From: an uncultured virus (IMG/VR IMGVR_UViG_3300042975_000037)
Lineage: Duplodnaviria > Heunggongvirae > Uroviricota > Caudoviricetes
Virus record (IMG/VR): IMGVR_UViG_3300042975_000037
Strand: one strand, 5' to 3'
Length of the DNA: 64,000 nt
Part shown: positions 1-64,000 of the stretch, one piece after another
Numbering within the stretch: the stretch's first letter is position 1
Layout: each line of letters starts with the position of its first letter
Notes under the pieces: model-generated
What the model saw: the letters and a program-made list of their open reading frames with translations, nothing else
Told to the model about the DNA's origin: nothing
Database searches by the model: none
Translations under genes and position numbers: made by a program

Positions 1-442
1 GCATATTCATGGTGAAACTACTGATGTGAATAGCATTATACTTGGTATGGATCAGTATTGCAAATACGTTAGCATCATAGATGATTATCTCCAAGGCAAG
101 ATAGATAATGTGCCTAACATGGAGGAAAGATTGAAGAATATTTCTACTATGCAAATTCTGTCATGGATTGATTTGTTCTTCGTTTCGGATGTATATATTA
201 TAGGTTTTGGACTTGAGTATGCAGAAATGGATTTATGGTATGTCCTTTTAAGGAGAAAGAGGATGTTAAGGAGCTATGGTAATGGATTGATTTCCAATAA
301 TATATATTTTTTTAATAATGTTCCTTCTGGCAAAGGAAGATTGTTACAAGATTTGGATGTTATTGTTATGTCGGATATTTCTTCAGATTATTCTAGCAGA
401 TATCAACACTATATTGATTGCATAGCTGAAAAATGCTTATAG
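1..442 (+). CDS. SIR2-family (SIR2_2-like) protein, C-terminal part; 5' end lies outside the window
   Basis: Frame is open from the window start (HIHGETTDVNSIILG...). HIHG and DVYIIGFGLEYAEMDLW match the C-terminal motifs of SIR2_2/AbiH-like proteins. Confidence 0.7.
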   Translation, partial: HIHGETTDVNSIILGMDQYCKYVSIIDDYLQGKIDNVPNMEERLKNISTMQILSWIDLFFVSDVYIIGFGLEYAEMDLWYVLLRRKRMLRSYGNGLISNNIYFFNNVPSGKGRLLQDLDVIVMSDISSDYSSRYQHYIDCIAEKCL

Positions 443-657
443 ATTCGAGAGTATACTGGCTGAAATTTCAGCCGATTTTTATAAAGTAGCAATGAACCAT
501 CATGTAGTATCTTAGACTTGCAAACTGTTTTTTAAGTTTTATAAAAGGTGTTCTTTTATCTTTGATATACCTTAACATGAAGGGATAATTATTATCAATA
601 TTTTTAGGATTTTTGCCAATAAATGATTAACTTTGAAGAGGTATTGTAAAGTATATT

Positions 658-3450
658 ATGGCAAGAAAACAGAACTTGAGTTATCAAGATATTGAAACTG
701 CACTGAAAGTGTTCAAAGATTATCATGTACAGGCATCGGAAGTGGGTTACGAAATTCTCAAGGCTTTTGGCAAAAGCGATGCGGATATTCGCCGCTATCG
801 TGAAGGAAAGGGAATTTTATCGACATACAAGGGACTTCTCATCAAAGGCTTATTTGGATTCAAGTCGGCTTCCTCCATAACTTTGACTTCTGTATTGGAA
901 ATGATGAAAGTGGATACAAAAGTTATTAAGGCAGCACCAAAGATAATTGCAGTCAGTGATGGTAAAACTATCCTGGCTTATGATATGCGGGAAAAGGAAT
1001 CTTACGAGAATCCTCTGGACCGTCTCTATTGTGACTTTGCCTTTTTCTATCCGCTTTCTGGTGTGGAAAAGTTCAAATTAGTGGAAGAAAACCCGGCTGA
1101 TGTGAAGGCTGCGGAAAAACTTGCAAAACTGCATGATGCTCTTCGTGCCTACAATGATTTCAGCAGTAGTAGCCAATTGCATGATCTGAACTTGTTTATT
1201 GCTCGACTGTTATTTTGTTTCTTTGCTGAGGATACGGGTATTTTCGAAGAGAATCTTTTTACCGGATCTATCAGGAGATATACTAAAAGTGATGGCAGTG
1301 ACCTTGCAGAGTATTTGGATGCAGCATTCAACATTATGGATGTCAAAGTGCGTAATGAAGACACGATAAAGATTATATCACAATTTCCCTATGTAAATGG
1401 AGGCCTGTTCGCGCGGCATATTCAAATACCGAGGATGGGATATAAAGCGCGGAAAATCATTATTGAATGTGGCGAATTGAACTGGAAAGACATTAATCCG
1501 GACATTTTCGGATCAATGATTCAGGCAGTAGTAGATCCGGAGATACGAGCCAATCAAGGTATGCATTATACCAGCGTTCCCAATATTATGAAGGTGATTA
1601 ATCCTTTGTTTATGGACGAACTGAGGGCGGAATATAATGCACTGAATGAAGAGTTTTTGTTAAGTAAGCGGCAGAAAGAGATAGGGGCATTGAGTGATAA
1701 AGACTTTGGATTGAAACGCCAGACTATCGTTAAAAAGATCAATGCCCTATTGTTGCGTATGAGCAATATGAAGTTTTTCGATCCTGCCTGTGGCAGTGGC
1801 AATTTCCTTATTATTGCTTACAAGTCTTTGCGATACCTTGAGATGGACATCCTGAAACTTCAACAGGAGTGTGAGGGTGAGGGCTTTCTAACAGCCGTTA
1901 TGGGAACTTGTATCAGCTTGCAACAGTTTTATGGTATCGAACTGTTGGATTTTCCTCATGAGGTGGCCATGTTGTCTTTATGGCTGGCACAGCATCAGAT
2001 GGACAATAAACTTTTTGAAAATTTCGGTATTAATACCCAGGCTTTGCCATTGCATAATATTACCCAAATTAAATGCGGAAATGCTTGCAGATTGGATTGG
2101 GATGAAGTTTGCCCCCATGAGAAAGATGAAGAAGTATTTGTTTTCGGAAATCCACCGTATTTAGGAAGTAAACTTCAAAGTAAGATACAGAAGGAAGATA
2201 TAAAAATAACGTTTCAAGGATTGAAGAATTGTAAAATATTGGATTATATCAGTATTTGGTTTTATAAGGGCTCAAATTATATTAAAGATAGCAAGGCAAA
2301 GTTGGCATTTGTAAGTACTAATTCTATTTGTCAGGGAGAACAAGTTTCTGTTCTTTGGCCTCAAATATTGAATAATCATGAAGAAATATTATTCGCATAT
2401 ACTTCTTTTAAATGGAGTAACAATGCCAAATACAATGCTGGAGTCACGGTTGTCGTGATTGGCATTGGCGAAATAGATAAGGCTATGAATAAGTTCTTGT
2501 ATACGAAAGGAAAGAAGATTAGTGTTTCATATATCAATCCTTATTTGTCAGCGGGTAGTATGGTTGTTGTCTGCAAAAAGACAGACCCTCCAATCGGTTT
2601 GCCAAAAGCTTGTTTTGGTTGCATGCCTTATGATAATGGAAATTTATTGTTTAACAAACCGGAATATGATCGTTTTGTGGAAATTTATCCTTTGGATGCA
2701 CATTTTTTAAAAAGGATATATGGTTCTGAAGAGTTTATCAATGATATTGAGCGCTATTGTCTATGGATTGATGATGACGAGTCGGAAGAGGCGTTTAGAA
2801 ATCCAGAGATAAAGAAAAGAATTGAACGGACGAGGCAGATGCGTCTTTCCTGTACAGATGATGGTGGACGGAAATTAGCAGACAAGCCTTATCAGTTTAG
2901 GGAACATCCCTCACTTCTTTGTGAAAAGATTATCATTCCTCGTGTTTCGTCAGAACGGCGTGAGTATATTCCCATGGGGTATCTAAAAGAGGGGACTGTG
3001 GTTTCAGATTCCGCTTTCGCTATTTATGGTGCTCAGACGTGGCTTTTCGGTATACTTGAAAGTAAAATGCACATGGTATGGGTACGAACCGTCGGAGGAA
3101 AACTAGAAACACGATATCGCTATTCTGCCCAACTTTGTTATAATACCTTTCCCTTTCCAAATCTTACGTCAGCAAAGTGTGATGAGCTCCAGTCTGCTGC
3201 GGAAGAGGTGCTTATTGTCCGGGAGGGACATCCTGGAATGACGCTTGCGGAAATGTATGATCCCGACCGAATGCCACTTGATCTCCGCCAAGCGCACAAT
3301 ACTTTGGATGCCGTTGTGGACAGCTGCTATCCAGGTTATCCGTTTGCTACTAATGATGCAAGATTGGAATGTCTCTTTAAAAGGTATGAAAAGTTGGTGA
3401 ATCAATCGCTTCCTATAAAGAAAAAGAGGCGGAAGGGAAGTTCAAAATAA
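658..3450 (+). CDS. yeeA: MmeI-like / YeeA-type DNA adenine methyltransferase with target-recognition domain
   Basis: 930 aa; RLLFCFFAEDTGIF helical region, FPYVNGGLF, GMHYTS, FFDPACGSGNF (SAM binding), GNPPY (catalytic motif IV), AFVSTNSICQGEQ, YRYS..YNTFPFP C-terminus. Confidence 0.9.
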   Translation: MARKQNLSYQDIETALKVFKDYHVQASEVGYEILKAFGKSDADIRRYREGKGILSTYKGLLIKGLFGFKSASSITLTSVLEMMKVDTKVIKAAPKIIAVSDGKTILAYDMREKESYENPLDRLYCDFAFFYPLSGVEKFKLVEENPADVKAAEKLAKLHDALRAYNDFSSSSQLHDLNLFIARLLFCFFAEDTGIFEENLFTGSIRRYTKSDGSDLAEYLDAAFNIMDVKVRNEDTIKIISQFPYVNGGLFARHIQIPRMGYKARKIIIECGELNWKDINPDIFGSMIQAVVDPEIRANQGMHYTSVPNIMKVINPLFMDELRAEYNALNEEFLLSKRQKEIGALSDKDFGLKRQTIVKKINALLLRMSNMKFFDPACGSGNFLIIAYKSLRYLEMDILKLQQECEGEGFLTAVMGTCISLQQFYGIELLDFPHEVAMLSLWLAQHQMDNKLFENFGINTQALPLHNITQIKCGNACRLDWDEVCPHEKDEEVFVFGNPPYLGSKLQSKIQKEDIKITFQGLKNCKILDYISIWFYKGSNYIKDSKAKLAFVSTNSICQGEQVSVLWPQILNNHEEILFAYTSFKWSNNAKYNAGVTVVVIGIGEIDKAMNKFLYTKGKKISVSYINPYLSAGSMVVVCKKTDPPIGLPKACFGCMPYDNGNLLFNKPEYDRFVEIYPLDAHFLKRIYGSEEFINDIERYCLWIDDDESEEAFRNPEIKKRIERTRQMRLSCTDDGGRKLADKPYQFREHPSLLCEKIIIPRVSSERREYIPMGYLKEGTVVSDSAFAIYGAQTWLFGILESKMHMVWVRTVGGKLETRYRYSAQLCYNTFPFPNLTSAKCDELQSAAEEVLIVREGHPGMTLAEMYDPDRMPLDLRQAHNTLDAVVDSCYPGYPFATNDARLECLFKRYEKLVNQSLPIKKKRRKGSSK

Positions 3451-3491
3451 ATAAGAGCGAGAAATTGTGAGATAGAGAAATAGAGAGTCTA

Positions 3492-5531
3492 ATGATAGAT
3501 ATACAAAACAGAAATAATTTCGTGGATATCCATTATGCTCAGACAGGAAAGTCGAGCAATGTGGATCAACTTGGCATGCGCGAGATGCAAGCTAAGGCTT
3601 ATGAGCATAGAGACCAGCGTTTCCTTCTGATTAAAGCACCTCCAGCGAGTGGAAAAAGTCGGGCTTTGATGTTTATTGCATTGGATAAGTTGGCTCATCA
3701 AGGTATCAAAAAGGTAGTTGTAGCTGTTCCGGAAAGGAGTATAGGCCGATCGTTCCAGAGTACATCTTTGAAAAAGTTTGGTTTCTTTGCTGATTGGAAA
3801 GTAGCTCCGTATTTCAATTTATGCTCGGCAGGAGGCAATGAAAGTGACAAGGCCGGCAGATTTTGCGAATTCATGCATGGCCCTAAGGGGCAGATTTTGT
3901 TATGCACCCACGCTACTCTGCGTAATGCCATGAAACAATTGGAGGATACAGACTGGAATCATTGTTTGCTTGCTATTGATGAATTTCATCATACCAGTGC
4001 TGATGCCAATAGTGAGCTAGGGGATACCGTACGGCGGGTGATGAACCATTCTACGGGTCATATTGTAGCGATGACAGGCAGTTACTTCCGGGGGGATGGT
4101 ATTCCTGTATTGCGAGCCGAAGACGAAGTCCGCTTCTACCCCGTTACCTATAATTATTATCAGCAGTTGAATGGATACAAGTATCTTAAAAATCTTGTAT
4201 TGAGCTATCATTTCTACAAGGGGGTATATCTGGATCATCTCATGGAAGTGCTGGATACCCATAGAAAAACTATTATACACATACCATCTGTGCAAAGTAG
4301 GGCATCTACTGCTCAAGGAAAGTATGCTGAGGCAGCAGAGATTAGAAGGCTGATAGGAGAAGAAGTTTGGCATGATTACAATACAGGTATCTATACTCTG
4401 CGTACTTCCGATGGGAGATTGCTGAAAGTTGCCGATCTTGTAGAAGATAATGTCAAGACGCGGAACAGGGTTTATGCTTATCTGGATAAGATCAAGCAGG
4501 CTGATGATCTGGATATTATCATTGCACTGGGTACGGCTAAAGAAGGTTTTGACTGGGAATGGTGTGATACGTGTCTTACGATAGGTGTACGTGGTTCTTT
4601 GACGGAAGTGGTTCAGATCATTGGAAGATGTACGAGAGACTGTAAAGGAAAAGATACGGCTCGTTTCATTAATATGATTGCAATGCCGGATGCAGACCAA
4701 CCGGATGTGAAAGTTGCTGTCAATGATTTTCTTAAAGCGATTACGGCTTCCTTGCTTATGGAGCAAGTCATGGCTCCGAGTTGGCATTTCAAAACGGCTA
4801 AGGAAGAGATCGCAGATGATGATTTTGCCCGCACGATTGTTGTTGAAGGCCTTAAACCACTTTCGAGTGCCAAGACGAGGCAGATCGTGGATGAACAATT
4901 AGACGATTTAAAGGCTAGTATCCTCCAAGATGACATGGTGGTGAAAGCCATTAGTGGTAGTACAACTGCAGAGGCCATTACCCAGTATCTTATTCCAAAG
5001 GTGATTCGTGAGAAGTATCCGGATTTAAGTCAGGGTGAAGTAGAAGAAGTACGCCAACGAGTCTTGTTGGACACTGTCGTAAAAGGCAATGATATAGTTG
5101 ATGAGAAGGGCAATCCTGTCGATCTATCGGAAATACCGGAAGGGCAAGAAAGTCAGGAAAGTGAAGGTAATCGACTGCTGAAACTGACGAATCGCTTTAT
5201 CAATATCGACCAATTGAATATTAATTTAATTGATACCATTAATCCGTTTCAGCGTGCTTATGAAGTGCTATCAAAGACAGTGGACGCTCCTACACTGAAG
5301 ATCATTCAAGATACAATAGCAGAACAGAAGTTTGATATGCCTATAGACATGGCTATCAAGTTGTTTAAAGGGCCGTTAAAAAGATGGGTTGCCGAGCATG
5401 GAGGCCAGAAACCTTCTATGAATGATCCCAATCCTCAGACTCGTGAACTGGCTTTCGCCCTGCAAAAGATAAAGAATCTCAAGATTCGCAAGATGATGGG
5501 ATTGGAATATGAACCGGATAAGGATGAATGA
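3492..5531 (+). CDS. yeeB: YeeB-type SF2 (DEAD/DEAH-like) helicase/ATPase
   Basis: APPASGKS Walker A, IDEFHH Walker B, MTGSYFRGD, KEGFDW, QIIGRCTRD; directly downstream of the yeeA-like gene. Confidence 0.85.
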   Translation: MIDIQNRNNFVDIHYAQTGKSSNVDQLGMREMQAKAYEHRDQRFLLIKAPPASGKSRALMFIALDKLAHQGIKKVVVAVPERSIGRSFQSTSLKKFGFFADWKVAPYFNLCSAGGNESDKAGRFCEFMHGPKGQILLCTHATLRNAMKQLEDTDWNHCLLAIDEFHHTSADANSELGDTVRRVMNHSTGHIVAMTGSYFRGDGIPVLRAEDEVRFYPVTYNYYQQLNGYKYLKNLVLSYHFYKGVYLDHLMEVLDTHRKTIIHIPSVQSRASTAQGKYAEAAEIRRLIGEEVWHDYNTGIYTLRTSDGRLLKVADLVEDNVKTRNRVYAYLDKIKQADDLDIIIALGTAKEGFDWEWCDTCLTIGVRGSLTEVVQIIGRCTRDCKGKDTARFINMIAMPDADQPDVKVAVNDFLKAITASLLMEQVMAPSWHFKTAKEEIADDDFARTIVVEGLKPLSSAKTRQIVDEQLDDLKASILQDDMVVKAISGSTTAEAITQYLIPKVIREKYPDLSQGEVEEVRQRVLLDTVVKGNDIVDEKGNPVDLSEIPEGQESQESEGNRLLKLTNRFINIDQLNINLIDTINPFQRAYEVLSKTVDAPTLKIIQDTIAEQKFDMPIDMAIKLFKGPLKRWVAEHGGQKPSMNDPNPQTRELAFALQKIKNLKIRKMMGLEYEPDKDE

Positions 5532-5809
5532 AAATGGAATGGCCAAAAGAATTACTGGAAATTTTTGATGATGCTCTGTTGGATGACGTTCATCCTAAAG
5601 CAGCACCGGTTACGGCGGACGACAGGAAAGTGAAAAAACTGATGGAGATTACGCAGTGGTCGGAAGCGAACGGCCGGAGGGTGCCACGTGAGGATGGTAA
5701 TAGCCTGAAAGAGAAAATGATGGCTCGTGCATTGAAGGCGCTGAAGGATGAGGCGGGTGAAGAACTGGCTGCGTATGATACTTTAAATCTTTTGAAGGGG
5801 GAAAGGTAA
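5528..5809 (+). CDS. small protein resembling the N-terminal segment of YeeC
   Basis: 93 aa; ATGA overlap with the helicase and TAATG overlap with the next gene; ELLEIFDDALLDDV parallels ELDDILNDPLLEI of the next ORF. Confidence 0.6.
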   Translation: MKMEWPKELLEIFDDALLDDVHPKAAPVTADDRKVKKLMEITQWSEANGRRVPREDGNSLKEKMMARALKALKDEAGEELAAYDTLNLLKGER

Positions 5810-7033
5810 TGGATATAAAGAAAGAATTGGATGATATTCTAAATGATCCTCTATTGGAGATTTCTGATAAGGAAAAATCACTTTTTGAAATCCCTTCTGA
5901 CATGAAGAAGGTTCAAGGAGAAAGAAACCAGCCTGATCACTATGCCCAACGGAAGGTGTGCGAAGACTTTGCTCTTTATCAATCTGGGTTTGAACAGATA
6001 CATCGGGATTTGAAACTTGGAAAAAGGAGTTTGTTGAAAACCTCAAAAACTGATAGTATGGTAGAAGGCCGGTATTATGTGGTTGATGGACAGTTGCTGC
6101 TTCTTCAACGCATCGGAAAATATATTCAGGCTGCCAATGGATTGAAGGACGGCCGTACGAGATGTATCATTGAGAATGGGACGGAAACGGATATTTTGTT
6201 GCAAACGCTTCGAAAAAACGTGATGGCAAATGGATATGCCGTTTCGGACACGCAGGAAGAAACGGAGAAATCATTGATGAATTCTGATTCTGTTTTGGAA
6301 GGAGATCAAGAGACAGGATATATTTATGTCTTGAGTTCACTTTCTCAAGAACCGGAGATTGCCTGCCAAAAGGACTTGTATAAGATTGGTTTTACAACCC
6401 ATTCTGTAGAAGAAAGAATTGCCGGTGCAGCCGATGATCCTACTTACCTTATGTCACCGGTCAAAATTGTAGCCACTTACAGAATCATAAATATGAACAG
6501 CCATGTGCTGGAGACTTTGCTTCATCATGTGTTGGATGCTGTACAAATGCAATTCTCAATTAAGGATCGATCGGGAAACTTATGCCATCCCAAGGAATGG
6601 TATGTAGGTTCCGCTGACAGTTATTAATGCAATTATTGGAAAAATTAATGATGGCAGTATTACTAACTACACGTATAATGCCCAACAGCAATGTCTGGAG
6701 CAGACTGTTGTCAAAGAAAGATCGACATTCAATACAAAAGGGATGAAGATTTTGACACTTAACATCAAAAAGGTCTATTTTGATCAGATTATGAGAGGGG
6801 AGAAAACGATTGAATATAGGGAATTGAAACAGACCACTCTCAATAAATATACCTATGTTGATGAGGCTGACGGCAAGCGTTATCTAAGAAGGTATGATGC
6901 GCTCCGTCTCTGTGTGGGCTATCATAGGGACCGCGAGAGTGCAATTGTAGGAGTGAAGAATATATTATATCATAAGGGTGTTGTGGAATATCATCTTGGC
7001 CGTATTTTTGAACATATAGGCTTAAGTAAATAG
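5809..7033 (+). CDS. yeeC: YeeC-type GIY-YIG/T5orf172 nuclease with C-terminal ASCH domain; one +1 frameshift near 6607
   Basis: GYIYVLSS..LYKIGFT..VEERI..PKEWY motifs. Removing one G in TATGTAGGTT gives an uninterrupted reading VVPLTVINAIIGKINDGSITNYTYN...NTKGMKILTL into ORF 6743-7033, which has the ASCH GxKxxExR motif. Confidence 0.75.
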
Positions 7034-7245
7034 TTTTCTAGAACTTCCGGCTGATGCCTTTGGGTACTTTACAATGGACTTGATATCTATGAGAAATACG
7101 ACTGCTTCTCTCTAGGTTCCATCCGTCAGATCGAGCGCTGTTTCTGCGCTTTCACTTTCAGCTTTATGAAAGGAAAAGATATCACATCATAAAGACTTAA
7201 GATCATTCTATTCTTTGATTATTAAAGATTTTAAAACAGAAAAAT

Positions 7246-9006
7246 ATGGATAACATTGAATTAACGACATTGTCGGTATCTATGTATACCAACAAGGGGG
7301 CTTATGCTTTATTATTAGGCTCTGGTATCTCTGTCCCTGCTCATATCAAATCTGGATGGGGTATTGAAGAAGAGCTGATTAAAAAGATTGCGAGAACTAA
7401 TGGCGCTTCTGTGTCACCGGATTGGCATAAATGGTATGAAGAAAAATACGAGAAAAAGGCTACTTATACATCTTTACTTAGCAAATTGGCTAAGAAACCG
7501 ACAGAAAGAGTACAACTCATGAGACACTTTTTTGAGCAGAATAAAGATGATAAGGAGTTAGGATATAAATTGCCAACACAAGCTCATCGTAAAATCGCTA
7601 ACCTGGCTAAAGAGGGATATATCAAGGTTATCCTGACAACAAATTTTGACAGACTAATTGAAAAAGCTCTTTTTGATGCTCAAGTTTCTTATCAAGTGAT
7701 TAAAAATGAGGATGATATAAAGACTGCAACTCCTCATATTCATTATCCAGGAGTGACCATAGTTAAAATCAACGGTGATATGGGTGATTGCAATTTCAGA
7801 AATACGGAAGCTGAGCTCTCAGACTACCCGGAGGCCTTTCGATCTTTTCTGCAAAGTATTTTTTCTGATTTTGGTGTTATCTCTTCCGGCTGGTCGGGTA
7901 AATGGGACGCGGGTTTGATGGAGATTCTGAAAACTGCTCCGATTTCAAGATACAATTCCTTCTTTACGGATTGCACTGTAAACGAAAACTTAAAAGAACT
8001 TGCCAGCAATCGTAAAGGTGAGTTTTTGCAAGTAGATAATGCCAATACATTATTCAGCAATTTATATGATGGCATTGCTTCACTTGGAAAAGCCGATATA
8101 AGCAAATCAATGTCCAAAGATATCATTCTGGCCCGAACCAAGAAATATTTGGCTAGCGATGTCCACCGTATAGAATATGATGATCTTGTTAGGGAACAGT
8201 GTAATTTGGCAAAAACAGCTATCCTTAAAGAAGCACACTATAACTTTGAACTTACAAAGGAGAAATTTGATTATTATGCCTCTTTGCATGAAAAGGCAGT
8301 CAGTAATTTGATAGATATGAGCATACTTGCTGGTAAGTATGGTAAAGATTATCATATACAAGCATTAACTAAATGTATCGTTGAGTTGTGCTTAAGACAA
8401 TTTTTTAACGGAATGAGAGAAGTTCTAGATACTTCTTACTTACATTCTATTGGGGCAGTATTAGTTTTTAATGCCTTAGGACTTGCTCTGGTAAAGAACA
8501 GTAAATTTAAGGTTCTGAATGAATTGTTTAAAACAAAAGTTCCACCTTATAATTTGTTGGGATTTCATCAGGAAAATATTTTGCAGCTTTTAGGTGCACC
8601 ACATTTTCGAGATGAGACATTAAACAGTCTTATGGATCAAAATGATAAGTTTCCAAGAAGTATTTTTATCAAGAAACAGCTCAACTCCCACTTTAAAGAG
8701 GAATTTTATTCAGATGATGAATTTGAAAATGAATTTGACAAATGGGAGATGATGGAATCCTTAATGTTTTTTTATCGTCAAGATGGTAAAATGGAACCTT
8801 TTTTCCTTGATGGTGACTTCGAGAATCATGCAGGGAAAGATTTTAGCGGACAGGATTCCTTTACAGAATTCTATAAATCCGCTGATGTTTTAAAGCAGGA
8901 TTGGCCACCGGTCAAAGAGGGACTATTCGGGGGGAAATATGAGAATTATGTAGAAGTATTAAAGCAGGCAGAAAAGGATTTTAGTCATGAATTATATATA
9001 AGATAA
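7246..9006 (+). CDS. SIR2-family (SIR2_2) NADase-like protein with long helical C-terminus
   Basis: YALLLGSGIS, PTQAH, ILTTNFDRLIE, KINGD, GWSGKWD motifs. Confidence 0.85.
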   Translation: MDNIELTTLSVSMYTNKGAYALLLGSGISVPAHIKSGWGIEEELIKKIARTNGASVSPDWHKWYEEKYEKKATYTSLLSKLAKKPTERVQLMRHFFEQNKDDKELGYKLPTQAHRKIANLAKEGYIKVILTTNFDRLIEKALFDAQVSYQVIKNEDDIKTATPHIHYPGVTIVKINGDMGDCNFRNTEAELSDYPEAFRSFLQSIFSDFGVISSGWSGKWDAGLMEILKTAPISRYNSFFTDCTVNENLKELASNRKGEFLQVDNANTLFSNLYDGIASLGKADISKSMSKDIILARTKKYLASDVHRIEYDDLVREQCNLAKTAILKEAHYNFELTKEKFDYYASLHEKAVSNLIDMSILAGKYGKDYHIQALTKCIVELCLRQFFNGMREVLDTSYLHSIGAVLVFNALGLALVKNSKFKVLNELFKTKVPPYNLLGFHQENILQLLGAPHFRDETLNSLMDQNDKFPRSIFIKKQLNSHFKEEFYSDDEFENEFDKWEMMESLMFFYRQDGKMEPFFLDGDFENHAGKDFSGQDSFTEFYKSADVLKQDWPPVKEGLFGGKYENYVEVLKQAEKDFSHELYIR

Positions 9007-9508
9007 CGTTAGAGATAATGGATTATTAATAAAACTCTTGACAAATGCTACGGTTCTCATCTAAGTGAGAGTAAGGCATAGAAACTAAACGCTCTTGATA
9101 AATTTCTGTTGATGTCTTCTGAAACTTATATCATCTCACGGAACTTCTTCCAGCTCATCTCAAGGCAAAAGGACTCAGGCATATACAAAAAAGTTGGGGA
9201 CTTCTCCTGGAATTTTGGAGAAGTCTGCGAATATCTACCGAAAGCCTTCTTAAATCCTGGGGAAGTTATAGACTTCTATACTAAATCTTGAATTATGCAA
9301 GAGGGGGATGGCTGATGGCTTACCGCATATTTGGCAACATTAGCTTGAGAAATATTCGTGACTATAGTATTGAAAAAGGAGCGTCAACTAAATTGCGTCA
9401 AGATCTGTTGCCCATTAGTAGGTCAGGGCCTAACAGGCCGACGGGCTTTGACACAGTTCATGTGACGCCTCCCATAAAACTTGTAACTCAAAATTCATCC
9501 TTATATTC

Positions 9509-11575
9509 TTAGATTATAGATACTAAAGTACCGTTAGCTCCTTGAATATAATGAATATTTACTGTCTGCTGAGTACAGATTTTATAAGACTGTTTCGACT
9601 GGTTATAAGACTGTTTCAAGCAATAAATATTACTGTAAAGTAAGTTTATTTTATCTATGGGCTCCATATTGGTATCTTGCTCCTCAGATTTTACCACTTC
9701 GCCATAAGGCAATTCGCTCTTCTTTAAGATAATAAACCCTGCGTTGATGCCAGTCAAACCTAATTCAAATATTTGAATTCCATTGTAAGAGAGAATACCG
9801 TCTTTATCCGTTTTTATATAATTCCTAAAATTATAATTTTCAAAAATATCTTTCCAGGAAACAATAACATAGGTGTTGTCAATTCCTTGTTGATCTATTA
9901 AATTCAGAACACCTTCAATAGAAACTTTTACATTCTGATGATTAATGTTTTTTAAAAGAAAACAAAAATATTTTGATTTTAAATCAAACTTTAATTCTTC
10001 AGATATAGCTTTTCCAGCGCCTCCTATCTCTTTTGTAGAACCTTTGAGGACAAATTGTCTTTCTATATCCAAACATCCACATATTTTAATCCGTTTTGAC
10101 TGAGCTTTATCCGAAATACCAGACATGGAACGAATAGGGATAACAGTCCCCCAATTATAATTATCATAAATCAGCTCATCCGCGATTTTTTTTATTTTAT
10201 CAAAATCAAATTCTTCTCGATTATTGATTTCAGCATTTTTTAGTTCAAGATTTTTCTTGAATTCATCAATTTTTGATATAACGACATCTTTATTAGGCAA
10301 ATTATTGAAATTAAATTCTTTCAAAGTAGGGTCCACATACCAATCTTCTACTTTTTTTTGAATATGTTCCCATGCTTCAATCATGTTTTTATTCTTATCC
10401 TGACTTTCTTCATCAGGATTAGGAAGTATTAATGGATCACAATAGTTGATATTATAATCCTTATAAGACCATATACGTATAAACAGCAATGCTAAATAGC
10501 TATATGTATAATCAATGATAATATCTTCCGTTCTTGCACCTTGATCCAAATTCATGAATTGATAACTACTAATGAATAAAAAAGCTTTTTGATCATTACC
10601 TGATAAGAGTTTTGAAAATTGATTGATTTGAGTCATTGTCCCTGGAATCAACTTATAGGATGGTGGTAAAGTTTGAGTATATTTCATGATATGTCTTAAC
10701 CATGAAAATTTTTTTAAAAATACAAGAAGGACTCCAACCATGATATGTCTTTGATAAAACTCAATAGCTGAAGGGTTGGAAGGGCCATAATGTATATTGA
10801 TTGTGAAAAACCTATAGTATTGTTCTGCAAATGTCCAATATTGAGTAAACCATTTATAATTATTTCCATAGACAGCCCAGTTTACCATTTCCCAAGTCGC
10901 GTCATACGTTGCTTTTGATATTAGAGTTTTAGATGCTTGATCATATAGGATGCTGATAATACCATTGTAATTATGTAAGTAATCATCTCTGCTCTCATTA
11001 CCGATTGCTACTGCTATTTTGGAGAGGATGCTTGTTAAATATGTCGAATATACCACGTGATTACCATCCTCAACTTTTTTCTTCTCATTTTCGAACTGGG
11101 TAAAGACTAATTCCCTGCTTTTCATGTAAACATCTGCATCCCTAACTCTTGATGCATAACAGGCAACATCAAATTGAGCTAAAGCTCCTTCACTATTTTT
11201 CTCGTTACCAAGTAGTTCTACAAGTTTTAGGGGATCATAATAAATATTTATCCGCTTATACAAAAATACAGTATTAGCCATTAAGATGCCTATTAAAGCA
11301 AATATAATGCAAATGACTATATACAAAAGATTAGGGGATGTTATTCTTGACAAAACAAAAGGGCTAATAATAGTGACGATTATAAATAATACCAAGAATA
11401 TTTGATAACATAAATATAAAGGCTCCTGACGAAACTTTCTGGCAAGAAGTGATGAACTATATTTTTCATCAATATGTTGTATGCTGCTTAATAGCAATGG
11501 ATAAGACATACCGAAAATAGCAGCGAATACTACAAAGATCGTAGTATAAGAATTGGTTACAAAATCAAATATCAT
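9509..11575 (-). CDS. hypothetical membrane protein (N-terminal TM helices, large soluble domain)
   Basis: 688-aa ORF; about three hydrophobic segments in the first 110 aa; low GC. Confidence 0.75.
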   Translation of the reverse strand: MIFDFVTNSYTTIFVVFAAIFGMSYPLLLSSIQHIDEKYSSSLLARKFRQEPLYLCYQIFLVLFIIVTIISPFVLSRITSPNLLYIVICIIFALIGILMANTVFLYKRINIYYDPLKLVELLGNEKNSEGALAQFDVACYASRVRDADVYMKSRELVFTQFENEKKKVEDGNHVVYSTYLTSILSKIAVAIGNESRDDYLHNYNGIISILYDQASKTLISKATYDATWEMVNWAVYGNNYKWFTQYWTFAEQYYRFFTINIHYGPSNPSAIEFYQRHIMVGVLLVFLKKFSWLRHIMKYTQTLPPSYKLIPGTMTQINQFSKLLSGNDQKAFLFISSYQFMNLDQGARTEDIIIDYTYSYLALLFIRIWSYKDYNINYCDPLILPNPDEESQDKNKNMIEAWEHIQKKVEDWYVDPTLKEFNFNNLPNKDVVISKIDEFKKNLELKNAEINNREEFDFDKIKKIADELIYDNYNWGTVIPIRSMSGISDKAQSKRIKICGCLDIERQFVLKGSTKEIGGAGKAISEELKFDLKSKYFCFLLKNINHQNVKVSIEGVLNLIDQQGIDNTYVIVSWKDIFENYNFRNYIKTDKDGILSYNGIQIFELGLTGINAGFIILKKSELPYGEVVKSEEQDTNMEPIDKINLLYSNIYCLKQSYNQSKQSYKICTQQTVNIHYIQGANGTLVSII

Positions 11576-12045
11576 TTGTTGTTAATTTTTACTTTATGAA
11601 TGACTTTACTATTCTGATTTAATATGAGTTGGTCTTGCTTTTGAAGTTCTGCCTTCATGTCATTTTCAACTCCAAATAAAGAATCTAAATTAATGTTTCC
11701 AGTGAAGTCTGGCTTCTGATTTCTCGGAATTATTGGATAAAAAAGAACGGAAATCAATAGAAAGACTGATGCTCCAAGAATTAGAAGGCCTGTTATTATA
11801 TTTCCAATATTTATTGGTTTCTTCGCTTTTTTATTGTGCTTATTATCAACGTTTTTGTTTATATTACAGTTAACGGTTGATTCGTTAACATACGAGTTGA
11901 AAAGTTTATCCTGTTTTACCCATTCCTCAATTACGGCGATAGGAACTTGATAATTCTTTGATAAATCAGTAACCTTACCACCAGAATGGAACTCTTTTAA
12001 GATGGATTTTTTTTGTTCTTCAGATACTTGTTTCCTTGAAATCAT
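11572..12045 (-). CDS. HTH + single-TM protein
   Basis: SEEQKKSIL..GGKVTDLSKNYQVPIAVIEEWVKQ resembles a transposase-type HTH; hydrophobic segment IITGLLILGASVFLLISVLFY; ATGA overlap with the downstream gene. Confidence 0.6.
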   Translation of the reverse strand: MISRKQVSEEQKKSILKEFHSGGKVTDLSKNYQVPIAVIEEWVKQDKLFNSYVNESTVNCNINKNVDNKHNKKAKKPINIGNIITGLLILGASVFLLISVLFYPIIPRNQKPDFTGNINLDSLFGVENDMKAELQKQDQLILNQNSKVIHKVKINNK

Positions 12046-12085
12046 GATACATTTTCTTCAAAGTTGTAAATACCTCATTAAGTTA

Positions 12086-12212
12086 CCATTCTTGATTATC
12101 TGTAACTTGACACTGCTGATACTTTAATTCTGTCCGTGTGATATAAACTGTCTGGGCAGCAGCAAACAGAGCTGCAAAGCAAAGGGGGAAAAACGAATAA
12201 AGATCTCTTCAT
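12086..12212 (-). pseudogene. possible remnant of a small exported protein (TVYITRT motif)
   Basis: The minus strand reads a frameshifted signal-like start followed by AQTVYITRTELKYQQC, a degenerate TVYITxTGxKYH..C motif. Confidence 0.25.
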
Positions 12213-12390
12213 GTTTACTTAAGTTTTAGAATTATTTCAGTTATCAAATTCCACGATGAATTCAACTAATTGCCCTCAAAGATAGCTATTTAATCAATAG
12301 ATTCCAACTTTTTTACATTTTTGATACCAAGTTGTATTAATTTGAAACAAATGTGTATACAGATGTGTATACTAACTGAGGTAAAAGTGC

Positions 12391-12465
12391 TATATTTGTA
12401 ACGTGTTTTTATAGTATTAGATTTAAAAGGGCGGGAGTACGTGATGTATTCTCGCCCTTAATTAT
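12391..12465 (+). ncRNA. candidate small RNA: -7 promoter box, short body, terminator hairpin
   Basis: TATATTTG at 12391, then GTGTTTTTATAGTATTAGATTTAA, then hairpin AAGGGCGGGAGTAC-GTGAT-GTATTCTCGCCCTT (12427-12459); no ORF. Confidence 0.4.
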
Positions 12466-13197
12466 TTAATAGTACGTAATTGTTTTACTTTCTTCGCTAT
12501 TCCAAAATTCTTCGTTTTCAGACAGTTTATCTTCAAGTATATCAGATACTCTCTTTTCATATAATTCAATGACCTTATTATATTCAGCACTAATAGTGCT
12601 AAATCCATCTGCTTTTTTTATTTCTTTTTCTTGCTTAGCTATTAAGGTATCGTAATCTTTAATAGTCTTTTCCAATTTACGAGAAGGACCACCATTAATA
12701 TTGTTAGCATATATGTTCTTGAATGAGTTACTATCAATATGACAAATGCATTTTTTCATATAAGAAAAAATCATGTTACATTGGGTTTCGTCCGTTTTAA
12801 CTGATAAAATTAAAGTTCTATGAAATTCAACAAATGATATTAGTTGTGCTCTTGGATCATTATCAGAAGAACTTCTTAAGGCATAAATAATACTAAGCTC
12901 TTCTTGCATATTAAAACTTTGTTGCTGTATCTCCTTTCTTGATTTGTCGTATAACTTTCTCAATTTGGTTGATGCTTCTTCTAAATTAGAGAACTTTTCC
13001 TTTATTTGCAAAGCATTTACGATCTGATAACCAATAATAAAAGTTACAGCTATACCAATACAAGCGGTGCATACGCCAATAAAGGTATTGGAATCCACAA
13101 CACTATTGGGTGACACTTTAACAAAAAATAGTATAATTGTGACAATAGATAGCACAATAGCTATAATTGAAATAATGACGCTAATATCTTTCTTCAT
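12466..13197 (-). CDS. hypothetical protein, two N-terminal TM helices and a coiled coil
   Basis: 243-aa ORF; hydrophobic residues ~6-26 and ~39-60. Confidence 0.7.
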   Translation of the reverse strand: MKKDISVIISIIAIVLSIVTIILFFVKVSPNSVVDSNTFIGVCTACIGIAVTFIIGYQIVNALQIKEKFSNLEEASTKLRKLYDKSRKEIQQQSFNMQEELSIIYALRSSSDNDPRAQLISFVEFHRTLILSVKTDETQCNMIFSYMKKCICHIDSNSFKNIYANNINGGPSRKLEKTIKDYDTLIAKQEKEIKKADGFSTISAEYNKVIELYEKRVSDILEDKLSENEEFWNSEESKTITYY

Positions 13198-13297
13198 TGT
13201 TTTTAATTTTATTCGTTTTCACGTTGAGGCTTTTTTTAATTATCCTTCCTCTATCTGGGAAAGAATTAGGATCTTAGGTATACTATCAACTGCCTCT

Positions 13298-14728
13298 TTA
13301 CATCATATTGTTGAAATGCTCCAGCAGTTCTATTCGGTTAAAAATATATTTTAAATTTCCATGATACATACTAGTACGATCTGAATAGTATTTAAGAGCT
13401 TTGGCTAAATATGCTTTGTTAATTACTTTACATTCAAATTGAGAAGTTAATTGACCATCATTTCCAGGTTTTATGATAAAATCTTCATATCGGTCTCCGC
13501 TTTTATTGATATTATAGCTATTAATCAATTCTCCTACTGTGTATATTATGTAACTATCTTTTTCAAAATCTTTATCTGACGACAATAAACTGCCTGGAAT
13601 TTTTTCTTCTATTTTATCAATTAGTTGCTGTATTGAATATTTATGTATTTTAATATTTTTATAAAATTCTGTGTCAGTAATTTTCCAGTAACACAACAAA
13701 AAAAACATATCTGGGAATAAATATGTATTTTCTTTAAACCCTAACAAAGTTAGGCGGGTATGTGCGAAAATTTTGTCAACTGTCCGCAAACTTAAGTGGC
13801 TATCTTGTGTAATTGAAGAAGCAATTTCTAAAAATTCCTCTTTTTCATCTGTATCAGGAAAAGACTTTCTTCGGTCTGGATTTTCAAAGAAGTCCTTAAA
13901 CCCGTATGTATCATATAAAAGTAAACAATATTTCTCCATATCAGGTTCTGGAAGAGTATATTCAATATCTATAAAACGACGCAAATAAGCATTAGCGTTC
14001 ATTTGATTACTTCCAAAATATCCCTGAATAGCGCAGCCTAATTGTTTTTTGTTTACAGCCAATACAAATACAATTTGGGGAATATCAAAAAGATGTTTTA
14101 TCCTTTCTAACACCTTCACTGCATAAGTCGGGTTACACCGATCAAGTTCATCTACAAAAAACACTATAGGTTTACTTTCACTGGCATTTGATTCTACAAA
14201 TTTTTTTAAATATTTTTTAAATTCTTCGAAAGATGATTTCTGTTTTTCATATTCTTTAAGGTAATCATTTCCAATATTTGAGATTTCATTTACAGCTGCT
14301 CCTATAGCATCACTATCTACCCCTGTTGTTTTCTTTATAAGGTCTTTAATTATGACGACACCAGCACTTAGAGCAATTCTTCCACCAGCAGAAATCAGTT
14401 TTTTATAATTACTGTTTTTTGATTTTAGACTTTTAAATTCTGATAACATAGCAATAAGTGGATCCGTTGTATAATCTGACTCCCACGCATTGAAGTATAA
14501 GGTCTTAAATTTTTCTTTTTCAAGTTGTTGTTTCCACATTTTTACAAATGTGGTCTTACCGGATCCCCATTCTCCATTTAAGGCTAATACACATCCCGAT
14601 TTGCTATACACAGAAACAATATCCGTCAGAATATCGGCGTATTTTTTCCTATCCAGTGCACAATTTTTAAAAGGCTCTTCTTCTGGAATATCTATTTCAT
14701 CAGAATGACTTTTTAAGTTTTTCTCCAT
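13298..14728 (-). CDS. KAP-family P-loop NTPase
   Basis: LNGEWGSGKTT Walker A, YFNAWESD, IVFFVDELDRCNP Walker B, YLRRFIDIEYTLP. Confidence 0.9.
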   Translation of the reverse strand: MEKNLKSHSDEIDIPEEEPFKNCALDRKKYADILTDIVSVYSKSGCVLALNGEWGSGKTTFVKMWKQQLEKEKFKTLYFNAWESDYTTDPLIAMLSEFKSLKSKNSNYKKLISAGGRIALSAGVVIIKDLIKKTTGVDSDAIGAAVNEISNIGNDYLKEYEKQKSSFEEFKKYLKKFVESNASESKPIVFFVDELDRCNPTYAVKVLERIKHLFDIPQIVFVLAVNKKQLGCAIQGYFGSNQMNANAYLRRFIDIEYTLPEPDMEKYCLLLYDTYGFKDFFENPDRRKSFPDTDEKEEFLEIASSITQDSHLSLRTVDKIFAHTRLTLLGFKENTYLFPDMFFLLCYWKITDTEFYKNIKIHKYSIQQLIDKIEEKIPGSLLSSDKDFEKDSYIIYTVGELINSYNINKSGDRYEDFIIKPGNDGQLTSQFECKVINKAYLAKALKYYSDRTSMYHGNLKYIFNRIELLEHFNNMM

Positions 14729-14927
14729 AATATATTGTTATTTTAGTATTCATTAGGGAATCGTAAATACAAATATACATTGTTATTTCTTTTTAGAGTA
14801 GCATTTGTAGGAGAAATTTATTTGTAAATAAAAAGAATCAGTGATAATTTCGCACAATTTATTGTTCTTATTCAAGTAATCGGGATTATAGGGATAGAGC
14901 AAGAATCGTTAGTATCTATCCATTTTA

Positions 14928-15611
14928 TCATAATTCGCGTATTGCAGATGGTATGTAATTTAAGTACTCTTTCACGTACTCCATAGCCTGCTCCTTGGTC
15001 TTCTTTTGAAGGTGGACTTCATTGCAAAGAAAGTCTATGATCATTCCTTCTTTTACAGGGTATTTGTTTTTTCTATAGTATTCATCACATAGCACTGCTC
15101 TTAGTTTGCAGTTCAAATATTCCTCATTTACTTTCTTCCCAAGATTGATACGTTTTGAAAACAAAACATCGTTATGAGTTTCATTGGGGCATATCGTTAT
15201 ACGAAGGTCTTCCAGTTCACTATAGGAAAGGTGACTAGCTTCTTTTATGTATTCCAGTACTTTGTGTGGCCCTGTCACCAGCTGGCCATTTATTACGATA
15301 CTTCTTAGAAGATATGAATAATAGATGCTGTCATCATTGCTAACTACGAAATCTATTCCGACATAGTTTCCTCCCTTGTAAGAATCGGTTCGCTTTAATC
15401 CTCTTCTGTGTATATATAAATGGTCTTGATTGTTCTTCTGCAATTCGTTTTTATGTACTGAATTATCTTCAAACTCTCCATCTTTGTAATAATACACTTC
15501 AATCTCTTTCGGATAGATGGTCAAACTGTTGAGTGATAACTTTGAACTTTTCAGGAACTCTGACGCTTTTAGTTGGAGTTCATTAACTTTTTCTTGAATG
15601 TTTGATTTCAT
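14928..15611 (-). CDS. hypothetical protein, possible 3-methylpurine DNA glycosylase (MPG/AAG)-like fold
   Basis: Motif order EIEVYY..D..H, LYIH, YLLRS, GPHK, RINL parallels the MPG motifs ETEAY..D.ASH, YVY, VLIRA, GPGK, RIGI. Confidence 0.45.
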   Translation of the reverse strand: MKSNIQEKVNELQLKASEFLKSSKLSLNSLTIYPKEIEVYYYKDGEFEDNSVHKNELQKNNQDHLYIHRRGLKRTDSYKGGNYVGIDFVVSNDDSIYYSYLLRSIVINGQLVTGPHKVLEYIKEASHLSYSELEDLRITICPNETHNDVLFSKRINLGKKVNEEYLNCKLRAVLCDEYYRKNKYPVKEGMIIDFLCNEVHLQKKTKEQAMEYVKEYLNYIPSAIREL

Positions 15612-15659
15612 AGTTCAATTTAAGGTTTAATGATTTATTTTTATTAACCGATGTTGAAG

Positions 15660-15768
15660 GAAAATTTTCCTTGACTATCTGGCTTCTTCTTAATTATGCA
15701 AATAACAAGTGGTATCTCTTGCTGATAATCTGCCAAATAAATATTGCAAATAATTATTCAGTGGACAC
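15660..15768 (-). mobile_element. isolated end remnant of an IS5-family element
   Basis: TCTTGCTGATAATC..AAATAAAT..TTATTCAGTGGACAC matches the end of the IS5 at ~36285-36337 (TCTTGCTGATAATC..AAATAAAT..TTATTCAGCAAACCC). Confidence 0.55.
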
Positions 15769-16095
15769 TATTTCTGAATATTTTCATCTTTCTTCTCCAC
15801 CAATACAACATGATTTGGAAGGAGTAGGGGATGTGAACAGGTTGAAAATTCCTTGAAGAGTATGTTGACCACCCCTATATCATTTCATGTTATCGGACTT
15901 ATGCTCTTTGAGTTGTATCAGCAACTACTACCTAGTCCCAAGTCGAAATGGGACCAAGTCAAAATTGAGTAATACCAAAAGAGGCCTTTAAGAACTTTCG
16001 TATGCTGGCGCAGAAATCTAGTACACCTGTAAATGTTAATTATCAAGCGATCTAATATAACTGCTTTCTATTAGAGCATCTGGTTCTATATCAGA

Positions 16096-16437
16096 TTATA
16101 CCATGAAATTCAGATATTGAGAAAGTTCCACCAGTGATGTAAATCTCTTGATTGGGGAGTCGTCTTTTTCATGCTTTCGCCCATTCTTTCTGCCATTGAT
16201 AACGGCCGAAAACATATTCTGAATGATATCAGCTGTATTGATCATAGAATATTTATATCCTTCAATTAGTGTTACAATTTCATCGGTAAAGGAACGTGAA
16301 AGAAAACAAACACCAGAAAAGTCGAGAATGATCTCTTCGTCCTGAGGAATATCCTTCAGACCAAGTCTGGAAGCATTTACACGTGAGCGACCTTCCTTAC
16401 CTATATAATCGTATACTTTTATTATCTTTGTCATCAT
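16096..16437 (-). CDS. STAS-like (DUF4325-type) protein
   Basis: IILDFSGVCFLSRSFTDE motif; ATG at 16437. Confidence 0.7.
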   Translation of the reverse strand: MMTKIIKVYDYIGKEGRSRVNASRLGLKDIPQDEEIILDFSGVCFLSRSFTDEIVTLIEGYKYSMINTADIIQNMFSAVINGRKNGRKHEKDDSPIKRFTSLVELSQYLNFMV

Positions 16438-16447
16438 TTCTGTTCTC

Positions 16448-16531
16448 CTATTCAATATAATCCGTATATTTGAATCCTGGCCTAACTTCTATCGGTATTC
16501 TCAAGAGAAAGATAGTGCCTTGCCATTCAAT
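16448..16531 (-). pseudogene. C-terminal remnant of a histidine-kinase-like ATPase
   Basis: Reads IEWQGTIFLLRIPIEVRPGFKYTDYIE* immediately upstream of the STAS gene, with no start or N-terminus. Confidence 0.5.
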
Positions 16532-16539
16532 CCTTTACA

Positions 16540-17142
16540 TTATACTTCGTCCTCATCCATGATACCCAGTTTCTTCCTCCAGTAGCGACTGTAGATCGCT
16601 CCTAACGGATTGTGGGCGAGAAGGCGATCTTTACCACAAGCGTTGTAACCGGGCCCTTACAGTTGGCATTGAAGATCGCATCGTGGCCGACACATAATCC
16701 ACAACTGATGAATAGTTCTACCTTTTTGTCGTTGAGAAACTTGGCCTGGAACTTCGGGTTGCACATTGCTTCATGTTCCAGTTCTGGTTTACCTGTTTTA
16801 GCCCCAGTTCTTTCTTTGCTACACTGCAGTTCTTGCAGCAGACGCTATAGAACTCAAAACCTTGTTTTTGAAGTACCGTTCTATATAGTGTGCCTCGTCG
16901 TTCAGTCCGATGCAGAATGCCATGCCGAGCCGCTTGTAGCCCATCGCCTTAGCAAACTCAGCCGTCTCCTGGAGTCGGGTGATATTGCTGTAGAAAGTTG
17001 CTTCCACGTATGCTGCGGCTTTCATGATCTGTTTCTCATCGTCAGTATAGGCCGCAATAACCTCGTCAGCGGTCAGGTCTGAGCAATTGATGCCTTTTGT
17101 GTAACAGGCATGAGATTTACAACTTGCACATTTATCCTTCAT
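16540..17142 (-). CDS. DUF1847-family Cys-rich metal-binding protein; one frameshift near 16865
   Basis: LGMAFCIGL in the first frame; adding one A to the A-run continues into YSVCCKNC..MCNP..GLCVGHD..VKDRLLAHNPLGAIYS..DEDEV*. Confidence 0.8.
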
Positions 17143-17366
17143 ATTCTATAAACCTATAAAGTCTTTCGAGCCAGTTTGCTATTGACTGACTACTGAATAG
17201 GTGTGTGCGTTGAATTAAAGAAGTGATTGATGGTTGACATACCATTTTACTTTACGGGTCGATTTTATGCCTGTAGGATGATATAGAAGTGATTTTTGGG
17301 AATAAAAAAAAGGAAATATTAATTTTCCTTTTTCTTTCAAATGCCCTTAAAATAAAGGCTTTTCGA

Positions 17367-17411
17367 TGGGGTGGGAGGAGGGACTCGAACCCACGACCTT
17401 CAGAACCGCAA
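17367..17411 (-). tRNA. 3' half of tRNA-His (prophage attachment site), not a full gene
   Basis: Minus strand TTGCGGTTCTGAAGGTCGTGGGTTCGAGTCCCTCCTCCCACCCCA has a T-arm, acceptor 3' strand and CCA. There is no D-arm; similarity stops in the anticodon loop. Confidence 0.7.
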
Positions 17412-17485
17412 GCGCTTTTTTATAATCAACTTTAAATCTTTCACTATCAATTAATTACCGCCACCGTTAATTTTTTATTTTTGAT

Positions 17486-17932
17486 TTAATCTAACTGTTC
17501 TTGTTTTTTATCTTTTTCTTCGAGATCGTCTAAAAGGTCAATTAAGAAAAGAGTATTGTCTGGTCGGAAGAGAGGATTTGAGTTCTTTTCAAGCCAGTCT
17601 TTTGGGAACGGCTCACATGTCTCAAGACATTCCTCAAAGTCATCCTTGTATTGTGGAAACTTCTTAGTCAGTCTGTTTGCCTCTTTCTCGTTATACTCGT
17701 TGCACATCTTTATTCCCAGCCGGAGAGTATCTTCTGCCCGTGCTCTGTCATTTTTCTTTTTATAGATTTCCGACAATTCTATGAAAGCACTGCTGATGAT
17801 GAAATTGTCGAAGTTATCTATACAGTGAATGTACAACTCTTCGGCAGCGTCATAGTCTTTCTCTTCCCAGAACTTATGCCATGCAGCGGTATAGAATGCC
17901 CGTGCCCTTTTATCCGATTCCGATTGTTTCAT
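17486..17932 (-). CDS. hypothetical TPR-like helical protein
   Basis: MKQSESDK...KDYDAAEELYIHCI..AFIELSEIYKK..RAEDTLRLG; its ATG overlaps the inferred repressor stop (ATGA). Confidence 0.6.
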   Translation of the reverse strand: MKQSESDKRARAFYTAAWHKFWEEKDYDAAEELYIHCIDNFDNFIISSAFIELSEIYKKKNDRARAEDTLRLGIKMCNEYNEKEANRLTKKFPQYKDDFEECLETCEPFPKDWLEKNSNPLFRPDNTLFLIDLLDDLEEKDKKQEQLD

Positions 17933-18640
17933 ATCCTTACCAGCCCGACAACAAGGTTCATGGAGTATATTTCTCTTTTTGTCTATCGAGAAATCAGGAT
18001 AATCCTTGTTATACGAAACACATTTTATTTTATCTCCGTCCTCATAGATCCTTTTCAGGATGAGCCCCTGTGCTGTGTCAAGAACGTGTACCTTGCCCCA
18101 CTGGATAAAGGATGTGTCATCAATACGCTTACAGGCTATTTCATCACCGCCCTCAAATTTTGGTTCCATTGAATCACCCTTGACAATAATCGTGAAGTCA
18201 TATTCGGGGAGAGCATTTATTACTGGTATGCGCTCGCACTGCTCCTCAGTTATCCCTTCGAGGGCCTCTGTGAGCTTTCCTGCTGCCACAGTGTATGGTA
18301 CACGGGGACGGGTTGGTAAAGAGTTTACAGACGAAGTTTGTGGGTTTGTAAATGTGTTAAGACTCTTTTTTGTAAGATCATTATCCTCATTTGATTTTTT
18401 TAGGAAATAGATATAATCTATATCAAATGCTTGTTTTACAGCATTTTTAATGTTCTCGGAAACCGATGGAAACTTATTATTTCTGTTATTCTTTTTAAAA
18501 ACTCGATCTAAAGTTTGTTGTTTAAGACCGATCATTTTAGCGAATGAGTTTACATTTCCATTCGTTTTTTCCCTGACCAAATCATATAGTCTTTGATTTT
18601 GGACAGGCATCTGTTTGTAATTTTCTATGCTTAAACTCAT
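17929..18640 (-). CDS. CI-like repressor, HTH + S24 peptidase; one-base indel near 17975
   Basis: NVNSFAKMIGLKQQTL HTH; VAAG cleavage site, VKGDSMEP, LKR, SYNKDY; the shifted frame supplies the typical end EIYSMNLVVGLVRI*. Confidence 0.85.
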
Positions 18641-18655
18641 AATTTATGTTAATTA

Positions 18656-18698
18656 TACAATTAATAATTGTAATTTACAATTTTAGTTGTTATATTTG
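18656..18698 (+). promoter_or_regulatory. putative repressor operators and rightward -7 box
   Basis: TACAATTAATAATTGTA (18656-18672), TACAATTTTAGTTGTT (from 18676), TATATTTG (18691-18698). Confidence 0.55.
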
Positions 18699-18703
18699 CT
18701 CCT

Positions 18704-19095
18704 GCATTTAGGCAAGAAATGCGAGATGAACTTGTTTATTCCGGCCTTTAGCCGAATATATAGATAAACCTCTGCGGTGCTTGCCTCACTTGCAGGGGTT
18801 TATTGTTTTACAGCCCCTTCACTCCTGTCAAGAAACGGCTGAATACACACCGGGCAGGAGATAGAGCCAAGGTGGAGTGTACGGGCAAAACGCAAGACTT
18901 GAGTATGGATGCGTATACGGCGGAGACAATTCCGAAAAGCCATACGGCCGTAGTGCGATTGATCTGCACGAGGGCGGGGCAACTCAGCGACGACAACCGT
19001 CAGGAGAACATAGAGTGCTTCGGAGCCTACTGCTTGAGTGATCAAGTGGGTAGGGGAAACTCTGGAGACTCGTTCCTCTTCCCGTAGGAGTTTAT
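18704..19095 (+). ncRNA. candidate structured RNA (kissing-loop pair plus multi-stem domain)
   Basis: Hairpin loops AGGCAAG (18710-16) and CTTGCCT (18780-86) are complementary; further stems include CCTAC..GTGA..GTAGG and CTCCTG/CAGGAG. Confidence 0.5.
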
Positions 19096-19145
19096 ATTTT
19101 ATTCTTAGTTTATTATTTATATTATTATTCATTAAAGGAAAAATT

Positions 19146-19424
19146 ATGAAGAAACTGATTAACTTACTGTTTGACCGCATTGAACGGGTTTTGTGGTTCC
19201 GCTACATGATCTGGGTGCTCAAAAGAAATGATAATTCTGCTTATTATTATCCTATTGAATATGATGAAACCACAAAAAAGAATGTGCAAAAGGGACCGTA
19301 TGATCACTTGCCTGATGAAAATATTGATTGGTTGAGGAAACATAGGAATGATTATTTAGAGGGTATAGTTAAAAAAACTACCGGAATAGAAAATTCAACC
19401 CATGTTACTGATGATAAGTCTTGA
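19146..19424 (+). CDS. hypothetical protein
   Basis: ATG after an AT-rich leader (MKKLINLLFD...); its 3' end overlaps the convergent gene. Confidence 0.45.
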   Translation: MKKLINLLFDRIERVLWFRYMIWVLKRNDNSAYYYPIEYDETTKKNVQKGPYDHLPDENIDWLRKHRNDYLEGIVKKTTGIENSTHVTDDKS

Positions 19425-19693
19425 GATTTGCTTTTCTCTGCGCCAATGGATATTTTATCGAGGAAAACTCCGATTCCGGTCTTGCCGTCTTTCTGATCAT
19501 CAGTTATCAAGCCAACACGGAAATTGATGTTGGTTACCTTGAGGTTTGAGGGCATATTTACTACACTTGTAAGTGTGGTATTTGAATCCTTTACTCCTGG
19601 AGCTATGATCGCCCCCTTAGTTTCTTTCTGGCTTTCACATACGGCCTCGGTGACATCCTTTAGTACAGTTTTAATAAATTCTTTTAGTTCCAT
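19352..19693 (-). CDS. Trypco2-like protein
   Basis: MELKEFIKTVL..V..AV, INFRVGL, GIGV..IGAE, VEFSIPV pattern. Confidence 0.5.
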   Translation of the reverse strand: MELKEFIKTVLKDVTEAVCESQKETKGAIIAPGVKDSNTTLTSVVNMPSNLKVTNINFRVGLITDDQKDGKTGIGVFLDKISIGAEKSKSQDLSSVTWVEFSIPVVFLTIPSK

Positions 19694-19827
19694 ATTATAA
19701 ACAATTTAAATTCTAAAAGGTATGTATGATTCAGATGATGACAAAAAAGAATGGATATTAGCGATTGCCACATTGGTAATGTGTGCTATTTCTGCGTGTA
19801 TGTCTGTTGTTAGTCTTTTTGTTAAAT

Positions 19828-20163
19828 TTAAATTACTCCGATGACAGAAGCTATTGCCGCTATTGCAGCGAGTATAAGAGTTACCCATGCTATTATATTC
19901 TTCGCAATATTTTTTCTTCTCTCTCCCTTGAATCCTCCGTTCCGATAAAAATCCTTGCCCTTGTCAGTTGGATAGACAAACTGGCATTCGCCTGAGATTA
20001 ATGTCAAATCTCTGGTTGTTATAAATCCGAAACTTTGGAGCCTTTTGCAAATATTTTTAGGATTATTCATCCCTTTTATCTCATTAATATTAATACTTTC
20101 ATGTTCGCAGATGAATTTAAGCATCATATCTAATTCTTTCTCATCTTTGATTTTACCACTCAT
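19828..20163 (-). CDS. wHTH-like protein with C-terminal TM anchor
   Basis: PTDKGKDFYRNGGF followed by a hydrophobic C-terminus. Confidence 0.55.
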   Translation of the reverse strand: MSGKIKDEKELDMMLKFICEHESININEIKGMNNPKNICKRLQSFGFITTRDLTLISGECQFVYPTDKGKDFYRNGGFKGERRKNIAKNIIAWVTLILAAIAAIASVIGVI

Positions 20164-20737
20164 CTGATTTTAAATCTAAAATTTTATTAATCGTGTAGTT
20201 GACTTCATATTCCATCGCTTCAAGTCTTTTTAGCTTCTTCTTATCCGTTATCCTTTTGCCCTTTTTGAAGTACTTTTTAACAGCATCAGAAAAATACATG
20301 TTTGTCGTGCTTTGATTTTCCAAAACGGGAGTATTCCATAATTCGTCTTCTACAACTGGGGCGGATATTTTTATGGCGCCGTCCTTGAATTCAAAAACAA
20401 GATCCACATACCCATTATAATGATCGTCACCCATAAGGGAACTCATAATACTTTTACTACCAACATACGCTAAGTCGTCTACATATCTTACTTTTATGAT
20501 AGTAGGTTCCGTTACGCTCATGACTAATTGTGGGTTTTTGAACATTTTTGTCACGTTTGCTTTCACCTTATTATAGAGAATTTCGGCCTTAGTAGAATCT
20601 ACTTTCAGGATAACGTAATCTTTTCCGTCAACTGTTGTGTATGTCCCGTTTGCATTAAGGACAAAATCACATTTGTTGTCTGCAAATGAACTAATTGAAA
20701 ACAAACATATCAAAATCAGAAATAAGCCCTTTTTCAT
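20153..20737 (-). CDS. exported DUF4468-like protein
   Basis: Signal peptide MKKGLFLILICLFSISSFA; DGKDYV..AEILYNKV..FKNP..FEFKDGAIKI. Confidence 0.6.
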   Translation of the reverse strand: MKKGLFLILICLFSISSFADNKCDFVLNANGTYTTVDGKDYVILKVDSTKAEILYNKVKANVTKMFKNPQLVMSVTEPTIIKVRYVDDLAYVGSKSIMSSLMGDDHYNGYVDLVFEFKDGAIKISAPVVEDELWNTPVLENQSTTNMYFSDAVKKYFKKGKRITDKKKLKRLEAMEYEVNYTINKILDLKSDEW

Positions 20738-20797
20738 ATCTTCTATTATTAAAATCTATTTAAATACATGTATAATAAGTAAATATTAGTTAAATAA

Positions 20798-20849
20798 TAC
20801 AATTATACTGCTAAATACTTGTATTATACAATTTTTACTTGTATATTTG
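20798..20849 (+). promoter_or_regulatory. early rightward promoter with operator repeats
   Basis: TACAATTTTTACTTGTA (20827-20843) overlaps TATATTTG (20842-20849); a weaker copy starts at 20798. Confidence 0.55.
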
Positions 20850-20927
20850 CAGTAACAAAACAATTACAGTAGCAAAGATATATAAAATATTTGATACTAC
20901 GATAATTTTAACACAAAAACGACTGAT

Positions 20928-21251
20928 ATGAATAAAGCTAAGGTTTGTAAAATGGCAATCTCGTTAATTCGGGATTTTGGATTTGGTCAGGCAGACGCAA
21001 TGAAAAAAGCCTGGGCTGTTATGAAACTTGAAAAAGCTATGACTAATAAGGTCGTAACGTTCTGGTATATCAAAAAGACTACAGGCGAGTTGAGAGAGGC
21101 TCACGGTACAACTGATCCTCACAGATATAATTACACTGGTAAGGGTGTAGGGCACAAAGGTAACTTTCAAAATTGTGTTCAGTACTGGGACACTGAAAAG
21201 CAAGGTTTCAGAATGTTCAAGACCTACAATTTCGTAAAGGCAGAACTTTAA
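20928..21251 (+). CDS. SH3 beta-barrel / WYL_2 (DUF2693-like) protein
   Basis: VVTFWYIKKTTGELREAHGT..QYWDTEKQGFRMFK motif. Confidence 0.75.
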   Translation: MNKAKVCKMAISLIRDFGFGQADAMKKAWAVMKLEKAMTNKVVTFWYIKKTTGELREAHGTTDPHRYNYTGKGVGHKGNFQNCVQYWDTEKQGFRMFKTYNFVKAEL

Positions 21252-21262
21252 AGGATTTGGCT

Positions 21263-21622
21263 ATGACAACGAAAGAGAAACTACAGATACTTGTAAACCT
21301 CGCTGTGAGGTACATACAAGATAATGATGTCGAGAATCCCGATTATGTAGGGCAAGGCGAATATGAGGGCACTTCTGATCTTGAAATAGAGTCCGATTTT
21401 GCAGATGGCAGCGTGGGCTACCTCAAAGGCAGATATGTTGAGGATTTCGAGGATGATTCTGATTACAGTCAAGAGGGTTACGGTTACTGCCCGACGATCA
21501 CAGAGTGCGTAGTTAGCGTTGATAGTATCTCAATCATCGACAAAGATGATCATGAAATCAAGATAAGTAATGCAGATATGATTGCGGTCGAAAAGGCAAT
21601 CAATAAAGAGGTGAACGTATGA
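21263..21622 (+). CDS. hypothetical acidic phage protein
   Basis: ORF in the early operon. Confidence 0.6.
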   Translation: MTTKEKLQILVNLAVRYIQDNDVENPDYVGQGEYEGTSDLEIESDFADGSVGYLKGRYVEDFEDDSDYSQEGYGYCPTITECVVSVDSISIIDKDDHEIKISNADMIAVEKAINKEVNV

Positions 21623-21702
21623 TACAGATAGCATTAGCGATAGCAGACATATACTTGTTGTATGTATTCGCAAGAGAGGTAAAAGATAGTTTAAAGGGTT
21701 AA
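21619..21702 (+). CDS. 27-aa hydrophobic peptide
   Basis: MIQIALAIADIYLLYVFAREVKDSLKG*; ATGA overlap with the upstream gene. Confidence 0.45.
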   Translation: MIQIALAIADIYLLYVFAREVKDSLKG

Positions 21703-21981
21703 AACTCCAAATCTTCTGGTACGGCTGGGTTGAAACAGGACCTTGCAATCGAATTGAGCCGTACCGCTACTATCAATTGTATACCAATCCCAATTTTATA
21801 GGGTACACGGTAAGTCAACGCCTGAAGAAAGGTAGGGCGAACGGTCCATTATGTTTGGATAGGATACAGAAGCGAGATTGATTAGTAAGTCCATTGGACT
21901 TAAAAAATATTGCAGTGAGTGCCGTCAATACGGCCCGTAGCGGTTTATGACCGCTCACTGTACTAAACAAATTAGAGAGTT

Positions 21982-22194
21982 ATGAATTTCAGCAAAAGAA
22001 AAATTATCCGAAGCGTGCATGATGGTGATGTGCTTACGCTTGTTCTTTCGCAAGAAAGCGAGCGTGCGTGGCGTCAGAGAGTGCATGAGATCAACAGAGA
22101 GGATGGGTGGGAGCACTACCGTATCTCTAAAAATAGCAAGTTGGACACGCTTGCTATTATTGCGAATGTAAAACTTATAAAACATAAATTATGA
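21982..22194 (+). CDS. hypothetical phage protein
   Basis: 70-aa ORF coupled to the next gene (ATGA). Confidence 0.6.
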   Translation: MNFSKRKIIRSVHDGDVLTLVLSQESERAWRQRVHEINREDGWEHYRISKNSKLDTLAIIANVKLIKHKL

Positions 22195-22547
22195 AAGTAC
22201 TGAAATTGATTATCAAGCAGAAGTACTTTGACCAGATTATGGCCGGTACGAAAAAGCAAGAGTTCCGGGACATCAAGCCTTCCACGGAAAAGAAGTATAT
22301 CCGGATTGACAAAGATGGGTATGCTCTGAATGATAAGAACGGCAATAATATCCCAATCAAGTATGATGCGATCCGCTTTTATGTAGGCTATGCCAAAAAT
22401 CGTGCAACGGCTTTGGTAGAAGTGAAAGGTGCACACTCTGAGACTTATGTAGATGAAAACGGCAAGCCTGTTATGTGGCCACAGTATGGGCCGGATTACT
22501 GGGCTGAGAGAATGGTCTATGATCTGGGTAAAGTGATTAATGAATGA
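22191..22547 (+). CDS. ASCH-domain protein
   Basis: LIIKQKYFDQIMAGTKKQEFR (GxKxxExR), YDAIRFYVGY. Confidence 0.85.
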   Translation: MKVLKLIIKQKYFDQIMAGTKKQEFRDIKPSTEKKYIRIDKDGYALNDKNGNNIPIKYDAIRFYVGYAKNRATALVEVKGAHSETYVDENGKPVMWPQYGPDYWAERMVYDLGKVINE

Positions 22548-22837
22548 CCATAGAGACGTTAACGAATATCATATCCAGTGCGGTTGCGTTGGGTATGGCG
22601 CAATATAGGACGATGGTAGAGCCCCTGTCTGATAAGATAAGTCAGAGAAAGGCCCTACATTATATCAGGCGTATGGGTTACAGTCAGAAACTATTGTCCG
22701 CATGGACTGATAGGGGACTTGTACACAGACATAAAGATGGCGAGAGAAACTCTCCCGTCTACTACTCGATGAAAGAACTCAGTAGAGCAATACTGATGGA
22801 AAAGGTGGAAGAAAACGAAATAAGTGAGTGCTTATGA
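22544..22837 (+). CDS. hypothetical, possible excisionase-like DNA-binding protein
   Basis: ISQRKA..LLSAWTDRGLV..NSPVYYS wHTH-like pattern. Confidence 0.5.
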   Translation: MTIETLTNIISSAVALGMAQYRTMVEPLSDKISQRKALHYIRRMGYSQKLLSAWTDRGLVHRHKDGERNSPVYYSMKELSRAILMEKVEENEISECL

Positions 22838-23565
22838 GAATAGAGTTTAGAACCCTTCACGCTGATGAAATAGAGTGTAGGGTGGCCCAGAATGGAACAA
22901 TGTGGGCAATGTTACTCTTGTATAAGGATGCAAGGGTAGACCAAAGGCTGTTAGACGAAGTTGTCGGGCCTTTGAATTGGAAGAGGAAACACGAAGTTAT
23001 AGGAAATAACCTGTATTGTATTGTATCAATCTTTGACGAAGAGAAGAAAGATTGGGTGAGCAAAGAGGATGTCGGGACGGAATCCTATACCGAAAAGGAA
23101 AAGGGACAGGCGTCTGACAGCTTTAAACGGGCTTGCTTTAACTGGGGTATCGGAAGAGAGCTTTATACCGCACCTACAATCTTCATAAAGCTAACCGGGG
23201 ACGATTTTAACTCAAAACAGAAAATCAAGACACGGTTCAATGTCGCCTCAATCGGATATGATGATAATCGTAACATCAATAAGCTAACGATCGTGGATGA
23301 TAATGGCGTGGTTCGGTTTGACTGGGATAAGGCTAAAGGAGAAAAGAAGTTAGTCCCTAAACCAAAGCAGACACCTATAAAACAGCCGGTGAAGAAACTG
23401 CCCGTAGATGATGATTTGTACGATGCCTTCCAACTGATTAAGCCTGATATAGACCGGGCAAAGACAAAGGATGATATTAGGCTGATTATTGAAAATAATG
23501 ATAATCTGAAGAATTACCCCAAATTCCAGTCAGAAATAAACAAGAAATGGAAAGAAGTAGCATAA
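22834..23565 (+). CDS. Rad52/Sak-like single-strand annealing protein
   Basis: LLYKDAR..LDEVVG..NW, WVSKEDVG..EKGQASDSFKRACFNWGIGRELY. Confidence 0.85.
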   Translation: MRIEFRTLHADEIECRVAQNGTMWAMLLLYKDARVDQRLLDEVVGPLNWKRKHEVIGNNLYCIVSIFDEEKKDWVSKEDVGTESYTEKEKGQASDSFKRACFNWGIGRELYTAPTIFIKLTGDDFNSKQKIKTRFNVASIGYDDNRNINKLTIVDDNGVVRFDWDKAKGEKKLVPKPKQTPIKQPVKKLPVDDDLYDAFQLIKPDIDRAKTKDDIRLIIENNDNLKNYPKFQSEINKKWKEVA

Positions 23566-24476
23566 GATTGAATAAGTCACGTGTGGTGTTCGATGAGAGC
23601 ACCCACACTTATTCCTTAGACGGAAAGCCTTTAAAAGGTATTACGGGTACTCTTATCAGACGGGCTTTTCCACAGAAATATAAAGATGTCCCCGGATCGG
23701 TTCTTGCTCACGCAGCAGACCGGGGGCATAAGGTGCATGAGGCGATTGAGTTTCATGATCGTTTCGGGACTGAGGCAGACACGGAGATACTTCGTGTCTA
23801 TGAGGCTCTGAAAAAGGAAAACGGATTAACCGCTATTGACAATGAGTATCTTGTTTCAGATGAAAAGAACTATGCCAGTTCGATTGATATAGTAGACTTA
23901 AATAAAGCTAATGAGATTTGCATTACTGATACAAAAACTACTTTCAAACTCGATAAACCGAGTGTCTCTTTGCAGACTTCCATTTACAAGAAGTTCTTTG
24001 AAATGCAGAATCCGGGGCTTGTTGTTAAGCACTTGTATGGCTTATGGATCCGGGTTGATGATGACGGTAATGTGTTAGATAGCGGTTTGTTTGAACTTCC
24101 TATCGTCGCCGAAGAAACCATAGACGCTTTAATCAAGGCAGACCTTGCGGATAAGCCTTTTGAGTATCACCCGGTGCCTGACTGGTACGGTAACATGGAA
24201 AGCGAGTATGCAAGGTTGCTTGCCGAGAAAAACAAGATTGACGGCCGTCTTACTGAACTGAAAGACGGGATAATGGAGAATATGGAATCAGAAAAGATTT
24301 CACAGATCAAGACCGGCTTGTTCACGGTCTCTTACCTGGCTGCGAAAACAGGCAAGCGCTTTGATAGTGCCTTGTTCAAAAAGGAGAACAAAGAACTGTA
24401 TGATAAGTATCAGAAAGAAAGTATGACTTCGGCAACATTACGTATGCTGCCCGTAAAACAACAAGACAATGAGTGA
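23547..24476 (+). CDS. PD-(D/E)XK exonuclease (Cas4/YqaJ-like)
   Basis: FDESTHTY, RGHKVH, YASSIDIV, DTKT, SLQTSIY; adjacent to the annealing protein. Confidence 0.75.
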   Translation: MERSSIRLNKSRVVFDESTHTYSLDGKPLKGITGTLIRRAFPQKYKDVPGSVLAHAADRGHKVHEAIEFHDRFGTEADTEILRVYEALKKENGLTAIDNEYLVSDEKNYASSIDIVDLNKANEICITDTKTTFKLDKPSVSLQTSIYKKFFEMQNPGLVVKHLYGLWIRVDDDGNVLDSGLFELPIVAEETIDALIKADLADKPFEYHPVPDWYGNMESEYARLLAEKNKIDGRLTELKDGIMENMESEKISQIKTGLFTVSYLAAKTGKRFDSALFKKENKELYDKYQKESMTSATLRMLPVKQQDNE

Positions 24477-24780
24477 TTTTTTACATGGTTCTATCTGCCT
24501 TTCGGACATACCACGAGAGCTGATCAAGAAAGTCAGCTGTAAAGATGGTAAAGACAGATTGTTTTTAAATATTTCTGTTTCAAAGAAAAAAGTTCCCGAC
24601 CATTTCGGGTACACGCATTTCGTTTCATGTGCCCCGAAGAAAGAAGAGAGGAAGGAAGGTGTTCAATATATTATCGGTGATCTGAAAGAATATGTCCCAC
24701 CGGTCAGTGACGCAGTACAGACTACACCGAAAGACATTGAGGCTGCACCACCGGCAAACGATGATGATCTGCCATTTTAG
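24469..24780 (+). CDS. putative single-stranded DNA-binding protein
   Basis: GSICLSDIP start and acidic DDDLPF C-terminus. Confidence 0.65.
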   Translation: MSDFLHGSICLSDIPRELIKKVSCKDGKDRLFLNISVSKKKVPDHFGYTHFVSCAPKKEERKEGVQYIIGDLKEYVPPVSDAVQTTPKDIEAAPPANDDDLPF

Positions 24781-24783
24781 CCT

Positions 24784-25221
24784 ATGGTATATGACCTTGG
24801 GAATAACTTGCAAGTCGGTCAGGCAAAGATGAAACTTGACCGGCTTATAAAGAAGAAAGCAATAATAGATCTTACCGAGCACAGGCAACATAGAAGTTTG
24901 CCTCAAAACTCCTATTTACATTTGCTTTTAGGGTACTTTGCATCACAGACTGGCAATACACTTGAATGGGTGAAGAGAAAGTACTATAAGGAGCTTGTAA
25001 ATCCTACGATTTTTATCCGGGAAAAGCAAGATCCTTTTATCGGGGCGGTGAAATACCTTAGAAGTTCGGCCGACCTCGACACTGAGGAAATGTCAACGAG
25101 CATTGACCGATTCAAGAACTGGTCCGCCCAGGAAGCTGAGATTTATCTTCCTGATGCAGAAAATCCCCGTGAGCTGGCCGAAGCTCAGATTGAGATTGAA
25201 AGAAACAAGACATTTATTTAA
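24784..25221 (+). CDS. NinB-like / DUF1367-like recombination protein
   Basis: RSLPQNSYLH..RSSADLDTEEMS..IDRF..IYLP. Confidence 0.6.
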   Translation: MVYDLGNNLQVGQAKMKLDRLIKKKAIIDLTEHRQHRSLPQNSYLHLLLGYFASQTGNTLEWVKRKYYKELVNPTIFIREKQDPFIGAVKYLRSSADLDTEEMSTSIDRFKNWSAQEAEIYLPDAENPRELAEAQIEIERNKTFI

Positions 25222-25274
25222 GTTTTTCATATTAGTTGTTTTCGCCTGTTGCCTGTGAAGGTAGTGGGCGTTTT

Positions 25275-25358
25275 GGAAGAGTGGTGCAATTGGTAGACAC
25301 GGTACTTTTAGAAAGTACTCTAACAAAATGGGTAAGGGTTCGATTCCCTTCTCTTCCA
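25275..25358 (+). tRNA. tRNA-Leu (anticodon TAG), phage-encoded
   Basis: Acceptor GGAAGAG/CTCTTCC with A73; D-loop TGGTAGAC; anticodon arm GTACT-TTTAGAA-AGTAC; long variable arm; T-arm AAGGG-TTCGATT-CCCTT. Confidence 0.8.
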
Positions 25359-25463
25359 CGAAATGCAGTTCGATTCTGCTCGTTGGCCGAGATTTGGAAA
25401 ACGTACGAAATGGTTCGATTCCATTTTTCCCGTAATGGATAGCTGGGGCAAGGCAAGGCTGAA

Positions 25464-25573
25464 GAAGATAGTGGCGGAAACTGGTAGACGCACAGTGCGC
25501 AATGGTTATGAGGAAACGTTAGCGTACGCAACACGTTATCTTGTAATGCGGGTTCGAATCCCGCCTATCTTCC
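25464..25573 (+). ncRNA. tRNA-like element with non-canonical anticodon region
   Basis: GAAGATAG/CTATCTTC acceptor, TGGCGGAAACTGGTAGACGC D-arm, GCGGG-TTCGAAT-CCCGC T-arm; the ~56-nt interior has no standard anticodon arm. Confidence 0.55.
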
Positions 25574-25606
25574 TGTGCTATAATAAAATGATTTAAAAGT
25601 GATTTG

Positions 25607-27192
25607 GGGGCACATGTATAAATCCGTGTTGACTATAAGAAGATAAAGGTTGAAGTTATAAGTTGTAGAATGCAAGAAAGAGCGTATCTTTGCATCCATG
25701 AACAACAATAACAATAAATCCTATGAGTTCTTTGCAAGTTTCCTTCTTCCGGAAGGTATACTTGATTGGTTTGACCTTGTAAAGGTAGAAGAAGAGAAGT
25801 TGAAGATCTCTAAAAAGAACGTGTACACCGGCATACTACATGTATATCTTGATGAGCGGGACAACCGGAAGTCCGGTGAAGAGTCCCTGCAGGAACTTCG
25901 CCCCAATGGTTTCACGGAGCCGGCTCTTGTCAACGACTTTCCAATCCGTGACAAGAAGGTAGTCCTTCATATCCGTCGCCGGAGATGGACTTCTCCCGAC
26001 GGGCATAACGTCGTCCTGAATGTCTATCCACTGGCAGTGACAGGGACCCGCTACTCGAAGGAGTTTGCGGATTTTTTAAAAGAACGTCTTGGATACATCC
26101 CCGGTGACGGCACGTTCGCTGGAACCTTACTACAAGATTAACGGGGATCGCCTTGAACGGGCATACAAGGATTATCTGAGCGACTTCCGGCAATGGGAGC
26201 AGAAGCCTCATGCATCCGACTGGATATTGCTGGAGAAAAATATGGGTCCCAGGCTAAGCATAGACGAGACATCCCTGCAGGAAGACCTGTTCACGATCCT
26301 GTCCAACAAGGATGGCCATGGGAGACGCGGAACAGTGATTGCAGCCGTACGGGGGACGAAGGCATCGGAGGTAATCCGTATCCTCATGCAGATACCACAG
26401 GAGAAGCGTATTGAGGTCAGGGAAGTGACCATGGACTTCTCGGACAGCATGTATTCCATCGTGAGTGCAGTCTTTCCTAATGCGACAATAGTGATCGACT
26501 GTTTCCATATCATCAAGCGATGCGGTGACGCGGTGGAGGAAATCCGTCTCCGCAGCAAGCGTGAGGCAATAAAGGATCAGCGTAAAAGACAGGCGGAGTT
26601 CAGAAACAAACTTGAGCAAAGGGTGAAGCAGCGTAAATACTATCGCAAAAAACATCCCAGGAGGTATAAAGGCAGAAAGCGTGGCAGGAAGCCTGTTAGA
26701 CTCAATGAGCGCTTTAAGCCGGAGATACTTGACAACGGCGATACCGGAGTCGAGCTGCTCACAAGAAGCCGGGGACTACTGAGGGTAAGCAGAAACAACT
26801 GGAGCGATACACAGAAGATCAGGGCCGGATTGCTCTTCTCTTTATACCCAAAGATAAAAGAAGCGTATAACCTTGTCGACAGCCTCAGAAATATCTTTAG
26901 AATGAAGACTCTGGACAGAGTGAACGCCAGAAACAGACTGCATGAATGGTATAAGAAGGTTGCCGGCTGCTCCCTGAGGGAAGTCAAGTCTGCAAGGGAT
27001 GCCGTCAGGTTCAAGGAAGAGGAAGTGCTCAATTACTTTATCAACAGGTCAACCAATGCCGCTGCTGAATCACTCAACTCCAAACTCAAGAGATTCAGAG
27101 CGCAACTGCATGGAGTCTCTGATCTTACCTTCTTCATGTATAGAGTTTCCTTGATCTTTGGGTAAACTAACACGGAACTATGCTGGTGCCCC
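25607..27192 (+). mobile_element. ISL3-family (ISAon1-like) insertion sequence
   Basis: Ends GGGGCAC.../...GTGCCCC; 8-bp TSD GTGATTTG at 25599-25606 and 27193-27200. Confidence 0.9.
25698..27165 (+). CDS. ISL3 transposase in two overlapping ORFs (25698-26141, 26089-27165), probably joined by a -1 frameshift
   Basis: DFPIRDKKVVLHIRRRRW in orf1; SIDE, VTMD, DCFH, TNAAAESLNSKLK in orf2; slippery TTTTTTAAAA at ~26072-26081. Confidence 0.85.
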
Positions 27193-27271
27193 GTGATTTG
27201 CCCACCACATTTGTGAAAATATGGTGGGTTTTAAGTTGATCGTATTAAAAACATTATAAAGGTTGTTGATT

Positions 27272-27805
27272 ATGAAAGATGAAATATCGGAAGCAATAAA
27301 GGCAAAACATGGTGCCTATGAAAGTGTAGAGGCAAAATATGACGCCTATAAAAGTGTAAAGTCTTATTCAGACGCCTGTAAGGTGCTGGGGATAAAACCT
27401 TATCCTTTTAAAAAAGGAGCAAAAATAGGGGATATGGATTTGTCTCTTGATGTGGTTGATGTTGCAAAGATAAAGTTGATAACAATCACAAAAGCACTCA
27501 ACAAGTTGGATAACTGCAAGGAATCAGAATCTTATTATGTAGATCTTACGGGGGCAGCTATTACACTTGATGACAGTGCAGATATTAAAGACATCTTTAA
27601 CTTTTTTGTAGCAAGAAAAAGTGGTGAAAAAGATGAATATGATGGTCTTATGGTTACATCCACTTTGTATGATAAACCAATGTTATCATCATTAGCTTAC
27701 CATAGTCATTTTATTGCTCGTTATTCCGCTAAGCAGTTTCTTTCACTCTGGGGGGAATATCTGACAGGCAAAGAGTCAATTCCGTGGAGAGAATTAGAGC
27801 ATTAA
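27272..27805 (+). CDS. hypothetical phage protein
   Basis: KSYSDACKVLG..KLITITKALN motif; short 30-bp internal duplication near the N-terminus. Confidence 0.65.
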   Translation: MKDEISEAIKAKHGAYESVEAKYDAYKSVKSYSDACKVLGIKPYPFKKGAKIGDMDLSLDVVDVAKIKLITITKALNKLDNCKESESYYVDLTGAAITLDDSADIKDIFNFFVARKSGEKDEYDGLMVTSTLYDKPMLSSLAYHSHFIARYSAKQFLSLWGEYLTGKESIPWRELEH

Positions 27806-28099
27806 ATTCAGACTCAAAATGAACATAATACCGCCGGTGGTATCGCCGGAAACATTAACTTTTAGGTTATGGATAATAAGAGAAATCTTTTTGAGGATGA
27901 TGTGGGCCGGTATTTCTGTTAAATTCTATTTTTTCAAACTTTACGGCAAGATACGGGAGTGATTCCGGTCTTGCCTTATATTAATACCATATCTCACGGG
28001 AAGTTGATTACTTCCCGGATGAGGCCCTTAGCAGATACCTTCACGTGGTGGGCCTTGAGTAATGCTGAAATCTGTTGTTATTCATAATTATAATGTTTT

Positions 28100-28134
28100 T
28101 AGGCACTGATCTGTTATCTGGTCAGTGCCTTTTT
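28100..28134 (+). terminator. intrinsic terminator
   Basis: AGGCACTGATC-loop-GGTCAGTGCCT followed by a T-run. Confidence 0.6.
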
Positions 28135-28144
28135 AATTCTGACT

Positions 28145-28597
28145 ATGTATTATATCAAAAGAAAGAAATCGACTACTCCGAGAAAGAGGAAATCGAGTTT
28201 GTCTACTTTGGTGAGAAAACTTGATAAGGTCTTTTCGAGGTATATCAGACTTCGGGATGCAATGCCGGGCGGAATGACACGGTGCATCTCCTGTGGCAAG
28301 ATAAAACCCATATCTATGATGGATTGCGGACACTTCTATTCCCGTACTCACATGAGCACGAGGTTCGATGAGGAAAATTGTAATTCGGAATGTGAGTTCT
28401 GCAATAGGTTTAAGGCTGATCATCTTATCGGCTATCGGGAGAATCTGATCAAGAAGATTGGCGTGCAACGCTTTAAGTTGCTTGAAGTCAAGGTTCACGA
28501 AACGAAGAAGTGGAGCTGTTTCGAGTTGGAACAACTGATAAAGTATTACAAGGCACTTGGTGATAAGCTAAGTGAGAAGAAAGGAATAAACATTTAA
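28145..28597 (+). CDS. ninG: NinG/Rap-family HNH-like endonuclease
   Basis: FSRYIRLRD, CISCG, DCGHF.SR, TRFDEENCNSECEFCNRF. Confidence 0.9.
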   Translation: MYYIKRKKSTTPRKRKSSLSTLVRKLDKVFSRYIRLRDAMPGGMTRCISCGKIKPISMMDCGHFYSRTHMSTRFDEENCNSECEFCNRFKADHLIGYRENLIKKIGVQRFKLLEVKVHETKKWSCFELEQLIKYYKALGDKLSEKKGINI

Positions 28598-28608
28598 ACT
28601 GTAGAATT

Positions 28609-28839
28609 ATGAAGAATGTAGTATCAGTGTTAGGAGAAACAGTACAGAAAAAATATGGTGAGAACATCGTAACTTCTGTTCTTGGAAAACGTGGGCCAGA
28701 TAATGAGCCTACTGTTTCTGTTAGAATTGACTTACCAAATGATAAGTCTTATTTTGGCGAAGGTTCCAATAAGCATATAGCTAAGGAGAATGCAGCAAAA
28801 GAAGCACTTAAAAAAGAATTTGGTTATGACGTTAGATGA
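28609..28839 (+). CDS. stand-alone double-stranded RNA-binding domain (dsRBD) protein
   Basis: VSVLGETVQK, GPDNEPTVSVRI, GEGSNKHIAKENAAKEAL match the dsRBD consensus (L.E..QK, GP.H.P.F.V.V, GEG.SKK.A.Q.AA..AL). Confidence 0.75.
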   Translation: MKNVVSVLGETVQKKYGENIVTSVLGKRGPDNEPTVSVRIDLPNDKSYFGEGSNKHIAKENAAKEALKKEFGYDVR

Positions 28840-28969
28840 AGCGATACAGCATTGTAAGGATGAAGCCGATAAGGAGTGTAGAATCGGTAATAATGGATGT
28901 GCCAAAGAGCATATCCAGCTTGCAAATTGGCTGATAGATTATAGAAGATTGAAGTATAATAAAAAATAG
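28826..28969 (+). CDS. small phage protein (47 aa)
   Basis: MTLDEAIQHC..CAKEHIQLANWL; not in the ORF track; fills the gap between neighbours. Confidence 0.6.
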   Translation: MTLDEAIQHCKDEADKECRIGNNGCAKEHIQLANWLIDYRRLKYNKK

Positions 28970-28974
28970 TGACT

Positions 28975-29412
28975 ATGGAAAAAACATTAGGTCAAGAGTA
29001 TTCTGATCCGGCAGAGAGGATTTCATTCCTTTCTGATAATGCGGAAAAGAAAGAGGAGATTGATTACAACAAGCCCCTCACGCAAGATGAACTTGAAGGT
29101 CTGAAAGATGACCTCGCAACAAACTCTATCAAGTTGGGTGATGTCGAGGAACAGAAAAAGGATTCCGACAAAGCCTTTAAAGACCAGATAGACGGATTCA
29201 AAGATCATATCAAAGATGATGCGGAAAAGCTGAAATACAAGTCCGTACAGGTTACGGAAGATTGCTTTAAGTTTGTTGATGAAGAGACCCATGAGATTGG
29301 CTATTATAACCATGAAGGTGTATTGGTCTATTCACGTCCGGCACGGAGCGGAGAGATTCAAGGTAACCTCTTCAAGACAATCAAGGGTGGAAAGAATGGA
29401 ACTGAAGATTAA
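28975..29412 (+). CDS. hypothetical coiled-coil phage protein
   Basis: Charged ORF in the early operon. Confidence 0.7.
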   Translation: MEKTLGQEYSDPAERISFLSDNAEKKEEIDYNKPLTQDELEGLKDDLATNSIKLGDVEEQKKDSDKAFKDQIDGFKDHIKDDAEKLKYKSVQVTEDCFKFVDEETHEIGYYNHEGVLVYSRPARSGEIQGNLFKTIKGGKNGTED

Positions 29413-29423
29413 AATTTAAGATT

Positions 29424-30189
29424 ATGGAAGAAGAGAAAAAAGAAGAAGAGAATGATCTTGGTAAGGCGATTACCGAAGCGCTTATGGAAGCATTTGAAAA
29501 GGATAAAAAGCCTCTGGGAGTTGACTTGACAATCAGAAAGGGTGAATCCCGGAAATTGTATGATCCGGTTCCTGTTGACATAAATGGCCACATTGATGCT
29601 CCTTATCGTTGGATTAAGGCGAGAAAGGATGCGTTTGAACATAGAAAGGCACATATCCTTGTTAACCGTGATGAATTTAAAATTACTCTGGCCATCAATG
29701 ACAGAGACCATTTCTCTGATCAGATTGTAGGCACACTCGAAGAGTCCTCTGAATTTAAGGATATGGGAATCAATAATGGAGATTATTTATCAGCCTTTGA
29801 CCTTGCCGACCTTATCAAGAAGAACAGGATTTATTTCTGTGACAAACTCGCTGCCATGAAACTGGTAACGGAGCTTAGAAAATTCAATGCGAAAGTCAAT
29901 AGCGAGATAGAGGAAAGTGATGATAAGCGTGGAAATACGAAAATGAACCGTTCACAAGTCGTTACTTCCAATATCCCCGAAGGCTTTAGTTTGTCTATTC
30001 CTGTTTTCAAGGGGCAGAAGGATGTAACCTTTCAAAGTGGAGATAGAAGTTAATCCGACTAATTTGTCTTGCACGTTAACGAGTAGTGAGGCAAATGATT
30101 ATGTCAAGACAGAGAGAGACACGATCATTGATGAGCAACTTGAGAACATTACTAAGGAAGCTAATGATATTGTAGTTATTGAAGTATGA
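29424..30189 (+). CDS. YfdQ/DUF2303-like protein; one frameshift near 30031
   Basis: NIPEGFSLSIPVFKG; removing one base continues FKVEIEVNPTNLSCTL..IVVIEV* to 30189. Confidence 0.6.
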
Positions 30190-30210
30190 TTTTTGGTAAA
30201 ACTAAATAAG

Positions 30211-30236
30211 AGGGGCGCTCGCAACGCCCCTTTTTT
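30211..30236 (+). terminator. intrinsic terminator
   Basis: AGGGGCG-loop-CGCCCC followed by TTTTTT. Confidence 0.6.
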
Positions 30237-30243
30237 AATGCCT

Positions 30244-30480
30244 ATGAGAGAACAGTCATTATTTGAGGAGCAGAAACCCCGTGACAGGTTTGGGCGGTTT
30301 GCTACGAGGGAACGTGCATACGCTGACCGTCAGAAAGAGGAATGCAGCTATTGGAAGTTACAGGCTGAGAAATACAGGCGGATGACAGAATCCGCTATTA
30401 AGGCAAATATCATAAAGGACAGGGTAATAAAAGAATTGAGAGATGTACAAATTAAGAGACTATCAGCAGAAGGCAAGTGA
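30244..30480 (+). CDS. hypothetical phage protein
   Basis: QKPRDRFGRFAT motif; overlaps the helicase start. Confidence 0.55.
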   Translation: MREQSLFEEQKPRDRFGRFATRERAYADRQKEECSYWKLQAEKYRRMTESAIKANIIKDRVIKELRDVQIKRLSAEGK

Positions 30481-31609
30481 TGCAGGAGTGAAGTTCTTCA
30501 ATGATAAGAAAGCAAAGTATAATGCTATTGAAGTGCTGCCTACGGGATCAGGGAAGAGTTTGATCCTTGCTGATATAGCCAATCGTCTGAGCGGGAATAC
30601 GATTGTCTTTCAACCATCGAAAGAGATTCTTGAGCAGAACTATGAAAAGATGTGTTCATACGGCGTTATGGATTGTTCTGTTTATTCGGCCTCTTTTCAT
30701 TCGAAGAATATCAACCGTATAACCTTTGCCACAATCGGGAGTGTTATCAGGCACACGGAAGATTTCAAGTGTTTCAATAATATGATAGTGGATGAATGTC
30801 ACTGCGTAAATGCAAAGGGTGGAATGTATGAGAAGTTTATTCATGAGACAGGATGCAAGGTTCTGGGTGTCACGGCTACACCATATAGGCTTAGTACGAG
30901 CAGCTATGGGGCAATGCTTAAATTCATTACCCGTACACGGCCGAGGATTTTTTCAAAGGTTATCTATCAGGTGCAGATTTCTACCTTGTTGGATATGGGT
31001 TATCTGGCACCGATGAACTACTATCAGATGAATCCTTTGGGTTGGAATGAAAACAATCTGAGAAATAATTCTACTGGTACGGACTACACTGATCAGTCTG
31101 TGGTCAGAGAGTATAACCGTGTTGATTTCTATTCCTATTTGGTTAGTATTGTAAAACGTCTGTTGAGGCCCAAAATTGGTGGAAAGCGAAATGGAATATT
31201 GGTTTTCACACGATTTGTGAAGGAAGCCAAACGCCTTGCCGATGCTATTCCCTGTTGCAATATGGTTTCGGGTGATACTCCGAAGTTGGAACGTGAGAGG
31301 ATTATTAATGATTTCAAGTCAGGTAAAACGAAGGTAGTTGTCAATGTCGGCGTATTAGCAATAGGATTCGATTATCCCGAACTTGATACGATCGTTATGG
31401 CACGGCCGACTAAATCTTTAGCACTCTATTATCAGATTTGCGGAAGAGCAATAAGGCCTTATAAAAACAAAGTAAGCTGGTTTGTCGATCTTTGTGGGAA
31501 TATCAAGCGTTTTGGGAAGGTCTCTGATTTGAAACTCGTTGAACCAAAGCCGAATCTCTGGCAGGTAAGTTCACGGGGCCGACAGCTTACTAATGTGATT
31601 TTTCAATGA
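30443..31609 (+). CDS. SF2 DEAD/DEAH (RadD-like) helicase
   Basis: LRDYQ, LPTGSGKS, VDECH, TATPYR, GFDYP, QICGRAIR. Confidence 0.92.
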   Translation: MYKLRDYQQKASDAGVKFFNDKKAKYNAIEVLPTGSGKSLILADIANRLSGNTIVFQPSKEILEQNYEKMCSYGVMDCSVYSASFHSKNINRITFATIGSVIRHTEDFKCFNNMIVDECHCVNAKGGMYEKFIHETGCKVLGVTATPYRLSTSSYGAMLKFITRTRPRIFSKVIYQVQISTLLDMGYLAPMNYYQMNPLGWNENNLRNNSTGTDYTDQSVVREYNRVDFYSYLVSIVKRLLRPKIGGKRNGILVFTRFVKEAKRLADAIPCCNMVSGDTPKLERERIINDFKSGKTKVVVNVGVLAIGFDYPELDTIVMARPTKSLALYYQICGRAIRPYKNKVSWFVDLCGNIKRFGKVSDLKLVEPKPNLWQVSSRGRQLTNVIFQ

Positions 31610-31800
31610 GAAAAGAGAAGATCTATCATCGTTGTATGGATTGCAGAAATGCCTATCTTATGCGTAACGGCTCTGATCCTATAATTTCCAAATGCCCTTT
31701 TAATGCAGAAAGGCAAGTTTCATCATGCCCTGTTCTGTGCAGTCATTTTGCACAGTTAACGGGTAAACCGCAGATACACCCAATGATTTTTCTTAAATGA
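31606..31800 (+). CDS. small Cys-rich protein
   Basis: CMDC..C..C pattern; ATGA-coupled on both sides. Confidence 0.55.
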   Translation: MRKEKIYHRCMDCRNAYLMRNGSDPIISKCPFNAERQVSSCPVLCSHFAQLTGKPQIHPMIFLK

Positions 31801-32390
31801 ATATAGATATTATCAATAACTTTTCACGCCCACGTGACGGTTTGCTGATGGTCTATCTTTCTGCAAAGGCAAAGAACGGTATTGTTGAATCTACCCTAAA
31901 CGATTTATCCTTTGCGACTGGATGGAGCATAAAGCAGTTGCGCACAAGCATAGACTGCCTCGTAAAGGGCAATTTGATCGGAAAGGATAAATCTAATGGC
32001 GTGACAGTGCTAACCATTGCGGATAAAACTAAACCGGTCGTCAAACCTAAGCCGAAGCCAAACAACATAGAGGAGCGGAAAGATAAGTTTTACAAGAGTC
32101 TGGTTCCCTTTGTCAATACCCGTGGCGGTGTCTATCTGCCATCCATGATCCGGGACTTCTTCGAGTACTGGTCAGAGCCTAACAAGTCAAAGAGCCGGAT
32201 GCGATTTGAGAATGAAAAGACGTGGGACGTTAATCTAAGGTTAAAGAATTGGGCAAAACGGGAGAAAGACTATGGAAATTCCGAAGGAAATAGCGAACAG
32301 GCTAAAGAAAAGCGAGTGTCCGGAGCAGCGCAACTCATTGCAACTCTCCGAAAAGAAGATGAAATGCGTTCTAAGATACAAGACACTTGA
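31797..32390 (+). CDS. putative replication initiation protein
   Basis: N-terminal wHTH (LSFATGWSIKQLRT), PK linker, C-terminal FFEYWSE..RMRFE..KTWD..RL..W. Confidence 0.6.
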   Translation: MNIDIINNFSRPRDGLLMVYLSAKAKNGIVESTLNDLSFATGWSIKQLRTSIDCLVKGNLIGKDKSNGVTVLTIADKTKPVVKPKPKPNNIEERKDKFYKSLVPFVNTRGGVYLPSMIRDFFEYWSEPNKSKSRMRFENEKTWDVNLRLKNWAKREKDYGNSEGNSEQAKEKRVSGAAQLIATLRKEDEMRSKIQDT

Positions 32391-32877
32391 CGGTCTTATG
32401 CTTTATTTCAAGCCTGATGTAAATCTTGGCGAATCAAGAGAACTTATTACGGGTGATTATCCTACTTTGCTTGATATTAACGCTGTTTTCGGCTCAACAG
32501 CGTCAAGGCAGTGGCTTGTGGCCCAACTTGAGAATCTGAATGAGTTCTGTAATTGCAGGAACAAGTTCACTTTATCCCAGATAGATAATACTTCGTGTAT
32601 CATTTCGGAGCATTACAAGACTTTGAAGATCAGTGAGCTTTGGGTATTCTTCAGAATGTTCAAGGCTGGCGAGTTTGGGCGTTTCTACGGTTCACTTGAC
32701 CCGATGGTAGTTACCACTTCGTTAAAGGAGTTCATGAAATACAGGAACCTTGTTTATGCGGAATATGAAAGACAAAAGGAATCGGACAGGGTATTTAGTG
32801 ATGCCCACAACCCGAATGCAATAACCTACGAAGAATATTTAAAGAGAAAGAAGTGTGCAACGGAAATTAGGAAGTAA
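32272..32877 (+). CDS. replication-associated protein (DUF6633-like)
   Basis: LKISELWVFFRMFKAGEFGRFYGSLDP motif; follows the initiator. Confidence 0.55.
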   Translation: MEIPKEIANRLKKSECPEQRNSLQLSEKKMKCVLRYKTLDGLMLYFKPDVNLGESRELITGDYPTLLDINAVFGSTASRQWLVAQLENLNEFCNCRNKFTLSQIDNTSCIISEHYKTLKISELWVFFRMFKAGEFGRFYGSLDPMVVTTSLKEFMKYRNLVYAEYERQKESDRVFSDAHNPNAITYEEYLKRKKCATEIRK

Positions 32878-33061
32878 ATTTTCCTATGGTGGTAAATTTT
32901 ATGAGGTGATTCCAGGAAATGCAGCATCTTGTGCCGGCTGTGCCTTTGTTCTGTTGGCTTTTTGTTGGAAAGTGATGGGGCTATGTAACAAATTCGCACG
33001 GTCTGATAGCAGTTCAGTAATGGCAAAGGAGATAGGGAAATGAACCGAAAGGAAATTGATT

Positions 33062-33653
33062 ATGGCAGCATTTGATATAAACGGGTATTACTGCCTTGAC
33101 TGTACCTATTCAGACGCTTATGGTCGGGGTTGTAAGATCAACCTTATGATGCCGGCAATGTTGGCAATGATGGGTTTTAGCCGGTGCCCAAAGCTGGTGA
33201 GAAAGAACGAAGAGCAACTGAGAAAACAGTTGGAAATCTTTGAGAAAGAGAAAGAGGAGGAGAAATGATAGAAGATAATAATTCGCATTTGTCCTCTCTG
33301 AGGCGCAAACGTCTTGACCATGAGCGGTATATTCGGAACAGGGCTGAACGCCTTGTACAGGCAAAAATATACCGTGATGGGCATAAGGAAGAGATTAAGG
33401 CTAAGAGGAGAAAGAAGAGCTATGAGCATTTTCTTGACATTAATAAAGAAGTGTTATTATGATGAATCCTTGCGATTTTAAGACAGGTGATATTATTGAG
33501 GACTTCTATACCAAAGATCACTATAAGGTTGTTGAACCCGACAAACGTGGTATGGCCATACTTTACAATTTGAGTACTCGAAAGAATGAGGATTGGAATG
33601 CAGAAAACAATTTCAGATTTACAAAGTTGGAAGGTCAATTAGAACTATTTTAA
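33062..33653 (+). CDS. cluster of three small hypothetical ORFs (33062-33268, 33265-33462, 33459-33653)
   Basis: Consecutive ATGA-coupled ORFs in the ORF track. Confidence 0.5.
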
Positions 33654-33861
33654 GTAAATCATAAATGGACGTGGAGAAACTTTAGACAGAAATGAAGTGC
33701 GAATGTAAGTCAGGTGATAGCCGACATCACATATCTATACTCTCTCCCCTAATAAATAATTGGTGCAGGCGTTGGCAGTACGTGTACAAGGTTCTAACAG
33801 TCCTACGGGAAAAACATTCGGCTAATACTCGCTACGTCATTAAAATTTAAACATAAAGACT

Positions 33862-34035
33862 ATGAGTAAATTTAAAGTAGGTGACACCGTAAAGGTTGTA
33901 AGTCACAAAAACAAAGAAATGATCGGTAAGGTCTCTACCATTACCGAAGTGCTTAAAGACAGTAATGGTATTTATCTTTACAAGGTTAAAGGAATTAAGA
34001 ATTACGCCACAAAAAAAGACATAGAAAGGGAATAG
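33862..34035 (+). CDS. small KOW-like protein
   Basis: MSKFKVGDTVKVV..GKVSTITEV..YLYKV; not in the ORF track. Confidence 0.55.
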   Translation: MSKFKVGDTVKVVSHKNKEMIGKVSTITEVLKDSNGIYLYKVKGIKNYATKKDIERE

Positions 34036-34037
34036 TT

Positions 34038-34611
34038 ATGGAAACAGATTTAAACAAACTTAGAGATCGTGCTTATTCAATCGCAAAGGCGCACGGATTC
34101 CACGAGAAAGATCAATCAGATGAAACCTATCTGATGTTGATAATTACGGAGATTGCGGAAGCGGTGAATGCAGACAGGAAAGGACATCATGCAAGCATCA
34201 AAAATTTCGAAGAAGATTATAAAGACCGTATTTCGGTTGCCCATGAACCAAATGATTCCGCCTTTTTCAACTCGTTTGAAGAATGTATTAAAGATAGTAT
34301 TTCTGATGAGCTTGCCGATGTTGCAATCCGAATTCTCGACTTTTCAGGATTAAGAAATGTAGACTTAATCTAACAACAGACCAAGTATATTTCATTATGT
34401 TGTATCTGAAAAGAAATCATTATGTGAGAATTGCTACAATATTGTAATGAATATCACTAACTATAGAGATTCAATTTGCGGAATGCTTAATGATGTGGTC
34501 AGGCAGGTTATTGAACTTGCAAACATATATTCTATTGACCTTTTTAAGTTTATTGATCTCAAAATGCGTTATAATGAACTTCGGCCATATAGGAACGGCA
34601 AAAACTACTGA
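34038..34611 (+). CDS. MazG-like nucleotide pyrophosphohydrolase; one frameshift near 34368
   Basis: LMLIITEIAEAVNADR, DELADVAIRILD; the shifted frame ends KMRYNELRPYRNGKNY*. Confidence 0.75.
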
Positions 34612-34635
34612 TTATGACTAATGAGGAAATATTTA

Positions 34636-36337
34636 GGGTCCGCTGATTTATTTTCATCAGCCGATGGCGAGAAGGGGAGTTTTCTCGGCCACCTGACTTT
34701 GATTTCTAAAAGTCCCGGTATTTTCCGGGATTATTCTGATGATTTCCATCATTTCAATAAGGGCATAAAGAAGTTCCCTGAAGAACTTCATTATATTTTT
34801 CACGAAGTAGCACGCGCCAACCCATGAAGCTCCCGTATCAGCACGTTTTGCCCTGATGTTGTTTGCCCTGTATATCCGCTTGCCCGTTCCAAAGGTTGCC
34901 TCCACTTCATTCCTTTCACCGACGTTCCTTGCCATAAGGTCGTGATATTCCTTGGTGTTCTGCTCCTTTGACGGCCTGCCCAGAGGTTTCCCGCCTATTT
35001 CTATTCCAAGCAGACGGAGAATCTGACGGTTCCATCTGTTCATGTATATCTTGTCCGCTTCCACCTTGGCAGGAAGATTTCCGAACCTTTTCTTATATGC
35101 TCTCAGATGAAGCATGAGATCGTCGCATTCATTATAGGCATCCCAGCTATGGTGGTCGATAAACGTGTATCCCTTCACCACGCTTACGCCTATCTTTGCC
35201 CCGAACTCTGTCTTTGCCTTTGCCTTGCCCCTGACTATCGGCCTTACAAAGGGCTGGTACAGGCTGATGATCCGGTCCTTGCATACATGTACATGATTGA
35301 CAAACATTTCTTTCTGCTGTTTCCACATCTTTATCGTGGTGAAGAACAGGCTGCGGTCACGCGGCTTAAGCGAAAAGAAGTAGTTGCTGTCAGCCTTGCC
35401 AAATATCCCCAGGGCCGTACTGATGTTCCTCCTGAGGCGGGCCAGCATGTATTCCATACATTCCCTGACATTCTTCTTCGGCTTCTTCCGCAGCTTGATG
35501 ACGTTCAGATACCGGGAATGGATTTCCTTCAGGTGGGTTTCCGGACGGGGAAGGCCTGTCATCCTGCAGAAACGGTCCAGTATCCTGTCTACGACCTCTA
35601 CGCCGTCATTAAGGAGGTCCAGGTCCGTCGGATACCGTACTTCCGAGTCCGAGCATGTCGCGTCTATCTTCATCAGGCCTTCATTCGGCTTCGGGGATGA
35701 CGGCTTTGTGCCGGAATACGGCTTATCGGATGATTCACCGGTTGCTCCTCCTTTATCGTTCCTGCCTTTCCCCTGATTGTCCTCTTCTTCTTCCTTCTGC
35801 TTCTTGTCATACATCCTGACCTGAAGTTTCAGAAGCGACTCGCTCATGTCATTGTAATCCTCTATGCCCAGACGCTTGCGGACTGACACGAAAAGAGAGG
35901 GGTCAAAGACCGGCTGGTCCGTGTAGGCGGACAGTCCCAGCAGGTATTGCATATAAGGGTTCTCACGGATGGCTTCTATGGTCTCCACGTCCGAAAGGCT
36001 CAGCTTGTGCTTGATAAGAAGGGCCCCGATGATCATGCGCGCCGGCTTGTTGCCCGCTCCGTTATGGACATTATGCAAACGGCTGTTATAGATCTTTTCG
36101 ATCTTCTCCCAGGGAAGGGTGTCGCCCAGCTTTATCCACCGGTTGCTCTTCGGGAGATCCTCAAGAGAGGATCGGAATGCTTCAAGTGTCAGCTCCCGGT
36201 TTTGTGATTTGAACTTCATTTTTGCTTGCTTTTAACGCTCAAAGTTACAAATTTTCCGTGAATTGACCAAATGTTACATCATGTATCTTGCTGATAATCA
36301 ATGAAATAAATGTTAAATCAACTTATTCAGCAAACCC
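34636..36337 (-). mobile_element. IS5-family insertion sequence
   Basis: Imperfect TIRs GGGTCCGCTGATTTA / GGGTTTGCTGAATAA; 6-bp TSD TATTTA at 34630-34635 and 36338-36343. Confidence 0.9.
34657..36219 (-). CDS. IS5-family transposase
   Basis: ENPYMQY, IDATC..YPTDL, RPIVRGKA..EFGAK, ADKIY, RNEVEATFG. Confidence 0.92.
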   Translation of the reverse strand: MKFKSQNRELTLEAFRSSLEDLPKSNRWIKLGDTLPWEKIEKIYNSRLHNVHNGAGNKPARMIIGALLIKHKLSLSDVETIEAIRENPYMQYLLGLSAYTDQPVFDPSLFVSVRKRLGIEDYNDMSESLLKLQVRMYDKKQKEEEEDNQGKGRNDKGGATGESSDKPYSGTKPSSPKPNEGLMKIDATCSDSEVRYPTDLDLLNDGVEVVDRILDRFCRMTGLPRPETHLKEIHSRYLNVIKLRKKPKKNVRECMEYMLARLRRNISTALGIFGKADSNYFFSLKPRDRSLFFTTIKMWKQQKEMFVNHVHVCKDRIISLYQPFVRPIVRGKAKAKTEFGAKIGVSVVKGYTFIDHHSWDAYNECDDLMLHLRAYKKRFGNLPAKVEADKIYMNRWNRQILRLLGIEIGGKPLGRPSKEQNTKEYHDLMARNVGERNEVEATFGTGKRIYRANNIRAKRADTGASWVGACYFVKNIMKFFRELLYALIEMMEIIRIIPENTGTFRNQSQVAEKTPLLAIG

Positions 36338-36889
36338 TATTTAAGCTGTTGGATGATATTCACGCTGCAATGGATTTGGGCGGAAAGATGAAAATAATTA
36401 TAGGATCCCGTGAGATTACATCTTGCGAGGATCTTAAACCTACGATCCGAAAGGAGATTGTAAAGCATTTATCTGATAAGGTCGAAGAGGTGTCAAAAGA
36501 AAGAGGAATATGAGTAAGATAGTTATGAAACATCACGCCGAATGGTTAAAGGGTGGTGGTGCTGTTTTGTACGAGGATGGCTTTGAACTTGTTGATGATG
36601 GTGATCCGAGAGAAGAATATAAATTTAGCAGATAATGACACTACATGTAATTAACATGATTATTCTGTTTGCTATAGGAATACTATTTATAGTTATTGGG
36701 ATAAACGGAATAATTGAAAAGAAGTTGGACGGATTGGCTATGAATATAGTACTTATCCTTATCGGTATTTTAATAATAATCTGAGAATATGGAATTGTGT
36801 AAGGAAGAAAGGAAAATATAGAAGGATCTCCTTGTTACCGTTTAGTGAGTGTAAGTGTACAGGGGATATTTACCATTACCCACCTCTTA

Positions 36890-37149
36890 CTAAATAAACC
36901 ATCCAATAATGGTAGCTACTAGTGTTAGAATAGCTATAACTATGCTTACGATAGTAAATATAAAGGAACGTCTATTTGCTTTTCGGCTCTCTTTTCTATA
37001 TTTCTGCTGGTCGATTATTTCTTGATATTGGGCCATCATTAGTTTATGGGAATTATTCTCATCTATTCCTTTTCTATATTCATCAATATAGCCCAATTCG
37101 CCATAATCATCAAGTTTGTCAGGGTTGTTAGAATCATTAAAACTCATAA
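36890..37149 (-). CDS. small membrane protein (moron-like)
   Basis: Opposite strand to its neighbours; C-terminal TM helix. Confidence 0.5.
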
Positions 37150-37460
37150 TATAAATAATTTGTGGGGACAAAGATAATGAAAAATTATGAAAAACAAAGA
37201 TTTTATAATTGAAAATGAAAAAAAGTTTTACTTAATGATTAAGGTTAAGCCAGTTAAGGCACCCGTCATCCGGAATAAGGTAAAGATAAGAATAAAAGAA
37301 AGGAGGTGTGTATGATACATTTTATCAGTGTTAAGGATGATGATACCGGGAAAATCGTTGACCTCGATATGACCGAAGATGAGTATAAAGCAGAACTTAA
37401 ATTAATAGAGAAAAAGGCAAAATATAATTGCGGAAGGTATACTATTGATACGAGGATATT

Positions 37461-37646
37461 ATGAAAGATTTTGATTATTGCAAGGATTGTGCTATGAAAT
37501 ACAGGATAACAAGAATAAGGCATATAGTGCCTGACAGAAAGTCTTATACGGAAATGGTTAATATAATCGTTCCGGATGTTGACAAATACAGGGAAGAAAT
37601 ATCAACTGAAGGCGAGAAAATTGCCTTTACCTATGATCTAATATAA
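37461..37646 (+). CDS. hypothetical phage protein
   Basis: ORF track. Confidence 0.45.
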   Translation: MKDFDYCKDCAMKYRITRIRHIVPDRKSYTEMVNIIVPDVDKYREEISTEGEKIAFTYDLI

Positions 37647-37734
37647 AAAAGACGGTGCAGATCTCTCCACACCGCCTGTTTTTAATTTTTACACACACTA
37701 CAAAGATAACTATTTTTAATTAAAAACAGACACG

Positions 37735-38142
37735 ATGGAGCAGATAATTACGACAATCCGGAAGATGAAGATCGCCCGTGAGAAAATGTATGATGCTATG
37801 GAAGAGTGGCATGTTACCGCAAAGCCCCTTCTATCGAATATCGGGATTATTTCGAAGATATATGATATTTTCAAGTCCGTGTTGGGGGAAAAGGCACAGT
37901 CCACAAATGGCAAGAAAGAGTTTACCTTTATAATTGTCTTTCTCTATTCGCCACAGAGATTCTTCGGGGGCAAAATGTCTGATGGGCTGAGAAAAGAAAT
38001 CGGGAGAACTCTTCATTTGAATTCCCCCAATTACATATCATTGATTTTCCCCGATCTTATGCTTTCTTATACAACCTATAAGGACTTTAAAAGCGATGTG
38101 GATAAAGTCATTAATGTGATCGGTGATAAGCTGATAAGATAA
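37735..38142 (+). CDS. hypothetical protein; candidate late transcriptional activator
   Basis: Last rightward gene before the late region; helical, with an HTH-like GLRKEIGRTL..YIS segment. Confidence 0.55.
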   Translation: MEQIITTIRKMKIAREKMYDAMEEWHVTAKPLLSNIGIISKIYDIFKSVLGEKAQSTNGKKEFTFIIVFLYSPQRFFGGKMSDGLRKEIGRTLHLNSPNYISLIFPDLMLSYTTYKDFKSDVDKVINVIGDKLIR

Positions 38143-38150
38143 GCCCTTAA

Positions 38151-38358
38151 TCAATCTCGCATCTGTTTCCTCTTGCGAGGTGAAATAGGAGATACGGGTA
38201 TCTTATCCCGAATCATTTTCTCTCTGATTGCATCATTGATGTAATCACTCCTGGTTTCATTTGGCGGAAAAGACATCATAAGATCTAAGTCTATTCCAAC
38301 CAGAATATTCTTTTTTGTTTTTATAGGTGGCCGGCCGGGTTTTCTGTATTTTATCATA
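38151..38358 (-). CDS. ribbon-helix-helix-like DNA-binding protein
   Basis: GRPP..ILVGIDLDL..RSDYINDAIREK. Confidence 0.6.
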
Positions 38359-38394
38359 TTTTCCCCGTCATGCCGGTAGGGCAGCGTCAATTAA

Positions 38395-38592
38395 TTATTT
38401 TTCTTTTAATTGTGAGAAGGCATCATTTGCCTCAAAGATAGCATCTTCGATAGTCCCGTTGTTATCTCTGCAATCAGAGATAACTTGTTCAATAAACTCA
38501 TCGAATGTAGCGTTTGCATCTTTCTCGTTGTAATCACTCTCTGTAAAATCAATTGAATCAATCAATTCATCTTTGTTAATCATTGCTTTCAT
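38395..38592 (-). CDS. small acidic hypothetical protein
   Basis: MKAMINKDEL...; TATATTTG box upstream on the minus strand. Confidence 0.55.
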   Translation of the reverse strand: MKAMINKDELIDSIDFTESDYNEKDANATFDEFIEQVISDCRDNNGTIEDAIFEANDAFSQLKEK

Positions 38593-38755
38593 AATTATAA
38601 GTTTTAAATTGTTCTTTGTTCTTATTTCTAATACAAATATATATATAAATATGATAAGTTGTATCATATCAGTTGATAATTTAACTAATATTCATATATA
38701 TGTTTATTGTTTTAAGCCTTGTTAATAATAAACGTATATACGCTTATTATTAATT

Positions 38756-38781
38756 TACTTACATCTGCGCTATTGTAAGTA
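38756..38781 (+). promoter_or_regulatory. late-promoter palindrome, copy 1 (separated from its -7 box by ISL3)
   Basis: TACTTACA-N10-TGTAAGTA; with the IS removed, TAATTTTA (40158-40165) lies 40 nt downstream. Confidence 0.7.
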
Positions 38782-38788
38782 ATCTTAT

Positions 38789-40116
38789 GGTTCATCCGAC
38801 ATTTCGAGTGATACGGCAATCATGGAGGGCGTAAAGCCTTAGCATAAAATACCGTTCATCTCGGAATCCATATGCATTTCGTTTCATGACCTTGATCTTG
38901 TTATTAATGCCTTCGACTTTACCTGTAGAAATCTGGCAATCATACCAGGCCAAAATTCCACTTCTATATAGCATGAGCGTATTTGCCATCTTCACAAGTT
39001 GTGGAATTTTGCTTTCCCTTGCTTGCCTTACCCAGTCATATAGTACAGCTGAAGCCTGTTCCTTATTTGTTTGTGCCCAGATTTCTCTCATCTGCTCTTT
39101 CAAGTAGTAGGCTTTGGATAAAGGTTCATTCATGGCGAGCGCATTATCCAGCCGAGTCTTGTAATGCTTGTCAAATATATCCGCACCATTTCCTAAGAGC
39201 AGAAATCTTGTACCTTTAAGGACCTTGCGTTTATTGATATCCTTCTCCATAGCGTAAACCTTTCTTCTTATGTCGTCGAGATGTTCATTCATCAGCTTTA
39301 CAACATGGAAATGGTCGAATACATGCACAGCACTAGGACAGTTCTCAAGGACAGAAGCAATGAAAGCAGCAGACAGATCTGTTGCTATATGTTCTATCTT
39401 TACCTTATGTCGTTTGACCCTTTTCCAAAACTTTTTGAGAGCGTCAATTCCTTTTCCATCACCCACATAGAGTATCCTGCCCGAGTCAAGATCAACGACA
39501 ATAGTTTTGTATATATGACCCTTTCTAACAGCAAACTCATCAATGCCTATGTTCTTGACTCCTTTTAGGGAGGGCGGGCAATAGTGCCGCAATAGGTGGG
39601 TGGAATGTATCTCCTTTACCGTATTCCAAGAAATGCTCAGATGATTTGCAACATCCTGCAATGTCATTCCACGGAGGAGATCTACTACGTACTTGGCAAA
39701 TCGATGGGTATACGAGCGGCTGCCTGTAGCAAAAGGGATATTCTCCTGCTGATCGTAGTCACATCCTTCATTCCTGCACTTGTATCGTTGTACTTTCATA
39801 CGGATAAGAACTTTCTTGCCCCCGATTGGAAGACCGACAAAGTCTCTGATACGATATCCATTCTTGACCAAATGGAGTTTTCCGCATTTGGGGCATAAAA
39901 GTAATCGCTTTTTGCTTTGGACATGAAGAATAATTGTATTACCTTTGTATTCCTCTCTAGTACATTCGAGGCTGTAAAGCCCCCAAGCGTGATATAGAAA
40001 ACTGCTGTTCATTGTTATATATTTGTTTGTGGAAATTCAAATATACACAATAAATTCAGTAGTTTTCTTCTTTTTCCTACAATCTTCTATCTATCACTCC
40101 ATTTTTCGGAAGAACC
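38789..40116 (-). mobile_element. ISL3-family insertion sequence
   Basis: TIRs GGTTCATCCGA / GGTTCTTCCGA; 8-bp TSD AATCTTAT at 38781-38788 and 40117-40124. Confidence 0.92.
38792..40012 (-). CDS. ISL3 transposase
   Basis: CPKCG zinc finger, IGIDEF, FDHFHVVK, STGKVEGINNKIKVMKRNAYGFRD. Confidence 0.95.
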   Translation of the reverse strand: MNSSFLYHAWGLYSLECTREEYKGNTIILHVQSKKRLLLCPKCGKLHLVKNGYRIRDFVGLPIGGKKVLIRMKVQRYKCRNEGCDYDQQENIPFATGSRSYTHRFAKYVVDLLRGMTLQDVANHLSISWNTVKEIHSTHLLRHYCPPSLKGVKNIGIDEFAVRKGHIYKTIVVDLDSGRILYVGDGKGIDALKKFWKRVKRHKVKIEHIATDLSAAFIASVLENCPSAVHVFDHFHVVKLMNEHLDDIRRKVYAMEKDINKRKVLKGTRFLLLGNGADIFDKHYKTRLDNALAMNEPLSKAYYLKEQMREIWAQTNKEQASAVLYDWVRQARESKIPQLVKMANTLMLYRSGILAWYDCQISTGKVEGINNKIKVMKRNAYGFRDERYFMLRLYALHDCRITRNVG

Positions 40117-40194
40117 AATCTTATGTCTTTCAGTCTCTATAAGATATGTATTGTCACTAATTTTACAAGTGATGTTTAATTTAATTGTAAGATT

Positions 40195-40368
40195 ATGGCA
40201 AAACAAAGAGGTAGTCGTGTGACTGCTTATTCAACAAGCAATTATCGTGGTGGCAGGCGAGGTCTGACAAACTCTACTACGGGCAGGGTATCAAACGGCG
40301 GACGGTATATGAGCCGTCGGGGTGTATATGGGCAGGTACGTAGGTCTTTAGGTATGTCGGGCGGATGA
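40195..40368 (+). CDS. 57-aa Arg/Gly-rich peptide ending in Gly-Gly
   Basis: MAKQRGSRVTAYSTSNYRGGRRGLTNSTTGRVSNGGRYMSRRGVYGQVRRSLGMSGG*; ATGA overlap with the next gene; below the ORF-track cutoff. Confidence 0.75.
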   Translation: MAKQRGSRVTAYSTSNYRGGRRGLTNSTTGRVSNGGRYMSRRGVYGQVRRSLGMSGG

Positions 40369-41054
40369 CAAAGTTATTATCATCTGTAGGCGCAATCAAG
40401 AGGGTAGCGGATAAGACAGATTCCGTTATCCTCTTCGACAGTACCGGTAAGGACAGTCTTGTGACGCTTGACCTTATCTATCCGTATTTCAAGAGAATTG
40501 TCTGTGTGTTCATGTACTTTGTCAAGGGGCTGGAGCATGTAGACCGTTATCTACGCTGGACGAAGGCCAGATACCCGAAAGTAGAGATTGTTCAGATACC
40601 CCACTGGAATCTGACGTACGTATTGCGTGGTGGTCTTTATTGCGTTCCTGATCCTAAGATGAAACTTCTCAAACTGAAAGACATTGTGTATGCCATGAGA
40701 CTGAGGTTCGGTATACACTATGTGTTTTTAGGAATGAAGAAGGCAGATTCAATGAACAGGCGCCTGATGCTTATGACCTATCAGAATTGCGAGAACAACG
40801 GGCTTGTATACCCTCTTTCGGAGTGGACGCAGAAGGATATATTAGCGTATATGCGTCAGAATAACTTGCCACAGCCGATAAGGTATAATCCTGATAAACC
40901 ATCTTCGGGCGTAGGGCTTAATCTTGACTGTTTCCTGTGGATGAGAAAGAATGCTCCACTTGATTTACAGAAAGTCCTGAAAACGTTCCCGATGTCGGAA
41001 AGAATATTGGACGAATATGATTATCAGCAAGGAAAGGAGAAAACAAATAAATGA
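40365..41054 (+). CDS. PAPS-reductase-family / PP-loop adenine-nucleotide hydrolase
   Basis: VILFDSTGKDS PP-loop, GMKKADSMNRR, YPLSEWTQKDILAY. Confidence 0.85.
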   Translation: MTKLLSSVGAIKRVADKTDSVILFDSTGKDSLVTLDLIYPYFKRIVCVFMYFVKGLEHVDRYLRWTKARYPKVEIVQIPHWNLTYVLRGGLYCVPDPKMKLLKLKDIVYAMRLRFGIHYVFLGMKKADSMNRRLMLMTYQNCENNGLVYPLSEWTQKDILAYMRQNNLPQPIRYNPDKPSSGVGLNLDCFLWMRKNAPLDLQKVLKTFPMSERILDEYDYQQGKEKTNK

Positions 41055-41791
41055 GTGAGATTTCAAAATATATCAAGAGTACCCCAGTGGTACTGAACCG
41101 TTCGCAGATACACTTTGCATCCTATAATCCCCGTACAATCTCTGATGAGGGCCGTAAGTCGTTGAAGCGAGGGATAAAGAAGTTCGGTATGCTCGGCGGA
41201 ATAGTAGTCAACAAGACTACAGGTTATACAATCGTTTCCGGCCACCAGCGTGTTTCTGTGATGGATGAATTGCAGAAGTACGATGAAAAGACAAAGGCAA
41301 ATGACTATACTCTTCGTGTTGACCTTATTGAGGTTGATGAGAAGGGCGAAAAGGAGTTGAATATTCTCCTAAATAATCCTAATGCGCAGGGCGAGTGGGA
41401 CTACGATAAGATGCGTGAACTTATTCCCGACATTGACTATAAGGACGCCGGCCTTAATGAGTCTGACCTGAGTCTGATAGGATGTGACCAGCTATTCAAG
41501 ACCGAAGAGGAAAACAATATCTCTGATGAGATTGAGAAGATGCAAGAGCCTGTTAAAGAGCAGAAGGAACAGGAGAAGGCTGCAAAGGCCGAGCACATGA
41601 AGGCCGTCAAACAGGAGGTCCGTGAATCGGCAGACAAATCGGCGGCGAACATGGACGCATACATCATGTTATCCTTTGACAGCAATGACAGTAAGATAGC
41701 TTTTTGCAAGAAGTACGGTCTTGATCCTGATAACAAGTTTATCAAGGGCGAGGATTTCGACCATATCATTGATGATGTAATAGAAGGGTAA
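41051..41791 (+). CDS. ParB/Srx N-terminal domain protein
   Basis: YNPRTI..LKRGIKKFG..IVVN..IVSGHQRV..EKELNILLNN. Confidence 0.85.
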   Translation: MSEISKYIKSTPVVLNRSQIHFASYNPRTISDEGRKSLKRGIKKFGMLGGIVVNKTTGYTIVSGHQRVSVMDELQKYDEKTKANDYTLRVDLIEVDEKGEKELNILLNNPNAQGEWDYDKMRELIPDIDYKDAGLNESDLSLIGCDQLFKTEEENNISDEIEKMQEPVKEQKEQEKAAKAEHMKAVKQEVRESADKSAANMDAYIMLSFDSNDSKIAFCKKYGLDPDNKFIKGEDFDHIIDDVIEG

Positions 41792-41798
41792 GAAGATT

Positions 41799-42392
41799 AT
41801 GGCAAAACCACGGCATGATTATGACTCAAACGATTTCTACGAACTGATACGTCAGCTTGCAATGAACGGGTTTACTGATAAGGAGATAGCTCACCACCTT
41901 AACTTAGAGCCTGACACTTTCGGCGCAATGAAAAACGGAAGCTATGAGTCCTGGTCAGCAGCAAAAAACAGAAAACGTGGTAAGCGTATCATCGGGGTGT
42001 TGACATCCGCGCGCTCGAATGTAGTAGCCGGAGTGCGGAGTGCTTTTATCCGTTCAGCCCTTGGTGGCAAGATAATACATAGCAAGACGAAGAACTATGT
42101 CAGACAGAGATGTAAGTGTAATGGCAATGATCCGAATTGTCCCTATTGCGGTGGTACAGGGTGGATAACGCTTACCGATAAGGCTGTAGTGACGGAGACA
42201 GAGACGGAGCTTGCCCCGAATACTCGTGCGCAGGGCACACTCCTTTTCCATTATGATCTTGACTGGCGGAAGGTAGAAAGGAATCAGGATGAGGATGAAG
42301 ATAAGAATAATATCAGTCATGGTGTAGACATCTCGAAGTGGATAGCCGAAGAGACGAAAGATACGGAGAAGAGCGATGATAAAGACGCATAA
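41799..42392 (+). CDS. terminase small subunit (HTH plus Cys4 insertion)
   Basis: GFTDKEIAHHLNL HTH; CKC..CPYCGGTG; ELAPN; directly upstream of the large subunit. Confidence 0.7.
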   Translation: MAKPRHDYDSNDFYELIRQLAMNGFTDKEIAHHLNLEPDTFGAMKNGSYESWSAAKNRKRGKRIIGVLTSARSNVVAGVRSAFIRSALGGKIIHSKTKNYVRQRCKCNGNDPNCPYCGGTGWITLTDKAVVTETETELAPNTRAQGTLLFHYDLDWRKVERNQDEDEDKNNISHGVDISKWIAEETKDTEKSDDKDA

Positions 42393-43665
42393 ATGTTATT
42401 TGCCTTTGTATTCTGATAAGAAACATTTTATCATTCTTATCACTGGCGGACGTGGGAGCGGAAAATCCTTCGCCCTTTCAACCTTTGCCGAGCGCCTTAC
42501 TTTTGAGTTGTTCAAGGATGAGTCAAGGAAGGTAGCAAGGAAAGTCGTTCATAATATCCTGTATACTCGTTATACGATGGTCTCTGCCAATATCTCAATT
42601 ATTCCTGAGTTCCTCGAAAAGGCAGAATTTGACGGTACGAGCAGATTTTTCCATGCTACAAAGACAGACGTGATCAACAAGCTCACGGGCTCTAAGATCA
42701 TGTTCCGTGGTATCAAGACCTCTTCAGGTAATCAGACGGCCAAACTGAAATCCATTCACGGTATTACTACATTCATCGTTGACGAAGCCGAGGAGTGGGC
42801 ATCGGAGAAGGAGTTTGAGACTATTATGCTCTCAATCCGCCAGACCGGTATACAGAACAGAATCATCATTATTATGAATCCTACTGACAATAATCACTGG
42901 GTTTATAAGAGATTTATAGAAAAGACACATAAGGAAGTGATGTATGACGGTGTGTCCGTTCAGATCAGCACTAATCCGAATGTGCTTCACATTCATACGA
43001 CCTACCTCGATAATCTGGAAAACCTATCTCCGGAGTTTCTGAAAGAAGTAGAAGAGATGAAAGTCAATGATCCGGAGAAATACGCACATACCGTCATTGG
43101 CCGTTGGGCAGATGTTGCCAAGGGTGCCGTGTTCAAGCATGTGAGTGTAGTACGGGAGTTTCCGAAGTGGTGCAAGCATGTTGCAGTTGGTCAGGACTTT
43201 GGCTATACTAATGATCCGTCTGCTTCCATTAGATGCGGAGTTATAGGCAACGACTTGTATCTTGATGAGATAGACTACCGTACAGGATTACTTTCGAGTG
43301 ACATCATAAAGGTATTACGGCCTTATGGACTGAAAGTCATTGCCGACAGTGCGGACCCACGGCTTATACAGGAGATACACAACGGTGGTGTGAAGATTTA
43401 CCCGGTTGAGAAAGGTCCGGGATCTATCAACGCCGGAATAGATAAGATGCAGAGCATGAATATCTTTGTTACCGAACATTCGTATAATCTCCGGAAGGAG
43501 TTCAGAAACTACGTCTGGGCGAAAGACAAAGACGGTAATTATATCAATGAGCCTGAGGATCATGATAACCACGGCATAGACGCTGCGAGATATTATATTC
43601 TGGGCGAACTATTGGGGAGAATACAGAAGCCACGAATTGACATTGCAGCGGCTTTCGCAAGATAA
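42376..43665 (+). CDS. terL: terminase large subunit, PBSX family
   Basis: GGRGSGKS, VDEAEE, MNP, GQDFGYTNDP, DSADP, NHGIDAARY. Confidence 0.95.
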   Translation: MIKTHKCYLPLYSDKKHFIILITGGRGSGKSFALSTFAERLTFELFKDESRKVARKVVHNILYTRYTMVSANISIIPEFLEKAEFDGTSRFFHATKTDVINKLTGSKIMFRGIKTSSGNQTAKLKSIHGITTFIVDEAEEWASEKEFETIMLSIRQTGIQNRIIIIMNPTDNNHWVYKRFIEKTHKEVMYDGVSVQISTNPNVLHIHTTYLDNLENLSPEFLKEVEEMKVNDPEKYAHTVIGRWADVAKGAVFKHVSVVREFPKWCKHVAVGQDFGYTNDPSASIRCGVIGNDLYLDEIDYRTGLLSSDIIKVLRPYGLKVIADSADPRLIQEIHNGGVKIYPVEKGPGSINAGIDKMQSMNIFVTEHSYNLRKEFRNYVWAKDKDGNYINEPEDHDNHGIDAARYYILGELLGRIQKPRIDIAAAFAR

Positions 43666-43675
43666 ATTGAATATT

Positions 43676-45196
43676 ATGGTTATAACAGGAACATCAGCAA
43701 CAACACCATCAACCTTGGAAGAGGTTTTGGCCCTTCCGAATGAGGAAATGAAAATATATTATCTCATGCACGGGCGGAGGTTTCCGAATCCTGATCCTCT
43801 TGCACTGTTAAGGGACTGGGATCCTCGCCGGCATAAGATCATGGATCCTAATGAGTACAAGAAAATACGGGTGCTTAAAAAACCGGCATGGGTAGAATAT
43901 GATGACAATACGAAAACATCTGTTCAGCATTCTAATGAATATGAAGAAAAAGAGCCGAACAGGATTGCACTTCCTATAGAACAGGATCAGGTGAATATTC
44001 ATACGGCCTTTACTGTCGGCACCGAGCCGACTTTAGACTGTACACCGGCAGATGATAGCGAAAGTGCATTGTTAGGCTGTGTCAAGAGAGTTTTCAACAC
44101 CAACAAGCTGAAGTATCAGAACCGGCAGATAGTCCGCTCATGGCTTTCTGAGACAGAGGTGGCGGAATACTGGTATATTGTTCCTGACGACGGGTTCTGG
44201 CCAAAGCTGAAGAAGAAATATCCTGATGTATTCGGTAATGTGCCACCGATGTATAAGTTAAAGTGCCAAGTATGGTCGCCTTTTCGGGGAGATACTCTTT
44301 ATCCGTTTTATGATGATGGGGGGAATCTTGTTGCGTTCTCACGTAGATATAAGACAGTTGACCTTTCGGGGGCGGAGCATGAATGTTTCATGACCGTCAC
44401 TGATACGATGGTATATCAGTGGGATTTGAGCAAAACATGGCAGCCGAATTCCGTTCGTACTTTTAAGCATGGATTTACAAAGTTGCCGGTTATCTATGCT
44501 CACAGGCCGAACACGCTTTGCGAGAAGATACGTCCTATCAGGGAGCGTCTTGAAAAGTGTCTGTCTGGCTATGCTGATTGTATTGATTTCCATTTCTTCC
44601 CGATCTTAATGTTGTTCGGAGACTTGGATAATGTGAAGAATACTGATATGCGTAATCGTATTATGCAGATGACTGGTACTGATGCTAAGGCTGAATATCT
44701 TACATGGGATCAGGCGTCCGATCCCGTAAAGGTAGAGATTGATACTTATTTTAACCAGGCATACGCTCTGACAAATACACCACGTATCTCTTTTGATCAG
44801 ATTAAGGGTACAACCGCCCTTAGCGGTGTGGCATTCCGATATGTCTTTATGGGCATCCACGCAGCTGTCGAGAATCATGCAGAGGAGCTTGGCCCGTTCT
44901 TTCAACGCAGGGTAAACTTCATTATATCGGCCCTTGGTTCAATCAACACGACTCTTTGGCAACCATCAAAGACTCTGGAGATTAACACGGAGATTGTGCC
45001 ATATATCATTGATTCTGTTGATGATAAGGTTACGACTGCTGCCAAGGCTGTTGAAGGTGGCGTATGGTCAACGGAGCATGGTGTGGCTTTCTGCTCTGAC
45101 TATGGTGAGACCAAAGATGAGGTGGAGCAGATTATGGAAGAGAAGCAGAAAACCGCACAACCTACGGATGACAATGGCCAGCAGACCGGAAAATGA
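43676..45196 (+). CDS. SPP1-like portal protein
   Basis: ~506 aa after terL; HGFTKLPVIY, AEYLTW, LSGVAF. Confidence 0.85.
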   Translation: MVITGTSATTPSTLEEVLALPNEEMKIYYLMHGRRFPNPDPLALLRDWDPRRHKIMDPNEYKKIRVLKKPAWVEYDDNTKTSVQHSNEYEEKEPNRIALPIEQDQVNIHTAFTVGTEPTLDCTPADDSESALLGCVKRVFNTNKLKYQNRQIVRSWLSETEVAEYWYIVPDDGFWPKLKKKYPDVFGNVPPMYKLKCQVWSPFRGDTLYPFYDDGGNLVAFSRRYKTVDLSGAEHECFMTVTDTMVYQWDLSKTWQPNSVRTFKHGFTKLPVIYAHRPNTLCEKIRPIRERLEKCLSGYADCIDFHFFPILMLFGDLDNVKNTDMRNRIMQMTGTDAKAEYLTWDQASDPVKVEIDTYFNQAYALTNTPRISFDQIKGTTALSGVAFRYVFMGIHAAVENHAEELGPFFQRRVNFIISALGSINTTLWQPSKTLEINTEIVPYIIDSVDDKVTTAAKAVEGGVWSTEHGVAFCSDYGETKDEVEQIMEEKQKTAQPTDDNGQQTGK

Positions 45197-45228
45197 TATG
45201 TTTTCTTCATGTTTTTTATGCATTGTCG

Positions 45229-45265
45229 ATGGTGATTGCTCGTGATGAGTGACCGCCATTTTTTA
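45229..45265 (+). terminator. terminator hairpin after portal
   Basis: ATGGTGATTGCTC-GTGAT-GAGTGACCGCCAT followed by a T-run. Confidence 0.55.
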
Positions 45266-45266
45266 T

Positions 45267-45341
45267 TATTTACAATGAAGGCCGTTGTAAGTAGCATGGC
45301 GTCAAATCACTTCTATACCTCTATACCCTTTTGTAACTTTG
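45267..45341 (+). promoter_or_regulatory. late promoter, copy 2 (head genes)
   Basis: TATTTACA-N11-TGTAAGTA, 40 nt, TAACTTTG (45334). Confidence 0.7.
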
Positions 45342-45368
45342 TTAAAAGTTTACAAAAAGGAAAATTCT

Positions 45369-46049
45369 ATGAATATCTATGAACAGATTCTTGCGGGTCT
45401 CAAAACCAAGTTCAAAGGGGTTGAGGACGCTACGCTCCAGCGGATCGCTACGAACAAATCCGAAGGGGTCACGGACGAGAAGCAGGTTACGGCTATTATA
45501 GACGGGATCAGCTTTCAGGACGTGTTACGGAGTTACGGTGACTACCGGGCAGATGATGCACAGAAGACCGCAGTCAAGAGCTACGAGAAAAAGTACAATA
45601 TCAAGGACGGGAAAGCTGTTGAGGATCCTACTAAAAAAGTTGAGCCTACGCCACCTAAGAAGTCGGAAGAAAAGACAGAACCTTCTCTGGCCGAACAGAT
45701 TGCCGGTGCGGTTACTGCTGCAATGAAGCCGATAAATGATCAGATTACTGCAATGAACGCAAAGACACAGGCGCAGGAATGGAACGCAAAGATAGACGAG
45801 GCTGCAAAAAGCTTTGGAATCCCTGAGTTCGCATACAAAGGCAAGACTATTGATCCTCAGACCGACCTCAATAAGTATTTCGTTGATTTGAAGCAGGAAA
45901 TGACCAATTCTGGATTTCAGTTCGCCAAGGCCCCACAGACAGCCAAGGAAGAGCAAAAGACGGATACGGATAATATTGCCAAGCAGATCAATGATGGTAC
46001 CAAGGAAATTGTAGAGAAAAGAGAATCTGTCGAAGAACCTAAAAAATAA
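45369..46049 (+). CDS. capsid scaffolding protein
   Basis: Charged, helical; positioned between portal and capsid genes. Confidence 0.6.
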   Translation: MNIYEQILAGLKTKFKGVEDATLQRIATNKSEGVTDEKQVTAIIDGISFQDVLRSYGDYRADDAQKTAVKSYEKKYNIKDGKAVEDPTKKVEPTPPKKSEEKTEPSLAEQIAGAVTAAMKPINDQITAMNAKTQAQEWNAKIDEAAKSFGIPEFAYKGKTIDPQTDLNKYFVDLKQEMTNSGFQFAKAPQTAKEEQKTDTDNIAKQINDGTKEIVEKRESVEEPKK

Positions 46050-46068
46050 TTTTTAAAAAGATTGAATT

Positions 46069-46653
46069 ATGGCAGGATGGAAGTATAATATTACTCCGCC
46101 GGATGAGCAGGAAGAGCGTTATGATGTTTCTTCCGGCAGACGTCGGATAGGAGCTTTTGTTCTTAATGTGAATGGGCTTGCGCTCGACTCTTACGTTCCT
46201 TCATTTACTCCGATTTGTGCAGACCTCGTAAAGAAAACGGCTGCAATCGTAGTGAACTGCAAGGTAGTGGAGGATGCAGTGGCTACAGCTACGAACATCA
46301 AGATTGCAAAAGGCTCTTATGTGGTTTCCGGGACTATTCTCGGTAATGGATCGGCAGGAGCAACAGTAGACTCTATTGATAAAACCAATGCAGATTATGA
46401 TGTTGTTACATTGAAGGCTGCATTTGGAGCAGCACTCTCTAATGGAGATGTTCTTTTCACGGCAAAGACTACGGCAGGAAAGGCCCAAAGTATCGTCGCA
46501 AATTCCGCACTCTTTGAAAATCACAAGGTAACTTCTGGTATCAACAATGTTGCACTTCTGATGAAGGCATTTGACATTGAGCCGGATAAGCTGGTTACAC
46601 CGTTCTCTGCAAATGACAAAGCTAACTTGCCTTATTTTCAGTTTAACGAATAA
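46069..46653 (+). CDS. head decoration / head fibre protein
   Basis: Ala/Thr-rich, immediately before the major capsid gene. Confidence 0.55.
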   Translation: MAGWKYNITPPDEQEERYDVSSGRRRIGAFVLNVNGLALDSYVPSFTPICADLVKKTAAIVVNCKVVEDAVATATNIKIAKGSYVVSGTILGNGSAGATVDSIDKTNADYDVVTLKAAFGAALSNGDVLFTAKTTAGKAQSIVANSALFENHKVTSGINNVALLMKAFDIEPDKLVTPFSANDKANLPYFQFNE

Positions 46654-46674
46654 AAGCAGAAAGGAGAATAAATT

Positions 46675-47793
46675 ATGGAATTGACAATACAAGCGCTGTT
46701 CAATGAGCCACAGATCGTAGATGCAATCATCAACCGTGTCATGCAGACCCGGAAGGATACAATCTATTGGCAGCAATATCTTGATTTCAGACCAGTAACC
46801 ACCCGTGTGTGGAAAAGCTATATCGGCACAGTCAGTGGCGTTATGGCAGGTTCAATCAACTCACAGTATGGCCGTAAGCCTATTCGTGAACGCCGTAATA
46901 TCGGTTATGGCTATGGTGAAATTGCTTACCTCGGAGACCGCTATCAGATTTCTGTTGACCGTCTGAGTGATTTGCAGGATCTGATCGATAAATACAATGC
47001 TGCTAATGCCACAGGACAGGTTTCTGCATTGAATGACATTATCAACTTTATTTATGATGACTATCGTCAGACCTCGCTCGCAGCCCACAAGCGCATGGAT
47101 CTTGTTGTAGGCGATCTGCTTATGACAGGAAAGGCAGAAGTGAGAAACAAGGATGCAGCCGTGAATACGCAGAATGCCACTCCGTTGCTGGATATTGACC
47201 TTCCTCTTAATACTCTCACGCCGACAAAGGCTGATGTTACGAGTGACAGCAACGTGAAGTTCATTACATGGCTGATGAACAAGGTGGACGAACTCAAGCC
47301 TGATTATGGGACTTACCAGAAGATGATCATGAGCCGTGGAACATTCGTTAAGAATATCATTGGTTCAAGTGAATTCGGAGATAAGTTCAAGATGCAACTT
47401 TCTCAAAATGAACTGTATGTTTCCACAGGTCTTGTAACCTCTCAACTGGCATCACAGATGTTCACAGGTATCGGACTTCCCGCAATCGAGATCAAGGACG
47501 ATTATGTTAAGGATCAGACCAAAAAGAACGTACCAGTATATGCAGATGGTCATATTACCCTTTTGCCACAGGATAAAATCGGGTATATGCGCTATCATAC
47601 TCCTTATGAAGTCAAAGATCCTGTTCCGGGAATCAACTATCGTCCGACAGGTAAGGATAACGGTGATATGGCCATAGGCGCAAGTCATGATGAGAATGGC
47701 AGGTATCTTGAGTATACCGCAGAGTGGATTCCGGAGTTTGCGGATCCGACTACCATCACTACCATTGACCTTTCAGCCATTAATGCAGCATAA
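46675..47793 (+). CDS. major capsid protein (lambda E-like)
   Basis: 372 aa; position in the head module. Confidence 0.75.
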   Translation: MELTIQALFNEPQIVDAIINRVMQTRKDTIYWQQYLDFRPVTTRVWKSYIGTVSGVMAGSINSQYGRKPIRERRNIGYGYGEIAYLGDRYQISVDRLSDLQDLIDKYNAANATGQVSALNDIINFIYDDYRQTSLAAHKRMDLVVGDLLMTGKAEVRNKDAAVNTQNATPLLDIDLPLNTLTPTKADVTSDSNVKFITWLMNKVDELKPDYGTYQKMIMSRGTFVKNIIGSSEFGDKFKMQLSQNELYVSTGLVTSQLASQMFTGIGLPAIEIKDDYVKDQTKKNVPVYADGHITLLPQDKIGYMRYHTPYEVKDPVPGINYRPTGKDNGDMAIGASHDENGRYLEYTAEWIPEFADPTTITTIDLSAINAA

Positions 47794-47795
47794 TT

Positions 47796-48867
47796 ATGAC
47801 GGCAAATGATTATATCTCTCAGAAGTTTCAGTCCTTCGGCATCAGTTTGCCGGAGGCTGAGCTTCTTGACATTCAGCTTTCTTCCGGAGAAAGTGCTGAT
47901 GCGGATGTGTCGAAAAGCAATCTCACACCCATAAACGTGGCTATCGTGAGATACATTCCAACACTTCTTTTGAGATATAATTCACACTCCGTGTCAGAAA
48001 ATGGTTTCTCTCGGTCGATGAGCTGGGACACGCAGGGGATAAGGGACTATTATTCTATGGCGTGTAAGCAATATGGGCTGAAAGATGAGTTGAATCAGAA
48101 AGCGAGGATAAGTTTCTTATGATGGAATGCGCTCCACATACATTGATGAAAGAGACGGTTTCTAAACCGCAGTACGACCAGTACGGCCGGCAGGTTTCAG
48201 AAGGGGAAAAGACGTGGATGGAAGTGTGCAAATGTTTCTGTCACGATAACTCACAGATGAAACAGGTCGCTGTCAACGGTGAATTATGGACTTACAGCTA
48301 TCATGTAGTATATGAGGGTGCTAAGATACCTCTTAATACTCACGTGAAATGTGTGGACTCTGAAGGAAATGTTATCGGAGAGGGTAATGTAAAGAAGAAT
48401 GCCGAGTGCTATTCTGACGAACTTAAAGGAATGTGTGACATCTGGCTATGATTGTAACTACCGATATTGAGGATATTATACTTGCTGCCTGTCAAGGCTT
48501 CGGAATCAGCAAGACCACTACCGAGACGCCGATTGTCGACGACACTATGAACAGCGGACTTACTGAGGAGATGATCATCATCCATGCGAAGGCGCAGCAG
48601 GACGGAAAGTACTGGCTTCCTTCATTTGTCGAGGTCAATGTCTGTGTGCCTGATCTAAGAGATGAGAACAATCACCTTAACAGGAACAGGAACAGACTGA
48701 ACACTCTTGAGAGGATGGCCGAGGAAATATTCCTTAAATCGGTTGCAGGCGTTCATGACGGAACGAGTTATACTTATTCCCGGTACTCTATAGGCATTGA
48801 GGCTGATAGTAACTTCAAATGTCATTATGTGAATTGTAGATTATTGTTTAATGTTTTAAATGTTTGA
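47796..48867 (+). CDS. three head-tail joining/tail-terminator genes (47796-48122, 48119-48451, 48448-48867)
   Basis: Sizes 108-139 aa, ATGA-coupled; SVSENGFSRSMSW adaptor motif; YDQYGR head-closure motif. Confidence 0.65.
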
Positions 48868-48873
48868 TTTATT

Positions 48874-49446
48874 ATGGATTGTGCAGGAATCAAGAAGATT
48901 GTATATGACGATCCGGGCGTTATTACCGCAGCTTTGACCACAGCTACTGCCAAGACGATCATTCAGGCTGCTATTGCTGCTGGCAAGGTAGTACCTAATG
49001 TGCATCAGGATACATGGAGCCTTGATGAGGCAGAGAGTGCACCTACCGGATATTCTAACCAGTTGAATGGCAAGAAGTATCGTTATGATAGACCGGCTGC
49101 AGGTGATCTTACTCCCGGATTCACGATCGGAGAGTATGATTATAAGACCAAGTCCGAATTTATGGGCGGATCTGTGGTTGTAGATGCAAACAAGAAAATT
49201 GTAGGATGGTCACGTGGAGATAAGGCTGCTATTCACAAGGTTCTTTTTTGTCTGACTGATGATGATGTGTGGTTTATCTTCCCGAACTGCTATATCGACG
49301 CCCGTGAGGCCAATACTGACAAGGCTGTTGCTATTGCAGTAAAGGCGTATGCACAGGAGTCATCCGTTGCAGGTGTGGCTTCGGAATATGATTTTGACGA
49401 AAGTGCAGTAGGAGCATTACAGGCTGTTGCACCGGCAAATTCTTAA
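48874..49446 (+). CDS. major tail (tube) protein
   Basis: 190 aa; NVHQDTW; position before the chaperone; followed by a terminator (49471-49504). Confidence 0.7.
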   Translation: MDCAGIKKIVYDDPGVITAALTTATAKTIIQAAIAAGKVVPNVHQDTWSLDEAESAPTGYSNQLNGKKYRYDRPAAGDLTPGFTIGEYDYKTKSEFMGGSVVVDANKKIVGWSRGDKAAIHKVLFCLTDDDVWFIFPNCYIDAREANTDKAVAIAVKAYAQESSVAGVASEYDFDESAVGALQAVAPANS

Positions 49447-49516
49447 TTTCGTTTTAGTTGTTTTACTTTTCGGGTGGTGGCATGATTTGTCCCCGCCCGT
49501 TTTAAATTAGGTTATT

Positions 49517-50109
49517 ATGGATCATAGTGCAAGAGTAATAAGTGATGCGATTGTCGGAAATGATTTCAAGACCGTCTTCGTGAACGGTAAGGCGTATACT
49601 CTTGATCCCCCTACGATAATCAAGATAGCTGGCGCAACGTCCTGTCTGTCAAGGGTGGAAATGGATGATAAGGCACAAACGATCAAGGAACTGCTTATGT
49701 CATGCAAGGATGCGAAGAATTATGCAAGGGCATTGTCATGGCTGATAGAAGGAGATGATAAGTTGACTGATGAACTTTCTGAAGGTACTTATGAAGAAGT
49801 TATCAATGCCCTCTGTGATGGGTTCGATTTACTCTCTCCACAGGTTTTTTACAAAGCTGCCAGTTTGATGAAGACCGCAAGCCAACTGACAGCAAGTCAC
49901 AAGTAGAATTATCGGGCGGAAGGACGTTGCTCGGCCTTATTGCAACGTTCATGGATACATTACACCTGACCTATGACGAAGTGGTCAACAGGATACCGTA
50001 TCGGAATATGATCATAATGCAACGTGACAAGCAACATGAGGCACTCTATGGTAAGGTGCACAGGATAAGTGGAAAGGAGCTTGCCAATAGGCATAGAAAT
50101 GGAAGATAA
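49517..50109 (+). CDS. tail assembly chaperone pair (49517-49906 plus -1 frameshift extension to 50109)
   Basis: GGTTTTTTA at 49843-49851; the -1 frame is open from there to 50109 (..ELSGGRTLLGLIATFMD..PYRN..). Confidence 0.65.
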
Positions 50110-50174
50110 TGTGAAAAAGAACTGTTTTTATTATTTTATTTACGGATCAAGGTGGTCAAAATGACCGCCTTTTT

Positions 50175-50248
50175 TCCTTACAATGGCTTCATTGTAAGTA
50201 TTTTCTTTTCAATTTCATCAATTCTAAATTCTTCTTTAGGTAACTTTG
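50175..50248 (+). promoter_or_regulatory. late promoter, copy 3 (tape-measure operon)
   Basis: TCCTTACA-N10-TGTAAGTA, 40 nt, TAACTTTG (50241); directly after a terminator at 50149-50176. Confidence 0.72.
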
Positions 50249-50262
50249 TCTAAAAAGGAATT

Positions 50263-50658
50263 ATGGAGTTTACGGGTGACACATCAGGGCTTGACGAGCT
50301 GGAAAAGCAGCTTGATAATGCCTATTTTGGTGGTCTTTCCAAAATAGGAAGGGACGCAACAAGAAATGCCCGTATTCAGGGGAAATACCAAAACCATACT
50401 GGCAACCTTCGCAATGGCAATGGCGGTTGTGTAGTCCGTGACGGTCAGATCGTAGATTTATGGGTGAATAATGACGGGGCACATCCTGATGCGATGGAAA
50501 ATACTCGCAATCTCCTTATTTACTCAGAGAAACAGGGTGACGGACTCTACCTTGCGAATGGTATGGAATATGCTTCATATGTTGAGAGTAAAGGATTTGA
50601 TGTGATAATGTCCAATGGCCTTCTTTATGCAAAAAGGCAGATTGAAAAGAAAATATAA
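50263..50658 (+). CDS. HK97 gp10-like tail completion protein
   Basis: YQNHTGNLR..GMEYASYVESKGFDV. Confidence 0.7.
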   Translation: MEFTGDTSGLDELEKQLDNAYFGGLSKIGRDATRNARIQGKYQNHTGNLRNGNGGCVVRDGQIVDLWVNNDGAHPDAMENTRNLLIYSEKQGDGLYLANGMEYASYVESKGFDVIMSNGLLYAKRQIEKKI

Positions 50659-50660
50659 TT

Positions 50661-53600
50661 ATGGCTGGAATAATAGCGAACACAGACGGAGATATACAGA
50701 AACTCCGTGCATTGAAGAATGAGATTGAGAATGTCAAGAAATCCCTCAAGGGTATCAACGTGAAAGTTGATATTGACATCAAGGAGCAGGCTGAGAAAAG
50801 GCTGCAAGAACTCACTAAGGAATATGATGAACTCGGCAGGAAGGTTTCTGAGACTACTGCCAAGATTGACAGGTCAGCACAGAACATAATCAATGCTACC
50901 AGCAAAATAACACAGGCGCAGGAGAAACTCTCCAAGGCAGCTATGGGTACTTCTTCCGGAAAGGCTAATGCCGATACATCCGGGACGAAGGCACAGACGG
51001 AATCCGTAAAGGCACAGGCTAAGGCTTATCTTGATTTGAAAGATGATATAGATGCCGTGCTGGGAACGAGAGAAGATAATATTCACAGGATGGTAGAGGA
51101 GCAGAATGCCATCCGCCTTATCAATGCAGAGATAAGTCGTATTAACAAATCCGAACAATGGAGTGGAGATCTTTCATCTGCGCAGAAAGCACGCCTTGAT
51201 GCGCTGAATAATTCCCTTTTGCAGCATAAGACTGCACTTTCAGAGGTCAGACAGTCCCTTGCGAACAATGCTAAGATGGACATATCGGCAGCTACGAGCA
51301 TGAATGAGATGTCTCAGTCCCTTTCGAGAATGAGGATAGCCTACAGGTCTCTTTCCGAAGAGGAGAGAAACTCACCTTTCGGCAAGGAACTTCTTGCTTC
51401 TATTCAACAGGCGGATGCGAAGATAAAGGAACTCGATTCAAGTATTGGAAATAATCAGAGGAACGTCGGCAATTACAAGATGGCATGGAATGGTCTTGAT
51501 ATATCCGTGCAACAGATTGTAAGGGAGCTGCCATCATTGAAGATGGGTATTAATATGTTCTTTCTCGCCATATCCAATAACTTGCCTATTCTGACTGATG
51601 AGATCAAGCGGACACGTGAGATGAATGCTGCAATGAAGGCAGCCGGCAAGGAGCCTGTACCTGTATGGAAACAGCTTACAAAATCTTTGTTTAGCTGGCA
51701 GACAGTGATGATGGTGGGAATTACCTTGCTAACAATGTACGGGAAGGATATTGTAAACTGGGTAAAGAACCTTCGTAAGGGTAACGAGGCACTGGAAGAT
51801 GCTACGGCAGCAGCCAAGGCCCATGCAGCAGCTGTGAAGAAGATGCATCAGGAGTGGACTGATAGCGTGGCGGAATCCGCCAGTAAGCAGATTTCTGAAT
51901 ATATGAAACTGCAAAGAGAATGGAATGCCCTTGGAAACGACATGAGGAAAAAGGAGTTCTTTATCCGTGCTAACCAGAGTGCATTCAATGACCTTGGCTT
52001 TTCCGTTAATAATGTAACCCAGGCGGAGAGTGTCATGGTCAAGAATACGTCTCTTGTGGTACAGGCTATCATGGCTCGTGCAGAGGCAGCAGCATATGAG
52101 GATGAGATGACGAAATCCCTTAAAAGAAGGATTGAACAGACAGAAAATAACAAAAGGACTGTAAAGGGTGGCGGATATTACCATCGTGTTAATAAGGGCA
52201 AAAAATATAATATCGGGGATGATAATCTAAAAGGACTTAAAGAGGGCGTGGACTATGTAAACAGTGAGAGTGCATTTGCATATAATCCAAATCATACCCT
52301 TACCTACACCCTTACTTCATCAGGAGCAGCAAAAATAAATAGGAAAAGAAATCGTGAATCTTTTACGAAACTGAAGCGTAACAATAAGCGTGCGTATGAT
52401 GAGTATAATAGCGACATGAAGGATCTGACTTCCGACCTTACTAATACTGTTAAGAGGCAGAATAAACTTATCACTCGGATAGGTGTTCCCAAATACAATA
52501 AGAATGACTACCAGCAGGAGCAGAAGCTGATACCCGTGCGGTAGAAGCAACGGCGGAGAGGAAACATTTGGCAGCAGAGCGTCGTGCAGAGCATCGTGAG
52601 GAAGCAGATAGGAAGAGAAAGGAAGCCAATGCACAGAAAGAAGCTGCCTCGGAAGAGAGGGTGTCTGAAATCAAGACGAAAGCCCAGCTTGACAGTGAGA
52701 GGAAAGACCGTGATTTGTCTTATGATACCACACAGGCTGAAATTGACGCAATGCGTGATGGATCTGAGAAGAAGTTACGGCAACTTGACCTCGATAAGAC
52801 GAAGGAACTTGATAAGGTTAATCGTGACTATGAGGATCTGCGCCAGGCTCGTATAGACAATGCCAAGAAATTGTGGGGTGCATCAAGAAAGAAGGGGAAT
52901 TTCTATAAAAGTTCCGCCTATACCTATGCAGCCAGTGATGACCGTTATACTGATGCGCAGAAAGGAAACAGGAAAGCTCATATCTCTGCCGTATATGCCA
53001 CTTACAACAAGGGCGTGTATGACGAATCATCCGCTTTAGAGAAATCCATGAACGATTATCTGAAAGCCTTTGGAAGTGTACAGCAGCAGAGAGCTGCAAT
53101 AGCTGCCGAATATGACCAGAAGATTGCCGAGACGGCTGATGTATGGGCAAAGCGGACACTGGAGCAGCAGAAGGAAACTGCCGTTTCCATATTTGACTTT
53201 AGCCAGTTCAAGAAGTCAATCAACTGGGAGGAAGTGTTCGGCAATCTATCCGATTTATCTTTAAAGACCTTGCGTGATCTGAAGGTAAAGATGCAAAAGG
53301 AACTTTCGCAGGATATGAATCCTACCGACTACAAAACAATTGTTGACAGTATTAATCAGATTGACGATCAGATAAGTAAGAAAGGGCACAAATTATCTAC
53401 TTTCTTAGGTATCAATGTTCCCGAGCTTGATCGGATTAAGCGTGCACAGGAAGATGTAATTACTTATCAGAAGCAGCTTAATGACCTGTTGATACAACAA
53501 CATAATATCGAGACCGGAATAGCCGTTGACCAGCAGGCAGCCACGAATATTCTTGCCAATGGAGGGGTGGAGGTCAATCCGTCTGAAATTACCGAGAAGA

Positions 53601-55207
53601 ACAGGCAGAAAATTCTATCCTATGCATCTTCTCCCGACAAGAAGGCACAGATTCAGAAGATATTTGATGATATTATAAAAGATCAAAAGGATTTAGCGGA
53701 CAATAAGCAAAATCAGCAGTCAACGGCCAGCAGAAAGACACTTGCGGAGTCTGTTGCTAATACCAAGGGATTTGACAGGATTAAGGCAGGTTCAGAGTGG
53801 ATTTCCCAACAGTATGATAAAGGTATAGGGCAGAATATCCAAAGTCTGCCTATGGCCTTGAAAAACTTAGGGGTAAAGGAAAATTCTGGACTTTACAAAG
53901 GAATGGAACAGTTTGCTCAAGCGTCCAACGATGTATCTAATGCTTTTAAATCACTTGTGAGCGGTGATGTTGTCGGTACAATAGGTAATATAGCAGGCGC
54001 TTTCAAATCTTTGGGAAATTCTGTCGTCACATGGTTCGGCCTTGACGGTAATAATGCAAAGCGGATCAAGAGATGGCAGAACACTGTGGAGAAATACCAG
54101 CAACTTGATAAGGTATGGGATTCCCTTATCCAAAAGAAGAAAGAGTATCTCAATATGTCGTGGGGTAGTGAAGCCGATAAGACAGAGAAGGAGATACAGA
54201 AACTTATGAAGGCTGAAAACGAAGGGACAAAGGCGGAAGCTGAATCATGGCTGAACACCAAAGCTAAGCACCATGCAGCATCTCACACCCAGTGGACTTG
54301 GATGAGCAGACATTGGGGAGGACAGCAGGGATTTGACAATGTCGTATCAGATTTGAATGCAAAAGGGTTTACAAAGGATGCTAATGGCGATAAGATAAGC
54401 ATTAGCAGTGTAATGGATTTCTTTAAACTGACTGAGGATGAGTTGTATCAGGTAAAAGAAGATTTCCATGACATTTGGGCTACTCAGGATACAACCTTTT
54501 CTGGTTATCTTGATAATTATATCAAGGGGTTGTCTAATATGACGGACGCTTCACAAAATGCAGTAGACAAAGTAGTGGGTTCTGTATCAGACCTCTCCTC
54601 TTCAATGGAGAATCTTGCTAAATCCTCAAAGACTACGGTCGCAGACGTTTCAAATTCATTTAATGATCTGTACAACAATGAAGTGTGGCAGGGACTGACT
54701 CAAGAAGGCACAGATTATTATACCAAGATGGTCCAATTCCAAAAAGATTTCAAGAAATCAGAAGATAATAAAACTCTTGAAAAGGATGCGTCAGCACTCA
54801 AAAAGGAATATCTTGATGCTTATAAAGAAGCAAAAGATAAGTATGATTCTATCACTTCAGCAGCAGGAACAGATACTTCCGAGCAGAGTGCTACTGCAAA
54901 TGGTATCTCTTCTATCTCATACGAACAGGCAAGCGATATTGAAGGTATTGCCACGGCTATAAATGTGGAAGTCAGCCAGATGAATGCAAAGGGTGATACG
55001 CATGTATCTATAATTAACGCTACATTAGAGGATATGGCAGCGCAAGGATCAGTATTGAATCAAATAGCAGATAATACACGAGACCTTATTGCGAAAGGAT
55101 ATACTGAGTTGAAGGGTATACATAATGATACTTCTTCGATAGATAAAAGAATCGAGGATATGGCTTCGGATGTATCTGATATAAAGAAGAATGTAAAGAA
55201 TATGTAA
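50661..55207 (+). CDS. tail tape-measure protein; one frameshift at ~52507-52540
   Basis: Coiled-coil; RNVGNY, QQIVRELPS..FFLAISNNLP; ORFs 50661-52544 and 52568-55207 overlap in different frames. Confidence 0.85.
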
Positions 55208-55209
55208 TT

Positions 55210-55626
55210 ATGGCAGATTTATTGATTAACGGCAAGGATGCTTATGCAATATACGGTGTGAGAATGGGTGACGACTTTCTGGACGCATTAGGGGCGTCGG
55301 CTCCTCTCAAAGGCTATGTGACTAATGACAATCGTCTTGAGAACGGAGTTAGATATTCAAATTCCACCCCGAAAATTGACGAACGGTCAGTAACACTTAT
55401 CTTCACTATTGAGGGTAGCGATCACACAGATTTCTTAGCAAAGAAGAAAGCATTTAACAATGTCCTGTATGCTGGGGGAGTGGATATTTGCGTTCCTTCT
55501 GACAGCTCAGATGTCTATCACTTGAAATATACGGGCACATCAGTGACTTATGCGCAAAATTTAGAGCGTACCTTTGCCAAGATAAGTGCTTCATTCAAGG
55601 AGCCCGATCCGACGAACAGACAATAA
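55210..55626 (+). CDS. distal tail protein-like
   Basis: LLINGKDAY..YGV..KEPDP; follows the tape measure. Confidence 0.65.
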   Translation: MADLLINGKDAYAIYGVRMGDDFLDALGASAPLKGYVTNDNRLENGVRYSNSTPKIDERSVTLIFTIEGSDHTDFLAKKKAFNNVLYAGGVDICVPSDSSDVYHLKYTGTSVTYAQNLERTFAKISASFKEPDPTNRQ

Positions 55627-55658
55627 AGCTATTGTAAGTAATAAATTGTATTTTTCAT

Positions 55659-55690
55659 AAAAGGGGTGTAACTTTGAAGTCACCCCTTTC
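55659..55690. terminator. bidirectional terminator
   Basis: AAAGGGGTG..CACCCCTTT between convergent genes. Confidence 0.6.
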
Positions 55691-55703
55691 TATTTCTATA
55701 ATA

Positions 55704-56714
55704 TTATTTACCTAATATCATATTGGACAACATTTGAACCTTACTTCTAAATTCTGAAATAATATTTTCTTCTTTATAAGTTATTCCCTGTATATTTTCT
55801 CCACATTTGCTACAATATTTGTTATTAATATCATTCTTATGCCCATTTGGACAAATATAAACATCTTGTTCCTTCCCGAACATCCCAAGTTTTGCGTTGG
55901 TGATTTGGCCTTTATTTGGTAAATCATCTAATTTGGCAAGTAGAATCTGCATATCTTTCAGATCTTCACAAGTATAAAACTCTTTTTCTGTCTCAAGTAA
56001 TTTAATAGCATAATGTAGATCATCATCTATTAATTTTGTTACAGATTTAGCATCAAATAACTTGCAACTCTTTATTACAAGAACTAATGTATCCTTATAT
56101 TTGGGGAAAAGATTATATAAATAAGGGATAGAAAGAGACGGATCTATTTTTCTTATATATTCAATTACCCTTTTAGTATCTGTACCATCAGAATAATATA
56201 ATTTCAGCATTTTTTCTACTAAAGATAATTGGGGATCTCTCATAATACTCTCCCATGTTGGTTGAGAAAGAAAATTTATGCCATTCTCTTTTACATATTC
56301 AACATTCTTTTTTGTTTCTAATTTATTGATCAAATCATCTGGATATACAATTTTCTCTTCTTTAATATCATTTTTAAATCTATTCTCTATTAAACATGCA
56401 GTTCCTGTGGCTGAAATCATCAGCATGCCTTTGCCTTTTCCGGAAATCTCGTCAAAGTCGATTCGAAAACCGACAATAGCATTTGCTCCCAAGGCTTTTG
56501 CTTTTTTAGTTAAGCTGTCTTTAGCTGATTTATACATCAAATCCATTTTGTTCTGGTAAGTTCCAGAATTACCCCCAAATATATCAGTAAATGAAGCTGC
56601 TATATCTGAGAATAAATTTGTGCCTATTACAATATTAGAATTTACAACGCCCAAATAATCTTTTATAGGGCAACTTTCTATATTGCCTGTTGTAGTAATG
56701 ATAAATCTTTCCAT
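55704..56714 (-). CDS. YbjQ/UPF0145-domain protein with C-terminal zinc ribbon (moron)
   Basis: ITTTGNIE..YLGVV..DIFGG.S..Y..AKALGANAIVGFRID..SATGTA; CPNGHKN..CSKCG. Confidence 0.85.
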   Translation of the reverse strand: MERFIITTTGNIESCPIKDYLGVVNSNIVIGTNLFSDIAASFTDIFGGNSGTYQNKMDLMYKSAKDSLTKKAKALGANAIVGFRIDFDEISGKGKGMLMISATGTACLIENRFKNDIKEEKIVYPDDLINKLETKKNVEYVKENGINFLSQPTWESIMRDPQLSLVEKMLKLYYSDGTDTKRVIEYIRKIDPSLSIPYLYNLFPKYKDTLVLVIKSCKLFDAKSVTKLIDDDLHYAIKLLETEKEFYTCEDLKDMQILLAKLDDLPNKGQITNAKLGMFGKEQDVYICPNGHKNDINNKYCSKCGENIQGITYKEENIISEFRSKVQMLSNMILGK

Positions 56715-56735
56715 GAAAAACATTTATTTAAATAT

Positions 56736-57326
56736 CTATTTCTCTTTATAATCAGAAATATTCCATTCTGCATCAACATATTCATCACCATTCGGATGTG
56801 AAGGTATTTTTACGGTAATTATAGAGTTTTTTGTAATCGTAAATTCTTTATAAACTACTGTTTCCAACGGATAATCATCAGAAGTAATAACAATCATATA
56901 TTTTCCGGATTTTAAAGTTCCGTCAGCATTTTTTACCGACAGATCATCATTAAAAAATACATTATAACTATATGGTTTATTACCACTTTTATGCAATTCT
57001 CCATCATGAATAGATGCATACTTTGATATAGGAAATATCGTACAATCCTCACCAAAAGAATTCTCATAATGATAATATGGTGGAGATACTGAACCATCCA
57101 ACCACCAAGCAAGCAAAGGTTTCCCTTTTATAACAGTATCTCCGTCCTGTTTATAGAAAATATATACATTTCCTTCAGGTCTTACAACTGCATCGCTTGT
57201 AACATTAAACTCTAAAAATGAAAATGTATTTTTACTCGAATCATCTCCATCATCACCGCCCGAACATGCTGAAAAAGCAAACACAATGGCAAATGCCATC
57301 ATCATAAAAAATAAAGTTTTCTTCAT
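56736..57326 (-). CDS. lipoprotein (moron)
   Basis: MKKTLFF..FAFSA-CSGGDDGDDS lipobox with an acidic stretch after the Cys. Confidence 0.75.
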   Translation of the reverse strand: MKKTLFFMMMAFAIVFAFSACSGGDDGDDSSKNTFSFLEFNVTSDAVVRPEGNVYIFYKQDGDTVIKGKPLLAWWLDGSVSPPYYHYENSFGEDCTIFPISKYASIHDGELHKSGNKPYSYNVFFNDDLSVKNADGTLKSGKYMIVITSDDYPLETVVYKEFTITKNSIITVKIPSHPNGDEYVDAEWNISDYKEK

Positions 57327-57513
57327 TATCCGTAAAATTAGTAGCGCAAATATAGCATTTTATCTGCTAATAACCAAAAAGAAAAGATAAAATTATTAAT
57401 AAAAAGGAAGACTATTTTTGAGGGTAAGCAGCCTTAAATAACTATTCTGTGGGCTTTGCCGTGTAATACCTCGTGCTGTTTGTCTCGCTGCATTACGATA
57501 AGAAAAAAGAGAA

Positions 57514-57587
57514 TACTTACAATGAGCCAGTTGTAAGTAACTCTTCGCAAACTGACTTCAGATTATCCGTTCCATTACGTAATTTTG
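57514..57587 (+). promoter_or_regulatory. late promoter, copy 5 (tail tip/fibre and lysis genes)
   Basis: TACTTACA-N10-TGTAAGTA, 40 nt, TAATTTTG (57580). Confidence 0.75.
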
Positions 57588-57604
57588 TCCTAAAGCGCAA
57601 TGAA

Positions 57605-60600
57605 ATGGACATTTACGGAATAGATGATAAGGTCATACTTTCGGCGATTTTGACAAAGGATGCCGAACATGAAGAGGAGATGATGAAATCCGACTTCGTG
57701 AAATTGTCGTGGAAATCAGCTAATAAGGTAAGACTTCCGGCCGGATCATACATCGTTCCTTTTTCTGACGGTCTCAAATATCGTCTTTTCAAGCCTTATG
57801 AGCCTGAGCAGACCGATTCCGCCACATGGAAGTATGAACCACAGTTCCAACACCCTAAAATGTGGCTTTCAAAGTTGCCGTTTACCTCAACTGTTCCCGA
57901 TACGGATAATACAACACATGAGCAACTTGAATGGAGCTATACAGGCATTCTGACGACTCTTTTACAGAAAGTATGTGACTTTATCAATAATCTTTTTGGT
58001 CTTTCCGGTGATGATAAGTTTACTTATACCATAGTTGGAAATGCAGATACGACCGTATCATTATCATGTAGTAATGTTGATGTGCTTTCTGCGCTTTCTT
58101 CTATTGCATCAGCATGTAAGGATTATACGTGTGAGTGGCATTTAGACTGGAACAACAAGGCACTCTACTTCGGCCAGATTGCATATAACAACGGCGAGGG
58201 GACTACTCCGGTATTGAAGGTTGGCGACAACGTGGAGAAAACGTCTGTCAACAGGCCTTCGGAAGGGTATTATAATGTCTTTCGTCCGCAAGGATCTACA
58301 AAGAATATGTCTAAAAGACTTGATACGGGAGAAAATGTATCAAGCAGTCTGAGACTGGAACTCAACAAGAAGGACTATCCCGATGGCGTGATTGATATGC
58401 GCACGGATCCTAAAGAGCCCAAGATGGAGCTCGGCCTTATCTTCGATGATGATTATCCTCATGTTGATCTCTATGCCTACAATGTTCGTAAGAGGACGAT
58501 GTACATTAAGGACACTTCCACCGGAAAGTACATGAAGGACAGTGCCGGGAACTATATCCTCAAGACAATATGGTATATGCGCCTTGCCTATCCGACTTAT
58601 GACACAGACGGAAAAGTAACGGGCTGGACGGATTACGTGGTAGACAAAAAGCAGGTATTAGCAGGCTATACCCTTTGTGGGACATTCAAGGCAAATACTC
58701 ATGATGGCGCACTTGCGTCAACGCTTGTTGGCCTTCCTTCCAATGCAGACGGATTTGAGATCAAATATCATGATGGTGCAGAAACCATTTATCCCAATAC
58801 GACTTCGGGCGATTCAGGTATGGACGTGCTCCTCGGAGATTACGAGATAATGCCTGTTACCGCTGGAAATGATAGCACCTTTGTCCCTTCCAACGAATCA
58901 GACGCCCTTATCCCACGTGGTGAAAGTACGCCTTCCCTGAAAGGAAATATAGTTGTCCTGTATAATATTGCTATGGGTGATGCAGAGATAGCATCCGCAC
59001 AGGATGATTTGAAGAATGACGCCCTGAAAAAGATAGCACAGAAACGTGCAGACCAGAATAACTATACATTCAGCTCCGATCCGACAGTATTCGAGAAATC
59101 AAATCCCGGACTGTATATTGGCAGAACGGTAACTTATAATGACAATAACGGCTATACTCTTTCAACGAGAGTATTGAAGCTCGTAACGAAGTTGGACCAT
59201 CCTTATGAGCAGGAGATTACGGTCGGAAATCAGCGGATCAATGGCCCTGTAACTCAACTAAAAGAGGATGTAAAGACTGTTTTGTCTGGAGATTGGGAAG
59301 GAGCCGGTCTGAATCCCACACAAGTTAAGAATCTCATAAGCAATTATACTTCTATCCGCTATCTATCCAAGACCACAGATGATACCGCAGCAGGCAACAT
59401 AAAGTTCCTGAAGGGACTGCAAATTGGTGATACTTTCACGAGCGGTTCAGAAGGCGGAGTGTTCAGGAAAGATGCAGACGGAAAGACCTATATCGAAGTA
59501 GATAAGGCCTATATCCGCACGAAGGCCATCTTTGACACTCTGGAGATACGGAAGTTTGAGGGAGCATCCGGAAACAGGATCATGTCTGATGCAAAGATGA
59601 AGTGCACGAGGGTTGAGAATGTCACTGAAACAGACAACTCCGCTGCCTACAGATGTTATTTCAAAGGTTCTGACGGTGATGATACGATCAGTAATGATTT
59701 CGTTGTCGGTGACCTCGCCTTCTGCAAGAAACAGACGGCCGGAAGTACGCATTATTTCTGGCGCAAAGTAGTTGCGGTCGGAACAGCAGTCAATGCGAAC
59801 AATGAACTGTACATAGACCTTTCTAATGTTTCCGGGGAATATGACACGGACAGTGACGCTCCTCTTGTTCAGGACGACATCATTCAGTTGGGTAACGTAA
59901 GCGATTCCACGAGACAGGGCGCAATAATCGAGTATACTTCCGGAGAGGATTCGCCTTCTTATAAAATCTATCAGGGTATTAAGACATTCTCTCTTGCTGG
60001 TTGTGATATACTCTCTATGGGCTATAATTCTGCCACGGGCAAGGCTTGTATGAGGGTCTACGGAGAAGCCTACATAGGAGCAAAAGACAAGAAATCATAT
60101 ATCGAATTTGATGGAACGGCTGTAAAGATTGTCGGTGATGTGTCTATGAGCACCGTTGACGATTCAGGAGGTAATTCTACTCCTATAGCAACTGCCATCA
60201 ATAATGCTCAGAAGAATGCCACGGATGCGAAGAAAGCAGCCGGGAACGCCGTGACAAATACCACCAGCGAGTATGCCCAAAGCGACAGTGCTACTACGGC
60301 ACCCACAAGCGGATGGAGTACGACATCGCCGACATGGAAACAGGGGTATTATATCTGGGTACGGACAACTATAAAGTATGGTGACGGAACATCTAATACA
60401 TTAGATCCGGTTGTCCTTACAGGTAATACTGGAGGTATCGGACCGGTTGGCCCTACTGGCCCGAAAGGAGACACAGGAGCAACAGGACCGCAAGGACCTA
60501 AAGGCAATACCGGTGCGCAGGGCATACAAGGTCTGCAAGGTTTGCAAGGAGATAAAGGCGATCAAGGTATAAAGGGCGAAAAAGGCGATACCGGAGCAAC

Positions 60601-63478
60601 AGGTGCGTCGGGACAAACTTCTTACTTCCATATCAAGTACAGTAATTCCTCTGACGGCTCAAACATGAATGAAACCGGAGGCATGTACATCGGAACTTAT
60701 GTTGACTTCACGCAAGCAGATTCAACAGATAAGACCAAATACACGTGGGTATTGGTTAAGGGTGCACAGGGCGTACAAGGCAACCAAGGTATAGCAGGAG
60801 CGAATGGTTCGAATGGTCAGACATCGTATTTGCATATAGCTTACGCAGACAGCTCGGATGGCAAGACAAACTTCAACCAGACATCGGGTACTTATATCGG
60901 CCAGTACGTTGATTTTACACAGGCGGATTCTACCGATTATACTAAGTATAATTGGACTTTAATAAAGGGAGAAAAGGGTAACACCGGAGCCACTGGTGCC
61001 ACTGGTCCTACCGGTCCCAAGGGAGCCACTGGAGCGACAGGACCACAGGGACCAAAGGGAGATACGGGCAATGACGGTATAGCCGGCAAGGATGGGGTAG
61101 GCATCAAGTCTACAACCATCACCTATGCTGTATCGAACAGTGGAACGTCAGCGCCTACGAGTGGGTGGAGCCCGAGTGTACCTTCAGCCAGTCCCGGGCA
61201 GTATCTATGGACCAAGACCATTTGGGGGTATACTGACAATACGAATGAGACGGGTTATAGCGTAGCACGTTACGGCAGCAATGGTGCACAGGGCCCTAAG
61301 GGTAACACCGGAGCCACTGGTGCAACAGGTGCTACTGGCCCCAAGGGAGCCACTGGAGCGACAGGACCACAGGGACCAAAGGGAGATACGGGCAATGACG
61401 GTATAGCCGGCAAGGATGGGGTAGGCATCAAGTCTACAACCATCACCTATGCTGTATCGAACAGTGGAACGTCAGCGCCTACGAGTGGGTGGAGCCCGAG
61501 TGTACCTTCAGCCAGTCCCGGGCAGTATCTATGGACCAAGACCATTTGGGGGTATACTGACAATACGAATGAGACGGGTTATAGCGTAGCACGTTACGGC
61601 AGCAATGGTGCACAGGGCCCTAAGGGTAACACCGGAGCCACTGGTGCAACAGGTGCTACTGGCCCCAAGGGAGCCACTGGAGCGACAGGACCACAGGGAC
61701 CAAAGGGAGATACGGGCAATGACGGTATAGCCGGCAAGGATGGGGTAGGCATCAAGTCTACAACCATCACCTATGCTGTATCGAACAGTGGAACGTCAGC
61801 GCCTACGAGTGGGTGGAGCCCGAGTGTACCTTCAGCCAGTCCCGGGCAGTATCTATGGACCAAGACCATTTGGGGGTATACTGACAATACGAATGAGACG
61901 GGTTATAGCGTAGCACGTTACGGCAGCAATGGTGCACAGGGCCCTAAGGGTAACACCGGAGCCACTGGTGCAACAGGTGCTACTGGCCCCAAGGGAGCCA
62001 CTGGAGCGACAGGACCACAGGGACCAAAGGGAGATACGGGCAATGACGGTATAGCCGGCAAGGATGGGGTAGGCATCAAGTCTACAACCATCACCTATGC
62101 TGTATCGAACAGTGGAACGTCAGCGCCTACGAGTGGGTGGAGCCCGAGTGTACCTTCAGCCAGTCCCGGGCAGTATCTATGGACCAAGACCATTTGGGGG
62201 TATACTGACAATACGAATGAGACGGGTTATAGCGTAGCACGTTACGGCAGCAATGGTGCACAGGGCCCTAAGGGTAACACCGGAGCCACTGGTGCAACAG
62301 GTGCTACTGGCCCCAAGGGAGCCACTGGAGCGACAGGACCACAGGGACCTACAGGCAATACTGGAGCTGCTGGACCGCAAGGACCACAGGGGCCACAGGG
62401 AACAGGTGTATCATCAGTTCGCAGATGGTACTACCTCGGCACTTCAGCACCGGGCAAACCTACAACTTCTACTCCTTCAAGTTCCTGGACTACTACTGAA
62501 CCAGCATACGCAGCCGGGAAAGTACTTTATTATACTGACGAAGTTACTTATACTAATGGTAGTTTTGCTTACTCTAATGTGGCCGTTTATTCCGCTTATA
62601 CCGCAGCAACGACTGCGCAGGATAACCTTGCCAGAGGATTGGGCTATAGCAGCTACTCCGATATGTACTCGAAAGCTATAGCCAACGGCAATACTATCGT
62701 AAGCGGAGGATATGTCAGAACTTCTTTGTTAGATGTCAAGGCTATTGTCGCACAAGGATTACAGGCGCAGACCATAGATGCAAAGAATGCAACAATCAAC
62801 AATCTCACTGTCAATAATGCCAATGTAACAGGAAAAGTAATGGCTACCAGTGGAAATATTGGTAAATGGAGCATATCTGCAAAAGGCGGATTAGTTAATA
62901 CTGATGGTAAAGCTTATCTATGTGCTCAGTATAAGGATTGTAGTTTGACAATATCTAATACTAGTGCACATCCTATAATATATGGTGGTGATGCAATACA
63001 AATGCCTTCAAATACTGACTTTGTTTGTATAAAAAATGATGATCCGGCAGCTAATGCTTTACATGTAATAGGATCCAGTAGTTTTGACAACACTATGCGT
63101 ATTGCCAAACCAGCATTTACTACGAAGTATATATCTAATTCTGATGGTGGTGGAAAGATTGGAACAGATGTAACTGCACAGCAAGATGGTACATCCGGAA
63201 TATTTACATTCGGATTATGGCCTTCAGTTATAATTTGTAATAATGATAATACTGATATTGGATTATCACTTCCTGCAAATGTTGAAAACGGGCAGATGTG
63301 TATTATATATACTACTGGAAGGCAAATTTGGCTGTCCTCATGGGCTTCTGGAGGAATGAATTATTCTGATAGCTGGAAAAGATATAATGAATCAGTGCAT
63401 GTAGCAAGTTATACATGCGTATTTTGTGTTTACTCTTCAGGAGCACAGAGGTGGACCTGCCGTGATACAAGGCAATAA
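57605..63478 (+). CDS. tail tip / host-specificity fibre protein with collagen-like and tandem repeats (~1957 aa)
   Basis: N-terminal tail-tip region, G-x-y runs, repeated [21 protein letters not shown] modules; ATG at 57605 follows the late promoter. Confidence 0.85.
60974..62349 (+). repeat. 324-bp (108-aa) tandem repeat, 4 full copies plus a partial copy
   Basis: AAGGGTAACACCGGAGCC recurs at 60974, 61298, 61622, 61946 and 62270. Confidence 0.95.
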
Positions 63479-63500
63479 TAATTTAAATAATATAATAATT

Positions 63501-63824
63501 ATGACAATAGATTTTACAAAAGTCCCAGTAGAGGACATTGAGGGGAAAACAGTTTATTTGGATATTACTATTATTCCTCAAGAAACGGAATCAGATAGGA
63601 AAGAAAATAAGATTCCAAGAAGTATTCTGCAAAATTTCTCAAATCATATATATTTTACAGCAAGAGATCAGGGGGAACAGAATGTGGCAAAAAAGATGTT
63701 TGCAAATCAAGTAGAAGAATATTCAGAGGAAGAAGTTAGAATAATGAGGAAATATGTAAATACCTTCTTTATTGCCTTATGGTTAAGAAAAGGTATTTAT
63801 AAAATTTTAGATAAAAAGAAATAA
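63501..63824 (+). CDS. hypothetical tail-associated protein
   Basis: MTIDFTKVPVEDIEG..EYSEEEVRIM; follows the fibre gene. Confidence 0.6.
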   Translation: MTIDFTKVPVEDIEGKTVYLDITIIPQETESDRKENKIPRSILQNFSNHIYFTARDQGEQNVAKKMFANQVEEYSEEEVRIMRKYVNTFFIALWLRKGIYKILDKKK

Positions 63825-63826
63825 AG

Positions 63827-64000
63827 ATGCGTGTACCTAAATCAGTAGTAAACATAGCTTCGAGTCTGATCACTCCGGTGGCCATAGCTTTCTTGCAAAA
63901 CAGTATTACAGTCATGATACCGTGGTTGATCACGATGTTGACAGTCGTACTGGCTGACCTTGTGGCTGGTGTCAGAAAGGCTATGAAGATGGGAGTGCAC
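63827..64000 (+). CDS. holin, truncated by the window end
   Basis: MRVPK..PWLITMLTVVLADLVAGVRKA; hydrophobic, with a DL..G..KA holin-like motif. Confidence 0.65.
   Translation, partial: MRVPKSVVNIASSLITPVAIAFLQNSITVMIPWLITMLTVVLADLVAGVRKAMKMGVH

Follow-up and report, generated by a model that had tools for sequence, protein, structure and literature searches.

A standalone prophage ASCH protein and the ASCH domain of YeeC belong to one Bacteroidota subfamily centred on a phage packaging-gene module

We analysed a 64,000-nucleotide stretch of DNA from an uncultured virus (IMG/VR record IMGVR_UViG_3300042975_000037; hereafter the window), which carries one ASCH protein in a prophage and one ASCH domain on a defence-type nuclease. 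Both are ordinary members of a single Bacteroidota ASCH subfamily (phrog_625), which is at home in a phage module next to the packaging genes, and their meeting in the window is a coincidence with no special pairing. The evidence below establishes the homology and fold of the subfamily, its synteny, its conserved residues and its repeated fusion to host proteins. At a probability of roughly 40%, the ASCH domain erases or reads an N-acyl mark made by the phage module and has been reused by hosts, a reading for which we infer the chemistry, the target, the direction of transfer and any shared ligand.

Two homologous ASCH domains in one window

The window contains a defence-type cluster at 0.7–9 kb (MmeI-like methyltransferase, SF2 helicase, 93-aa gene, T5orf172/GIY-YIG gene and SIR2 protein) and, from ~17.5 kb, a Bacteroidales-type prophage with a CI-like repressor, recombination genes, a terminase at 42.4 kb and tail genes; no integrase was seen within the window. 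The standalone prophage ASCH protein (22191..22547, forward strand, 118 aa), of the phrog_625 subfamily, displays a GxKxxExR motif with Y12, K21, E24 and R26. Its reading frame has stop/start overlaps with both flanking frames and lies in a rightward early operon, 5′ of Erf-like and RecE-like genes. A promoter scan of 18600–22600 returned 17 sites, against 13.0 ± 4.1 expected by chance. A tRNA-Leu(TAG) gene (25275–25359) is located within the prophage early region. Three IS insertions, two ISL3-type and one of a DDE/DUF772 type, are present in the prophage (25698–27165, 34657–36219 and 38792–40012), one of them disrupting a pyrophosphatase-like gene at 34038, and the tape-measure gene looks split (50661–52544 and 52568–55207).

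In the defence-type cluster, all on the forward strand, a YeeA/DnmA-like MmeI-family adenine methyltransferase (658..3450; Pfam MmeI_N, hel, Mtase, TRD and C, with a weak MmeI_N match; PADLOC type IIG) is followed by a YeeB-like SF2 helicase (3492..5531; Pfam DEAD/ResIII), a 93-aa gene (5528..5809) and yeeC. The 93-aa gene is its own reading frame in most relatives and is joined to the YeeC N-terminus in some (L264, L276). As given, yeeC (5809–6627) shifts frame near 6606, and the other frame runs from ~6608 through 6743–7033. Only through this shift does the C-terminal ASCH domain appear as a separate 96-aa ORF (6743..7033), downstream of an N-terminal part (5809..6742) made up of a T5orf172/MUG113 (GIY-YIG-like) nuclease and a linker. 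The extra base at 6606/6607 is absent from contigs of all four sequencing runs compared, one of which may be the source of the DNA, and the best match in a search of longer proteins is an intact 407-aa YeeC-ASCH fusion that shares 99% identity over the query. Most likely, then, the frame is broken by a sequence error. The frameshift-free runs and the intact fusion also rule out a separate ASCH gene 3′ of yeeC and a pseudogene. The first-pass annotation, which had placed this ASCH domain on a nuclease, was right, as 6743–7033 is the YeeC C-terminus once the frameshift is mended. At position 6617 the window reads A and all four runs read C, and, given the error at 6606, some other ORF breaks in the window may be sequence errors. 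Directly 3′ of yeeC lies the SIR2 protein (7246–9006; PADLOC PDC-S65, E 1e-159), and a KAP-type NTPase is found at 13298–14728 (PADLOC PDC-S20, E 1e-150).

By sequence, the phage protein and the YeeC domain are homologues, with a likeness far above chance (BLASTP 34/79 identities, 43%, E 4e-19). An earlier count of 20 identities in the first 36 residues was confirmed by hand and by script, and the two motifs reported as common to both, YFDQIM.G.K..E.R and YDA.R..VGY...R..A.V.VK, are indeed present in each and constitute the family core. The accompanying claim that the phage protein closely resembles the YeeC domain did not hold up, as the likeness is family-wide. In a ranking set of 456 distinct ASCH domains, the phage protein is 155th of 363 non-YeeC matches to the window YeeC domain, and the latter is 86th of 91 YeeC-fused domains when ranked against the phage protein. 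At least 20 identities to the YeeC domain over the first 36 columns were detected in 127 of 365 distinct non-YeeC family members. These ranks rule out a special kinship of the window pair, and the specific likeness to a resident defence domain that marks a decoy or mimic was not found. Trees never paired the YeeC clade with the window phage protein, a pairing that the AU test left unrejected (p 0.45).

The phage protein matches phrog_625 with E 4.4e-19 over model positions 1–94 of 98, and the YeeC domain with E 1.3e-14 over positions 1–63. Pfam ASCH (PF04266, curated cut-off 21.2 bits) gave no match to the phage protein and 19.6 bits for the YeeC domain, below the cut-off. Searches found 338 relatives of similar length among 348 candidates (the best 120 listed are 54–100% identical), and the wider family numbers 4247 representatives at E 0.001; in the ESM Atlas, the ASCH query returned solely viral ASCH or hypothetical clusters. 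An AlphaFold2 model of the phage protein (pLDDT 94, 31-row alignment) predicts the ASCH fold, a PUA-like β-barrel with a helix after strand 1, and its best matches in both Foldseek and VIA-align are ASCH structures, including ZmASCH and YqfB (3iuw, Z 7.5, rmsd 2.4, 75 aligned; 2z0t, Z 6.3). With Z below 8 throughout and no Foldseek E reaching 0.001, the motif carries part of the weight of this assignment. A PDB sequence search with the family profile yielded only ribosomal L23, at chance level (E 0.09–0.17).

The ASCH octapeptide GxKxx(E/T)xR supplies G19, K21, E24 and R26, which both window proteins and almost all relatives share. K21, E24 and R26 are kept together in 84/85 module, 9/9 WYL_2-cassette, 90/91 YeeC-fused and 6/6 WYL-fused domains, and in 21/23 other fused ASCH domains; with Y/F/W12 nine residues before the Lys, they complete the residue set of GKER-type deacylases. 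The Thr/Ser two residues before the conserved Arg, typical of the YqfB type (GKTR), is absent, the position being Glu24 in 85/85 module and 90/91 YeeC-fused domains. Position 7, Ser/Thr in the TRIP4-like clade, is Ile in 66/85 module and Asn in 81/91 YeeC domains. Apart from position 7, the pocket-lining residues checked are identical between the window proteins. In alignments, the YeeC domain lacks two hairpin inserts present in the phage proteins, and it may bind another ligand, for example m6A made by YeeA.

The residues corresponding to K21, E24 and R26 are described as catalytic in EOLA1, with equivalent positions in YqfB (bioRxiv 10.64898/2026.08.01.741249), and the catalytic residues reported for TthASCH are Y14/K23/E26/R28, with the Tyr nine before the Lys (bioRxiv 10.64898/2026.02.27.708502). 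According to these two preprints, some GKER proteins are inactive on free nucleoside, so that the motif permits but does not prove hydrolysis; the octapeptide is also kept superfamily-wide, in non-hydrolysing members too, and thus does not specify the substrate.

A phage module at the packaging genes

In its home locus, the ASCH gene comes first, then between one and eight basic peptides with a Gly tail, and then the genes for the PP-loop enzyme, ParB and terminase. A PP-loop gene lies within 5 kb downstream in 113 of 129 standalone ASCH loci (73/80 viral, 40/49 genome), a raw count inflated by redundancy among the viral loci, since one cluster holds 66 of the 129. Clustering the 129 loci at 70% identity leaves 31 groups, of which 20 have a module member. 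The 80 viral loci, the best 80 of 309 confirmed, comprise 73 in the module, six behind a WYL_2 gene and one in neither setting; the 65 genome loci comprise 16 fusions or fusion fragments and 49 standalone genes, of which 40 are in the module. In the reverse direction, an ASCH gene was found within 1.5 kb upstream in 74 of 80 viral PP-loop loci (the best 80 of 487; 72 by script and two by inspection, where the script had picked another PAPS-family match), five having too little upstream DNA and one (L161) having no ASCH. The same gene order occurs in the annotated phages BS-TP2 and Riemerella CRP6 and is not seen in Polaribacter phage Leef_1. In phages of Lactobacillus, Pasteurella and Cutibacterium, four distantly related PP-loop loci have no ASCH by annotation, hypothetical genes aside. 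The co-occurrence with a peptide/PP-loop/ParB module that the first-pass annotation had suggested checking was detected in both directions, and the genetic link to such a module is strong at family level; this prophage has no adjacent copy. Separately, a second, longer ASCH clade is encoded on the other strand, a few kilobases before the module (L022, L023, L071, L117, L118, L122, L124, L125, L136), and a third, distant ASCH directly 3′ of the portal gene (L096, L107, L108, L111, L119, L134).

The window module, on the forward strand, consists of a 57-aa Arg/Gly-rich peptide ending in G-x-x-x-G (40195..40368), whose stop overlaps the start of a PP-loop (PAPS-reductase-fold) ATP pyrophosphatase-like enzyme (40365..41054; invariant S26-x-G28-K29-D30-S31), then a ParB-like protein of ParB_N fold (41051..41791), directly 5′ of the genes for terminase small subunit, terminase large subunit and portal (41799..45196). 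An ISL3 transposase (38792..40012, reverse strand) occupies the site where relatives have the module ASCH gene, and the ASCH copy of this prophage lies 18 kb from the module. The closest independent relative of the prophage among the best 80 PP-loop loci, L161 (98% identical enzyme), has neither an IS nor an ASCH gene there, implying that loss of the ASCH gene next to the module preceded the ISL3 insertion in this lineage. Profile and reading-frame searches upstream of the peptide found no ASCH remnant in the window or L161. A further exception, L244, has a PP-loop gene, an upstream peptide that is not Gly-ended and no adjacent ASCH.

The module peptides are very basic and unstructured, and the Gly ending sets them apart. 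Of the distinct small ORFs within the module, 129 of 239 have a C-terminal Gly, compared with 74 of 1984 elsewhere, and 110 of those 129 also have Gly at −5. At least one [GA]xxxG ending occurs in 107 of 109 module loci (281 endings in 271 kb, compared with 41 in 1709 kb outside), and the window peptide fits this pattern. Up to seven or eight peptides occur per locus (L013, L088, L093, L107, L134), with unrelated middles and all ending in G-x-x-x-G; gene callers mostly miss them.

The ASCH copy of the window is of another type, linked to a WYL_2 (SH3-barrel) gene (20928..21251, forward strand; Pfam PF10902, E 1.2e-15), and this pairing of WYL_2 with ASCH turns up repeatedly in related phages as a mobile cassette. 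A cassette of HTH, WYL_2 and ASCH genes lies in the tail region of L001, L008 and L016, and in two cases cassette and module loci are on one contig (L001/L021, L008/L019). Five further records include two with two ASCH copies plus the enzyme, one in which the enzyme accompanies a lone cassette copy, a fragment that is 21% complete, and a cassette without an enzyme match (genome G006). Module and cassette copies coexist on at least four phage contigs, suggesting that the cassette-type copy, the type in the window, may have its own role; it can replace, add to or be independent of the module copy.

Host fusions and their phylogeny

In a search of longer proteins, the YeeC ASCH domain gave 802 matches among 1004 candidates, and 119 of the 120 listed carry T5orf172/MUG113. 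Ten of 401 Bacteroidales genomes have a YeeC match; four of these carry ASCH (one being the genome chosen as centre), five stop after the nuclease part and one is cut by a contig end. ASCH is an old, optional add-on of YeeC. One protein, P0306, is a YeeC with two tandem ASCH-like domains at its C-terminus. Among viral contigs, the YeeC-type domain gave eight weak matches, none of which the family profile confirmed.

A single clade on a long stem unites YeeC domains from Prolixibacteraceae through to Prevotellaceae (SH-aLRT 99 in 162 rows; 90 and 91 in other trees). The trees come from 121 columns, quick IQ-TREE searches and a small outgroup, and they place this clade differently, one nesting it weakly among phage ASCH (SH-aLRT 82–89), as capture of a phage domain by YeeC, one option of the first-pass annotation, would predict, and another setting it beside the main phage clade as its sister. 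A tree forced to leave the YeeC clade outside, computed without L148, L151 and three quarters of the context-free rows, scored 53.6 log-likelihood units above the free search (AU p 0.90), showing that the searches were imperfect and missed better trees.

WYL/WCX regulators with a C-terminal ASCH, seven proteins in all (L092:8918–10372; P0243, P0250, P0257, P0283, P0347, P0361), are the better case for capture from phage than YeeC. Their ASCH domains are 48–68% identical to phage module copies and fall among them in trees. A single clade of WYL and YeeC fusions was rejected (AU p 0.008), indicating that hosts took up the domain at least twice; WYL fusions alone as one clade were not rejected (AU p 0.07). 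In phages, WYL_2 and ASCH are adjacent genes, in hosts WYL/WCX and ASCH are fused, and the L092 fusion lies between an AbiEii pair and a PLD-helicase-DUF3427 gene.

Further fusions involve BrxL (with MIT_C) and a sister-clade ASCH, encoded after brxC, pglX and pglZ in a BREX operon (L149:7829–10450), a Z1 protein (L151, sister clade) and an M48 peptidase (P0340); the BrxL and Z1 fusions are known from one or two assemblies each. A standalone sister-clade ASCH lies directly 3′ of a type I HsdS gene (L260). ASCH matches near R-M genes in L270, L272 and L275 were left out of the family, being short or interrupted by stops. An acidic N-terminal domain of ~120 aa, with no Pfam or PADLOC match, recurs fused to sister-clade ASCH (P0284, P0294, P0300, P0325, P0350, P0351, P0373, P0379, P0388).

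These fusions bear on a possible, if on balance unlikely, alternative in which common ancestry hides different jobs. YeeC-ASCH would then read host m6A made by YeeA, or m6-nucleotides from degraded DNA, and gate the nuclease; the phage copies would serve the packaging module or phage regulation, with no common ligand and no interference. The separate, old YeeC clade on its long stem, which may lie outside the phage radiation, favours this account, as do the missing phage inserts, the Asn at position 7 and the gene beside HsdS. ASCH domains beside adenine methyltransferases are, moreover, predicted m6A readers (PMC4738411), a prediction that PMC11037411 treats as unconfirmed. Yet half of the YeeC genes found do without ASCH, which is hence needless for self/non-self discrimination, the checked pocket residues differ between the window proteins at position 7 only, and WYL regulators acquired their ASCH from within the phage radiation.

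A proposed N-acyl mark and comparison with known systems

We favour the reading in which ASCH, with its conserved active-site residues of N4-acylcytidine hydrolases, erases or binds an N-acyl mark. The PP-loop enzyme would adenylate a carboxyl, probably that of the conserved C-terminal Gly of the peptides, and form an amide with the exocyclic amine of a phage DNA base, or a nucleotide, during packaging, with ParB as a putative loader near the terminase. ASCH would remove or bind the mark, on DNA after entry or on released nucleotides. In this prophage, where the module-adjacent gene is lost, the WYL_2-linked early-operon copy could fill the same job. Hosts would have added ASCH at least twice independently (YeeC; WYL regulators; BrxL and Z1 from the sister clade) as an optional C-terminal reader or eraser of N-acylated bases, through which the YeeABC nuclease could locate or unmask the modified DNA of an invader. 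In its boldest form, which we regard as improbable, Bacteroidota phages would armour their DNA at the terminase by ligating Arg-rich peptides to a base through the C-terminal Gly, with the PP-loop enzyme as writer and ParB as loader, ASCH would strip the tag once the DNA has entered, and hosts would have stolen the eraser repeatedly (WYL, YeeC, BrxL); WYL-ASCH would sense the peptide tag, and YeeC-ASCH and BrxL-ASCH would unmask and cut tagged DNA.

To judge from its model (pLDDT 90.7), the PP-loop enzyme has an adenylating fold; it resembles FAD synthase, ATP sulfurylase, APS reductase, TilS, LarE and thiolases, all scoring within a few Z units of one another. In a 30-sequence alignment SxGKDS is invariant, C47, C93 and C189 are each at least 90% conserved, no Cys is invariant, and the C-terminal Cys motif of PAPS/APS reductases is absent. 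The catalytic motif in those reductases is ECGLH. A predicted complex of enzyme, ATP and peptide scored 0.01 and weighs neither way.

A conserved C-terminal Gly, as on the module peptides, is a hallmark of protein tags. It would fit a second alternative, that the enzyme ligates the peptides to a lysine or N-terminus of a virion or host protein and ASCH hydrolyses or binds the amide, or, as a variant, that a nucleobase is conjugated to the peptide, as by QueC-family enzymes in CBASS/Qat. QueC-family PP-loop enzymes are described as conjugating nucleobases to proteins in defence systems, and Cap9-CdnD is among the structure matches of our enzyme (Z 10.3). We nonetheless hold protein tagging to be a long shot: QueC-family structures fall well below the top VIA-align matches, and ParB, the terminase position, the basic peptides and the ASCH partner all point to nucleic acid.

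The same enzyme could, in a very doubtful third alternative, thiolate bases or backbone in the manner of DndC/SspD, with the Gly-tailed peptides as sulfur carriers (compare TtuB for TtuA), ParB likened to DndB, and ASCH reading a thio-base. Foldseek ranks TtuA first, narrowly ahead of ATP sulfurylase, TilS and LarE, a PP-loop/ParB-family pairing is known from Dnd systems (PMC10853773), and the three near-conserved cysteines would suit such a relay. None of them is invariant, however, and VIA-align puts FAD synthase, ATP sulfurylase and APS reductase at the top, with thiolases ranked below them by no more than a few Z units. Unstructured, very basic peptides in up to eight copies per locus fit cargo better than a catalytic carrier, and no E1-like activating or desulfurase gene was noticed on reading 12 modules.

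Least probable is the shield or decoy raised by the first-pass annotation, in which the phage ASCH of the early operon would tie up the ligand recognised by host YeeC-ASCH and thereby block YeeABC defence: the early rightward position away from the module, the second, WYL_2-linked copy kept in phages that already have a module copy and the common pocket residues would accord with it, but the pair has only average likeness, YeeC-ASCH is an old clade spanning several Bacteroidales families, rare (4/401 genomes) and without a confirmed viral match, and the phage family, which is common, goes with a module of its own.

If the favoured reading is correct and the mark is a ligated peptide, it would represent a new class of DNA hypermodification, and, were the boldest form true, a reversible peptide-on-DNA modification with a matching phage-derived counter-measure. 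The same pocket occurs beside a candidate writer in Bacteroidota phages that are common in gut and sludge, including cultured ones such as BS-TP2, and on several host defence proteins, making the subfamily a compact test case for ASCH-read marks. For more than a decade, ASCH domains near restriction systems and packaging loci have figured as predicted readers of modified bases, and PMC11037411 reports no confirmed DNA ligand; PMC12704722 belongs to the same background on YeeABC, ParB-terminase loci and ASCH readers. The literature searched held no description of YeeC-ASCH, WYL-ASCH or the ASCH/peptide/PP-loop/ParB set, and the family may be listed in Iyer et al. 2013, the supplements of PMC4738411 or Fig. 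S1a of the EOLA1 preprint.

Among characterised proteins, the GKER-type ASCH N4-acetylcytidine amidohydrolases (TthASCH, EOLA1) share the ASCH β-barrel and the GxKxxExR spacing with this subfamily, at 9–25% identity between solved ASCH structures and the phage protein; the TRIP4-like clade has Ser/Thr at position 7, where this subfamily mostly has Ile or Asn. GKER and YqfB ASCH proteins occur in tRNA or salvage contexts, in contrast to the packaging-module and defence contexts seen here and, by sequence alignment, the two hairpin inserts of the phage form.

The defence cluster matches DnmA(YeeA)-YeeB-YeeC, from the second group of MmeI homologues, in gene order and in its MmeI-like methyltransferase, SF2 helicase and GIY-YIG/T5orf172 protein (PMC2731913, PMC7261158); unlike the prototype, the Bacteroidales version has the extra 93-aa gene and the optional C-terminal ASCH. 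YeeABC is a known R-M-like cluster, unproven as a defence even in its prototype, and the B. subtilis system did not restrict plasmid uptake (PMC7261158). ParB-terminase (ParB-Tls) loci, for which DNA modification during phage packaging has been predicted (PMC4738411), likewise place a ParB-like gene and a putative modifying enzyme immediately before the terminase; the module differs in that its enzyme is a PP-loop protein and not a methyltransferase, and in its multiplied Gly-tailed basic peptides and ASCH gene.

TtuA/TtuB, DndC/DndB and Cap9/QatC similarly combine a PP-loop adenylating fold with a small Gly-ended partner or a ParB-family neighbour, in contrast to a module with no invariant Cys and no ubiquitin-fold carrier, in which the C-terminal Gly is on unstructured basic peptides. 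PUA-like domains are fused to defence proteins elsewhere (PMC10853773, PMC12839542, PMC7641849, PMC11037411, PMC12707154), as in the PUA-superfamily reader-nuclease fusions EVE-HNH VcaM4I, YTH-McrB and SRA, and ASCH fused to or beside restriction genes is a predicted reader, including the REase-ASCH and DUF3780-ASCH predictions; the literature examined, as far as its text was available, held no ASCH-nuclease fusion with a measured ligand. YeeC-ASCH differs from these fusions in keeping the hydrolase residues, in riding on a methyltransferase-helicase system and in having phage genes as its closest kin. At family level, the pattern of a candidate eraser, a phage module and repeated defence fusions varies a known theme, within which the pairing in the window is ordinary.

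Follow-up and report, generated by a model that had tools for sequence, protein, structure and literature searches.

A 57-amino-acid open reading frame (ORF) in the window, a stretch of 64,000 nucleotides of DNA from an uncultured virus of the Caudoviricetes, encodes a small, basic protein that is real and belongs to a previously undescribed family from Bacteroidota phages and prophages of the gut. This peptide is a fixed member of an (ASCH)-peptide-PP-loop-ParB-like unit, which is a variant of the widespread, uncharacterized IbrA/IbrB-type cassette. The extreme C terminus of the peptide is unusually constrained, and the last residue far more so than the one before it. The features of the window discussed below are as follows.

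22191 to 22544, + strand: ASCH-like gene, 18 kb from the peptide gene in this prophage (tblastn with the ASCH protein of relative L047, 38% identity, E value of 8.6e-23)
38790 to 40116, − strand: ISL3-family insertion (DDE_Tnp_ISL3, 2.4e-69, with HTH and Zn-ribbon transposase domains)
40195 to 40368, + strand: small basic protein gene, 57 amino acids (ORF and translation; Arg/Gly-rich body, predicted short helix at residues 41 to 51, flexible tail LGMSGG)
40365 to 41054, + strand: PP-loop ATP pyrophosphatase of the PAPS-reductase family, a short IbrA-like form of 229 amino acids (PF01507, phrog_424)
41051 to 41791, + strand: ParB/Srx-fold protein, IbrB-like, 246 amino acids (phrog_9353, 5.8e-87; ParB-like phrog_620, 6e-26)
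41799 to 42392, + strand: terminase small subunit, TerS (phrog_309, 2e-17), a neighbor outside the conserved module
42376 to 43665, + strand: terminase large subunit, TerL (Terminase_3, 1.2e-28; Terminase_3C, 1.5e-17), a neighbor
43637 to 45196, + strand: portal, a neighbor after TerL

Organization of the peptide locus

The product of the ORF is as the preliminary description had reported it, with 11 Arg, 12 Gly, and no Asp or Glu among its 57 residues, a single Lys, and the C-terminal sequence LGMSGG. An in-frame TAA at 40177 to 40179 lies upstream of the ORF. The TGA of the peptide gene and the ATG of the PP-loop gene overlap as ATGA (40365 to 40368), and the start of the ParB-like gene overlaps the stop of the PP-loop gene in the same manner (ATGA, 4 nt). 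The reported succession of peptide, PAPS-reductase-family PP-loop enzyme, and ParB/Srx protein is thus correct, with an ATGA overlap at both junctions. These three genes open a rightward block that continues with TerS, TerL, and portal, in agreement with their earlier placement as the first genes of the packaging operon; the ORFs directly upstream lie on the opposite strand, with the ISL3 element in between.

The ISL3 insertion is located 78 nt upstream of the peptide ATG and carries the 9-bp repeat AATCTTATG on both flanks. Relative L002 lacks the element, and the empty-site junction is present in contigs from four runs. The insertion separates the peptide operon from its native upstream region. 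The runs containing the stretch are labeled RNA, are probably DNA, and are represented by contigs; they have no bearing on transcription.

A family of small basic proteins under purifying selection

Database searches retrieved 179 homologous proteins at an E value of ≤0.01, none of them named, and a 91%-identical protein in a Prevotella MAG (P0005) is annotated “hypothetical protein.” Neither the peptide nor nine of its relatives matched a family in Pfam, PHROGs, or NCBIfam, even at E values up to 10, and a protein Atlas search with the peptide gave no usable match. The mean composition over 120 homologues is 20% Arg plus Lys and 4% Asp plus Glu. The N termini vary (MA, MP, MG, or MN), and the family is laid out as two conserved blocks followed by a tail of 4 to 12 small residues. 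The AF2 model of the peptide, calculated with 66 sequences and of low confidence (pLDDT of 61.6), predicts disorder for residues 1 to 17, a helix at residues 41 to 51, a coil tail, and no sheet.

An ORF that is short, of low complexity, and without a family name could be a chance or untranslated ORF, with conservation arising from a DNA or RNA element. This explanation is barely conceivable, because the pN/pS ratio among relatives is 0.15 to 0.34 in the peptide frame alone, whereas the two alternative frames give 1.0 and 1.4, and because the 179 homologues carry two specific motifs. Moreover, the conserved serine swaps between the TCN and AGY codon families and the glycine codons are variable, so that a constraint on an RNA or a ribosome site does not explain the tail. 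The small ORF singled out in the preliminary description is thus a real gene, as is also borne out by the presence of homologues at 77 of 80 related loci.

Two candidate relationships to ribosomal proteins were considered and rejected. A resemblance of the peptide to L34 has no Pfam support. A resemblance to uS15, at both its ends, was not significant in a profile search of the PDB (E value of 1.2), and hhalign against four Bacteroidales S15 sequences gave a probability of 0.1 to 0.2%.

The PP-loop enzyme and its ParB-like partner

The enzyme encoded downstream of the peptide matches the Pfam family PAPS_reduct (PF01507) with an E value of 1.4e-8 and 35.4 bits, above the cut-off of 22.5, and matches phrog_424 with an E value of 2e-25. 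The PP-loop word S26-x-G28-K29-D30-S31 is invariant across 41 relatives, and the fold matches of the AF2 model (pLDDT of 77) are the PP-loop enzymes LarE, TilS, and TtuA, including the TtuA-TtuB complex 5gha. The earlier assignment of the enzyme to the PAPS-reductase family is well founded on these results. No Pfam family besides PF01507 was matched at an E value of ≤0.01, and DUF3440, the C-terminal domain of IbrA, was likewise not found. The NCBIfam models for CysD and CysH gave 15 to 24 bits, far under their cut-offs of 154 to 413; the sequence relatives of the enzyme include CysD, an adenylyl-transferring enzyme. PAPS/APS reductase (CysH) has a conserved C-terminal catalytic cysteine. The last 30 residues of the window enzyme contain no cysteine, and Cys47 is the sole cysteine common to the window, BS-TP2, and RAP44 enzymes, which share no conserved cysteine cluster. 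The ParB-like protein reaches 20.8 bits against Pfam ParB_N (E value of 4e-4), under the cut-off of 26.3.

Linkage of the peptide to the enzyme pair

The coupling of the peptide gene to the PP-loop gene, first noticed in the window, proved to be nearly absolute. Of 80 loci retrieved with the enzyme, 77 have a peptide homologue that ends within a few nucleotides of the PP-loop gene; the three exceptions have 6, 43, and 235 nt of upstream DNA. A peptide homologue also precedes the enzyme in all 80 loci listed for the 35%-identical BS-TP2 clade. In loci retrieved with the peptide, the PP-loop gene follows in 80 of 80 IMG/VR loci and in all 12 genome loci that include DNA downstream of the peptide, so that none of these 92 loci presents the peptide without the enzyme.

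The suggested association with ASCH was found to be a regular one, since in most relatives the gene immediately preceding that of the peptide is an ASCH gene. The L047 protein is over the Pfam ASCH cut-off (24.5 versus 21.2 bits); the ASCH-like copy of the window itself has no Pfam match. The proposed coupling to the terminase, in contrast, did not hold. In relatives L248 to L252 the module is kept and TerS and TerL of the window type are missing, and in one of these, L250, the module is followed by non-terminase genes. Because the ASCH-peptide-PP-loop-ParB unit also occurs without an adjoining terminase, the link of the peptide is to the IbrA/IbrB-like enzyme pair and not to packaging.

These data bear on the possibility that the peptide functions apart from the enzyme, either as a packaged DNA-condensing or internal virion protein or as an Arg-rich regulator of late genes that merely shares the operon. 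The basic character of the peptide and its position at the opening of the packaging operon in the window are compatible with such a role. However, it is improbable for a peptide that follows the PP-loop/ParB pair rather than the terminase, that is always accompanied by the enzyme in the 92 peptide-first loci, and that matches no structural family in PHROGs.

The slot of the peptide is occupied in Riemerella phages by a basic ORF ending in NGAI or RAGL. Homology of this ORF to the family was not detected, and it was rejected as a member. Related enzymes of Lactobacillus phage LR1 occur without such a peptide ORF, so the enzyme family does not depend on this peptide.

Start codons and fused forms

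In some relatives, the peptide gene that follows ASCH has no start codon. Read-through of the ASCH stop codon or a simple frameshift was ruled out for these, since the frame of the peptide relative to that of ASCH varies in all three ways. T4-like hopping between matching codons from ASCH into the peptide was also ruled out, since only some lineages have GTY as the final codon of ASCH. Longer, fused forms of the peptide amount to five matches, which are too thin to decide anything, as follows: two ASCH-peptide calls in which TGA is read as Trp, one peptide-enzyme fusion, one assembly chimera, and one in-frame deletion. In the database protein P0243, a peptide-enzyme fusion, Gln replaces the stop of the peptide; if this fusion is functional, a free C terminus of the peptide is not required.

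Constraint at the C-terminal tail

Of 120 database homologues, 107 have Gly as the terminal residue, and so do 150 of 176 distinct tails. The position before it is far more variable in the 120 homologues, being Gly in 44, Thr in 20, Ala in 16, Asn in 10, Gln in 7, Val in 4, and Ser in 3. P0001 and P0072 carry two copies of the helix block, but a GLSxG tail is found only at the extreme end. A few natural variants have other ends (GLSAT, GLTPK, GGAV, GVPT, and GASI), and in the BS-TP2 clade 45 of the 80 loci listed end in Lys (GGK, GSK, or GDK). The preliminary description had taken the last two residues as a Gly-Gly handle. The final Gly of this proposal mostly holds, whereas GG as a unit is conserved in part only. 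The comparison it had suggested, of small ORFs upstream of homologous PP-loop genes for a conserved C-terminal Gly or GG, gives the same picture, with Gly mostly last, no general GG, and one Lys-ended clade.

Possible roles of the peptide

It is possible, and we propose it tentatively, that the peptide serves the PP-loop enzyme as a protein substrate or carrier, with its C-terminal tail entering the PP-loop site. The considerations that favor such a role are the gene linkage, the selection on the peptide, the constraint on its tail, the predicted PP-loop fold, the kinship with CysD, and the precedent of QatC and Cap9 discussed below. The flexible tail would reach the ATP site, where its free terminal carboxylate would be AMPylated, the peptide carboxylate serving as the “first substrate” as carboxylates do for other PP-loop enzymes. 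The activated carboxylate would then be captured by a nucleophile, which may be ammonia or an amine of DNA, RNA, or a protein. Together with the Arg-rich body of the peptide, the ParB-like protein would keep the reaction on nucleic acid. The product would be read or trimmed by ASCH, whose fold is PUA-like. The presence of only one conserved cysteine in the enzyme makes nitrogen (amide-forming) chemistry likelier than sulfur chemistry. The prediction of a complex of enzyme, ATP, and peptide gave a score of 0.01 and counts neither way.

In its most specific form, the PP-loop enzyme would AMPylate the C-terminal Gly of the peptide and link the peptide through an amide either to a protein or to a base in the DNA or RNA of the phage; the ParB-like protein would be the targeting factor and ASCH the reader or eraser. 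Such non-ubiquitin-like tagging is a rather unlikely outcome.

Several observations argue against these proposals. The terminal Gly is not universal, as seen in the Lys-ended clade and the other variants. Further points are the nonhomologous Riemerella ORF in the same slot, the LR1 enzymes without the peptide, the P0243 fusion, and the role of the Gly in the QatC/Cap9 precedent, where it is an N-terminal nucleophile. Simple nucleic acid binding would also suit a protein so basic and disordered. The peptide could then be a noncovalent accessory, an Arg/Gly-rich nucleic acid-binding chaperone or adaptor, while the PP-loop/ParB pair modifies nucleic acid and the tail is a docking or regulatory element that does not react. 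Such an accessory would account for the basic composition and the disordered N-terminal part, for gene adjacency and overlap of the sort typical of complex subunits, for the enzymes that work without the peptide elsewhere, and for the tolerance of Lys-ended and other tails. Nevertheless, binding alone leaves unexplained why the last residue is so much more constrained than its predecessor over tails of differing length, and the conservation of specific motifs goes beyond mere composition. On balance, an accessory role is somewhat doubtful.

Comparison with known systems

Like ubiquitin-like proteins, ThiS, MoaD, and TtuB, the product of the window is a small protein encoded next to an ATP-using enzyme and has a C-terminal Gly that matters. 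Unlike them, it is highly basic and mostly disordered, and only 44 of 120 homologues end in GG. The low-confidence AF2 model of the peptide contains no beta-grasp fold, and no E1-like (ThiF/MoeB) enzyme was detected with Pfam in the 9 plus 44 window ORFs scanned, the structural genes beyond 45.2 kb lying outside the scan. This agrees with the remark in the preliminary description that neither an E1 nor a beta-grasp fold is evident, and a ubiquitin-like system finds no support in the predicted fold, in an E1 enzyme, or in docking.

The same data weigh on a role as a sulfur carrier, in which the C-terminal Gly would be thiocarboxylated and the PP-loop enzyme would pass the sulfur to DNA or RNA, as TtuB serves TtuA. 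TtuA and its TtuB complex are among the fold matches of the enzyme, whose Pfam domain also places it in the family of DndC-type enzymes. Without a beta-grasp fold in the peptide model, a strict GG at the tail, an E1/ThiF family among the 53 window ORFs scanned, or a conserved cysteine cluster in an enzyme with one cysteine common to the clades, this role is highly improbable.

ATP-dependent activation of a C-terminal residue is known from Pup, the substrate of PafA, and from the microcin C peptide MccA, the substrate of MccB, peptides that are either small and disordered or very short. PafA is glutamine synthetase-like and MccB is E1-like, and the terminal residues are Gln or Glu in Pup and Asn in MccA. 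These systems thus differ from that of the window in the folds of the activating enzymes and in the terminal residues, and no homologue of PafA or MccB was seen among the window ORFs scanned.

A closer parallel within the PP-loop enzymes is offered by QatC and Cap9, whose active sites admit a long terminal tail that belongs to a partner protein and finishes in a conserved Gly (PMC13376578). Cap9 joins the tail covalently to a carboxylate that it has AMPylated (PMC13376578). As in QatC-QatB and Cap9-CdnD, a PP-loop ATP pyrophosphatase is found in the window beside a partner whose flexible tail has a conserved Gly at its end. The differences are that QatC and Cap9 are QueC-like whereas the window enzyme belongs to the PAPS_reduct family; that the N-terminal Gly2 of QatB and CdnD is the amine nucleophile and is not AMPylated, whereas the conserved Gly of the present family is C-terminal; and that those pairs serve host defense, whereas the window holds a phage operon. 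Activation of the tail, if it occurs, would add a second, independent example of protein termini modified by PP-loop enzymes, now in phages and at the C terminus. Tagging, if it occurs, would mirror the newly found N-terminal “deazaguanylation” that QueC-like enzymes carry out and would provide a first substrate for the long-unsolved IbrA/IbrB pair.

The names IbrA and IbrB go back to Escherichia coli. IbrA/IbrB cassettes of phages and prophage islands resemble the window in the gene pair, its order, its tight coupling, and its frequent location ahead of the terminase. They differ in that the window enzyme is a short form with no DUF3440 match, and in that the basic protein and ASCH fall outside the described pair; a literature search found no description of either as a partner of IbrA/IbrB-type proteins. 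Such PP-loop/ParB pairs are among the commonest uncharacterized cassettes beside phage packaging genes, and papers usually invoke sulfur metabolism. For a large clade of such cassettes in gut phages, a dedicated protein partner whose free terminus is constrained offers a cheap and concrete test of the target of the enzyme, as a mass shift on a peptide of 4 to 7 kDa. Even if the tail is not activated, the family is a new small protein, abundant in gut Bacteroidales phages, which gene callers often overlook or assign a wrong start.

A peptide gene ahead of an IbrA/IbrB-type gene pair

The preliminary description of the open reading frame (ORF) ending LGMSGG and of its neighbors was borne out by ORF, Pfam, and PHROG matches, as follows:

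40195-40368, + strand: peptide gene, 57 residues, C terminus LGMSGG
40365-41054, + strand: PP-loop enzyme gene; PAPS_reduct (PF01507), E = 1.4e-8 (above cut-off); phrog_424, 2e-25
41051-41791, + strand: ParB-like gene; phrog_9353, 5.8e-87; phrog_620, 6e-26; Pfam ParB_N below cut-off

The peptide TGA and the PP-loop ATG overlap as ATGA, and the PP-loop and ParB-like genes overlap in the same way. This PP-loop/ParB gene pair is of the IbrA/IbrB type, and it is followed in the window by TerS (phrog_309), TerL, and an SPP1-type portal.

With the PP-loop protein as the query, 80 IMG/VR loci at 64 to 100% identity were retrieved, 77 of which carry a peptide homologue 5' of the PP-loop gene; in the three exceptions, the upstream DNA amounts to just 6, 43, and 235 nt. 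The peptide lies about 765 nt 5' of the PP-loop gene in five listed loci (L012, L013, L018, L047, and L052), and in L047, the one locus for which the gene content of this gap was established, an HNH_3/NUMOD4 homing endonuclease (3325-4008) fills it. An ORF related to this insert is located upstream in L049. A 15-variant profile run against a 5.8-billion-protein collection found 179 peptide-family proteins (E ≤ 0.01). Their source records are Prevotella, Bacteroidaceae, and Caudoviricetes; no member carries a Pfam domain, and each is either left without a name or labeled “hypothetical.”

The ORF is translated, a point on which the earlier proposal of a conjugated peptide depended. The codon evidence consists of pN/pS values that are low in the peptide frame only (0.23 to 0.29 for 10 distinct sequences of the window's subfamily; 0.15 to 0.34 for 30 of the larger one, for which the two alternative frames over the same bases give 1.0 and 1.4) and of a conserved tail serine encoded by both TCN and AGY codons. 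This switching, together with the variable codons of the tail glycines, rules out conservation of the tail as a ribosome site or RNA element. It is very probable that the ORF encodes a genuine small protein and that this protein goes with the PP-loop/ParB pair.

A small-residue tail ending in glycine

Full-length members of the peptide family have about 52 to 68 residues. Most members carry RRNMNGAGxGGRLVxRR as the first block, for which the window's subfamily has YRGGRRGLT; the second block (QLGSRRQRYxDxRxxF) leads into the tail. An AF2 model of the peptide (66 sequences, pLDDT 61.6) presents a disordered N terminus and then a helix at residues 41 to 51 that spans the second block, with the tail as coil. 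Past this helix anchor, the tail extends for 5 residues in 115 of 176 distinct C termini and for 4 to 12 in nearly all. Gly closes 150 of the 176 and Lys 14; of the 12 that close with some other residue, several are plainly read-through or frameshift products. Gly is also last in 107 of 120 database homologues, and across these 120 the penultimate residue varies (G 44, T 20, A 16, N 10, Q 7, V 4, S 3). The constrained feature is therefore a small-residue tail ending in Gly and not Gly-Gly. The check proposed at the outset, on conservation of the C-terminal glycines, gives a mixed result: the final Gly is largely conserved, the pair is not. In two database proteins (P0001 and P0072), the second block (RxQRYxDxRxxF) is tandemly duplicated, with a single GLSQG tail at the extreme end.

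A glycine handle is not universal. The enzyme clade of the Bacteroides phage BS-TP2, 35% identical to the window enzyme, is accompanied by the peptide in 80 of 80 loci, where the C terminus is Gly in 35 (GANGSNG and the like) and GGK, GSK, or GDK in the other 45. In the Riemerella phage RAP44 and one relative, the peptide slot is occupied by a basic 44- to 47-residue ORF that ends in NGAI or RAGL and has no detectable homology to the peptide family. The Lactobacillus phage LR1 carries the enzyme and the ParB-like gene and lacks a peptide-like ORF.

Enzyme chemistry and the role of the peptide

The enzyme is neither a PAPS reductase nor CysD, as the curated models score 15 to 24 bits against cut-offs of 154 to 413. 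The PP-loop word S-x-G-K-D-S is invariant in 41 enzyme sequences. The AF2 model (pLDDT 77) matches PP-loop enzymes generally (LarE, TilS, TtuA, and FAD synthase; E 2e-7 to 1e-5, TM ~0.5), and a sequence search of the PDB retrieved CysD as the sole match (E 1e-3). Just one Cys is common to the window, BS-TP2, and RAP44 enzymes, so a mechanism that relies on an iron-sulfur center or a persulfide is unlikely; we infer that the enzyme more likely forms amides, in the manner of TilS, QueC, or Asn synthetase.

A ubiquitin-like reading fails on two counts, the fold of the peptide model and the absence of an E1 enzyme from the window ORFs scanned; its GG motif stands at the C terminus of 44 of the 120 database homologues. 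The best single reading, which is held tentatively, is that the C-terminal tail serves as the substrate or carrier of the enzyme. By analogy, the closest mechanistic precedent is a recent one, the PP-loop enzymes of QatABCD and type IV CBASS. These QueC-like enzymes bind a partner whose long N-terminal tail terminates in a conserved Gly2, the tail occupies the active site as second substrate, and Cap9 joins it to a carboxylate that Cap9 itself has AMPylated (PMC13376578). The conserved Gly is N-terminal there, whereas it is C-terminal here, and the enzyme here belongs to another PP-loop family; the peptide and enzyme would therefore work like these systems and not be members of them. In the literature searched, no report joins ASCH, the peptide, and an IbrA/IbrB-type pair. 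The window peptide counts 12 Gly, 11 Arg, one Lys, and no acidic residues, and it might instead be a non-covalent nucleic-acid-binding subunit, an uncertain alternative that is nearly as likely as the substrate or carrier reading.

ASCH as a partner and terminase as a neighbor

In a search with the peptide as the query, a PP-loop gene was found within about 200 nt on the 3' side in 80 of 80 IMG/VR loci (the best 80 of 418 matches). The search also yielded 13 genome loci, from Muribaculaceae, Bacteroides, Porphyromonadaceae, Lepagella, and Paramuribaculum; all 12 that have downstream DNA show ASCH 5' and PP-loop and ParB genes 3'. Window-type TerS and TerL are absent from five genome loci (L248 to L252), and L250 has no terminase after the ParB-like gene, where unrelated genes stand instead. 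The conserved unit is therefore ASCH-peptide-PP-loop-ParB, with terminase merely a frequent neighbor, and the coupling to terminase suggested at the outset is not upheld. In the window, the ASCH homologue lies 18 kb from the peptide gene:

22191-22544: ASCH homologue

Where ASCH lies directly upstream, the conserved N-terminal codons of the peptide begin just past an in-frame TGA, within the fixed word TGAGTY (TGAGTC or TGAGTT), as in L003, L011, L020, L082, L213, L250, and about 120 other relatives. No ATG, GTG, or TTG occurs for 11 to 19 codons past this TGA, and these codons are under purifying selection (pN/pS 0.23 to 0.34). None of read-through, a simple frameshift, or hopping between matching codons fits as the start mechanism. 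A normal ATG is present in lineages that lack an adjacent ASCH, among them the window. Rare fusions are found among P0241, P0242, P0243, and P0245: ASCH-peptide forms that arise when TGA is taken as Trp, a single ASCH-peptide form produced by an in-frame deletion, and a single peptide-enzyme form in which Gln replaces the stop codon.

Setting of the operon

The window is a bacterial stretch in which a defense island is followed, from about 17.5 kb, by a prophage with an S24 repressor, NinG, and a helicase:

658-14728: defense-type island adjoining the prophage, with a full MmeI-type enzyme (930 aa), DEAD/ResIII helicase, T5orf172 protein, SIR2_2 protein, and KAP NTPase
26089-27165, + strand: DDE_Tnp_ISL3 transposase gene without N-terminal domains, in the prophage
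28609-28839, + strand: stand-alone double-stranded-RNA-binding-motif (dsrm) protein, 76 aa (E 4.8e-8)
34657-36219, - strand: DUF772/DDE_Tnp_1_2 transposase gene, in the prophage
38790-40116, - strand: ISL3 element between 9-bp target repeats AATCTTATG

Three transposase genes interrupt the prophage, which, carrying these insertions, may be decaying. The ISL3 element at 38790-40116 lies 78 nt 5' of the peptide ATG, the first of the operon; it is missing from the relative L002 (92 to 98% identical), and its empty-site junction is present in contigs of four wastewater runs. The dsrm gene adjoins NinG in the early region of the prophage, and a second short ASCH-like ORF (6743-7030) lies within the defense-type island.
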